A DNA stretch of 64,000 nt. Origin: Kudoa neothunni (lineage: Eukaryota; Animalia; Cnidaria). This document shows, one piece after another, positions 1 to 64,000 of this stretch; positions within the stretch are counted from its first letter, which is position 1; every line of letters begins with the position of its first letter. The stretch covers positions 3,210,656-3,274,655 of the forward strand of contig OZ199838.1 in assembly GCA_964304625.1 (NCBI GenBank), written 5' to 3'. Under the pieces are notes generated by a model. The model saw only the letters and a list, made by a program, of their open reading frames with translations. It was not told where the DNA came from and ran no database searches. The position numbers were made by a program, and so were the translations under genes.

Positions 1-1278
1 AAGTAATTATATAAATTAATTTAAAAATGCTTCCAATTAGTAAAACTTAATAAGGAATTAAATAGATTTTTAAAATACAGAAATTTTGTGGTTGGCATAC
101 TTTTGTAAGTTACGATTGAAATAATAGGCTTTATACTTAATAAACTTTAATTTTAACTGAAGTTATGAAAATGTAATAATACTCATTAAGTAAACATGGA
201 ATATATAAACAATAACTCTGATAAAATTATTTCATATTTATTTTAAACATAGCATTCAATTTAACATTTTACAACCTAAAAGAAGCCTAAGTTATAAATA
301 TGAGTACAATAAAGTTAGCCAAAAAATTACATTTATGACCTAAATATCACCAACGCATACAAGTAATTTCCTTAAAATTTACTACGAAATATTTCAATTC
401 CAAATTATAATATAAACAACTTGAAATTATAAAAATCGTAATTTTTGGTAATTATCTATTTAATATTCATATCTTTTAAGGTTTTGTAAAATGATTTTTC
501 AGAATGAAAATTCCACCCGACAAAGTCGTCATAAATTATTTCTTTATATTTCACCTATTTATATAAATAAAATAAATATTTATCATTAATTGTACAAATA
601 CGCGATGTCAACAAACGATAATTAATAGGGGAAGTTTGAGCACATTATCACTTGAAAAAATTAAGAAGATAAATATTGATATACCTCTATCACAAACATT
701 TATATTTAAAAATCTAAGGATATCTAAAAAATGATACAGTTTACATCGACGTTATGCCTTATAAAATATAATAATAAATAATTTGTTTGTTAATGCATCT
801 TTTGTAATGAAAGATATGATAATGGTTTCTATTTCGTTAAACTTATAATTTAGATATGGATATCACATGTTCATGGTTTTAAACATTTAGTTAATTTTAG
901 ATTCCTTTGTCGTAAATTGAACTTCACGTATCCATTTTGGATCACATTTAGTATAGGCCCTCCTAATCCGCCAATGCACAATGATGATAATTGTGTTTAC
1001 TATTCCGTCATGTATGAGTATGAGATTAGGTGAAAAATGTGTTTTTACATTTTTAGAATAATTTTGATTCACCACAAAGGAGAAGAGCAAAAAAGATTTT
1101 CGTCTCAATTCACCGCTTACTGAAAACATTAAATCGGCTAGATCCAATCATTATTCTTTTTAAAGTCTATATATATATATATTTATAGAAACATTTATAA
1201 AATTATAAAAAATAAAATATTTTAATCTTGAAAGATTACATTAACTAAATAATGAGAAAAATCAAGGTTTGACGGCAT

Positions 1279-2160
1279 TTGCAACATCCCGAATTTGAAA
1301 TATACAGGACTGTTTTACTATTCTTTGATGATGAGTTTTTCAATTCAGTCATTATTCACGCTAACAAAATTTGGTGCATTTCATTACGGGAAAAAATGGA
1401 ATCTCTTAAGCAGCTATGGAGTTTGAATAAAGGGCGTGGTGACATATTTCGTAGAATTAATGTCATTATATAGATTCACCCAAATAAATTGAAGGCGCCA
1501 TTTTGATGATTATGAGGCAAGAAAATGATAAGTTTTCCCCTGTGACCGATGTTTTCAGTAGATGGAAAAATATTTGGCTGATGTGTGTAATTCCTTCTGC
1601 TGATCTTACTGTCGATGAACAGTTAGTTGCATTTAGGGGCAGGTGTCCCTTTAGGTAAGTACATGCCCTCTAAACCTGCAGTTTATGGCATTAAGTTCTT
1701 TCTTTTAACTGACCCTCGTACAAACTATACACACAATATTTCCGTTTATCCTGGAAGAACCAATATCGAAATTAACAAATGTGTCGATGAAAAGGCCGTC
1801 CTAGAGCTCTCGTCGCATTTAAAAAGATCTGGACGAAACGTTGTTTGTGACAATTTTTTTACCTCCGTTCTGTTGGCAAACAAACTTCATAACCTTGGCT
1901 TCACCCTTTTGGGGACTATCCGCCATAATAAACGAGATATTCCATTAATTCTTAAAGCTAGGAAATCGAGAGAGGTTCTTAGTTATATATTCATTTTATT
2001 GACTACATCTTCAAATAATGTCAATTTATGCCAAGGCAATACAAAAACAATGAATCAATGTTACAGCTGCTCCCAATTCTGTTGCAACAAACATTCGAGA
2101 ATTATATTTAGTTCTTTATTATATACTTCATCATTAATTTTGATTCGTTTTTTCGCTTAG
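1279..2160 (+). pseudogene. Degenerate piggyBac (PGBD4-like) transposase fragment
   Basis: Frameshifted motif TVDEQLVAFRGRCP / KYMPSKPAVYGIKFF, followed by RNVVCDNFFTS, LLGTIRHNKR and a C-terminal CxxCxxxxCxxH. No termini identified. Confidence 0.85.
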
Positions 2161-4020
2161 TTAAGGATCATATTAATTATATGATAAATAATTACTAATC
2201 CGTATTTTATCATAAATGATTTGCCTAATTCATTCATATTTTAAAAAATACTAGTTAAACAATATTTTACAATTATTCGAAAAATTTCATTGAATAACTT
2301 TTAGAATCGGTAAAATCGCAATCATGTTGCCAAAAGAGAATATATGTGTTGTTAAGATATTAGTGCAATTTAATAAGTTCTATTATTTTTTTAATTATAT
2401 AGATAACATTGTAAAAAAAAACACAAGGTATACTTTAAAAAGACTTATATTAATATTTAAATATTTAAAAAATAATAAATAAATGTTCGGCTGTCCTCGG
2501 TCCACACATTAATTATGATTATTTCGTTATCGTGCCAATAAAAAATTTTTTAGAGTGAAATTGTATAGTCCATATATGGCACTTTGAATAATTTTATTTT
2601 CATATTTCCCGCAAAATATTACATTTACTCAAATAGATTAATCTGGAATTGTGTACGATACTTTTACATCTTTACTAGAACTATCTACATAACCTTAAAA
2701 ATCGTCTATTTCATATTTTAATAACTGCTATATTATAGGAATAGTTTTATGACAAACATAACAGTTTATAATTTTTTTACAGCATAATGGACATATTAAA
2801 AGACCAACTTTTAAAATCAAATAATATTAAAAATTTTTCACGATCGCATTTTCCATCAAATTCAGTCATATAACTTTATCCAGTAAAGATAAAGATACGA
2901 AAAAAAAATTAAAAACTAAAAATCATATTTTAGCATAATAAATCGCAAAGAGGTTTATATTTCACCGATTGGGGTATGAAAAAATTGATTTGTTCAGTTT
3001 GTAAAATGTAACACCATTATAATGAGCATTTAAACTATCTCTTTGGTCAAATAATTATCTCACAAAATGATTTAAGTGATTTAATATAACGAATATGTTA
3101 AAATGTGTGACAAAAAATGGAATTGGCAATTTTTTGTAAACAAAAAAGGGAGATTACATGTGGGAGCGATTTTGCTCGAAGTGGGATTTGGTTTAAAATT
3201 TAGAAGTTATTTCTTAGGGCTGAATTTTTACTCTCCATCTTTATTAATTTTATTAATAAAAAATAGTAGAAAAATACGTCACAAAAAATGTGCGAAAAGT
3301 GGTGTTATTCAAGTGTCACGGGATTTATGATTACCATCGTATTTTACAGTTGAACTCTGACTTATGCTAATATTTAAGGTTAATATCCAACTAGATTAGA
3401 TTTTCATTAGAAACAATATTATGCTTGGTTTGTTTTTTTAAGCTACAGAGTAGACTACTTTCTTTCTGTTATCCTATGGAAATATTTATCATCGGCAAAA
3501 AAGACCGATTAAACCATGAAACTATGCATTAATCGTATGTATAGGAAAAAATTCGGTTCAACTGACTATTTAAAAAGCCACCCAGAATAATGACACACCT
3601 ATTAAGTCATATTTGCTCTCAGATAGTTCGGAATGAATGAAACAGAGTTTTTGAGATTAGTTGACACTAATCGCGTTACATTATCTTAGTTTTGTTACAA
3701 GGCCGTTTAAAAATTCATCAATTTAAGTACATAAGTGATTATGGTCAATCAATTTGAATATCAAATATATGCGGGGCGTCAATCTCAAGTAGTTTTGCAG
3801 ATTTTTTTGATATGAGTTTTGTCTTGTTGGCTATATTTTTGCCGACACGAGGCAAAAATGTCTCGCCGTTGACTAATTCAAAGATCAAAGCATGCGCCCC
3901 GCAGCCGAAGCATAACAGCGGTGTTTTTGACTCGTTGGTTGTTCGGAAAATTTCCCAGTCCTATAAAATTTAAGTTTGAACTATCCCCTTTTTTAAATAT
4001 TACTATATTCTTCCTTCATA

Positions 4021-5147
4021 ATGGGTCAAATATTATGTGGATTTAAAAAGCCAAAAACCTACACTATCAACAATATAATTTACAAAAAGGAGAAATACAT
4101 TGGAGAAGGAGGTGCAATAAATATATTGGTTGTTATGGTTTATTGTAATATCTATCTCTATAGCATATTCTTATGTGTATTTGGTCAAAAGAAACGGTCA
4201 GAACTATGCATTGGTAAGATTTCCCAATTTTTCATTTGTTTAACAATTTAATTTTTTCGTTCACATAGAAACTTATTCCATTATTAAATTCAGAAATTGA
4301 AAAAAGTAACTGTCCATGATTAGATAATTATGGGATTGTTATTTTAAATAATAGATGGCAAAAAACTGAAGTTTATATCTCCAAAACCATCCAGCATGAT
4401 TCTATCTGTTACTTGATTGATCATGAGATGATCACTCAAAATAATGGTTTGAGTACTGCACTATTATTGTTGGTTATTGTAATGTGAGTTGAATATCATA
4501 ACGTTAATACGAATAACTGAAAATTTCTGTTGGTCTAGGGACCTAATTTGGAGAATTTCTGCGGGAAACTAGATAGAGAACTTCTCTCGGATTATTTTTA
4601 TCAGATGCTGCAAGCTATTCAGGTGCTACATTGTAAGTATGAAGTGGCCTTTCTCCACAACGATATCAAGTAGTTTCAGTTGATTCAGTTAGTATTTATC
4701 ACACATTCAAAGGAATCCAATTTTATGCTGACTAGTGATGATGGTGGTCGAACCTACCGTGTGGTTTTGATTGATCTTGGCAGTTGTAAAGCTACCCCAA
4801 TACACATCACCTCGAGATTGGACGCTATGCGATATGAAGAATTATTCCAAATGGAATGCACATCATTTTATCGTGCGCCAGAACTATTTCAAGTGCCCAA
4901 TCCTTGCATATTGGGATTGGAGAGTGATATTTGGTCATTAGGCTGCACATTATTTTCGTTAGCATACGGAATTCTACCATTCAATGGAACTGCTCTTTCG
5001 GCAGTTACTGCTGACATCAAGTTTCCAACCAACCATCCGTATCAATATTATCCCCTCATTCAAGAATTAATTTTGGCAATGTGCACTCCTGAGCCCTCAA
5101 AACGACCTACAATAAAATCTCTCATCGCACAATGCTCATCATTCTAG
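4021..5147 (+). CDS. STK16: Serine/threonine kinase 16 (MPSK1/NAK family)-like, ~6 exons
   Basis: Starts MGQILCG (myristoyl/palmitoyl-type N-terminus as in STK16). Spliced IGEGAYSYVYLV, HNDIK|ESN, VLIDLGS, CTSFYRAPELF and SDIWSLGCTLF. GT-AG introns of ~45-60 nt. About two 1-nt indels in exons 3-4 are needed to keep the frame. Confidence 0.85.
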
Positions 5148-5536
5148 TAGATTATGGTGAGTTCCTAGTGTTTAGGACCACCTAATTTTGTTTATACGAT
5201 GTATGTACTTTTGCCTGTGATTTTGGATAATTATTCTTGTTGTGCATATCTCCGCGTCCTTTTATTTTCTTAGCATAAGTGCTTGTATTTATAAATTTTT
5301 TTATTGATTTAAATATATAATTCTTATAAAAATCTTTCATGCAAGTGATATCGCTTTAATCCCACCGTTTGGTTACTTTATATTATCCAATAATGATATA
5401 CTGTTACTGTATAGAGGCTATTCCAATTTTACACTAACAACTAAGTGGTTTAAGCATTTCTTTGGAATATTTCCGTTTTTCGATGGAATAGCTGATATTA
5501 TGCTTTAGATTCTTTTTTTAATTTGCTGCCCTATTC

Positions 5537-6058
5537 CAGTGGTTCTCAAAGTGGGTTCCACACGGCTACAATGACAAACAAAATTTAATCGTAACATAAG
5601 GAATTGATACATATCGTATCTTATGTGGTCAGTGAATTTTCGCTAATAGCAGGCTTTTGTCATTAAGCTACGTACCAACGTACGTGCGGGGAAATGCACT
5701 GCTTTTCTGTTAATACGAGTATTACTTTTATGTGACAAATTATTTTAACTATTTTTTAAACTTTGCAATGGATCGATGGTTAGAAAAGATAAGTACAACG
5801 TCATCTAAAGAAGACGCAAAAATAGGTCAACTCGCAAATGAACGATCTGCAAGCTCTAATTAAAAAAACACGGAATATGTTCCAATTTATTATGTATTTT
5901 AAATAATTTTCTTTATTAAAATATTTATTTGCTATTACAATTTGGTTAAATGTGTAACAAATAAAGTATTTTTTTTATTAAAACAAGTACTAATCCATTA
6001 TATATATTACAGGGAATGTAAAAAGGCTCCCGTTGCAAAATAAGCTTGGGAACCACTT
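5537..6058. mobile_element. Non-autonomous hAT (Charlie/Buster-like) MITE
   Basis: Left end CAGTGGTTCTCAAA, right end TTGGGAACCACTT. 8-bp flanks CCCTATTC (5529-5536) and CCTTATTC (6059-6066) match at 7/8. Confidence 0.7.
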
Positions 6059-6729
6059 CCTTATTCTAACGATCTCAGTAGTCGGAATAGTTATTTCAAT
6101 GTTTCCATACATATTTCACCTCCCTTCTTAATGTGAAAATCAAGGCTCAACTTTACTTTTTATATAAATGCAAAAATAATAATCCCAATGAAAAACGAAT
6201 CCAAATTATACCTTTTATTATTTTAGTCGATATTTTAACTTATGGATTTTCTTAATTATGTCTTAAATGGATACATTAAAAATTCTTTTGGTTAACTTAA
6301 ATTACGGGTAGTAAATTGAGAAGAACGAAGATTATTTTTTCCATCATGACTTCAACACTCAACGATTATAGCAATTATTTGTCTCGGTTTAAATATGCCA
6401 TTTTTAAGTAAAGTAATAAATAATTCAAATCAAAAAATTTAAATATAAAATTTGGCGCGTATAGAAACTCCTCGTTCAAATTACACCAAACATTCCACTT
6501 ATTAACTGACTGCTGTCATTTAAGTTAGTACTCTACAAAAATGCTATTATAATTACTGTAAAATATTTATATACCGGTTTTTCACATCCAAACTCGGAAT
6601 ACCATAGATTGTGGTTAATGGAATTTTTTATTTATTTAATAGCGCTAGACTAAACAACAGAAATGAGTTATAAATAAAAATAAATTCAAAATATATCATG
6701 TTCGACCCTTTTCGGATATCATCGTCATC

Positions 6730-9700
6730 ATGGGGAGTGAAAAGTGATATTTTTTACTTCCCACTTTAACATATTTATTAATTATGCTAAGTAGAGATCA
6801 TAAAGAAGGCAAAACAAAGTCATCTAAACAATCTAAAACCAATCCAAAAGAAGTACCTTCCAAAAGTAGCAAAAGTTCTCGCAGTAAGTCTAAAAACAGC
6901 TCTTCCACTGGTGGAAACAGAAAAAGAAAATATACTGATGAAGAAAAAAATTTAACCAAAGAAACAAATGAATTAGATCTAAGCAAAACCGAGTAATTTA
7001 GTTTTGGGTGCCAATTACAGTCCTCTCATTGCTTATTGGTGGTTGATTAGTGGAGTCGATGATAGAGAGAAAATTGAGCAGGAATTGATCGATGTTATGG
7101 AACAACGCCGTAAAAGATTGGAGGAATGGAAAGAACAGCTAGGAAACAAACAAGAGCCAGTCGAGCCCGACAATAGCGAACCCATTAAAACGTGGACTTT
7201 GGACAATGAGGAGGAAGAGGATGAAGAGCCTGTTGAATCGGTCGCTATAGATACAAATTCCATAAGTATTATTTATTAATATGCAGTCGTGCCCAACTGT
7301 AATAAAATTGTTTTATTAGTGCCTGAAGTGGATCCCTTGGATGCGTATATGGTTGAGATTTCAAAAGAAGTCAATTAACTAGTTTTATTATATTATTATT
7401 TTAATTTATCACAATAGATTAAAAATATTGACAAAAACGATAACTCAAACAATGTATCTGATCACACCACGAAAATGTGTATTCATGGGAGTTTTGTATA
7501 GTTGAGATCGAAGAATTTTGTACCAGAAATAATTGAACAGCATCAAGATAACGCTCAAGTTGGCATCTACTATTGATTTGGTTGTGGATGGTTTGTTTAG
7601 TTTGCAGCAAGTGATGACGAAGATGATCCTTTCAGTAAGATGGATCTTCTTGAGTTGTCAAAGAGGAAAAATAAAAAGATGCTCGAAGCGCCCGATCATT
7701 CTATGATTTATTATATAAATTTTAGAAAGGACTTTTATCGGGAAGTGCCAGAAATTACGAATATGACCGCTGGAGGTAAATTTACATGTTAAATTTGAAT
7801 CTTCAGATGTTGTTTTAATTCCATTAACTTTACGAAAAATTCTTATTTAATTTATTATTAACCCACGAATACCTGAAGATGGCCATTGCGACCACACGAT
7901 AAAATGTATTAAAATAATAAATTTAATAAAAATAAACCAATGATGCATTTCTGGGTCGGTTATTTGCGCACGTGAGAAGCACAGGAATAATTATGCCTGT
8001 ACATACTTTGAATAGCGTGAAAAATTAGAAATAAATTTTTCATAATTGCTTTATATTTCACATTTTTTTTCTTATTATTATATTAACAGCCGAGGTTTTG
8101 TTTTATTATGAAACTTCTTCTCCTACTGACAGAAATATGTTAATTAGATAAATTCGTACTTTATAAATTGAAATTTGACATTACAAATTAAATTATGAAT
8201 AAGAATATATATTTAATCTACGGGTTTTTAGATTTTAAATTATTAATTATGACATGAAGGTCTAAATTAAACTTTAAACAATTATTTTAAGTAAATACTT
8301 TTTGTTGATGTGTAATTTAACAAATTTATTATTGTATGCTTGATTCATATGCCAGATTAAATTAATTAACAGAATCAAGTTGTTATAGAAACTAAAAATG
8401 AATCTAAAAAAATCCCTGCTTAAAAACACATTTATAATTTTTATTTTACACGGAAAAGCTTTTTTATATATTTGAGCTATTTTAACGTTATTATATGTTA
8501 AGGTATGTGTGTAACCTTTTTTCTTCATTTGATTTTAAGTGAAAAAATTAAACTTCAAACTCCATTTCTTGAGTATTTTTGTCAAAAGCACCATTTTTCT
8601 ATAAAATACACGCAGGGAAAAATGGAAATAAAATATTTTGTAACGGTTGTTAATATAATAAACGCTGATTGGCCATCTCCAGGTATTCGAGGGTTAATAG
8701 TTATTATTAATGATCATCAGTGATGTCAGATATTGTAGTTACGTCTCGTTTGAACATTCATAAAAACAAATTGGTTAATAATTGGCTAATTTGTTGAATA
8801 TAGAGGTGATTGCATATCGTAAACAATTAGAAAATATTCAATTTAGAGGAAAGGGATGTCCTAGACCTGTTAAAAAATGGTCCCAGGTTAGCAGAATTTT
8901 TATTCTATATTTTATCAAATTATAAAAATTACATAAATTTTACGTATGTAGATGGGTCTTAGCGTTAGAGTGTTGGATACATTAAAAAGGTAATTGATAA
9001 GAATAAAAAAACAGTGTGCGTCATTAATATTTGCATTGAAGGAACAATTTCCTTCAACCCACTCCAATCCAAGCACAAGCGATCCCATGCGTTATGTCTG
9101 GTAGAGATGTGATTGGTATTGCCAAAACAGGAAGTGGAAAGACATTAGCTTTTTTGATACCGATGTTTCGGCACATCTTGGACCAACCTCCTTTAGAGAT
9201 TGGTGATGGCCCTATTGGTATGTCCACCTATTTGTTAGATGCTCTATAAAATCTGTTTGTAAAATTATCGATGATTAAACGCATTTGTAGCTTTGATTAT
9301 GACTCCTACTCGTGAGCTAGCCCTTCAAATTTATAAGGATTGTCGTCTGTTTGCCAAGTCACTTCATCTAAATGTGACAGCTGTCTATGGTGGCAATACT
9401 ATAAGTGAACAGGTTTATTTTATTGCCTATCATGCACCAACCAACGTGTCTGTTGTATTTATTCTCGAACTACTGTATTAGATAAGCGCGTTAAAAAAAG
9501 GATCTGAGATTATTGTGTGTACTCCAGGTCGAATGATAGATATGTTGACAGCTAACAATGGTATCTGTTGTGGTCGTTTCATTTTTAACTCGGCATATTA
9601 CTGTTACCTAGGAAAGATAGTCAACTGTAGACGAGTTACTTATTTGGTGTTGGATGAAGCTGACAGAATGTTTGATATGGGTTTCGAACCTCAGGCAATT

Positions 9701-11949
9701 AGATTTATGTGCCAGTTAAATTTGATTATCATTGTAAAGGTTACCAAAATTATTGAGCAAACACGCCCAGATCGTCAAACAATTTTATTTTCAGCCACTT
9801 TTCCACGTATCATGGAGTCTTTGGCTCGAAGAATTCTATCAAAACCTATAGAAGTAAATTGAGTGTCTGGGTTATTGATTCAGCTATGTTGATGTGAAAA
9901 GATTCAAGTTGGAGGTAGAAGTGTGGTTTGTAATGATGTCGATCAACGCTTGGTATGCTTTGATTTTTGGAGCTGAATTTATTGGTGGAATAGATTTACA
10001 TTGATGAGGATTTCAAATTTTTCAAATTGTTAGAGTTGCTAGGAATTTACAATCAACAAGGTTAATAATCAATAAAGACAAATGAATTTATATTAATTGT
10101 AAAAATAAAAGGTTCCAAGTTGGTATTTGTTGAGAAACAAGACAGTGCAGACATGCTTTTGAGAGATCTACTCAAAAAGGGCTATCCATGTTTATCACTT
10201 CATGGCGGTAGATATGTGGATGTATTGAATAAAATCATATTTTTATTTAAGGAATGGATCAGTACGATAGGGACAGCACTATCAATGATTTTAAAAATGG
10301 CGTTTCTGACCTTTTGATTGCCACATCTGTTGCTGCTAGAGGTTTAGACGTGAAAAATTTAAACCTGGTTGTTAATTACGATTGTCCTAACCATTACGAA
10401 GACTATGTACATCGTTTGCGGGTAAATCATTGTTTTCTGTAGTCATGATACAATTGTTTTCTAATCATTGTATTCTGGTGGTTAGGCGTACTGGTAGAGC
10501 AGGAAATAAAGGTGTAGCTGTGACATTTATCACGTCTGACGATATGGAGTAATATGGAATGTTTTGATAATAGTTTAATTGATTTTTAAAATTTCTAGCA
10601 ATGCTAGCGATATAATAAAATCAGTGGTTTCGATGAACATTGAGGTTCCTAACGATTTATTCTCAGCATGGTTGGAATACATTGATAAATTAAAAGAGGT
10701 ACTGTTTCAAAATCCACTTATTACTGATTAGATCCGCATTTTTTTGAAGGATGGCAAACTTCCTACAAAACGTACTGGGTTTGGTGGTAAAGGGTTCACA
10801 TTTACTGAAGAAGAACAGAATAAAGTTAATGAAGCTAAAAAGATGCTTGCATGGGTATTATTCTTTAACTATCGACTAAAGAACGGATCAGTGCAATGAA
10901 TGCATTATTATATTTCATATTATATAGACACATGGTTTACAAGATTCTGATGACGAAGCTGAAGAAGAGGAAAAAAACCCTAAACAAAGTCTATTTTGTT
11001 TTTGTTCAGAATATATAAAAATAATTTATATGGTTAGATTCAAGCTGATATTGATCGTGCTTTTGGAAATAAAATGCAAAAGACCACCTTAAAAGAAGCG
11101 GTAGCCAGAAATAATGTGACATCAGTCGATCAATGTACATATATAATTTGATTCACATACCTAACAGTTATCATCATCATCATCATCATCATCCAATATA
11201 GCTAAGTTGTCGTTGGCTCAAAGTCTCGCTTCAAAATTAAACGATAAACTAAATCCGGCCAACAAACCTGCTGAAAATGTGAATTCATTTTATATGATTT
11301 ATTTTATTAGTAACTACAACCTAGGCTGTTTCATTTAAAGATGCAGCTTCAACTCTGTTGGAAGGCGGGGAGGTTGGCAAGATTACTCTCACAGTAATCA
11401 TTCGTTTGGGGTTGTTTTACAAAAATTAAACGAATTATTATTAAAATAGCCCATGAATCTTGCGAAACAAATTGCCGACAAAATTAACGCCAAAATCAAC
11501 TATACTGCATCTGAAAATCCAGAAAATGAAGAGGAAATACAAGGTGACTACTTTATGGAAGAGATCGATATCAATGATTTCCCTCAACAAGCTCGTTGGA
11601 AAATCACTTCGAAAGTATACAGTGTGTACTTTTATAACTCTCATATATCATATTAGGAAACAATCGCGTCGGTTATTGAACTCACCGAATGTGCCATCAC
11701 AGTCAAAGGTCAATACGTACCTCCAGGTAAAACCCCAGAACAAATGGGCACTGATAGGCGCTTGTATCTCATGATCGAATCGACAGTGGAAATGAATCTT
11801 CAACTGGCTAAATCCGAACTCAAACGTATCCTAAAGGAAGAGCTACTAAAATTGGTATCTATGTGTCCGATAAAACTTCTCTTAATATTGGTTTCTAGGA
11901 TACCTCTTATTTGAGACAGTCAACATCAAACCGTTACCGCGTAGTTTAG
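6730..11949 (+). CDS. DDX46: DEAD-box RNA helicase DDX46/Prp5, >20 exons
   Basis: [77 protein letters not shown](C)[21 protein letters not shown] and C-terminal RYRVV*. The start codon is tentative. Confidence 0.93.
7862..8693. mobile_element. piggyBac-type non-autonomous element inside a DDX46 intron
   Basis: TTAA|CCCACGAATACCTGAAGATGGCCA ... TGGCCATCTCCAGGTATTCGAGGG|TTAA: 24-bp TIR (22/24 match) with TTAA TSD. Accounts for the one ~1-kb intron. Confidence 0.85.
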
Positions 11950-12637
11950 CGAATGATAAATTTTTGACATAACTCAAAATAACTATTTTATTATTGTATA
12001 TTAAAATTAATGCAATAAATTTTTCTTGTTTTAAAAAAATATTAAATAATTTAAGAAAAGTATGATAATTTTCCTGATTCTTATAAAGGAGTTTAAGATA
12101 GTACACTGGGACCTTGATTATCTGGAAATCGCGCAATCCGAAAGATATTTTATATTTTAATTGGACGTTATTGAAGTTACCTGTCGACATATACAATGTA
12201 GCATGTATACTAAGGCAATATTTAAAGTAAAAATATTTCTAGGTTTATTATTTATAAATTTTTCTTTTAAACATAAGTTATTCATCCAATTCTTATATAA
12301 ATTTGTACTATATCCGAACATATGCCTGTATGTATATTAAACCAACATTAAGTACCGATTATTTAAAAAAGTAGAGTACTCCGATGTAGACGAGTTCTTC
12401 TACCCTAAATATGTACTGTTTTTTCTTTGAAGTCTCCATATTTGTAGTTAACAGATTTTTCAATATTTTTAATTTAAGTTTCAGAAGTTAAATTATTGGA
12501 TAAAATTTAAAATACGCCCCCCTAAAAATTATAATGAATTGCAACATGTCAGATTAACGTGATAACAATTCCACTACACATAAAAGTAATTACACAACAT
12601 ATATTAATCAAATAATAATGATATAAATAAATTTAAT

Positions 12638-12995
12638 TTAATAAACGATTTCTAATTCATCAATATCAGCAAATTCATTTATAGATGAGGTCCGCTTTCT
12701 CGGTGATATTTTATATTTAACCACATCCCATGTCCTCTCGATTGTATTTATATGTGCGCCTGTGGTTGCATTCAGATATTTTATATTGTGGTTAACCTGT
12801 AAATGATCGTAAAATTCATGTAGTTGATTGTAACTGGAAAAACAATCTGTGTATATCGTAGGTCCTTCTAAAACTTGGGTTTTTATTAGTGACAATAATG
12901 TTTGAGCAGTTCGATTAGGAGCGTCCTTCTTTCCTCGGTACGATCAAATCCGCCATGGACCCAAGCGCCATTAACCCTTTGTAGATGATTATCGG
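12638..12995 (-). pseudogene. Merlin/IS1595-like transposase remnant
   Basis: RVNGAWVHGG, TIYTDCFSSY, HLQVNH and TGAHINTIERTW motifs. Confidence 0.8.
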
Positions 12996-13226
12996 AAAGT
13001 CACGTAAAGGTTGAACCGAGCTCCAAGAGCCCAGTTGAAATAGTTTAATCACTTCAGAGCTCAACAATTGGTCAGGTTGATGTTTCAGGCTAATTACTTT
13101 TAAACTAAAATCAATTATTTGTTAAAATTCACTCTAATATAGGGTTTTCCGAGCTTTAACAACACGTGTCTAAATTTGGAATCTAATTAAGTAGAGAATT
13201 CATATTTATAATTCAGAAAATATCAA

Positions 13227-14324
13227 ATGAGTGGTAATTATGTATAACATAGTTGATTTGTATAATATTTATGAAATAAATAAGATACCAGTAACGATTC
13301 TCAAATTACAGCCCCCAAAAAAACGAGACGGACAATCTCAAATGTCACAAGGTCAATGATTATTAACCAATGTGAAAAAAAATATAGCAACTCTATAATT
13401 GCAGAAAACGTCGGTGTACATCGATGCACCGTTGCTTCAATTGTAAAAGCCTACCTAGTTGACGGAAAGGTAGAATCTTTAAAGCGGGGTGGCGATTATT
13501 CCACAAAGCTAACTGATGAACAAAAGTTGTTTATTAGAAATTGGGTGGACGAAGACGCAACAATTACTCTCAAAGCCCTTCGCCTGAAATTAATTGACGA
13601 ATGTGGAGTAAGCGTAAGTGCAAGCACTATTAACAGATGCTTGAAACAATTCCACTATTCGTTAAAAATAGTTACAATTGTCCCCGAGCGAAGGAATTGT
13701 GAGAATACTTTAGAACAGCGCCTTGTGTATGCTCAAAACTTTAACTCAAAAATTCTTGAGATTGAAGATAAAAATTTTATTTTTATCGATGAAGTTGGGT
13801 TCAGCGTATCTACGCGAACTAGAAAAGGTCGTTCCCTTGCTGGTACATCAGCTTACGTTCCTGTTGGAGGCGTTAGAACAAGGAACATATCCGTTATAGC
13901 CTCAATGAGTAAATACGGTATGGTATTTTATAAAGTTAATCGGCGACCAGTGAATGGAGAGGATTTTAAGGAATATCTTATTGAGCTAGTAGATTTTTGT
14001 CACTCGATCGAAATAGATAATCCATGCTTCATATTGGACAACGCGAGAATTCATCATTATCGTGGACTTACAGATGTGCTGAACTCTATGCAATTGATAT
14101 TGATGTACCTGCCTCCATATTCGCCATTTTTGAACCCGATCGAAAATGTGTTCAGTAAATGGAAGAACCATGTTATACGGGGCTCAGCAAGGGATGAACC
14201 TGATCTTTTAAACCTAATAGATGATGGGTTTAAAATTATCACTCCTGATGATTGTTCCGGATACTATCGAAAGATGCTTCGATATGTTTCCAGATGTCTC
14301 AACAGAGAAATTATTATGGAATAA
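13227..14324 (+). CDS. Tc1/IS630-like DD34E transposase (exon 13227-13233, intron 13234-13284, exon 13285-14324)
   Basis: HTH region, then FIFIDE, ILDNARIH and LPPYSPFLNPIE with 34 residues between D and E. A 51-nt GT-AG intron joins an upstream ATG in frame (MSDTSNDSQITAPKKTRRTIS...). The intron is predicted only. Confidence 0.88.
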
Positions 14325-14582
14325 ATATAAATTTTATCATCTTTAAGAAGATTATATATTATATCCTCCCAATTTGACATTATTATTTTATACGCGCATA
14401 AAAACTGCGGAATTTGTAATTAATCTTGAGTTACATCTAGTGCTGTGTTAATTTAGTAAAGTTTATTTCATTTAAGCTTAATCACGTTTATCGTTGTGTA
14501 TAAAAATTTTGTTTTTAATCTCGACTTGTTAAAAAAGTTCAAATTATTTCTTTTATTAGTTAATGCAGCAAACCCTGGAATC

Positions 14583-14645
14583 GTGTTGTTAAAGCTTGAC
14601 ACAATGTTGCTAATGCTTGACACAGTGTTGTTAAAGCTCGGAAAA
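14583..14645. repeat. Three 21-bp subterminal direct repeats in the right end of the Tc1 element
   Basis: GTGTTGTTAAAGCTTGACACA / ATGTTGCTAATGCTTGACACA / GTGTTGTTAAAGCTCGGAAAA. Confidence 0.85.
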
Positions 14646-16387
14646 CCCTATAAATTCGTCACCAATTGTAAAAAATATAAGTTCAGTATCAGGTAGCATG
14701 CCGAATATGAAAGTAAATATGATTCTAACAGATTTTTTAACTTCTATTTCAATCATATATTATTTAAAATAAAACCCGAAAAATCACTATATGATGTTTT
14801 ATTCTTATTCCTACATCATAATCAGTAACATATGTTAATTGATTTTTATATATACTTGATTCTATTGAAAACCGGACAAATTTTTCAATAAATGTTTGTA
14901 CATTTTAGGATAATTTGTAATTTTACATGAATATATATATATATATATCAGATTTTTATGTATGAACAGTAAATGTCTAAAAAATAGTAACAGATACATA
15001 ACGATTAAATCAAATAAAAATCTTCTTCAGATTCATTTAATTCATTAGATGCAATGCTTTCAGTGTCGGACGTACAAAAATCATTGGAACCAATAAAATC
15101 TATCAGTGTAACAAGAAATTAAACGTAAGAGATTAGTTGAGCATAATATTAAAATTATTGGATACAACAATAATCCACTTTAATGAAAGCTTGACTTAAA
15201 ATCAGAAGAAAAATAATATTCATTAATAATAACAACCATTAGAAAACACAATATAATGAATTTAAATGAACTTCCGGTTTAAAGTGAGGTTTTATTCGAG
15301 ATTGAAACGCCAATTTAATGAGCGAATGGGCTCGTGGAGCCCATGATTATCTACAACAATTTATCAGGGTGTTTCCTATGATATCTTCATAATTCAAACT
15401 ACCTATTACTAAATGACTGGGGCATTTACAACATGTAAAAATTGTGAGAATGGGGGAGAGTGTGGTACCTGAGAATCACCATCTTGAAAATTCTTTTACT
15501 TCCTAATTTTTCCACGATTGTTTATAATAAAATAAAATAATACCGAGAACAAGGATACAGCAAAAAATGTCAGCTCCTAAATTTTAGCAATTCTTAACCC
15601 GAACAGTGTCGGATGCACATGCAATCTCCATCGTGTGACAATAAACATTGAATTTTCTCTTTCACACTCCTCTTATTAACTCGACTGTTACATATTATCA
15701 ATATTAAAATTTTTTTTTATTTTAATATAACAACATTAAATTGATAAACTTAACAACAGGCCTTTCGCATTTTTCACACAAAACATCATATTTTCTATTA
15801 CATAAATATGTTGTATTAACTACAAATATGTATAAACAAGTTTGCTATAGGTATTTTTAGTTTATGATTTTTTTGGACGATTTTATATTTACATATAGAA
15901 TGGTTATACTTGCATTTTTATTAACATTTATCAACTGCAAAAATTATATATGTTAATATCATCAGTTCTTGTTGATAATTAAAATGGAAACCAGAATCAA
16001 ATTTGATTATAAATGTTCACGACGATTATTATAGTAATTGCAATAATTTCTATGCAACATGTTTAGAATAACACATTTGTCAATTTATTACTATATTAAC
16101 ACAATTTATGAGCAATCTAACACATTTTGTTATAATAATCGCATAATTCTCAATTAAGTTATAAAAACGGCGACAATAATTTAATAATTTTAAAGCGTTA
16201 TTTTTTAATTTACATGTTTACTTCATTATGAAAAAGATCTTAGAGAAAATTTTAATATTATATTATATTTTTCAGGTAAATAAATCTTTTCGAAATAATA
16301 AATGAATTATATAGTAATGGAATCTTCACTGAGATATTATGTTTATTAGGCAAACAATTTTTTATTGTTAATCTCATTTCAATAAAT

Positions 16388-16975
16388 CAGGGGTTCTCAA
16401 CCAGGGATAAATTAAGTAACATCAAAATTGGATGTGGAATTTTTTGCTTTATGTGCTTGTGATGTATTGCAGGATTTCTAAGGAATTATATTATGTGGGG
16501 CTATTAAAATCAATATGAATTAAGGAGAAATTTTTGTTAAATTTTTTAGGAATAAATATTTAACAGTTATTTTTAAAACTATTATCAATCTCTATCTTTT
16601 ATACCTCTTTTATTTTTTGATGATGCATCCCCTAATAATAATACTTATACTTAACATGACTATTTTCATGGTAATTAATATTTATGGGTCAATAGTTGTG
16701 ACTACTTTAAATATGTCTAGGCCGTAAGAGCGAAGAAATTGGCAAGAAATAATTTAATTTGGAAAATCTGAAAAATTAAATCTATGTACTGCTTGTAAAA
16801 GTTGATGGAATAAAAATTTTCATTTTGCGAACGTAAGTGTCTTTTAGGACAAAAATTAACCCCTTCAACCTCAAATAATTTCTGCTATAACTAAACCAGT
16901 ACAAAACCTTACAGTAAAAGTGAATTTTGCTTCCAAGTTAAGGGGGTAAATTTGAAAAACCAGTTGAAAACCCTG
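16388..16975. mobile_element. hAT-like MITE remnant
   Basis: CAGGGGTTCTCAACC ... CAGTTGAAAACCCTG inverted ends. TSD degenerate. Confidence 0.5.
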
Positions 16976-17329
16976 CATTATACGATTATATTCGATTTAT
17001 TTTATTTTTAATAGAACACATCTAATATTTAACTCAGCATGGATTGTATATATTTTATTATATTATTATTTTTATAATCGTATTAGGGTCGGATTTTAAA
17101 TGTATATATCTTATAATTAGGGAATAGCGTTTTCGACGTTTATTTTCAAGAAATTCGATGGCTAAAATCGAAGACAGCATTCCCTACTTATAATATACCA
17201 CATATATTCTCTATGCATTAAAAAAGCTGTAATATCGTTAATTTCATAATTTTTGCATATTCATAGATAGAAATGTATTTGTTTATTCATTCAGTAGTAT
17301 AATTAATCATACTAAAAACGTTATTTAAA

Positions 17330-18400
17330 CGTTCAAATTTTTTTTCCATAAATTGATCTGAACCATTCCTCAGGTAAATATGTTTCTAAGTTTTCAAAAG
17401 AAACTACTCTTTTTATTCATAGGAATTTTGTTTTCAGTCTTCCCCAACAGGCCTCTATGGTATTAGTGTGAAACCCATCGCGACCATATTCTATAGAATG
17501 ATTAATTTGTATATGATTATAACCAAGTGATGATAAACTATTGTAAGCTGACCACTCATCAATAAAAATGGTCGACCCAGAAATGACTTAATTCTTGATA
17601 ATTTCGGTCAAGGTTTCGGAATTTCCTTTTTCGACGTAGAAGTATCGAACCTCCTTTAGTCATCTTTTGTTATTGTCGTCGACTTGACAAAGTGTCAAAC
17701 CAAACATCCACGGCCCGTCAATACGGTTATCGTATCTTTCTCTTCTTGCTGAATTTATATACTTAAATAAATTGAACAAGGTAATCATATATTAATTTAG
17801 GAATTATCCGATACTACGTTCTCTGATGGCTCATATTGACTTCCGCTCATATCATCGATTGCTATAAGATCAAGAGTACAACAAGCCAAAATGAAGAAAT
17901 ATAATGCATTAAATAATAGGGATAACCACCTAGGTCAACAAATTCTTTGTTCGGAGACATTTTCCAAACATCACCTTTTAAATAACGGCCACGATTATTT
18001 TTTCGTTTATTTCTATTACGAAACCTTCTCCGCCAAATTTGGATTGTTAATTAAAGTTCTGAGAGAAAATATCTCGAAGCTTCGTAAACATAGCATCTAT
18101 TTTCTTGCCAGAATGAGTCATTTCGGAGGCGGATAAAATAGAATTATCCACGGACCAGTAATAAATAATTTTACAAATTTTTTTGACCGTCAGGTTATGA
18201 GATGGACCATGACAACTTGAAATAGAAAAGAATGTCCCATTCCTCGGAGATACCTTGGTTTTTCATCTGAATCCCGTTAAGGTGGCTTTTAGAGACAACG
18301 TTATTACTTTTTACAAAAATGGCAAAACATATTCATAATCATTCCGTTCGTACGATGTCATTTTTGACATAGGTCTTCTGACATTTAATTTTCGGTTTGT
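17330..18400 (-). pseudogene. Degenerate Merlin transposase (missed by the ORF track)
   Basis: Minus-strand fragments KRKNNRGRYLKGD, RYDNRIDGPWMFG, DEWSAYNSL, INHSIEYGRDGFHTNTIEACWGRLK. Same family as the element at 45430-50904. Confidence 0.8.
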
Positions 18401-21055
18401 TAATGAAAAACATTGAAAATTATAACATTTCAAGCACCTATAATGATGAGAACGAAGATACCCTTTATGTAGCAATGCATTAAATATTTTCCTTGGATCA
18501 TTAATTAATGAAAAAAAGCGACATCTCCTAGGAAACTTGACGAATTCATTTCCTTTACACGTGCTAAGCTAACCCATTATTTTTTTAACGAAGTTTACAT
18601 GTTGTTCAAATAAAGGAGTTAAATTATTATGTTCAATAATAAATCATGAAATTAATAGTTAATTGTAAAAATAAGAAAAAGAAATTAGGTCTAAAGTTTA
18701 AAAATCGCAAAGTATGAATAACTGTGCAATCTTACGTTTATGGCACATTATATAACTGTAATTTTATTTTCGTCGTATCTCTATTTTGCAATATTATATT
18801 TCCTAAAAGATATGTATAGAAAAATTACTTAATGAAAATTTTTTATTAATAATGTTTATCATAGTGAAATGAGGAATTTGACCATATGGTTACATTAAAC
18901 CTTTAATTATATAAATTATAATAATAAAATGGTTCTAACTTTTTTTGAGTTCAATTAAATTGAGCCACAAAAATATATAAACTAAAAAATCGTTCATTAA
19001 TTGTATTATTTAAAAAAATATAGTCATTATATAAAAAATTAAAGGGAAGATTATTTATAATTAATTTGTGAAGCTTATTAAAATGGTTGAGCCAAACAAA
19101 ATTTTAAATTAAACATTGATAAAAATGATTCTAAGACATATATCGGATTTAGAAGTTATTTTATTGTCAATATAATGATTTCGCCTTATTTTTGAGGAAT
19201 TTAACTAAGATATCACATGTGCCGGCGATATTGTGTTCGGGATTTAGTAACAAAATTAGGAGTAATTATAATTAGTTGAATTATTGCTTTCGTCATCCTT
19301 TATTTTGTTATGAGAAATAGCTAAAAAATAAACAGAAAAATGAGGCGTAAAAATGTGTTTTAGATGCTTAATACTCATCTAGTCTAATTATAATAAACAT
19401 CTGCGCATTTAAATTTCCACACTTTAACCCTCTAATGAATTTGGGGTAAATTTTTACTCTAGCGAGAAGTTAATAGTTGTATACGTGGTTTGTTTGCTCT
19501 TCGTAGGATTTGAGTGTTTTTCTAATCATCTAAAAAAATTAGTAATATGTGATTTTGAAATATTATGACTAGAAATATAAAATGAGTAAAATTATATTAA
19601 GTTTACATTAAAATGAATTTTTTTACATAAATTGATAGATACAATAATAATTATTGCATAAATCAGATTTTAGATTTATCTGTTGGAAACATTTGAAGTT
19701 ATATGGTTATTACCAATGTTAATGATCACGTGAGTTTCTTTTTTATTTTTATCATTGCGATAATTGAGATGGATTTAACCGATAATAATTAGAATTGTGA
19801 ATGAAATTCTCTTAAAATGATTATGAATACTTTAGAACTGATATGTCGTAAGAATCTGACAAGATTGAAAATTTCCAGAATTCGGGTCAATCCATAATCC
19901 CATAATCAGTAATGACGGCCTATGATGCTGTTTTTCTATTTAATGGATTTATTATTTTTAAATTTGTGTTTCATTTATGATTAAAATTCGCCATAAGAAA
20001 TGCTCATGCTTGCTTTATTAATACCTCAATTTTCTAATTAAAAAAAAGGATAGAATTTTTCAAGAAAACTAAAATAAGTTAAAAATACTATTTTTTTCAT
20101 TTAGGTGCAGCAATAGTTTAAAAACTTATAAATATTGATTCATTTCCTTTAAGTTGTACAATAACAACTCACACAATGGGAACGTACTTTTCCCAGAACT
20201 AATAATAATAATTAATTATAATAATGTTTAATTACTAATAACAGTTTTATAATCATTTTCACCAAGTGAAAATATTAAATGATCTAATGTGACGTAATCA
20301 CCCAACAATCGAAGCTTCACGTTGCTGCAATATTATCTTGTTTTTCGAATGACCAAATCCACATTAACTCTTCACCCATAAATAATTCGAGACATTATTT
20401 CGCAAGATTAATGTTAGATTGGTGGAATTAGACATCTATACCATCCCACGGTGTACACAATCAGAGGTAACTGTGGTAATGTGTCCTATAGGTCACACTA
20501 GGGAACTGAAAATGGTTTGATCATTTTATTTTTTCGGTAACGAATAGATTTTCGGTAAAATCTTAAGTTGTTTTTTTTCGAATTAATTAACCCTCAATAA
20601 GTGACCTTGGGCTTGACGAGCCACCGGATTAATTTCTTTCCTTGAATGGTTTATATTTTAAACGGCATTTACTTGCTTTACTACGTTATAGCGCCGTAAA
20701 AAATTAGATATATAATAAATAACTTATTTTTGGGAACATTCAAACGATTAAAATTTTTAATGAATGCTCGTTGCAAATAATATTGTTACACACTTCGTTT
20801 ACTTATCTGCTCCGTCTTATGATGCTCGCAGGACATAAAATACATCGTTTCGGATAATTTATTAGCTTCCGTAAATGACGTATTATTCTCATTGAATTTC
20901 AACCTAACTGCTTCAAGAGAACGCATAAAAGCGGAGTGACATCCAATTTTTTGTGACTTGACATGAAAACTCGCCGTTGTCGCGTAAGCGCTGATTCAAC
21001 GCGCCTAACAAAAACTCAACATGTCTGGTGAATCTAATTCTAATAAACACAATTA

Positions 21056-22503
21056 TAGGGTTTTCCGATTAAAGTGATAATTTTTGCAATTAATGAGACT
21101 CATTTTAATTAACTTAGACTTAAATTGCGCATAAAAACTATTCATCAATATAACAGCAACAAATATATTATTGGTTTGTTATTTCCCTATTTTTAGACTT
21201 TTGGAGATATCTTGATATTTTTCTGAAGAAGCCATCACAATGAGAAGCAGTAATTTCGTCAAATTTATTAGAGATTAACTCTTTCAATTAATTAAATTAA
21301 ATTAAATTCCATTCCATTTTTTTGGTTTCTCCTCTTATTACCAAATTCTTCCTAACAGAAAATATATTTTCTATTGGGTTCCGAAATGGGGAGTTTGGCG
21401 GCAAGAAGAATAAATTGAGTCCGAGCATGTTTATAGTGTCTTTTAGTCCTTTATAATGGTGAATACGCGCATTTTCCATAATAAAGATTGGATCGTTAAT
21501 GTTTTTTAAAGGACATACCTCCTTTATTTCAATCAGACAACTTTTAAAATCCTCTCCGTTTACCGCCTTATCGTGAATCTTATGAAATATCATTCCGTAT
21601 TTATTCATGGCTGCCATTTCTGAAAGGTTTCTGCTTCTTGCGACAGAAACAGAACCATTTCAGAAGTGGCAGCCCGTCCTCTTTTTGGTCGCGCAACAAC
21701 AGCAAACCCTGCTTCATCCATAAAGATAAATGTTTTATCCTCCATGTCCAGCTCGAATTTTCTAAAATCCGTTGCGTAGGTATATCTAGTTTCGATTGTA
21801 GACGCAACTTATCCGCTCAGGAATCTGTGCAGTACATTTTATGGTATAATGAAAATTTTGAAGTATTGTGCCAACCGTGCTTTTGCTCACAGAAATATTA
21901 AATTTTTCCTGAATCATTCTTTTCATATCATTTAGCCTCAATAAACAGTCAGAGTCAACCCATGATAAAATTTCAAATTTTTGATCATGAGACAACTTTG
22001 ACTTTTTATCGCCACTACGGTTCTGGATACGTATGCAACCATTCTTGTTATAATTTTTTATGATTCTTCAAACGGACTTATAATTAATGGAAAGATCTTC
22101 GGATATTTGTTTCGTAGATTTTCTTTCGAGTGATTTGTTGATAATTTTAACTCTCTCTTCATCAGGGACAGTGGAAATCATTTTTGTATTTTGGATATTT
22201 TCGGAATTTAGTTCCATCCTAATATCAAAAGATTACGGCGAAATAAATATAAATAATATATTTTAAAATAAGCTCGTTATAATTATAATTTAAATATAGT
22301 TATTTTATGAACCAAAAAACGTTAAACCTTGACTTGATCAGGAAATCCCCCTTTTTAATTTATACCGTGGAGGTTAAGGATGGAAGCTAATGTTACGTTA
22401 GTTAAACAATAAACGAAATACAAATTATTATCTATTATGACCAATTTAATCGAAACCTTCTTGCAATGATTGCAACAGTTCTCACATTAATCTGGAAACC
22501 CTA
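21056..22503 (-). mobile_element. Degenerate Tc1/IS630 element related to the 13140 element
   Basis: TIRs TAGGGTTTTCCGATTAAAGTG and (reverse complement) TAGGGTTTCCAGATTAATGTG. Frameshifted transposase with VNGEDFK, MENARIHHYKGL, LPPNSPFRNPIENIFS. Confidence 0.88.
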
Positions 22504-22688
22504 TATTTGCTATTCAAAACCATAAGAAATGGAAACCAAGATCATGTTCAATAAGTTTTATTATGTGAAAGATTGTTCTAACGGCAACAATCAATATTGC
22601 TGATGTCAGTACAGAACATGTAAAGGCCGAGAACTTCACCATTGGATAATATCTTGCAAATTGAAGAAAAGGAACTCAATTAATGTTA

Positions 22689-23680
22689 CCGGGGTTTGCA
22701 TCCAAATCCGGACATTATCACAATTAACTTCATTTGTTGCTCTACGTTGTTTGAATATTGTTAAAGCTATACCTGGTAGAACTGAATATAATAAAAGCCT
22801 ATGGTGTTGAAGAAAGGATTCTAAAAGCTCCCAAAGGGGGTTCTAGAAATATTACGTTGACCGAGTATCTAAAGAAATGTCTATTAGACTTAATGATGAT
22901 TGTACCATAACATTGCAATAAATCATAGAAAAGTTGAACCTGAAAGTACACACATCAACTGTATGGAGGTGACTAAACGTCCTAAATACATCGTATAAAA
23001 TGACGCGTCCTATACCCAAAGGCAGAAATAGCGTCGAAGTTAAATCAGGACGCAACATTTATGCCAATTGATACACGAGCCTGTCACTTGACGTGTGCTA
23101 TAAAAGTTTGGTTTTTGTGGATGAGAGCCCGTTCTCGTTACATTTATTACGCTCTCATGGACGTTCACATGTTGGAACAACACCTAACCCGGTGATGCAA
23201 AATAGCAGGGGGAGAAACGTCATCATGGTACTTGCTGTTAACGCAATAAACGTGGTAAGCTGTGAGGCTGTATTCGTCCTTTTAAAACCCCTCACTGCGA
23301 GGAGGTATTCTCACAAACAAAAAATAACGTGAGAAGAACTGGAACCAACGAATTACTGGAAAGAATGAAAAATCCCACAAATAATGTAACGGAACGAAAT
23401 TTAAAAAATTATTTCCAACACGCCGAAACATTCTTAGGAAGATGCCATACATACCAAGATAATGGACTCGGTTAAATCAATGAATTTATTTATTGTTCAA
23501 TTGAAATATTGTTTTATTTCTATTTTTGTATTTTAACATTGGATGACGCCCGTTTTTCAATTGATATAATTATCAAACCTTTTATACTTAATCATGCGTT
23601 AGAATTATCAAAAGAAGACATTAATACATTAGATATCCAAAAACAAAAAAATAATGTCCGGATTTAAATGCTAAACCCGG
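22689..23680 (+). mobile_element. Degenerate Tc1/IS630 element (second family)
   Basis: TA|CCGGGGTTTGCATCCAAATCCGGACATTA ... TAATGTCCGGATTTAAATGCTAAACCCGG|TA. Contains LVFVDESPF...HGRS; internally deleted. Confidence 0.85.
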
Positions 23681-24089
23681 TAACTACGAGTCTAATTTAT
23701 ATGGCTTAAAAATTGAATCACTAAGAAATCGATATTTAGTCCTACACGATTCCGGTTCCAAGGATGATGAGCGTGTCATCTTTTTTCTACTTCCCAAAAC
23801 CTTGTACATTTGAATAATGCCGAACTTTGGATATCTGGTTGGAACGTTCAAAGCGGTGCCAAGAGAGTTCACCAAATTATACGTTATTCGCGGGAAGATG
23901 TTGGGTAAGGATTTTCCACTCATTTATGTGTCAATGACAACTAGAACAGAAGCCATGTATACCAAAGTTGACTAAATTACAGTATCTGTGCAAACTTCGG
24001 ACATTATTTTTAAAGTGAATAAAACGTCAAAATATATACAAGAGTATTAATTTCCCGTTCGACCAACTTTTTTCAAAACAGAAAATCGT

Positions 24090-24830
24090 CTATATACCCA
24101 GGCAAATTCTCGGTATTTATATTTGTGGCGTTTCTATACTACCTTTTAAAAGCATCCCAAGTCGCCTCTATTTTGTTTGTGTGAACTCCATCACTCGAAA
24201 TAAACCTTCTTTAGTGGATAAAGGTTCCATGAATAAAATCTAAAATTTTCTAAATAATTGTATCCGCTCCATCCATCCGTATTTTTGAACCGTCTTCCAT
24301 GTCATCGATTATTATTCTCTCAAGAACATCTCTGTTTCTGTATTGAGAAATCTTTAGGAAGGAGTTTCCTTCATCGTCAATTCCACCCACCATCCAATGT
24401 TGCTGATTTTTCAGAACACGGCCAACATTATATTTCCTCTTCGAGATCGCGGTCTCGTCAATTTGAAGAGTTATTTCATCACCTCCAATTTTCGTGAATT
24501 TATCATTCAATTTGGAAGCCATGAAATATCTCATAATAGTCTTCCAATCCATTATTGTTGAATTCGATGCGATATCAAGGTGTTGTTGAAGCTGATCAAA
24601 TGTCATGGTTGGATGTTGGATAAAACAGACCACAAATATGAATGATTTCCACAAAGGGAACTTTGACATTTCGAAAATGGTCCCAGATCTCAATGAGCGC
24701 CTTTTACGGTAATTGCTATATCTAAACTGGTAACCATCGTCCCCATCTTTACGCCGAACCACACTCATACTATCTCCGCATGTACATTTGCAAAAGCTAT
24801 GTAACCAATTAAAAATTTACAAAATTTTTA
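24090..24830 (-). pseudogene. Merlin/IS1595-like transposase, degenerate
   Basis: KIGGDEITLQIDET, KRKYNVGR, WMVGGID, GVHTNKIEATW. Confidence 0.85.
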
Positions 24831-25059
24831 ATTGTGTAATCGATATCGTCACGAAAGTAACCATAATCAAGAATAGTTATTTCAATAATGGTGTCAAATG
24901 TGAATAATCTCTTGTGACACCATTTGCGCTAAAATTTCGCGGGAATTTCAGATCAGAACCGAAGTTTGCACAAATACTGTAACTTGGTCCAGAAGTTTTG
25001 CCCATTCTCAAAGATAATAAAGTGAGTTTCCTAAATTTTTGGTAATTGACTTTGAGTTT

Positions 25060-27470
25060 CAATTATTCAATGTTTTTAAAAAAGCATTAAAATAAACATC
25101 CATAAAATTCTGCCTTTTCAATAATGGACAATTTATTTGGAGACGAATACAAAAAGGATTTACGAAATTACATAAAGAAAACCTTGATTTCTAAATATAT
25201 ATCAAATGTTTCCTATCTCTAGCCTTCGTTCCAATAGAATCTGTTCACTAGGAGTTTACCAAACAGAACAAGAAAAGAAATAAGTTCAGCGATGTCAATT
25301 TAGCATCGTTTATAACTAGGGCATGCAATTTTCAATTTAAACCGTCTAGTTTATCATGCTGGCTTGGATGTATTTTTTCAGAGCGTTTCAGAAAGGGCGC
25401 CCTAATAAGAATGGGGGTATGGCGGTGTTTTGCCGGAGAAGTGTAATGCGCGCGTAGATGTGAAAAATGGGCAATGACTTAGCGAGTACGTATACAATCC
25501 TTAAAACTAAAAAGAATAAGGACCTTATTATATTACAATGAATATTTTTATGTAAGTGATTACAAAAATAGTAAATATAGATATTGGGGGGGGTGTCAAG
25601 TTAGAATGTGTCAGGGTAGATTATGAACATCCCCTGTATACAACATAGAGCAGATTGAAGAATTAAAATTTCATAATCACGTTGTCGACGATGAAGGAAA
25701 AAAATAGAAAGTTGATGTGGGGCAGAATTAAGGAAATATCGGAAAACACTGTGTACCCTACCTCTAAAGTTTACAGCTTAGCATCCAGTAATGAAAATAT
25801 CAATAATATTCCAATTGTTTCTAAAAAACAGTATATAAACGATTCCAAAGTGTTAGAAAAAGGAAGAATAGCGAAAAAAATTCGGATGAATGATGTTTAT
25901 ACTGATTTAAATATCTTAAGAGATGAACCATTCTATTTGCATGGCTCGGGATCTGATGACAGGAATAGAATCATAATTTTCACACCAGGGAGAAATCTAA
26001 TACACCTACGGAATTCTAATTATTGGATCGCCGAAGGTACATTTAGCGTGGTTCCTAAGGAATTTTTTCAACTTTACACTGTCCACGGTTCAGTTTTTAA
26101 TAGAGTTTTCCCTCTTGTTCATGTACTAATGTCCGATAAATCGCAAAAAAGTTACGAAAAAATACTTCAAATTCTCAAGGAAAAAGGAAATTTAGATCTT
26201 CCAGAAAATGTCGTAATAGATTTTGAAATGGCAGCATATAATTCTTTTAAAAAAGAATCAAAATATTCTGTGTATTTCTGTTTATTTCGCCTAGGTCAAT
26301 GTGTATATAGAAAATTGCACAAATTATGTTGCTCCAATGAGTATGACTCTGACGATAATTTTAAATTATTCGTAAAATGTGTAACATCGCTCGCTTTTGT
26401 TCCACCTTATTATTTATGTGCGAAAAGAATTTGAAAAGTTACGAATAAAATCTAAAAATTTCCAATACAATCGTGGAATGCTTTCGACAGAATATTGCAA
26501 AATATCAAATTGACATCAAATTCCGCTGATATTTTCAAAAGGCATTTTTACAGTCGATTCGAACAATCTCATTCTGGGATACACACCTGTATTCAAAAAT
26601 TAAAAGAGCATCAAAGCATTGTGGAGCAAGATGTTTGTTTTCAAATATGCAACCCAAATATGGAACTTTATGGCAAAAAAATAAGCGAGAAGTACGAAAA
26701 ATTGAAACAAATATGTCTAAACTACGATAAATACTACCACATATTATAATTGGAAGGTAAAATGGATTTTAATTAACAAAAATATCATAGTTTTCACTAA
26801 ATTTAATAGCTATATATATTTGATTAATTGTGTTTTCCTTAAGCAATATTAAGCATGTGCATCACACAAATTCCGGAGAAAGTTCGCCTTATAGTCTTCT
26901 TTCGCAATTAAAATATTTTAGGGTATTAGGCATGTTCATTCAGAAGGAAAATTTCTATGGTATTATATTTATATTAAAATATAATTTCGATATATTATAA
27001 AACTGTTAATTTTTGTTTTTTGCGTCAAAGATATGTTTGCTCAGATCTGTGTATAATCTCCTTTATGCTTAAAAACGTCGAAAATTGCATGCCCTATTTA
27101 TAACCTATTTCGAAAAAAACTTTGTAATTTGTTCAAGATTCTTAATAGAAAATTGGAATGTTTTCGATCGCGTTATAGAGGGAATAAACCTTACTTCAAA
27201 TTCAACAGAAGCATTCAACTGTCATTTTCATAATCGATTTGATCAGTCATGTCGGATTGCAAACATTTATTGAGGTGTTGAAAAAAACGCAAAGAAATGC
27301 TGAACAAAACATTTAATTTCGCATGTGCAATCCGAATTCTATTTTATCTGAAAAACATCAGATTTTGAAGATGGACAAAATTAAAGACATGTCTTAATTA
27401 TGAGAAATATTACGAAACCTATTATTTGGAAGCTATTCCCTTAATATATAATTGGAAACTATGTTAGGAT
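25060..27470 (+). pseudogene. Older MULE transposase relic interrupted by a related MULE
   Basis: GQFIWRRIQ...SLAFVP...LASFIT|YFEKNF...NWNVFDRV...TSNSTEAFN reads through once 25317-27096 and one TSD copy are removed. Confidence 0.75.
25317..27096 (+). mobile_element. MULE (FLYWCH-type) transposon, degenerate
   Basis: 17-bp TIR TAGGGCATGCAATTTTC and exact 8-bp TSD TTTATAAC. ORF has WIAEGTF...QLYTVHG...FPLVHVLM, VIDFEMA and CLFRLGQ, plus an N-terminal YW..C....C...HNH relic. Confidence 0.88.
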
Positions 27471-27716
27471 TATATTTTATAACTAAATTAATGTCGTCTA
27501 CAAATATGTTCTTAGTTTGTTTTATATATTCGTGTATTTATAGTAAAACGCCAATTTTGCGGTCTCAGCCACACCAATAATTTGTCAGTAGAGAATTGAT
27601 TTAAGGAATTAGATCCTGACATTGATACACTTATGGCGCAATTGTGAGACCAACTTTTAAATAAAATAATGCTCATTCCACCTGTCATAATCCCTTTTGG
27701 CTGAGAATTGGCTTAA

Positions 27717-28903
27717 CCCCCTAACGATCATTTGTGGTCGAATCGACCTCACATTTTTATGTTATTTTTATTTACTAAAAAATATTTTGTTTCAGATTAT
27801 AAAATATGGAAGAAATCTATCGAGGAAGTTTAGAGTAAATTAAAATTTACCAACCCATTAATCTTCGATAATCCGTTAATGTACAGATTCAGACAACTTC
27901 GCTACATATAGTTAATATTACATACTGAGGAAAAGGCGGCTACATTGTGAAATGAGATTCATCTATAAAAACTAATTGAATGATGTTAGTTTTTACAATT
28001 TTAGAGAAATTTTACTGAAATTAAAACAAGTATTAAAAGTAGCGTTATGACTTGGTGTGCTTAAAAAAATAACGCATTCGAACGTTCAACCATGACATAA
28101 CACTGCCCATGTAATGTGTTATTTCTCGTGGTTTATTTTCTTTCAATTTTGAAACGCTTAATAAAACGTCTACCCAACTGGTCAATGCAAAAATGGCGAT
28201 TTTACTCTCTAAGTCGTATAGATTAGATTGTTGAGCGTGGTGGAGGGTTCAAAAAAATATTTTCTGCGCTTGTTCTTGATGTAGATCATTTTGTAAGATT
28301 CTAAAGCAACTCATATTTGCTAATAAATAAATAAATAAATTGTCGTATATGCTCAGGCTACCCTACCATCATCAGTTTCTTGAAAGACATCTTCAATTAT
28401 AAATCCTCATATTCACTCCCAGAAAACTCATCGTTATAGAATAAAAAATTAAATTCAGAATCCATAGACATTATCCTGATAATAGACTAATACTGAAGAG
28501 ACAAATTGTATATTATCCAGTGCAATCGATTACCAAAATTTCACATGAGCGATGTTCGATTAGGTTGAGTAGGATTAGTTCAAGGAATAATTTTGATTTT
28601 CCTTAGAATTCTGTCGTTAAAATTATTTGATATCTCACATAAGAAATTTAATCAAATTTATGTACAAAATGATGGAATGAAAAGATGGGATCGAATCGAC
28701 CTCATATGATCTATGAAGGGTATCCTTCAAATTTTGGCCACATAAAAAACCTAAATTATCCAATTTTCCTCTGTTACATAGAAGAATATATATATAAAGA
28801 ATATGTTGAATTAAAGAACATTAGAACTAAGGGAGAAAAAGTTATATGTTATTTAATTCTATTTTGAGGTCGATTCGACCCCAATATCAATATAAATAGA
28901 GGG
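27717..28903. mobile_element. Non-autonomous piggyBac-type element
   Basis: TTAA|CCC ... GGG|TTAA termini. Subterminal inverted GGTCGAATCGACCTCA / TGAGGTCGATTCGACC, with a further copy of the motif near 28690. Confidence 0.75.
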
Positions 28904-29224
28904 TTAAAATAAGAAATTTCGAATTCATTGAAAATTTACAACTAGATGTAAAATAAAATTATAACAATTTACTTGAAAACGAATTTTAAAATTTATTTTT
29001 TTAAATGAATTATGTTTAATTTACTACTCAATGGGCTCGTGGAGCTCAAGGTCACCTATTAAGGGTTAAATAAATGACCTAAAAAAATCCGTCCTCTGTA
29101 TTTCATAAAAATTTTATTAAATTTTTGAGATAATAGACAGTTGATGCAGAAGTTTTCAGGAATAACACATCTTAGGTAAAAACAATGTCGGAAGAGTTCG
29201 GTTGTGAAACCACATTTTTGTAAT

Positions 29225-30348
29225 ATGATGGGGAGTTCGGCTAGTGATGAATGTTTTGGAAAAATAATTGACAATTGGTTTTACGAAAAGAATTCTTTTT
29301 TTAATGGTCAAACTCAAGCTATTAAAGTTTCGAAAGTTTTGTACGAAGGAAGGTCGAAATATCAAGAAATACTCTGTTTTGAAAGGTTTAATTCGTGATT
29401 TTAAAGCCTGATTATAAACTGCCGTCATAGTGAATTGCATGGTATTGTTCTGGTTTTGGACGGAGCAGTTCAATGTACCTCATTCGATGAATTCGCATAT
29501 CAGGAAATGATTTCGTTTTTACCCGTTAACACTCATCCAAATCCCCGAAATGTAATTAACGTTAGGTTGGTTTAAATCATTTTTGTTAATTGGAATAATT
29601 TTTAGGTACTTGTGATAGGGGGTGGAGATGGCGGAGTTTTGAGAGAACTATCCAAACATCCACTTGTTGAAAATGTTGTTTTGTGTGAATTGGATGAGGT
29701 TGGTTTGTTTGAAAATTCTACCGATCATTAATTATTGTTTTAGGAAGTGATAAACGTAGCCAAAAAGTATATTCCAGAAATGGCGGAAGGTTTCTCAAGC
29801 GAAAAGGTCACTGTTAAAATTGGAGATGGTTACAAATTTTTAACTGAAAACAAATTTTCATTCGATATAATTATTTGTGACCTGTCTGACCCTGATGGTA
29901 TGGCTTAATATCGGAATAATTTGAAGCACGCTAAGCAACTGTGAAATTAGGTCCTTCTGAGCTTTTGTTCAGCAAAGAAGCGTTTCAAAAAATGTACGAT
30001 GCCTTAAAAGATGATGGTATTGCGTGCCTTCAAGGAGAATCCATTTGGCTTATGCCAACCCTAATCAAGAAATGGATGGATCAAGCCCGTGAAATATTCC
30101 CCGTTGTTTCTTACGCATGCATCTATGTTCCGTCGTATCCAGGTGGTCACATTGGTTTTATACTCCTCTCAAAAAATAAAGACACCAAATTCGACCAACC
30201 CATTCATGAACTTGATCCCAAAAAGTTCAACCTGAAGTATTATTCAACCAAAATTCACAGTAGTAGTTTTGTGCTTCCTTACAGATTCCAGAAGGTTTTT
30301 TTGGTTATATTGGGGCAGAAATTAATTTTGTTTTAGGCACTGGAATAA
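29225..30348 (+). CDS. SRM: Spermidine synthase, 6 exons
   Basis: [93 protein letters not shown]. Five short GT-AG introns. Confidence 0.95.
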
Positions 30349-31304
30349 AGTTTTGGCGTTAGTAATGGTGGTTGTGCATAATTTAAAGTCGTTTCCAACT
30401 GACTATTATTCTTATGAGCCATATCTTAAAAAGAAAACACGTTCTACTGTTTATTTTTGACAAATGGAGTTTATTTTGACAAATTAGCTTAGCTTAGCTA
30501 CTTGACTTTTTCCTTTTAAGTGATGAGTGTTTAGACTCTCCTTTAATCGTTTTGTACTTAGTTAACAACACATACGTGTGCCTGAATTTGAACAAAATTG
30601 AATGATATAATCCATGGAGAAATGTTAGATTAACAAAAGGGATCCAAAATATAAATAGCTTGACTCTGTTAGGTGGATTGATTTCGACCTATTCAATTTT
30701 AACGTGCAATTTAAATTTAACCAAATTTTTTTGTAATAGATTTTTTTCAATTTAAAATTCTGATAAAGTGATGGATTATAACTAGATCTTAATACATTAG
30801 AAAATTTATTTACGTTAATGGGTACTTAAAACAAGACTTTAAATTATTATTTATTATTATTATTATTATTATACTATTGAATAATGATTCTTATCGATAT
30901 ATTTTAAAAATATTATTTTGGATGTCCATATATTTTTAGAAATGAAAGCATAATTATTTTTCTCATTAAATAATTATTTTTATTGATACCCAATCATTGC
31001 CAGCTTATGTAACTGAAATTATGTTGGATTTATAAATAAAACAAATATATCATGTTAAAAAGGTTGTAAAAAAATTGATAGAAATAGTTTAGAATGAAAC
31101 ACAATTATGACAAGATCGACATAAAACTGTATCAGATAATCTACAACTTCCATATTACTAGAGTAAAAATCAATATGGCCGATTACACCAACTAGTTCGG
31201 TGATTTAGAAAACAGAATTAAACTAATAAATAGAAAAATCTATGCCAATGATCTAAGCTATTATACAAAAAATAATTTAAACGACTACGAAACATTGAGA
31301 CTAA

Positions 31305-34300
31305 CTAACAACAATTGGATCTATGTGAGGATTTATGACGATGGGATTGGTTATTTTTACGATCGAATTTGATGTGCGTTGGTTCATACTTCATGAACTC
31401 TTCTTCCTAAATATTATAGTTGTTCAAGATTATGGACAGTTTACAACTTACAACTTTTTCATTCATTCTAGATTTAATTGATTTTGCTAGGTAAGAAAAT
31501 GCGGCTGTTACGTTTTCCCCAGTAAGAGCGCTCACATCGAAGTAATGATACCCATAAGATTCCACCATCTAAATAAATTTTTGATCAGTAGAGATAGACG
31601 TATTATTGCAATTAAAATTATTTGGGTAAGGAAAAGTTGATTATATTTTAACATGGGTCATGCTCAGACAACATTGCATTGCATTGCATTGCAGGTAGGT
31701 AGGTAGGTTAAAATTCCAGAAATGTACGTTATATCGTTTCAAATATATTTTTAAATAGCGATATCAATAGAGATAATTTGAACCTACTTTAATTGCTTAT
31801 TAGACTATTAATTTATTATTAATTGTAGATAAATAAAAGGACATGTTAAATAAATTATCAAAAATACTATTAAAGAATAACTAATAATTAGAAGTCTCTT
31901 GAACAATATGACATTTTGAAATTCAAATTTAAATATTAATTCTACAAAATATTAGATATAACTATTGGTTCTTTAAATACACGACTACAATTATTTTTGT
32001 AAGGTGCACGATAGAATATAACCAATAAGCGAGAGATTGCGATATTAAAATAAAATCAAATTCAACACAAGGATGCTAATTAATTTTGTGTCAAAATTTA
32101 GGTTAATGATCTATCCGATTGTTACTTAATGTGCATGAAGAAAAAAATTAGTTAATATATCACGCTACAAACCTGTTTTCGTCTTGATATATAATGGATA
32201 AATGGGAATAATTAATAAACAAACAAAAATAATCATTTAGAAACAAGCATCACAATGTTATAAGTTATAACGTGACTAATTCATAATTTTTATCCATATT
32301 ACGATAAAAATTATCGCTTTATTGAAAGTGTTATTATTAAAGATATTTCTCGAATTGATTATAGATTAATAACAAAAATTTAATTATTTTTTGATTAAAA
32401 TGCATAAATAAAAACGGCATTTTTTAAGAATCTAATACATCATTGAATTCTTCAAACTGATTTTTAACTTTTAAAAGTCTTTTTGAGAAAAGCTAATGAT
32501 ATTATTCAGTTCATCCAAATTATTGTTAATTTAAAAATACACTAAGTTCGACAATCTATCTTATTGAAATAAATTAATTTAAATTGTTAAAACTACTAGA
32601 ATAAAATAATGCGATTAGTTATCAACGATAAACAATATATTGAAGTTGTTAATAACTCGGACACAAGTTTTTCCTTATGCTCACTATATCCGTTATTTAA
32701 TGTATCTAGCAGTTATTTGGATGAAGCGAGCAAGAGAGAGAGAGAGAGAGAGAGTAATTCTCTTATGAAAACGTCTTTAAAAGTCGAAGGAAATGTCGTA
32801 TATTCATCAATATATATGTTGGACCGCAGATGACGCGTTTCGTCACACTAACAAAATAGATTGTAGTCTTTTTTTAAATTAAAAAATCACAAGACATACG
32901 GCATAATATAAAATATTTAATGTAAAAGAATGTTATAAGAACATACTATTAAATGATAATTGTTAATAAAATTATGAAAACACATTCAATTAACTCCTAG
33001 GTTATAAAATGTAATTTAATTTTATGCAAAGAAATATATCAATGGTAAAAAATCAATAATTATTCTCATTCTCTTCCTGATAAATAGAAAATATTAATTT
33101 CAATTTAAAATCCAATAAAATAAGCACTAGATTTTTATAAAATAGAATAAATCCTGCTTATTTGTTAAAAGAAAGCAGTTAATTGTAAAAATACCTATGA
33201 TTTAGAATGATGAATAGAAAAATATATTTATTTAAGAAATACCAAAACTATAGTTTAACTCGGATTTATTCATATAATTTTGAAGAACTGAAACAATTCT
33301 TACATCTCCACTCCTACAATTTTATAAAACAAATGTAAAAAGACAGAAAAAAGCCGGGAGATTTCATTATCAATAGATACTCGTGCGCTGCAACATAATA
33401 AAGTTATTCCATGCGGACAATGAACAACTTGTACACATGGAATAGATTGTGTTATACGAATCTTTTCGAATGAATCAAGAAAAATATAATTACTTCCTTA
33501 GCTGTCTCATAAGTCACTTCCCTTCCAGATTTCGAATCTGCTTTATTTCCAATGACAATGATATCTACATCTTTATTAGCATTCTAATAAAAATCCAAAT
33601 ATTACACCCGAACTATGTAAAAAATTAAATGTTACTTCTCTGACTCGTTGTAGCCAATCTCTAACATCGTGGTACGACGTCTTGTTTGTCACATCGAATA
33701 CAATAATAACACCCTATAAACGTGAAGAAGAATCGTATTAGCGTGTTCTAATGACGGTGTTTGCATCCGAAACCGGATAAGCGGCAATCAAAACCGAGTA
33801 TGTAGCATGTAGCAATCACGCAATTATACTGTCAAGAAAAGTCAACTGTTTAAACACCAGAAAAGTTCATGCATGCGAACTTATGGACTATAAAGGCAGG
33901 AATTGGAAGAAAGTTTCTTCAGATTTAGTCATTTCGAGGCCACCCTTGAATTATCCGATTGAAACATACAGCGTTACAAAAAATTCCAAAAAACAACTCG
34001 TGGCGGATATAGCAACGTTGTTTTAACACACAAACTTAAGGACACCCGTTTCAAACTGTTGGAGGATGATTGCACTCCAACCATAGAATGCATAATTCAA
34101 AAATTGGGGATTAATGTTCACATTTCAACTGTGTGAGGATGACTCAAAAAAAATGAATTATTCTTATAGATTGTGGGCTCATTCCCTCTTAAAAGAATCG
34201 GTCTCTCTATTAAGGAAGAAAGATACAAAACACTAGCTATCTAGCTATGGAAATCTATTATTCCTTCACAAAAGTTCATTTCCATCCGCATAACAAATAA

Positions 34301-35294
34301 TAATGGTCATGCTTTAAATGGAGGAACTCCAAATGTGTAAAGTGCAAAACTGTGGAAAATTAAACATGACAAAGATTCTCGTTATTAGTGTAGTTAATGC
34401 TGTCTATTGTGAGGTTGTGCTTGGCAGTTTATATGGAAGCGCATTTAAAAATTTGTGTATCTACGCTCTTAGATTTTTCTAACGATGACAAAATCAAAGT
34501 TTAGAAGAAATTTTCCAACACAAAGTAGGGATAAAGAATGCATTAATGGAAATAATTACTCTAAAAACTCGCATACATTATTTAATCAACGAATTTCACT
34601 CGTTGACATTAGAGTTTCTACGTGTGCCATGTCACACGCGTGATATGGCGTGAAATGCATCACGTATCACGCCTTTTAGAAACTCTAGTAGACACCCACC
34701 ACGAATACCCCACTTAAAGTTGTCCCAATCATGTACAAAATATTTTTATCGATATAAATTTTTCCATTATTACTTAACAAAAATAATGGGCAAGCCTATG
34801 ACAAACAATAGTCGATAACGCGGTTTCGATTGTCATTAGTCCGGTGTGGGATGCACAAACAGGTAGCTTTTTATTACCATAGCACCCCTATAATACGCTG
34901 TGGTGATGGTTCGAAACCGTTCTTGTCCAGCAGTATCCCTAAGCAGTTGAATGATTGATAAATAGATTGATTGATTAATTTATATATTTATTTATTTGTT
35001 GATAAATTGACTAATTCCACATCAAATAAAGTTACCATATTTGTAGTTTGATTGCTTTGTCATCGATACGGATGCACTTCGTCTTGAAGTCAATACCTAC
35101 ACAAATCACCAAGTTAGATTATAAAATTTAATAAAAATGGCCGTCAATGCTCCAGCCACACAATCTTTACCTATAGTAGAAATAAATGACGAGGAAAAAT
35201 TTTCTTCGCAAAATCTGTACAAAATACACGTCTTCCCGACGTTGCTATTGCCAATAATAAGAATTTTAAATAGATAGTCATAGGTGTCCTTCAT
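31305..35294 (-). CDS. Rab8/Rab10/SEC4-family small GTPase, ~7 exons
   Basis: [70 protein letters not shown] and a C-terminal ...SNCC* prenylation motif. Confidence 0.92.
32733..32753. repeat. (AG)n microsatellite in a Rab intron
   Basis: Run of about 10 AG units. Confidence 0.85.
33755..34863 (+). mobile_element. Highly degenerate Tc1/IS630 element in a Rab intron
   Basis: Imperfect ~45-bp inverted ends resembling the TIR at 22689. Relic LEDDCT...[12 protein letters not shown] is similar to 22890-22970. Confidence 0.7.
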
Positions 35295-35948
35295 TGGAAA
35301 ATCGTAACACAAACACACTCAATCAAATAGGAAAACTATCAAATAAACACAACTTCAAACTTTCCAGAGGGATTTTATCTCAACAAATAATAAATCTACT
35401 GGTTGGTGACTGATGAGGGATCGCGAATAGTGGAATTAGTGTAAATATGCGAATAGTGTCGATAACATATTGGTTTTATCACTTCAGTCATACCGTCCAA
35501 GTTATTAATTTTAAATAGTTTAAGGGATCGGAGAAATTATACATTAAGTAGTTTATAGTTGGAATTAGTTAGTTTTCGGGCATTTGATCTGCCCTAAACT
35601 CTGTCGTACATTCCAAATCTGAATTAAACACCTTTTATTATATATATTTCGAATTAACACTAACATCTCAGAATATTGTATAATATTCTATCAACTATAA
35701 TGTAGTTTTATAGATGGGATTTTTGAATTTAAATCCACCCCATCTGTTGAGAGTGTTCATAAACGCACGCGCGGCACATGGATAGCCCGTCCTTCAGTAA
35801 CATTAACAAATTAATCGCGCGCATCCCTTAAAACCAACAACGTGATTTGAATTTTTATTGCGGAACCATCGATTGGAATTTGTGTAATTATATTCAAACA
35901 TACAAAATAATTAATAAAAACTAAAAACCGCACCTATCTAGTCATATA

Positions 35949-37133
35949 ATGACACTAGAACCAGGAGATACCACCAGATCGGCTGCACCAGTCAATCCAT
36001 ATTCTATGCAACATCAACGTATACCTCCTAAAGAGGTGATTCTTGAAACCCAAAAGTTTGTTAGAGATAATCCTGGTGCTTTTGAAGACTTGCATCGATG
36101 TGTTAGGGGTGTGTTTGGCTAGAAAGCAAATATCATCGTGGAATCTATTACTATTTATGTATTTTAGATGTGTCACCATTGCATTTTGAAGGAATTAGAA
36201 TAATGTTTAATCGAGGACTTAGTCAATATTTCCAGTCAACCCACACGTTACTTCTAAACGATGTTCGATCGGGGAAATACACCTTTGGTGCCACCTATGT
36301 TGGTGAGAAGGAAGTACGAGCTCAGGAAGTAGGATTTTTGATGGTACTCATCAATAATCTAATATGATTGTATCGTTAGTTGAGCCCGCTATTGATGGCC
36401 GAAATGGATTCACAATCTAACCTCAATTTTCAAGCATTTCACAATTTTTCTAAACGATTCAAAACAAGAGCTGTACTACAAGTAGATGATGATTTTATAA
36501 GCTGTTTATGTGAAATGGGTTGCTTAGACGCAAAAAAATGCTTGGTCCACCACTCAACTAGATGCCACTTACTACGGGGATAGATTTACTACGCAAAATG
36601 CACTTATCAACTTCGACCCTAAAACTGCCTCCGGAATATTCGTTTCATCGTATCTACGTCGTTTACATCCAAATTTTGATGCTGGAGGTGAATTTTTTTA
36701 CCAACGAGCCCCCGGAGGCACACAACAATTTGCCTACGCTACATTGTGCGCCCGCTTAAGAGGTGGAACCAACCCCTTCGCTAAACCATCCGCTATTGGT
36801 ATCGCCTATCCTTCACCCAAATGGACTGCTGCAATGAGTGCTAGTATTGTCGGCTGGCATCTATCCTATCATAGAAATTGCTCGGAACATCTTCAAGTCG
36901 GCGTCGACTATGAATTCAACCGAACAGTCGAATCCAGTGATGTGTCTTTCAACTATGCTGTCGATATACCCAAAAATGGATTCCACTTTAAAGGATCCAT
37001 CAGTGCCAGTGGTGTGGCCAGCAGTGTCACTGAGGTCCGAATGCAAAATCTGCCTTTTGCGATTCTCTTCTCCGCTGTCATCAACTGTGTCACTCATGCT
37101 ACTTCGGTGGGAATTGGTATAAATTTCGGTTAG
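35949..37133 (+). CDS. TOMM40: Mitochondrial import channel TOM40, 4 exons
   Basis: NPGAFEDLHR, FEGIRIMFNRGLSQYFQSTH, YTFGATYVG, PLLMAEMDSQSNL, LQVGVDYEFN and C-terminal beta-signal VGIGINFG*. Confidence 0.92.
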
Positions 37134-38589
37134 GAACAGATTCTATTCTTTGTTCTATTGATATCTAGTGTCTAGTGTTTTGAATTTTGATTTTTTTATT
37201 TAAATTTAAAATAAAATTAGCACCAGTTGATTGCAATAGAATAAACAACAGATTTATTTTTAATTCTTAATTTAGCTAGACTTATTTTTAACATACCAAA
37301 TAATTGTATTGATTATGTATTTTCGCGGTTATTGCTTGTTCTGTGCTGCTACCTAGAGAGTTTAGAATTTATTCGATTAAACATTATCAAATTAATATTA
37401 GAATATTGTAAAAATATAGAATTATTTGCAAATAATTATTGGCTTGAAGTCTTTAGAATTTTAGGTATATAGATAATTATTAATTTTATGGTAAATTATT
37501 ATATTTAATTCTTGATTTCATAAACGAATGTTTTTAATAGTTTTATTCACGTGGTTAATTCTGAGTTAAAAAATTATACTACATAATTTCGCTCAATATA
37601 ATCTATTTATTGATTGTTATTATTATCGAAGTTAAATGTAAATACAAAACACTCTAGGTCTTTGGCTTGGTTCTGCGACCATTAATGATTAAGGGATATG
37701 TACCGTATTTTTAATTAACTCGCATTAGCTTTATTCTTTTTCATTATACGTTTGAATCGGTTGAATTGTTATATTGTTTATAATAAAAAAATGTTTTATC
37801 TAAAACGTGGTTATTGGATATAGTTCTGGGGGAATTATGGGTAAACTGTCGAATTCACTGTTATCCAAATAAATTATAATCAAATCCTAATAAGATTACA
37901 TTCATTTACTTGATTATTTTAAATAATTAAATTACTCAACTAGTAAAATTATTGAATAACAACATGTACTGCTGCCCAAAGAAACAGATGTTTAAAGTCA
38001 ATTCCCAGTATATTTATCATTCAATTTGAAGATTTCTTTTTGATGATATAAATAAAAAAGTTGTTTTTTATATTGTGATTCGATGGAAATTTTGATTGAT
38101 AATAAAATCAAAAATCGTATCATTAACATATTTTTATCTATAGGTATTGATAAAAATAAATAATCTATTGTAGTTTAACTGACTTTTTTGGATTCAGTGC
38201 ACAGAGTATAAGTATATTTTTGATAACTATATATATATATATATATATATAGTTCTCTTTGTGTTGTATCTCCATTTTATGATGATTAAGACGTTTTCCC
38301 TGATTATGTGTTAAATTTATAAATAAATTTGTGTAAAATTACTAGTGGACCTTTTACAATCCTTCTAGCTCATTTGAAGAACAGTAATATTTAGCAAATG
38401 TAAATAAAATTTGAAAATTTATTGTAATTATTTGTGTCACGAATAATTATAACTTGGCGTCAAATTTGTAAACCAAAGTAAAAACAATATTTATGTAACT
38501 AAAAATATTTTAAAAATAGAAATTCATCAACTATTTTTAATTTTTTTATAGACAATTAGTTATCAAACATTAAGTTAATAAGCTAAGAC

Positions 38590-40966
38590 CAACGGTTCTT
38601 TAACTGGGCTCAATCAACCCCCACAGTTTTCGGCGAACGAGATCTGGGGGGACAATGAAGATATATTTCATCTATTTATTCTTATTTTGGATTGTTTTAT
38701 ATAACTTTACATTAAAAATTTAACATGTTAGGGATTTTACAATTACAAAATTATAGGATTAGTTTTCTAATAAAATGTGTATATAATGTATGAACAGCTC
38801 GCGCCACTAACTTACCTTTCTAAACACAGCATTATTGCTAATAAAGAAGTCAATGTACATGAATCATTTTCCGTGTTATTTTATTTTGTCACTGTGAAAT
38901 CATCGTTGGAATTATTGGGCCTTTTATATATGGATTTAAAAAGGAAATGATCGGACGAATTTAAAAATACTGATTCACGTTTCACGACCAAATGTGGCTT
39001 AAATCAATGCTTACGATTGATAATTTTTGCTTCGATACTTCGCGATTCTAGTTTATTTCAAGCAAAACTAAAAGAATATTTTAAAAAATGCATGAAGATT
39101 AAATATATAAGAACATTAATTTTACTGAGTTCGTTAAAACCGAGCTAAGTATGATGAAAAGTGTACCCTACTCATTTTAAACTTTATTTTATTAACGAAA
39201 ATATATTTAAAAAATATGAAGTTTCATATTTAATTACAAGACAGGGAAGTACATAACATTGGCAAAACACTTGTGAAACCTAGGGCGTTGAAAAGTTGAA
39301 GATGGCCAAAGTCATATTACGAAAATCTGAAGAAAATGAGTTACTTAAATTTTCCATGTCAAATAATACTGCAAATCCAATAAAAATTTTGTCCTCAACT
39401 GGACAAGACGACTGTTTTTCAAATATAAGCCAGCTAATTGTATTAGTTTGCCTTTTAAAAATGACGTGATCCCTGATGAATTATTATTTTTTAAACCACC
39501 AAAAAACAAATAAATTTATGAACGTTTTTTAAGCCACCAACCTTTCGTGAGATATAATTTTAGCTATTTGTGTTGACGGAACCTCAACTATTTTGCTAAT
39601 ATGAAATTGTGGTCTTTCTGCACTTGTAAAATTGAACTTTTCTTATTTTACCGTTACAAATTTTATTATACGTAAGTATGGGTCGATAGAAAAGAATATA
39701 CCACAAAGGTTGGCAAATTCTAAAAAAATTGTGATTAAATGTGTTAATTACGTGAGCGGAAGTGTTATTAACTACCTATTAGGTATTGGACGCATACCTT
39801 TTCAATATATGGATTAGCGATATCCGGTAACTACATTTTACCAAGGCACAACTGGTGCGCTCTATTATTGGTCAGTTAGTGTTGGTCATTTGATAGCGCA
39901 TGTTACGCCAGGCCTTCTTAGACATAACACTACCTTTATTATATAAACTATGTTGTGTAATAGGTTCTAAATTTTAAAAGCACTTATATAATTTTAGTAT
40001 ACGATGACTATCCCGTGGAAAAGTGTTAAATCTTTTTTTGCAATGGAAGCGGAGTTAGCGATTATCTTGTGAGAGTACAATCATTGCAATGCGAAAAATT
40101 TCGATAAGGTCGATTTTTTTCTTATTTCAATGTACGTAACTAGTATTTTTGTTTCCTCTATTGTCTAAATTATAATGAACAAGGAGACAGAGTGACATAA
40201 TTATCGATAAAAGACTGAAAGTATCACGAATAAAATTCTTTATGAAAGCTACGGATGATGATTGACAGTTATACAATCCTTCTACCATTGAGAGAAATTT
40301 GTAATGTTTCCGATAATTCAAGAACTAAATTCATATTCATACTAAATGGGCTGAAACTAACAATTCTAACGCATTTAGATGCATTACTTAAATTTCTCGA
40401 TAAGCACCATTTGTCGAAAAAGTTATACCTCGAGTGTTTAAAAAACCATTTAATTAAAATTTTTCGATGAATAATTCTAATTAAAAAAATATTGACAAAA
40501 ATCTTGAAATTCAATAAATTTTAGTGCAACGAGGACTTTTTAAAAAGACATCATTTACAATTCTCTGGTGCCACAGAAACGAATGATACTCCCTTATTTC
40601 TAGAGGCTCTGAAGGTATTTATAATTTTTGCCATTGGTTCCAACATATCCTTGCGAACATTTTTTTGAGATTAATCCGCCTCAAGTATGAGGCAAGTACA
40701 AAAATTTCCTGTGAAAGCGATATGCGAATACATTCCATGACAATGTCGCTTATTTCACATTAATCTCTAAAAACAATAACGGAAATCTCGTTGATAATAA
40801 ATATTTTTAGATTTTGTATTGATATTTTATTTTGTTGACCTGCCATTTTTTCAAGAATAATTCTTTATTCTTTAAGTAACTGAAAATATTATTTTCCAAA
40901 ATTAAATTAACAAAACATTTACACAACGGTAATTTTAGATACATTTTAAAAGGTTAAGAACCAGTG
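38590..40966 (+). mobile_element. Ancient hAT (Buster/Charlie-like) relic
   Basis: Ends CAACGGTTCTTTAAC and GTTAAGAACCAGTG. Relic motifs ICVDGT and PTYPCE. No intact ORF. Confidence 0.6.
39778..39928. mobile_element. 151-bp insertion with 7-bp TSD, present only in copy 1
   Basis: Flanked by ACTACCT at 39771-39777 and 39929-39935. Empty site in copy 2 at ~54452. Confidence 0.75.
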
Positions 40967-41886
40967 AAATAGACTCATGCTTTTTAAGACTAAAATTTTG
41001 TCTATAATCGACGAAATTATAAATTTTAGTAGGAATTAATATGTTCACTATTTTTCTCTAATCATATAATTGAATTATGTGGTGGAAAATGAAAATTGTG
41101 AGATAAATTAAAAGTAAGAGAATCGTATAGCATCAATTTTTGTAAAATGAATTTATTTGTCCTCCCCCAAAATTCTATTATAAAAATTATCACTAAATCA
41201 AAGAATAAATGGGGGCTAGTACTCTTTTTGAAATACAACTTACCTCATTTTTCGATAAAATTATTGTGATAATCAAGAAGAAAGGGGGTTGGAAAAAGTT
41301 AATTTTATAATAATATAGAATAAAAATTGAATTTTTCGCATTCTTTTATTTTGGACCTTTATCTAAAAGGCCAAACTAGTACAAATATATAGGAAATAAA
41401 AATAATTCAATTTTGTCAAGGTTTAAATTATATTTGTATACTTAAACTTAATTTAGTGATCATTTTGTATAAAATTTGACTTAAATTCCTAAACTGCAAA
41501 GATACAAGAGTCATTTCAGTTATAATTAAAACAGGCATTTAATAAGCAAAATATTAATTATTCAATGGGGGATTTTATGATACACATTGATTCTTTAATG
41601 TTAATGCATTGATCGAACAATTCATCTCATATTTAATTACTGAATGGTTTACTCTACTCATTGTTATTAGTTTTGTTGTTATTATCACATCATACTTAAC
41701 TAGTACAATAAACTCATAATTTCCAAAGATTATTTAAGCAAAAATTATATCGTTAATTTCCTATTCAACTACTCTTTAATAATTAAATATTATAATATTA
41801 TTTACATAATAAACTTAAATATAATTGAATAAACCTATTTAAATAAGTGTATCGACAACTTCCGTGAGTAAATTAAACCAGCTACG

Positions 41887-44779
41887 ATGCAACCATTACC
41901 TCACATTTTTGGAATATGTTTAGTCATTTTATGTAACTACAGGCGTAATTCTAATTGTTACGTAACCAAATTTAGCAAAATGTATTTTACTAAATGGAGA
42001 AGTTCCTGCAAGTCCTGCAGCTCCTGTCCCTGCAACACCTCAAAAAACTCTCAGCTACATTATCGTCAAAGAAAATAGTGAAAATAAGGTTAAAATAACT
42101 CTGAATGGCAATGATTTTGCTTCAAAAAAATGTAACATCCAAAAGTCCGCTAAAACTGACGAAAGTTACGAAGAAATGTATACATGCTCTGGAGATAGTG
42201 GTATTACTGTCTCTGGAAAATGCTATAAAACCTGTCCAACTGATGATAAACTGACCTTTACTCAATTTTCACCAAGGACCAAGTATGTAGCGGTTTTTAC
42301 AGGTGTTGGGGTTGTTTCTGATAGTACCTTTACGAAAGATCAAGGTGGAACAGTTTTTGGGCTCGAACTACGTATATAATTAATTATAATTATATTTATA
42401 TAATATAATATTAGGTTTATTGGTTAATCCGCAAGTAACGATATCAACTACAACTGGAATGAAATTAAAATTATGCTCTATCACCTGGAATCAAGTCGCA
42501 TGTCCCATAGTTTACAAAGGTGTACAATACGCAGGAGGAACTGCTGGAACTAGTTGCACTACTGCAAGTACTACTAACGACGAGGTGGATTTCGATTTGA
42601 TGTTACCTCATTATGAAATGAGATGTGTGCATTATCCCAGTTTTTTTTATAAACTGCAAAACAATTATACGTTAAATAATACGGACGTTTATCAACCCCA
42701 ATATTATGTGAAATTCAATGACACTGGTAAGACCAAATACTTAATAAAGTTCACAAATAAGTTTCCTTTTGAAATATGCCGTTTCAGTATTAAAGAAGAG
42801 TCTAATCCTGTTACATCGTCTACATCCAATGAGTATACTTCAAATTGCGGCGTAACAAATAAAGATTGTTATGCTCCTTGTAATGACGTAGAATTAAATT
42901 TTGAGGCCTCAAAAGTCCTTGTTGAAGTCATGATTCAAACGAGACATTTCTCTTTAGCAAAAAGTGGTGAAAAATACCTTGGTTATATACAAAAGAAATT
43001 TGGTAATAAATCATTATTCGTGCTTTTAAATAATCGTTGTTTAGTCGTGACTGAGACTTCTACTGCTGAAGGGACATTATTGTCTACCTACAAAAATAAC
43101 GGTGTCACTATAAATGGCTTATTATTTAAACCAGATGGCGATACTAAATTTGGAAGTTGCACGGTGACGCATTATGCAGCAGACAAACCGACTCCTAATG
43201 ACGGAGTGCAAGCCAAATGTGGAAATGCTGATACTAACTGTAACCAATGTCCATCAGTTTTAACAATAACAGAATTATCTCCTGGGAAGCCATACATACT
43301 CCTTATTGCAGCTGATACCACAAATAATGTACCGGCTAATTTTAAGGAGAAAATATTCTTTAGAACAGGTAAACAGTTTTAGTATTAAATTTGTTGTAAA
43401 ATATCTTAAGAAAATGATGGTACAACAACATTTTCTTCCGAGAAACCAACGTTAGGAGAGACAACGGCCTCAATCACAGCCTTCTCTCCAGCTGGAGAAT
43501 TGACAACAAGTGACATTACATGCGCCTATTATATTAGTCCGCGCGGAAAGGATGTATATGTTTGTGCTATGTGCATCGACAGCTACCCATGTCGAGGCTT
43601 TTGCAAGGAAACTCAGAATATTGTTGGGTTGAAGCCGGGTACTGAGTACGACCTTAAGGTTGTTGCACATAAAAATAATGGATTCAAAGTACATCAAATT
43701 ACAACAGGTATATTAGCTAAGATATATGGAATGATTCAATTTATAGTAAAATCAACGTTCACACTTACACAGGAATTTGTTGAAAAAGGTTTCAAAATAG
43801 GAGCCACATTGTCTACTCCTGATACTGAGGCTAAATGCCATTACAAAGTGCAAGTTAAGAAAGGAGAACGATATGTGTTAATTCACGAATGCCCACAAGC
43901 ACCAATTTCTCAAAAAGCGACTGGAACCCCCGCCAAAAAATCAAATCTTTCTAAAATTACGGTTGCTAGATCAGCAGCTGATTCAACTACCCTTCGACCC
44001 AGGAAAACTATCTCAAAAGTGCCCACCTATTGCACTGAGCCTCCGTCATGTTCAGAGATATTATTCACCACTAATTATGATCGTTCAAAGAAATATCGTG
44101 TAGTGGTGACTACGGTAGGAGCAGTGGAAGCACATATTGAAATTCCGGAGAGTACAATTTTTGATTTTAATAAAATAAAATTTTGATTATAATATAATTA
44201 TTCTAATTAGATACCCTACCAAAAAGCGAAGATATAACAAAACAAATTATTATAAGTATTGAACGTGATGGAAACAAATTAAAGGTTACATCAGTATTAC
44301 CACAGGAGGTCGCTGAAAGCATTTGTGGATGGGAATTAAGAGATACAACAAATTCTGAGAATGTTTTGGTCAAATCATGCAATGGAGAAAACGATGGAGC
44401 TTGCGCAACCTTTCCTAAATGCAAGGAATTTGAAATCACAAATGTTGAGGATACAAACGATTACCAACTAACAGTTTATGTTAGCAATGCCCCATCAATC
44501 AATGGAAATAGCCTAATTAAGAAAGGTAAATGTGTTTGACGCTCCAATTAATAAATTTGTCTTAGGAGAAAGTTATGACACAATGAAATCAACGTAACTT
44601 AGTATATTTAATTTTTATCACTTATAACATTTATTTAGATCAAAAAAATACCATGTAAAATTAATCTTGTTTATGTATTTATAACTCTTTAATATTATAG
44701 AATAATAATAGTCGCAGCCGCTGTAGGTGTTGTTGTTCTAGCGGCTGTCGTTGTGGTTTTCATAAAGAAAAGGAATTAG
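41887..44779 (+). CDS. Uncharacterised type-I membrane protein with ~7 Cys-containing FN3-like modules (copy 1)
   Basis: Spliced signal peptide MQPLPHIFGICLVILSKCILLNG. FN3-like strands TQFSPRTKYVAV, TELSPGKPYILLIAA and VGLKPGTEYDLKVVA. TM IIIIVAAAVGVVVLAAVVVVFI followed by KKRN*. One extra A in the micro-exon (44639-44654) relative to copy 2. Confidence 0.8.
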
Positions 44780-45429
44780 CCAACTATTTATTATTTAATA
44801 ACAGATTAGACTTGTTGATTAGTAGATTATTTTAATTACTCATTTTTTAAATTTTTATTTCCGTTTCTATCGGAATATTCTTAAAATTTTCAATGTTAGT
44901 ACAATTAATATAGATAATTTTTACTTAATTGACTTATCTAGCTATTTATGCTTATCGTAATATTACATATTTTATTTGTTGTCAAATCTTTTTGAGTTAT
45001 TAAGTATAACAATTATTTTCGTTCATTAAAATTTTAAAAATGTTATAGAGAACCATTATGTTCGTAATAATACAAAATACGGATAGAAAAATCTCAGCAT
45101 TAAAGTAACACTTTTACATAATTTGACGCTCAAACAAATTTTGTTATCAGCCATTGAATATAATAAAGGTAATAAATATTAATTTAAAATCTTTAATATT
45201 GTTTTCATCCATTACTAAATAAGGTCAAAATGTATAATAGTGGCCACATTTTCCGATTAAAGGTTATAATTGGTTCGTAGATTAATCCTGAATTTTTTAA
45301 ACACATTGGCATGAAATATGTTGATCACTTAATGGTGGAAATGAGTGGATTAATTACAATAAAATATTTTTGATCCTAACGTTATGCATTTGATACAATG
45401 TAACACCTAATGCTTGCAGATAAGATAAT

Positions 45430-48400
45430 GGTAATGTATGTGACTCCAGAAAAACACCATATTCCGCGCGTTTTTTTCTTTTACGATTATCAACAATAAA
45501 TTAAAAGAATACGGAGTGAAAATATTGAGCTCAAATTAATTACTTCTAAATTTTTGCCTAATTCTTATTCGGAAACACTCGTAATCTACATCGTTTGCAA
45601 TAAACACCGGAAAATAGCTTATTATTTGCATATTTTATCCTGATTAATACATTATAACCATAATTTATAATTTTCTTAATCTTTAAATACCAAATTTAGC
45701 ATAGTAAACCTTCTAAATAAGCTTATCTAATATTAAGAAATATTGTGTCATCTATCTTTATTTCTAAATGTCAAATTAACTTTTAAAACGTTTATTCACA
45801 TCTATAATTGCTTATTTTAGTTTATAAATTTTTATTTGTACATTGTTATGAGTGAAAAAATTTTTATACACCAATTACTCGCGAAATTGGAACTGACAAT
45901 AATTATATTAATCGAATATTGATATTTTTGGCTACAAAATTGAAGAAAGACATTAATAAAAAATATTTTAGTATGTATTTAGTTTATTTTTTATGTCAAC
46001 ATTATTCTTTGAAACAACTACTATGTTATGAACACGCAGTTGAAGTGTTATTCAATATATTGAACTATCGAATTTATTCATTTAAAATAAATTAGAATTA
46101 ACCTGATTTATTTTCACTCGAAAAATTTAACCCAAAAAATTTATTATTTATATATTTAACTTCTAAGATAAAATTTCTAATTATACGTCCTCTGACATTT
46201 ATTACATTAAATACAACAAATAAAAACACATTTATATAGTGTGATAGACTTATTAATAATTACATTAGTATAGTAATATAATTTTTGTTAGTATATTATT
46301 TAAAAGTTGAAATTTTTCTCCCGTAATTGATCGAAACCATTCTTCGCACAAATATTCGGGAAAATTATTGAATGAAACACCCCGTTTAATTCGGGAAAAC
46401 CTTGTTTTAATTCTCCCCCAACAAGCTTCTATGGTGTTTGTATGGGCACCGTCCCTGACATATTCAATTGAATGATTAATTTTTGGCAGTGTCTATTTTG
46501 CCGGACGCGCTTTTTCTCTTAAAATAATAATTCAATCGCTACAATTTTTTCCTAAAAATATCTTTTATAAATGCAGAATATAAATTTAGTTTCATTAATT
46601 CAGTGACGAATTTTAACATAGCTAATTTGTATCCATAATATCCAAATGAAAATACAGTAAAGTAAAACTATTTGGCCAATTCGTATTTAAAATTTTTATA
46701 ATTAGGTAAATGTTTTTATCAGATGATTGATACACCACTAAAATTTAATAAAATGCTGAGTATTCTACTTTAAATAATAAATGTTTGAAATTTTCTTGTA
46801 TTGCAACGCCAAATAATTGTGACTGTTTAACTTCCACATAAAATTATATTTGAATATAATATATCGATACTGGTGTTGTTATTATTACTACTATCATCAT
46901 TACCATAATCATAATTTTCTTTTTTTTCTTAAACCAATAACTGTTTGAAATACACCTTTTGGTCTACCTCTCAATTTCACTACTGTTGGCAGCTTAATTC
47001 CTATAATTTTATGAATTTAGCAAAATGGACAAAAGATACACACCCTTCAAAGATGGATTTTTAGTTGTGGTATCATCTACAATATTCGGGATCTCCATAT
47101 CAATTATTGATGATGGAACATTATCATTAACTGCTTCTAGTATATCCTCATTCTCTAATCGTGATTCCTCAGTAACTAAACACGAAATAAAAATTCTACT
47201 AAAGACAATATCATTAATTACATGTTGGGATTGAAATCTCTTGATTGTTTATGATGACAGATTCAGACATTAACTTGAACTAAATTAAGTTGATATATGA
47301 ATAGTGGAAAAAATAGTCACCTTATCCAGAGAATCCCCATTGGAAATAAGAGAGATTAATTCACCTAAAATCTTTTTTAATGAATCATATTGACTCCCTG
47401 TTTTTTCAGACCCTAGCGAAGCTATTTTCTTACAAAGAATTTCTAGCTCCCTGTATCGCTTTAAAGCAGAATTCGGAACAGGGCACTGACTCGAAATTTC
47501 TGTAATACTTGGTTGCACACAACACGAAGGATTTTGAAGATATAAATTCATGTTCATTATTTTTCTAGCGTAAATAATATGCCTACATGGTAACTCCATA
47601 CTTACGTAGAAACAACATGTACAACTATTGGGATCAGGATTGGCATAGGATTCGATATGATTATTTATTTCATCTTGCATAATATTATACGCATATGAAG
47701 TCAACAATGTTTTATATTGTTCGTTAATGTCTGAATTTAATTTCTCAACAGTTTGGGTTGTCCACTCTCTAACTGCTTTATTCTCACGCTCAGTCCTCAT
47801 ACTTGATAAATAAATAAGCAGATCGCTGAAAAAGACTTCAATTGTTGAGAATTTTTTTATGATTTGTTTAATTTTGGAATTTATGCATTCTAATCGATTA
47901 TTTGTTCTATTTAAAAAAGTACCCTTTAGGTTCATGTATGCCGGGCACCATTCATGTTTGATTGGATCCCAAGATTTATTATAATAAGTAATGATTTTTT
48001 GTTACATGTATTATTTAACAATTCATGGTAATTTTCATAAATTTTTGGATCATTGGTATAGCAAAGCTTTTGAATCAACTCTAAGGCAGTTTTTCTTTCG
48101 GCTTTGTTTATTCCCATTCTTAATGTAGAGATTTCTCTCCCAAATGTTCTTAAGACATGGTACAGGCATAAGTTTGTACTTACGTTAGGAAATATAGATC
48201 TTATAGAGTTTCTTTCAATCATGTCTTTATCCGTAATGAAACAAACTGTTTTGGTTGACATTTCCTCGTTATGTTTAAGTAGAGATTGACATAACCAGGT
48301 AACAGTCACGGTACTCTCCTCAGATAAAAGAGCAATAGCTCCTATTTGACTTTGCCCAAAGGAATCGATAAACAGACATATATACAATGGCATACGATTA

Positions 48401-50904
48401 TTGATTAATTTATAAGTGGCATCCATAAATACTAGTTCGGGAAATTTTTTAATAACGTTTTTCATATAAAGGTCTTGGAAAAATATTCCAGTCATTTCAT
48501 TGGAGTTATTGTACAATATTTCGATAGTTGCATTTGGGTGAGAATTTTTTATTGAATTAAACAATTCCGAAATATCTGACGAAACATTTTTTTTCAGTGT
48601 TTGGATATAATTATGGATTTGCTTCAACGAAACCTTTTTTTGTGATTGGTTCATGATTTCTACTTGTACTCTTTTTAAATTTCCATCATAAAAATGAACA
48701 TTTTTTATAAGATCCTTGCTTTCTTCATCTAATTTTCTATTCATCGGTAAAAAATCCCTAAAATGCTCATTTCTGTTGCAGCTGTGAGTAAGATCCAATT
48801 TTCCAATAACTAACATATTCATGTTTTTAGGAACTCGCAGTGTAATGAAGAAATTGCAACCACTTTTATGGTTGTTGATTTTTTCTCCTTCCCAGCACTT
48901 TTAGATTGTATCTGAATTCAAATTAATTACATCAATTTTTATATAGATAATTACATTTTTACCACCATGAACACAACAAAAAGTGGCTTCATAATAAACA
49001 AGATCAGAGTTCATGTCTCTATCAAATTTTTTTAGGGCAGTTGAGATTTTTCTAGAGTCTTGGATCCAGTAACAAAAGTTGTTCCGCTTTGAGTACTTAT
49101 CCATGAATTCTTTAGCCTTTTCAAAGTTTGTAAATGCATTTCCGACCATAGGTTCAGATGTAATATCCTGAATTAGTAGTGTTTGATCAGACTCTCCTTC
49201 CATAATGATTCTACTCGCGACCATCAATGTTTTAACCGTACTCAAGAAGGTATTTTACTCGTTTATGGTTCTGTAACACATTAAATTAGATTAATTACGA
49301 AAATAATATAGATTTATAAAAAATTTAATGTCATTTATAATGAAACTTATGAATGAGTTTAAAATATCCTCAATGTATTTTGATACCTAATTATTAATTA
49401 AAAGATAAATGAAACTAAATTTATATTCTGCATTTATAAAAGATATTTTTAGGAAAAAATTGTAGCGATTGAATTATTATTTTAAGAGAAAAAGCGCGTC
49501 CGGCAAAATAGACACAGCCTTAATTTTTATGACTGTAGCCAAGTGAATTCAGGTTACTATAGGCTCTCCATTCATCACTACAAATGGCAGATTCTTTAAG
49601 AAACTCATTTTGGATGATTGGAATAAGAGTTCCACGGTCTCTTTTCTGAACGTAGAAATAACGGACTTTCATGAGTTGCCTTTTCCCATCGTCACATATC
49701 TTGCAAAGACAAAGTCCGAAAACCCAAGGGCGTCTACACGATCTCCGTATCTCTCCCGTCTCTTTCTCGTGTCTCCTATATTCATTTAAGAGGCAAAATA
49801 CTGTGATAAATAACCATCAATAGTTTCATCCGAAAATTCGACCTCGGATGGCGAATATTCGCTACCACTTATATCATCATTTCCTGTTGCATTATAAATA
49901 TAGTCAGTGGAAGTGGCAAGAATCTGAGTTGATAGAAATTACTACTCGGTACAATAAATTCAATATCTGATGAAACTTTCCACTTGTCCCCTTTTAAGTA
50001 TCTCCCCCGATTATTCTTCCTCTTGCTGTGGAGAAGAGTCTCATCAATTTCAATGACGTAATCTTCTCCACCAAAGTTTTGCTGCCCCTCAAAATTCGAT
50101 ATGCATATTTTTCTAATCTTGTGAAACCATGAAGAAGTGGTAGGTTTGGAAATATTCATCATCTTACAGGTCGACATGATGGTATTGTCCATCGACTAGT
50201 AATAGAGTATTTTAAATATTTTTTTTGCAGTTAATTTTGTTGTTGAGGTAACGGAACCCATAGAGAAAAACATACCATTTCGAGGGGGGACGCTAGTTTT
50301 GCATCTTAATTACATTAAGTCGTTATTTCACAAAAGATAAGTACTTTTTACAGTTGTAAGTGAAGGAGTAATCAATGTTGTTTCTATCGTAACACGAAGT
50401 ATCGGTCATTGGTCTCCTTATATTTATTTTTCTCTTTTTTAAAACGAAAGTTTTATAATTCCAACACTTAAAACATCTTTCTAGGGCAGCTTTTAGATAG
50501 CCCTTTGATAATGTGTAAAAAAAAACTATCATGGTCATTAATTAAGCAAAAAAATTATCGTCCCCTCTAAAACTTAAAAGCTCCATTATAGCCGTTTCCA
50601 CGTGACAAATAAACGCAGGAAAATTTAATACCGTTGCTAATAAAAATAATATAAAATATAAATTTTTGATAATTAATGAAATAAGCAAATAATAAGCTAT
50701 TTTCCGGTGTTGATTGCAAAACGATGTAGATGGCACGCCTATCCAACTGTGGCCGAATAGGAATTAGGAAAAAATTTATAAGTAATTAATTTGAGCTCAA
50801 TATTTGCACTCGGTATTCTTTTAATTTATTATTGATAATCGTAAAAGAAAAAACGAGAAAAAACGTGCGGAAGATAGTGTTTTTCTGGAGTCACATACTT
50901 TACC
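45430..50904 (-). mobile_element. Merlin element with ~145-bp TIRs, interrupted by a MULE
   Basis: 45430-45572 is an inverted match to 50753-50904, with GG..CC ends. TSD GCAGATAAT (the left copy has a GATAA slippage). Transposase motifs FGGEDYVIEIDET, KRKNNRGR and GAHTNTIEACWG. Confidence 0.85.
46485..49519 (-). mobile_element. MULE/SWIM (ZSWIM3/FAR1-like) transposon
   Basis: Near-perfect ~120-bp TIRs and exact 9-bp TSD TTAATTTTT. ORFs 48901-49245, 47932-48822 and 47285-47935 contain VFMDATYK, ITDKD, LCLYHV, NRTNNRLE and SWIM CTC..LPCRH. Confidence 0.93.
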
Positions 50905-52561
50905 GCAGATAATATTGATTTCTTATTCTTATAGATATAGAATTAATAATAGGCAATCGCTAATGACGAAATATGACAATAAATAAAAAATCATAGTTGT
51001 CACACTCAAATTTTAGGATAAAACAAAGCATGCTTTACTCCATCGATTAAATCATATATCCTGTGGAAATAACTGCGAGGGGCTAGCAGTTATTTAAAGG
51101 ATATATTACAAAAATTATTATCGATAACAAATACAGTGCCGAAAATAACCTACTGGTGGTGAAACAATGATAAATACAAAAAATTGGAATAATCAGCAGG
51201 TTCGATTTTTATCGTGGTCGCTGATTTGGATTACGGCGACTATCCTACATTTTAACCCTAAAACGTGGTTATTGGATATAGTTCTGGAGGAATTATGGGT
51301 AAACTGTCGAATTAACTGTTATCCAAATAAATTATAATCAAATCCTAATAAGATTACATTCATTTACTAGATAATTTTAAATAATTAAATTACTCAACTC
51401 GTAAAATTATTGAATAACATGTACTGCTGCTCAAAGAAACAGTTGTTTAAAGTCAGTTCCCAGTATATTTATCATTCAATTTGAAGATTTCTTTTTGATG
51501 ATATAAATAAAAAAATTTTTTGTTATATTGTGATTTGATGGAAATTTTAAATGATAATAAAATCAAAAATGTGTATCATCAACATATTTTTATTTCTAGG
51601 TATTGATAAAGATAAATAATCTATTGTGGTTTATCTGACTTTTTTGGATTCAATGCACAGATTAAACTATATATGTATATATATAGTTCTCTTTGTGTTG
51701 TATCTCCATTTTATGATGATTAAGACGTTTTCCCTGATTATGTGTTAAATTTATAAACAAATTTGTATAAAATTACTAGTGGACCTTTTACAATCCTTCT
51801 AGCTCATTTGAAGAACAGTAATATTTAGCAAATATATATAAACATGGTTAAATGCTCCTAACTCTGTATACGCTATCAATTACGTTCATGTTTTAAGGTT
51901 ATTAAAGAGTTTTAAATAGAAATTTTTTCAGTTTATAATGATCGATATGTTAAAATGACATTCTAAACAATTATTAGCTTTGAAAATTTATTGTAATTAT
52001 TTGTGTCACAAATAATTATAACTCAAACGTCAAGTTTGTAAACCAAAGTAAAAACAATATTTATGCAACTGAACATATTTTAAAAATAGAAATTCATGAA
52101 CTATTTTTAATTTTTTTTATAGACAATTAGTAATCAAACATTAAGAAATCTTTTTACCTACAAATTAAAAATTTAACATGTTAGGGATTTACAATTACAC
52201 AATTATAGGATTAGTTATCTAAAAAAAATGTATACATAATGTATGAACAACTCGCACCATTGACTTACCTTTCTGAACACAGCATTATTGCCAATAAAGA
52301 AGTCAATGTACATGAACCATTTTCCGTGTTATTTTATTGTGTCACTGTGAAATCATCGTTGGAATTATTAGGCCTTTTATATATGGATTTAAAAAGGAAA
52401 TGATCGGACGAATTTAAAAATATTTTTTCACTTTCACGACCTAATATAGCGGATATTAATGCTTACATTGGATAATTTTTGCTTCGATATTGGGAGATTC
52501 AAGTTTATTGCCAGCGAAACTAAACGAACATTCAAAAAAAAAAGCATGGAGATTAAATATA

Positions 52562-53784
52562 CAGTATTTCACGATCAAGATGCAAAAATAGTAAACCAAC
52601 AAATTTTATAGTTAAATAATAGTTTTTGTATTAATTGTTAATGGGGTTCTTAAGCAGTGATGCTGAAAAGTAAGATTTTGAATGTCTCACATAGCTTTGA
52701 CAACTGGGTTTCGGTTATTTGGGTCGGACTATTTTCCATACATTCAATCAGCTCATCATGTGTTTTTGGTGCCATCCTTTTAACAATTGATTTCAGTTGC
52801 CCGAAAACTTCTCCAGTTGGGTTAAGGAAAGTTGAATACGGCGGTAGTAGTAAGAGCTTATGAGGACTGCTTTCTATCAAATTTCGAACACTCTCAGTCT
52901 TATGGAAAGCTACGTTATCCATAACCAAAATAGCTTTATCGACAGAATTCGCCTCCAAATTTGCAAAAAGATCTTCTAGAAATGACGAAAACACAGCTGG
53001 TTCACGCCCCCCTTGTGAATTTTAAAATTCAAAATTTTTTTGTCACCCATCGCCGCTATTAATGATATGTTTTGAGATCGGATGTATTTGACCTTTAAAT
53101 TTGTTCTCGTCCCAGAAAGGGATCTACCTTGGGAACGACGGGTTGATAGGGAAAATCCTGATTCATCGATATACAATATTTCCGAATACCTAGGTTCCAA
53201 TCTTATGAATTCGTTTACATAACTAAGAAATATTAGATAAAATATATAGATCAATACATCACTCGAATCGTAATGAAACTCTTTCAGAACTCTATTAATA
53301 GTTTGACGAGAAGCGCGAATAGAAAATTTTTGAAAGAGCTTCTCTGATAACTGATTGAATGTCAGCGTAAAGTTATCATCTACCTCTGTAAGTAAAAATT
53401 GTTTGTGCACTTCACTCAACATTCAGCGGCGATCTCCTCCAGTTGCCAACCTTTTGAACGAGCCGGTGTCATTGAATCTCTTCACTATTCTACTTACTGT
53501 AGATTCGGGAATGTTTAATGACTCTGAAATTTGACGATTCGTCTTTCCAATCTTAATTATTTTAATAATCATTTAAAATTTGTGCTCACTTCGACATGGT
53601 GAGCAATTTTAGCCCTATTTTTATTTTTGGCACTAACAATCTCGTATTTTCTCTTAATAGAATTATTATTTTCAATTTGCTCAGGCATGCTTTTATGGTC
53701 TTAACTGGAGGAAAACGTGAAAATGCGCGTGCAATTTGCATCTTGAACGATTGAACATGTTTGCAACTTGATCGTGAAATACTG
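52562..53784 (-). mobile_element. Tc1/IS630 element, degenerate
   Basis: TA|CAGTATTTCACGATCAAG ... CTTGATCGTGAAATACTG|TA. Motifs YIDESGF, VMDNVAFH, LPPYSTFLNP. Empty TA site in copy 1 (~39105). Confidence 0.93.
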
Positions 53785-54863
53785 TATAAGAACATGATTT
53801 TTACTAAGTTTGTTAAAACCAAGCTAAATATGATGAAAAGTGTACCCTACTCATTTTAAACTTTATTTTATTAACGAAAATATATTTAAAAAATATGAAG
53901 TTTCATATTTAATTACAAGACAGGGGAAGTACATAACATTGACAAAACTCTCGTGAAACCTGTGGCGTTGAAAATTTGAAGATAACCCAAAGTCATTTTA
54001 CGGAAATCTTAAAAAAATGAGTTACTTAAAGTTTCCATGTCAAATAATACTGCAAATCCAATAAAAATTTTGTCCTCAACTGGACGAGAACGACTGTTTT
54101 TCGAATATAAGCCTGCCAATTGTATTAGTTCACCTTTTAAAAATGATGTCATCCCTGGTGAACTATTATTCCTTATATCACTAGAAAAACAATTAAATTT
54201 GTGAATTTTTTTAAAGCCACCAACCTTTCGTGAGATATAATTTTAGTTATTTGCGTTGACGGAACCTCATCTATTTTGCTAATATGAAATTCTGGTCTTT
54301 CTGCACTTGTGAAATGAATTTTTCTTAGTTTACTGTTACACATTTTATTCTATGTAAGTAGGGGCCGATAGAAAAGAATATACCACAAAGATTGGAAAAT
54401 TCCAAAAAATTGTGATTAAATGTGTTAATTACGTGAGCGGAAGTGTTATTAACTACCTTTATTATATAAACTATGTTATGTAATAGGTTCTAAATTTTAA
54501 ACGCACTTATATAATTTTAATATACAGTGGCTATATCGTGGAAGCGTTAAATCATTTTTTGCAATGAAAACGGAGTTAGCGATTGTGTTGTGAAAGTACA
54601 ATCATCGCAATGCGAAACACTTCGAGAAGATCGATTTTTTTTCTTATTTTAATGTACGTAACTAGTATTTATGTTTCCTCGATTATCTAAATTATAATGA
54701 ACAAGGAGACAGAGTGACATAATCGTCGATAAAGACTGAAAGTATCAAATAAAATTCTTTATGAAAGCTACGGATGGTGATTGACAGTTATACAATCATT
54801 GTACTAATAAGAGATGTATGCAATGCTTCCGATAATCCGCGAACTAAACTCATATTCATACTA

Positions 54864-57220
54864 GAGTCGAGATTCGATATTGTGTAATTTTTGGGACCAA
54901 GCAAAAATTACGCAATATCGAGTCACGTACATGCGCACTTGTAAAAATATTCGATTTAAACTTGTTTTGTGCGTTTATCCTACTTTAAATCATTGCTAAT
55001 GAAATAAAATAAATATAAGGAATTTTATTTAACTCCATCAGACAAAATTATTAATTTTTATGAAAAAATGAAGTAATTTTAGTTTGATGCCATCTTTGAG
55101 ATATTTTTAAAATTCGATCCATTATCGGATGAAGATCGATGAGTCCAGATGGATCTTCCTGAATAAACACCTTCCTTAATGTACTTACGGCATGCTTTAT
55201 ATCATTTATTGGAACTTTTGATTCTTCCTCATCAGATTCGATTTCATTCTGAATTGGATTCACTGTTGATATTAAGACATCGCCGTTATCATCTTCACAA
55301 GTAGGTAAGTTATTATCATCAAAGTTGGTCTCCCATGTTTCCTCCTCGACTATAAAAATATTAAAATTTCATTGTATATTTATACTCTGTTCATCTTCGA
55401 AAATTTTATCATTTGTTTTCGTCTCTGTATCTCCTATGATAATGGATTAATTTTTGAAGTTCCTATTAGCTTTTACTTTCGCTAAATATGCCCGACTTTT
55501 TAAAACAGTTAACAATGATTTCAGATGGAATACTGTTCCATGCTTCTTGGAGTGTCAAAACTGCATTAAGTAATGTAAATTTATTATTTAACGAATCATC
55601 ACATAATGCCATATGGCTACACAATATTTGTTTGTATCTACTTTTAAGACAGTTAATCACTCCGAAATCGAGTGGCTGTAAAACACTTGTAGTATTTTTA
55701 GGGTAAGAAGAGAAACTTTACTAAAACAAGTGATATCTTTGGGATGTGCTGGACATTGGTCCAGCAAGATTAGTATTTTTCGTTGTTCTGACTCCATTTT
55801 AAAATTTAATTTTTTCATTATCTGGAAAAACATAGCAGAGGTCATCCAAGAATTTTTTTTGGGCATAATACCCATAAGGTAAATTTTTTACCCTCTTGAA
55901 GCGCCTGGGGTTTTGGTATTTCCCAATTACGACTAAGAGCAACTTTTCTCCCCTTAAAGAGCACGATACCTGAAATGTGGCACCAAAAATGCAAAAGAGG
56001 GAGACTCGAATAAGAAATAAGCAAGACAATAATGATACTCTAATCACGAGGTGGTTTATATAGGGTGAGGGGCTGGTGATTCCTATTTTTCCGGGTCTCC
56101 AAAATGGTCGGGGCGCGCCTCCGCCTTTGAACGAAACGGGATTCTCCTCGCCCGGTCTCCTACGTTCGGCTTAGAACCAAAAGTTCCGTAAGCAACTCGT
56201 AGGTCTAAGACTAGAGCTGTCGTGGTGGAGAACCCGGGTTCAAACAAGGTTTGGATTCAGAAGGAAATAGTTTGTAAGTGTTGACCCCGCGGCCGCCCGA
56301 ATGTTTCCCGCGCTAAACTGGAGAAGTCGGAGACCCAACAATACCAAAATCGTTATTCTTTTTTTCGATAGCTTTTTATCTTTAATGTCATTTTCTTCTT
56401 TTAATAAATAACTACTGTTCTGTAATTGCTCATAAAACAAACTAGTTTCGTCAATATTGATTATATTTTTGGGCTATATATGCTTATCAAATTTTTATTT
56501 TCATAGATCCACGAATCAATAGACGCAACGTTAGCGCTCGCAGTTTCATTATGAAAATGCTTGAAAATGATTCCAAACCTTTTTTTAAACCCCGCTAGCC
56601 AACCCCTGCTTGCTTTAAAATTTTGAACTTCATTCTTTCTGGCAATTATGGTGGCCATTTCAAGTATTACGTCACCAAAAATAATGTGACCATTGGTGCG
56701 TTTTTTGATAAACCATTCATAAACTTCTTCGTCGATGTTGATAAATCTTCCATTTGAATGCCTCTTCCTATTTCCTGCAACATCTGAACTTTTCAGCTTG
56801 GTTTCATGAGAAAGAATTCTGTCAAGCGTTGAATGTCCTTTAAGAAATAAATTGTTTATCGATTAAAAATAATCATACCACTAAGTTTAAACTTTTCAAC
56901 CGTCATTTTCTTTGCGCCCTTTATTGATTTTATTGAATTGTAATATTGTATCATCCTAATTTTCTCAGAAATTTCACGCTGCTCCCTGGACGTATTGAAG
57001 ATGAAATCACGCAATATCGAATCACGTTAGTAATTTACGTTACGTAATAAAAAGGTTTTAGGCAATACTAAATCAGAGGCACATAGAAAAAATATTTTTT
57101 TATTTTTATTCTATATTATTAATTCAATAAATAAAGTAATGATATAACTCTAAAATTAAATCCTGATGTAAATATCTTCATATAGAAAATCTTAAATTAC
57201 GCAATATCCAATCTCGACTG
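54864..57220 (-). mobile_element. pogo/Tigger (CENP-B-like) element, degenerate
   Basis: TIRs (G)AGTCGAGATTCGATATTG and CAATATCCAATCTCGACTG with TA TSD. Motifs FKASRGWLAGFKKRFGI, SWMTS, ILLDQCPAH. Empty site in copy 1 (~40343). Confidence 0.93.
55971..56340 (-). mobile_element. Solo LTR (370 bp) inserted in the Tigger transposase
   Basis: TG...CA ends, exact 5-bp TSD ATACC and GC-rich composition. TATATAA box on the minus strand. Removing it restores KKRITILV|SCSLRGEKL. Confidence 0.88.
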
Positions 57221-58735
57221 TAAATGGGCCGGAACTAACAATTCTAACGCATTTAGATGCATTACTTAATTTTCTAGATAAGCACCATTTGTCGAAAAAG
57301 TTATACCTCGAGTGTTTTAGAAAACAATTTAATTTAAATTTTTCAATGAATAGTTCTAATTAAAAACATCTTTAATGATATATTTAAATTCAATAAATTT
57401 TAGTGCAACGAGGACTTTTTAAAAAGACATCATTTACAATTCTCTGGTGCCACAGAAACGAATGATACTCCCTTATTTCTAGAGGCTCTGAAGGTATTTA
57501 TAATTTTTGCCATTGGTTCCAACATATCCTTGCGAACATTTTTTTGAGATTAATCCGCCTCAAGTATGAGGCAAGTACAAAAATTTCCTGTGAAAGCGAT
57601 ATGCGAATACATTCCATGACAATGTCGCTTATTTCACATTAATCTCTAAAAACAATAACGGAAATCTCGTTGATAATAAATATTTTTAGATTTTGTATTG
57701 ATATTTTATTTTGTTGATCTGCCATTTTTTCAAGAATAATTCTTTATTCTTTAAGTAACTGAAAATATTATTTTCCAAAATTAAATTAACAAAACGTTTA
57801 CACAACGGTAGGTTTAGATACATTTTAAAAGATTAAAAACCAATGAAATAGACTCATGCTTTTTAAGACTAAAATTTTATGTATAATCGACGAAATTATA
57901 AAGTTTAGTAGGAATTAATATGTTCACTATTTTTCTCTAATCATATAATTGAATTATGTGGTGGAAAATGAAAATTGTGAGATAAATTAAAAGTAAGAGA
58001 ATCGTATAGCATCAATTTTTGTAAAATGAATTTATTTTTCCTCCCCCAAAATTCTATTATAAAAATTATCACTAAATCAAAGAATAAATGGGGGCTAATA
58101 CTCTTTTTGAAATACAATTATTGTGATAAATCAAGAAGAAAGAGGGTTGGAAAAAGTTAATTTTATAATAATGTAGAATAAAAATTGAATTTTTCGCCAT
58201 TCTTTTATTTTTGATGTTTAGCTAAGAAGCCAAACTAGAACAAATATATAGGAAACAAAAAGAATTCAATTTTGTCAAGGTTTAAGTTATATTTGTATAC
58301 TTAAACTTAATTTGGCAATCATTTCACATAAAATTTGGTTTAAATTCCTAAACTGCAAAGATACAAGAGTCATTTCAGTTATAATTAAAACAGGCATTTA
58401 ATAAGCAAAATATTAATTATTCAATGGGGGATTTTATGATACACATTGATTCTTTAATGTTAATGCATTGATCGAACAATTCATCTCATATTTAATTACT
58501 GAATGATTTACTCTACTCATTGTTATTAGTTTATCACATCATACTTAACTAGTACAATAAACTCATAATTTCCAAAGATTATTTAAGCAAAAATTATATC
58601 GTTAATTTCCTATTCAACTACTCTTTAATAATTAAATATTATAATATTATTTATATAATAAACTTAAATATAATTGAATACACCTATTTAAATAAGTGTA
58701 TCGACAACTTCCGTGAGTAAATTAAACCAGCTACG

Positions 58736-61654
58736 ATGCAACCATTACCTCACATTTTTGGAATATGTTTAGTCATTTTATGTAACTACAGGCGTAATTC
58801 TAATTGTTACGTAACCAAATTTAGCAAAATGTATTTTACTAAATGGAGAAGTTCCTGCAAGTCCTGCAGCTCCTGTCCCTGCAACACCTCAAAAAACTCT
58901 CAGCTACATTATCGTCAAAGAAAATAGTGAAAATAAGGTTAAAATAACTCTGAATGGCAATGATTTTGCTTCAAAAAAATGTAACATCCAAAAGTCCGCT
59001 AAAACTGACGAAAGTTACGAAGAAATGTATGCATGCACTGAAGGTAGTGGTGATATTACTGACTCTGGAAAATGCTATAAAACCTGTCCAACGGATGATA
59101 AACTGACCTTTACTCAATTTTCACCAAGGACCAAGTATGTAGCGGTTTTAACAGGGGTTGTTTCTGGAAGTACCGTTACGAAAGATCAAGGTGGAACAGT
59201 TTTTGGGCTCGAACTACGTATATAATTAATTATAATTATATTTATATAATATAATATTAGGTTTATTGGTTAATCCGCAAGTAACGATATCAACTACAAC
59301 TGGAATGAAATTGAAATTATGCTCTATCACCTACAATCAAGTCGCATGCCCCATAGTTTACAAAGGGGTACAATACGCAGGAGGAACTGCTGGAACTAGT
59401 TGCACTACTGCAAGTACTACTAACAACGAGGTGGATTTCGATTTGATGTTACCTCATTATGAAATGAGATGTGTGCATTATCCCAGTTTTTTTTATAAAC
59501 TGCAAAACAATTATACGTTAAATAATATGGACGATATGGACGTTTACCAACCCCAATATTATGTGAAATTCAATGACACTGGTAAGACCAAATATTTAAT
59601 AAAGTTCACAAATAAGTTTCCTTTTGAAATATGGCCGTTTCAGTATTAAAGAAGAGTCTAATCCTGTTACATCGTCTACATCCAATGAGTATACTTCAAA
59701 TTGCGGCGGAGAAATAAAGATTGTTATGCTCCTTGTAATGACGTAGAATTAAACTTTGAGGCCTCAAAAGTCCTTGTTGAAGTCATGATTCAAACGAGAC
59801 ATTTCTCTTTAGCAAAAAGTGGTGAAAAATACCTTGGTTATATACAAAAGAAATTTGGTAATAAATCATTATTTGTGCTTTTAAATCATCGTTGTTTAGT
59901 CGTGACTGAGACTTCTACTCCTGATGCGGTGTTATTGTCTACCTTCAAAAAAAGTGGTGTAACGTTAAATGTGCCTTTATTTAAACCAGATGGCGATATT
60001 AAATTTGGAAGTTGCACAGTGACGCATTATGCAGCAGATAAACCGACTCCTGCTAACGGTGCAGATACAAAATGTGAAGGTTCCGATTCCAACTGTTGAC
60101 ACTAAATGTGATTCAGGCCTTAAACATAAAAGGCCTCTCAAGTGGAAAGCCATACATACTCCTTATTGCAGCTGATACCACAAATAATGTACCGGCTAAT
60201 TTTAAGGAGAAAATATTCTTTAGAACAGGTAAAACAGTTTTAGTATTAAATTTGTTGTAAAATATCTTAAGAAAATGATGGTACAACAATATTTTCTTCA
60301 GAAGCACCAACGTTAGGGGAGACAACGGCCTCAATCACAGCCTTCTCTCCAGCTGGAGAATTGACAACAAGGTGACATTACATGCGCCTATTATATTAGT
60401 CCGCGCGGAAAGGATGTATATGTTTGTGCTATGTGCATCGACAGCTACCCATGTCGAGGCTTTTGCAAGGAAACTCAGAATATTGTTGGGTTGAAGCCGG
60501 GTACTGAGTACGACCTTAAGGTTGTTGCACATAAAAATAATGGATTCAAAGTACATCAAATTACAACAGGTATATTAGCTAAGATATATGGAATGATTCA
60601 ATTTATAGTAAAATCAACGTTCACACTTACACAGGGAATTTGTTGGAAAAAAGGTTTCAAAATAGGAGCCACATTGTCTACTCCTAATACTGAGGCTAAA
60701 TGCCACTACAAGGTTCAAGTTAAGAAAGGGAGAATTGTATACATTAATTCACGAATGCCCACACAGCACCAATTTCTCAAAAAGCGACTGGAACCCCCCG
60801 CCAAAAAAATCAAATCTTTCTAAAATTACGGTTGCTAGATCAGCAGCTGATTCAACTACCCTTCGACCCAGGAAAACTATCTCAAAAGTGCCCACCTATT
60901 GCACTGAGCCTCCGTCATGTTCAGAGATATTATTCACCACTAATTATGATCGTTCAAAGAAATATCGTGTAGTGGTGACTACGGTAGGAGCAGTGGAAGC
61001 ACATATTGAAATTCCGGAGAGTACAATTTTTGATTTTAATAAAATAAAATTTTGATTATAATATAATTATTCTAATTAGATACCCTACCAAAAAGCGAAG
61101 ATATAACAAAACAAATTATTATAAGTATTGAACGTGATGGAAACAAATTAAAAGGTTACATCAGTATTACCAACAGGAGGTCGCTGAAAGCATTTGTGGA
61201 TGGGAATTAAGAGATACAACAAATTCCGAGAACGTTTTGGTCAAATCATGTAATGGAGAAAACGACGGAGCTTGGCGCAACCTTTCCTAAATGCAAGGAA
61301 TTTGAGATCACAAATGTTGAGGATACAAACGATTACCATACTAACAGTTTATGTTAGCAATACCCCATCAATCAATGGAAATAGCCTAATTAAGAAAGGT
61401 AAAATGTGTTTGACGCTCCAATTAATAAATTTGTCTTAGGAGAAAGTTATGACACAATGAAATCAACGTAACTTAGTATATTTAATTTTTATCACTTATA
61501 ACATTTATTTAGATCAAAAAATACCATGTAAAATTAATCTTGTTTTATGTATTTATAACTCTTTTAATATTATAGAATAATAATAGTCGCAGCCGCTGTA
61601 GGTGTTGTTGTTCTAGCGGCTGTCGTTGTGGTTTTCATAAAGAAAAGGAATTAG
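58736..61654 (+). CDS. Uncharacterised type-I membrane FN3-like protein (copy 2), many 1-nt indels (assembly errors or pseudogene)
   Basis: Same exon structure as 41887-44779. Frameshifts are mostly single-base homopolymer expansions. Confidence 0.7.
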
Positions 61655-63403
61655 CCAACTATTTATTATTTAATAAACAGATTAGACTTGTTGATTAGTA
61701 GATTATTTTAATTACTCATTTTTTAAAATTTTTATTTCCGTTTCTATCGGAATATTCTTAAAATTTTTCAATGTTAGTACAATTAATATAGATAATTTTT
61801 ACTTAATTGACTTATCTAGCTATTTATGCTTATCGTAATATTACATATTTTTATTTGTTGTCAAATCTTTTTGAGTTATTAAGTATAACAATTATTTTCG
61901 TTCATTAAAATTTTAAAAATGTTATAGAGAACCATTATGTTTCGTAATAATACACAAAATACGGATAGAAAAATCTCAGCATTAAAGTAACACTTTTACA
62001 TAATTTGACGCTCAAAACAAATTTTGTTATCAGCCATTGAATATAATAAAGGTAATAAATATTAATTTAAAATCTTTAATATTGTTTTCATCCATTACTA
62101 AATAACTTTTTCCTTAATTACATACAGTGTTGGGGATTTTAATTTTATATCCCATTTGACAGTTTAATAAAACCAACTCAATAATTTGTGAGTTATAATT
62201 GTTAGAATATCCCGATTATAATAATGATTAGCAATAATAATCAATATTAACAATAAATTCGTTGAGATCTCCATTTAGAAGTCGATAATTCGAACAACGG
62301 TTGCAGTATCATCATAAAAATTTATTTTCATTCTATATTTCTCGTTTATACAATAGATGAAACCATTTGTTAAAATGCGAAAGTATACCATGTTTCAACA
62401 TCATGCGATTCATTTAATTTCTACGCAGCAATTAATTTTGTTGAACGCTTTCATCGAGTCATGTTATGATTTTTTCCGCTTATAAACCAATATTTCCTAC
62501 AACGAAATTCGTTCCGCTAATCTTAATAATTAATATTTTGAATTCTTAAATAATTATCCTTTAGTTTTTAAAAATACCACCAGACATTAAATTATAACTG
62601 TTTAAATAGCAGTATATCTCGTTCGTATCATCAAAAACGAAAATAATTTCATTACATTATTACTTTATATTTACCAGAAATATCGCTATTTTTAATTTAA
62701 TTTTATCGGTCATTAGGAGTAAAAAATATTTCGTATATTTGAATAATCACGTGATTTTTATTTTCATTATTTTTTTACCTTATATTGATCCAAACTCCCC
62801 CAAAATTCAGGAAATAATTGCTAAAAAGAAAATAAAAAATAATTCTTATTTAATATTTATAAGTTATAACAATTTTTTTATAAAATTGCAACATTAATAG
62901 AGTTTTCACATGCGCGCCCCCAAAAAGATCCTATAATAGGTAAGTTTACGACGTAAATTTTACGTTATTATTCGTACATTTCGGTAAAAAACTTTATTGA
63001 GTTTCTTATTTAAAAAAAATGAACTCTATAAACAATCACAAATATTAAAGTTACTTTTATTCAGGGATGACTTGTATCCCGCCAAAAAATGAAATTTCTG
63101 CCGACCATATTTCTATAAAATTTAAAAAAATGGCGTAAAAATAATATAATTTATATTAATTGCATATTTTGCGCTCATAAAATGCGCAATATTAAGTTCA
63201 TCTACGTAGAATTAAAACTTAAGAATATTTTCTCAATATGAAAATAAATATAACAAATGTACATAAGAAACATGTTTCTAAATTATAATCTCATCGTGAC
63301 TTATTTCATAAATATACTCTTTAATGATTCGAATTCGGAAAGACAAAGCTTAATTCCAGTTCATTTCGAAGGTAAATAACAATCTTCAAAACCTACATTA
63401 AAT

Positions 63404-63997
63404 TCAACACAAACGAACAATCATTTTAAAAATACCATCGTAGGTTTCTTGCGGAGGGCCGAAAATATCAACTTTGACATCCTTGTGAGGATAGCGTTTT
63501 TTACAAACCAACAAGTCAACATTCAAACAACGTAAGCATTTCTTCAATAATAGAGGTATGCAAAAATTTTCCAAAATGTTCAATAATTTCAGACTATGCA
63601 TAAATAACAGATAAAAAGAATAACACAAAAAAGTACTTTAGGATATGCCAGCTTTATCGTGAATGAGATTTTTGAACAGAGTGAATATATAGTTACACAT
63701 TTTTTTTGCAATTGCGCCAGTTTGATGATCAATCCAAGGTCGACTAATAAATGAGCTGGTAATAGGCTTGTCACCACTTTCATCATCAACGGTGATGTGC
63801 CATTGGTTAGCATAATTGGTGTGTACAATATGTCTAACATCAAGAGGATTTCTATGAGCAGACCACAAGCAATAAGTAGTTGCACCACCGAAGATACATG
63901 AGATGGGTTGTATGGCATCATTCATTGGTTGGAAATGATTCAAAGTTTGACTAATAACTTTATCCAACGGTAATCCAGTTGATTGTGTATTTAACAA
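63404..63997 (-). other. Unidentified coding-like fragment truncated by the window end
   Basis: About 195 codons in one frame with a single internal stop, and higher GC than the flanks. No family recognised. Confidence 0.3.
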
Positions 63998-64000
63998 TAA

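Follow-up and report, generated by a model that had tools for sequence, protein, structure and literature searches.

Silent-site divergence points to a gene-conversion mosaic in two tandem surface-protein genes of Kudoa neothunni

Two neighbouring genes of the myxozoan Kudoa neothunni, A and B, are located within the window, i.e. the whole 64-kb stretch of genomic DNA analysed here. Their divergence is best explained by true tandem paralogy and a gene-conversion mosaic, and we consider it probable that conversion homogenised most of the gene, leaving out those loops that vary across the whole family. dN/dS is below 1, and the segments of A and B differ in age, because synonymous divergence in the module 4 patch is about tenfold increased, the divergent tract extends into an intron, and the upstream flank is only 88-93% identical. 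The genes, their duplicated blocks and the intervening elements are arranged as follows:

37800..45222, + strand: copy A block (upstream flank and gene A), delimited by self-BLAST
41887..44779, + strand: gene A, intact, nine exons, 807 amino acids, all introns GT-AG
41887-41932, 41976-42371, 42415-43002, 43045-43368, 43411-43707, + strand: exons 1-5 of gene A
43801-44151, 44211-44525, 44566-44593, 44701-44779, + strand: exons 6-9 of gene A
42176..42336, + strand (copy B about 59025-59182): patch 1, loops of module 1, with 10 substitutions and in-frame indels of +3 and -6 nt
43017..43285, + strand (copy B about 59874-60146): patch 4 in module 4; the tract begins within the preceding 42-nt intron
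43821..43934, + strand: minor divergent tract in module 6, 12 substitutions
45430..50904, - strand: MULE/SWIM transposon with inverted ends between the A and B blocks (MULE, ZSWIM and SWIM domains)
51258..62105, + strand: copy B block, split by a Tc1/mariner-like and a 2.36 kb insertion
about 52561-53785: Tc1/mariner-like insertion in the copy B block, DDE_3 match for 52976-53419
54863-57221: 2.36 kb insertion in the upstream part of the copy B block
58736..61654, + strand: gene B, structured like gene A, with about ten frame-breaking insertions of 1-2 nt in the assembled exons

The protein predicted from gene A starts with a signal peptide and an N-terminal linker rich in Pro, Ala and Thr, followed by seven modules, a transmembrane helix (TM; residues 783-803) and the cytoplasmic tail KKRN. 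Conserved cysteines staple the modules, each of which corresponds to about one exon and is bounded by phase-1 introns. Most paralogues exhibit in-frame stops at the position of the intron 43003-43044 and thereby confirm it; the one at 43708-43800 is a probable intron. Because the tail of four residues lacks a signalling domain, the predicted type I protein, which would be located at the cell surface, most likely functions in adhesion or as a coat through its ectodomain, rather than as a signalling receptor.

Database and fold searches were queried exon by exon, and the joined CDS served for frame continuity and alignment to paralogue loci. The AF2 model of module 4 (pLDDT 75.5) retrieved exclusively FN3 domains and monobodies among the top 50 Foldseek matches in the PDB (probability 1.0, TM-score 0.55-0.69 by target, E about 2e-3), and its predicted fold is the seven-strand beta-sandwich of FN3. 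Module 1 found weak, generic Ig-like sandwich matches only. An FN3-like beta-sandwich is proposed for all seven modules. Weak fn3 and DSCAM-Fn3 profile matches are located in modules 4 and 5, but they are sub-threshold: the best exon ORF scored 18.0 bits with Pfam fn3 (PF00041; gathering score 25) and 19.8 with FN3_DSCAM-DSCAML_C (cut-off 39). The ESM Atlas search provided FN3 leads only, all below 0.9, and neither cluster look-ups of the remote matches nor their encoding contigs gave family names. A Pfam match of the exon ORFs to GP40 was dismissed as a chance hit. The statement of the initial annotation that the protein matches no described family is hence correct for the sequence, but not for the predicted fold of module 4. 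The protein resembles FN3 adhesion proteins in this beta-sandwich, the tandem modules with phase-1 introns between them and the single TM helix; it differs from them in scoring below the Pfam gathering score and in its four-residue tail. Moreover, classical FN3 domains are devoid of cysteines, whereas most Kudoa modules have about four conserved ones.

The genome-wide paralogue search that had been recommended for this locus revealed at least 127 family-matching places in the 40 Mb genome (E <= 0.001; 669 first-look candidates, 125 of them scored). They are distributed over all three chromosomes without restriction to the chromosome ends and are typically arranged in tandem arrays with similar spacing. 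Just 20 matches turned up in a set of 1.84 billion representative proteins, and our literature search found no description of such a family in Kudoa or other myxozoans. Judged from sequence, this is a very large, lineage-restricted and undescribed family of putative type I surface proteins. Its membrane-proximal parts are constant and its distal parts variable, and patches 1 and 4 coincide with family-wide variable loops between invariant cysteines; patch 1 overlaps segments of module 1 that vary across the family.

Copies A and B are nearly identical in the proximal promoter, signal peptide, TM exon and 3' flank, and their introns show 2 substitutions in 468 nt compared with 107 in 2417 nt of the exons. 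More than half of the coding substitutions (61/107) fall within 241 nt of module 4 (43060-43300; binomial p 3e-33), and a second, weaker cluster lies at 42176-42336 (p 0.002). The initial annotation had described this near-identity, the clustering in modules 1 and 4, the retention of cysteines and in-frame indels in the patches; all of this was confirmed, including every quoted peptide pair and four in-frame indels (+3, -6, +9 and, in the module 4 patch, +1 codon). In module 4, 28 of 107 residues differ and B has one extra codon. The identity of the two patch 4 versions is 62-83%, as low as that with paralogues on chromosome 3. The divergent tract also covers two intron sites next to patch 4, and the other introns are free of changes over 426 nt.

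The silent sites document the mosaic most clearly. Divergence between A and B is 0.4% in introns, 3.5% at synonymous sites outside the patches and 25-36% at synonymous sites of module 4; pS reaches about 0.35-0.36 in patch 4 versus 0.035 outside the patches (about tenfold; Fisher p 9e-11). When each piece of B in module 4 is read in its own frame, pS is 0.25, pN 0.15 and dN/dS 0.56. The proposed scenario is that after an old duplication, conversion between the neighbours would have overwritten most of the gene including its introns, while the stretches encoding the loops of module 4 and, to a lesser degree, of module 1 would have remained or turned divergent. These stretches are the ones that show the greatest variation across the whole family. 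The trees are consistent with this scenario: A groups with B as its sister for modules 2-3 and 5, where their terminal branches measure 0.007-0.02, and also for module 4, where these are tenfold longer (0.12-0.13). Phylogenetic incongruence between these segments was not found, as the branch lengths alone differ.

Further tandem pairs within the family display a mosaic between modules as well. In the pair L014/L045 pS is 0.34 in module 1 and 0.31 in module 4 versus 0.05-0.10 in the other modules, and in the pairs L003/L019 and L037/L043 it amounts to 0.000 in module 6 versus 0.27-0.35 in modules 2-3. A genome-wide DNA search detected no donor for either version of patch 4 (best non-self match 73-81% identical), which excludes assembled paralogues as sources of a recent import; k-mer sharing with 46 loci revealed no donor tract for the patches. 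In the proposed scenario, patch 4 would have escaped homogenisation. Two observations do not fit the simplest form of the mosaic. Synonymous sites of the patch have diverged more (0.25-0.36) than the non-coding flank (about 0.10), and a single duplication date does not accommodate both without an extra assumption, for instance that GC-richer exon sites mutate faster or that the flank has been partly homogenised. Synonymous sites elsewhere in the genes are more divergent than introns (3.5% vs. 0.4%, p 5e-4), which is not predicted by simple homogenisation.

The initial annotation had left the choice between diversifying selection and segmental gene conversion. Conversion, i.e. the mosaic, is supported by the heterogeneity of silent sites and its recurrence in other pairs, whereas selection is not supported, given a dN/dS below 1. 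It is improbable that diversifying selection on exposed loops generated the patches on a young duplicate, by analogy with variant antigens and allorecognition receptors. The location of the patches, mostly in loops and family-wide hypervariable columns with fixed cysteines, would fit this explanation, as would the larger difference of exons than introns and the divergence of the same modules 1 and 4 in the independent pair L014/L045. However, the A/B comparison gave a dN/dS of 0.41 overall, 0.56 in module 4, 0.62 in its loops and 0.19 outside the patches, which by the annotation's own yardstick of values up to 1 speaks against selection, although a few loop sites might be positively selected despite a pairwise dN/dS below 1. 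The substitutions had been said to mostly change amino acids, which holds for raw counts but not per site, where synonymous change is higher; within the patch, the odds ratio of nonsynonymous to synonymous change is 0.49 (p 0.04). Patch 1 exhibits 8.5 nonsynonymous versus 1.5 synonymous changes, but this excess is not significant (p 1.0). In the family-wide loops omega is 0.58; it approaches 1 in the loops of the closest family pairs and reaches 0.95 in the most variable columns, a value biased upwards by choosing columns for their variability. Finally, selection at the protein level cannot yield a tenfold synonymous divergence. The main value of our analysis is accordingly corrective: the hypervariable patches reflect a mosaic that combines old segments with recently homogenised ones, and they are not evidence of positive selection.

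Even less probable is that A and B represent two haplotypes or co-infecting genotypes of one locus, which the assembler placed in tandem. The published assembly comprises 40.2 Mb in three chromosomes and a mitochondrial contig of 18,219 bp, with a GC content of 30.41% and about 7x k-mer coverage, and its authors report residual haplotypic duplication, low coverage and the use of purge_dups (PMC12239612). Sequence quality is also far poorer in copy B than in copy A. Furthermore, the read contigs carry some third-state variants, so the sample contains more haplotypes than the assembly. The structure of the locus argues for tandem paralogues instead. The whole duplication (37800-45222, 7.4 kb, vs. 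51258-62105) is larger than the 4.9 kb gene part (40343-45222 vs. 57221-62105), which is 95.1% identical in the self-BLAST; the upstream part, 37800-39777 and 39929-40344, is 88.5-92.8% identical to the B block. The blocks differ by three large insertions, namely the MULE element between them and the mariner-like and 2.36 kb insertions in B. Inverted matches of the MULE/SWIM element were found in the self-BLAST at 45430-45638/50676-50904 and 46485-46599/49405-49519. Downstream of the blocks, the DNA next to A is unrelated to that next to B, and tandem arrays of similar spacing are, as stated above, typical of the family. The flank is about 10% diverged, while low sequence diversity has been published (PMC12239612), and many gene segments are about 99-100% identical, with zero substitutions at 61720-62100. 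Because of the diverged flank, the duplication is not regarded as recent.

The frame of copy B is broken in the assembly, and the initial annotation had passed over the roughly ten frame-breaking insertions of 1-2 nt in its exons as an "indel correction". Copy B contains 26 insertions of 1-2 nt and 2 deletions; the insertions mostly double the adjacent base, are spread alike over exons, introns and flanks, and in the 3' half have a density of about one in 90 nt. One read contig specific for B (59976-60176) matches without mismatches and lacks two assembly bases, which joins three reading frames; the read evidence consists of de Bruijn contigs from the same single fish sample, which alternate between A and B and do not allow phasing. 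This infected fish is the one sample in which the sequence occurs: two raw-read runs with the same species label gave no reads for the locus, and it is absent from the RNA runs. The frameshifts are probably consensus errors of the low-coverage (about 7x HiFi) assembly, and consequently genes A and B are probably both intact. That B is a decaying pseudogene with patches resulting from relaxed or neutral change, as its frame-breaking indels and several stop codons might suggest, is highly unlikely given the dN/dS of 0.19 outside the patches with derived changes at polarised sites on both lineages, an indel/substitution ratio and a 26:2 insertion bias unlike natural mutation, introns and flanks that are hit at least as often as exons, the restored frame in the B-specific contig, and a patch 4 that is nearer to the family consensus in B than in A. 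Rfam had no match in the 64-kb window or on contig 4, ARAGORN detected no tRNA on contig 4, as fits a Kudoa mitochondrion, and the nematode SL1 pattern had 0 matches in the genome.

Kudoa species spoil fish muscle and can cause food-borne illness, and K. neothunni is a parasite of tuna. We know of no molecule that Kudoa presents to its host. With its cysteine-stapled, FN3-like modules and at least 127 places, the family is an obvious first candidate for the parasite surface, although its role as variant antigen or in allorecognition is that of a candidate and any function at the host interface is putative. Variant antigens are expected to form a large paralogous repertoire of surface genes, which is present here with predicted signal peptide and TM; a dN/dS above 1 in exposed regions was not observed (0.56 in A/B module 4, 0.58 in family loops). 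Plasmodium var/rif, Trypanosoma VSG and Giardia VSP are comparable parasite families that diversify by gene conversion: they are large, clustered and lineage-restricted, with mosaic exchange among members, variable distal and constant membrane-proximal parts. There is no kinship in sequence or fold, and the Kudoa family differs by its dN/dS below 1 and its loci on all three chromosomes, not just at chromosome ends.

The cnidarian Alr allorecognition receptors, which the initial annotation had invoked, include Hydractinia Alr1 and Alr2, proteins of type I membrane topology whose membrane-distal domains are hypervariable and whose paralogues are clustered. The Kudoa proteins would share with them the cnidarian origin, type I topology, variable distal domains and paralogue clusters. 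However, Alr ectodomains are Ig-like (V-set/I-set like) with long signalling tails, and allelic polymorphism is their defining property; neither the FN3-like modules nor the tail KKRN supports this likeness. Another parallel in pattern is concerted evolution with retained divergent segments, as in MHC class II exon 2 and primate opsin/RH duplicates, where near-identical introns and most exons of tandem duplicates adjoin an old divergent segment that faces the ligand. There, the retained segment is known to be under balancing or positive selection, which is not documented for the Kudoa segment. A doubtful extension of the mosaic is that an FN3-based repertoire of hundreds of genes has its proximal modules unified by conversion, whereas neighbouring genes would be kept distinct by selection in the loops of modules 1 and 4. 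If true, the parasite would possess a coat diversified for the host interface or for immune evasion, and a molecular candidate for antigenic diversity would be available for a multivalvulid myxozoan for the first time. The published annotation, with just 5,316 protein predictions from protein hints, does not mention the family (PMC12239612). VSP-like and RIFIN/STEVOR-like families have been reported for the myxozoan Sphaerospora molnari (bioRxiv 10.64898/2026.02.11.705288), and very few parasite transcript reads were found by the authors of the K. neothunni assembly (PMC12239612).

Genes A (41887-44779) and B (58736-61654) are embedded in direct repeats at 40343-45222 and 57221-62105, which share 95.1% identity over 4.9 kb in a self-comparison of the window. 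The full duplicated unit retrieved by self-BLAST is larger than this repeat (37800-45222 versus 51258-62105). Its upstream part exhibits 88.5-92.8% identity between the copies; in the B unit, a Tc1/mariner-like element as well as an insertion of 2.36 kb split this part. The spacer between the two units contains a MULE/SWIM transposon with inverted ends (45430-50904), and the sequences downstream of the units are unrelated to each other.

Copy A comprises nine exons and encodes a product of 807 aa; its introns are all GT-AG and 40-107 nt long. Two of the introns are open and in frame in this copy and are listed with the exons:

41887-41932, exon 1
41976-42371, exon 2
42415-43002, exon 3
43003-43044, intron of 42 nt, open and in frame
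43045-43368, exon 4
43411-43707, exon 5
43708-43800, putative intron of 93 nt, open and in frame
43801-44151, exon 6
44211-44525, exon 7
44566-44593, exon 8
44701-44779, exon 9

Both of these introns are multiples of three and free of stops in copy A, so that they are hidden from a raw list of open reading frames and read straight through. The paralogues make it certain that 43003-43044 is an intron, because most of them have an in-frame stop at the same site. The signal peptide is split by intron 1 and followed by a Pro/Ala/Thr-rich linker. Seven modules are encoded by roughly one exon each between phase-1 introns, except for modules 2 and 3, which share a single exon. The C-terminal part consists of a short stalk micro-exon, a transmembrane helix (residues 783-803) and the tail KKRN.

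The differences between the copies are conspicuously uneven: 2 substitutions in 468 nt of introns, 107 in 2417 nt of exons, 53 in 1512 nt of the proximal upstream region, where they are patchy, and 7 in 451 nt of the 3' flank. The interval 43060-43300, 10% of the coding sequence, contains 61 of the 107 coding substitutions (p 3e-33), and a second, weaker cluster is found at 42176-42336 (p 0.002). In-frame indels of +3, -6 and +9 nt are accompanied by one additional codon in the module-4 patch. The divergent module-4 tract starts within the preceding intron (43017, 43032), and the 426 nt of the remaining introns are free of substitutions. The duplication and the clustering described in the initial annotation are real, and the peptide pairs, retained cysteines and in-frame indels that it quoted were all found in the sequence.

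Nei-Gojobori counts for A versus B, read in the frame of A
Outside the patches: 11 nonsynonymous and 16 synonymous changes, pN 0.007, pS 0.035, dN/dS 0.19
Patch 1 (module 1 loops): 8.5 nonsynonymous and 1.5 synonymous changes, pN 0.071, pS 0.041, dN/dS 1.77, not significant (p 1.0)
Patch 4 (module 4): 36.5 nonsynonymous and 18.5 synonymous changes, pN 0.205, pS 0.351, dN/dS 0.50

The initial annotation had proposed diversifying selection or segmental gene conversion. The former is not borne out by dN/dS, which is 0.41 for the whole coding sequence. A recount of module 4 with the frame set separately for every piece of B yielded 18.3 synonymous changes at 73 sites and 37.7 nonsynonymous changes at 248 sites, corresponding to a dN/dS of 0.56 for the module as a whole, 0.62 for its loops and 0.34 for its strands; the excess in patch 1 is the non-significant one. 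What decides the matter is the synonymous divergence, which is about 10x greater in the patch than elsewhere (Fisher p 9e-11); selection at the protein level cannot yield this. A role of the protein as variant antigen or in allorecognition, likewise not borne out by dN/dS, would be a possibility.

The conversion part of the proposal is supported by heterogeneous silent divergence, by the trees and by other gene pairs. A and B are sisters in every segment tree, with terminal branches of 0.007-0.02 in modules 2-3 and 5 and of 0.12-0.13 in module 4. Sliding-window identity drops to 62-83% in the module-4 patch, as low as that between either copy and the paralogues on chromosome 3, whose identity to A elsewhere in the gene is ~79%. 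The uneven silent divergence, the intron-crossing tract, the identity dips and the branch lengths together indicate that segments of the pair differ strongly in coalescence time. The simplest reading of these alignments would be an older tandem duplication of the unit, whose flank is ~10% diverged, with a gene body that gene conversion would subsequently have homogenised outside the module-4 and module-1 stretches. The fit is imperfect: pS of patch 4 (0.351) exceeds the flank divergence (~10%), and outside the patches synonymous sites are more diverged (16/451, 3.5%) than introns (2/468, 0.4%; p 5e-4). All synonymous differences are G/C versus A/T changes, and the introns are much AT-richer and contain splice signals; this discrepancy may in part be due to composition and to constraints on splicing. 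No donor for either version of patch 4 was found in the assembly, where the best match has 73-81% identity, thus excluding a recent import from an assembled paralogue.

The same mosaic recurs in an independent tandem pair, the chromosome-3 neighbours L014 and L045 (G000:C3:1893635-1894621, 1902391-1903008). The same two modules, 1 and 4, have diverged by 16-20% (pS 0.34 and 0.31), and modules 2-3 and 5-7 by 1-3% (pS of the other modules 0.05-0.10). In two further pairs of family loci, L003/L019 and L037/L043, pS in modules 2-3 is 0.27 and 0.35, respectively, and 0.000 in module 6 over ~80 and ~86 synonymous sites. This 100% identity of module 6, despite a synonymous difference of 27-35% in modules 2-3, would be a clear case of a recent conversion tract over the membrane-proximal part. 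The three pairs indicate that constant proximal and variable distal modules, together with segment-wise homogenisation, are properties of the whole family.

Assembled copy B carries frame breaks in its exons, which could be taken for natural decay. Relative to A it has 26 insertions of 1-2 nt, the majority duplicating the neighbouring base, and two one-base deletions; these indels affect all compartments alike (10 in exons, 7 in introns, 8 in the 3' flank and 3 in the upstream flank), with about one insertion per 90 nt in the 3' half. This is not the signature of decay, and neither are the dN/dS of 0.19 outside the patches and the derived changes there on both copies. The patch protein of B runs on through three frames (...SNC, DTKCDS, ALNIKGLSS...). 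A read contig of run X2 spans 59976-60176, an interval with 44 differing sites between the copies; it has no mismatch to B and is two bases shorter, exactly the number needed to join the frames. Consensus errors are expected, since the assembly is a HiFi meta-assembly with ~7x k-mer coverage (PMC12239612). Taken together, the indel pattern, the frame-joining contig and this coverage make it very probable that copy B is intact in reality. B-type substitutions are present in reads at 57271-57481, 59874/59887, 60290-60318 and in the module-4 patch; the remaining contigs are de Bruijn paths in which A and B states alternate, and they cannot phase the copies. The contig at 61720-62100 does not count as 'B-like', because the copies have no substitution difference there. 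Read contigs from the same fish also contain bases matching neither copy (59760-59761, 60237, 60240, 61606, 61922-61937), so that the sample contains more haplotypes or near-identical copies than were assembled.

The four contigs of the genome total 40,260,978 bases; three measure 17.15, 12.04 and 11.05 Mb, and the fourth 18,219 bp. The window has a GC content of 30.5%. The source paper, on Kudoa genomes retrieved from fish data with contamination, reported for K. neothunni of yellowfin tuna 40.2 Mb in three chromosome scaffolds, a mitochondrial contig of 18,219 bp, a genomic GC content of 30.41%, a median intron of 49 bp and low sequence diversity (PMC12239612). This origin explains the lack of matching reads in two runs filed under the same species label, which is presumably that of the host. 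That A and B are misassembled haplotypes is improbable: residual haplotypic duplication and a purge step are on record (PMC12239612), but the units differ by three large insertions, their flank is 10% diverged despite the low diversity, their downstream sequences are unrelated and their tandem spacing is typical of the family.

With the exon of modules 2-4 as query, at least 127 places of this family were retrieved from the genome at E <= 0.001 (from 669 candidates, 125 of them scored), in many clusters on all three chromosomes. Family member L054 (G000:C1:3158325-3158909) is located ~52 kb upstream of the window, placing A and B within a looser local cluster. Queries with individual exons retrieved only 20 hits outside this genome among 1.84 billion representative proteins, and every strong one among them is a short, unnamed fragment of a metagenome or Logan contig. 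Pfam fn3 hits on the exons were all sub-threshold. For the AF2 model of module 4 (pLDDT 75.5), the leading PDB matches are FN3 domains and monobodies throughout, and the model of module 1 is a beta-sandwich of lower confidence. By sequence the family is new, yet as a surface family of FN3 type it evolves in a manner already known.

In alignments of 17-37 paralogues, cysteines and framework residues are invariant, and the hypervariable segments match the A/B patches: 'TCSGDSGITVSGK' and 'GVGVVSDSTFTKDQ' in module 1, and the N-terminal stretch, the turns and the Cys-rich C'-E region in module 4. Family-wide omega in module 4 is 0.18 for strands, 0.58 for loops and 0.95 for columns picked for their variability, a figure biased upward; the loops are accordingly under relaxed constraint or close to neutrality, and these values do not demonstrate positive selection. 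In the module 1 exon L008:2478-3107:- the N-terminal linker includes a long PTPTPTSA-like repeat run. The linker differs widely in length between members, suggesting a mucin-like, possibly O-glycosylated tip.

DNA transposons are abundant in the window (1627-2160, 13356-14324, 24250-26434, 47285-49245, 52650-53422). They comprise a piggyBac-like element (DDE_Tnp_1_7), two Tc1/mariner-like elements (DDE_3, one with a split ORF) and two MULE-like elements, one of which carries ZSWIM and SWIM domains, and they adjoin ordinary genes, which encode a protein kinase, spermidine synthase and a mitochondrial porin.
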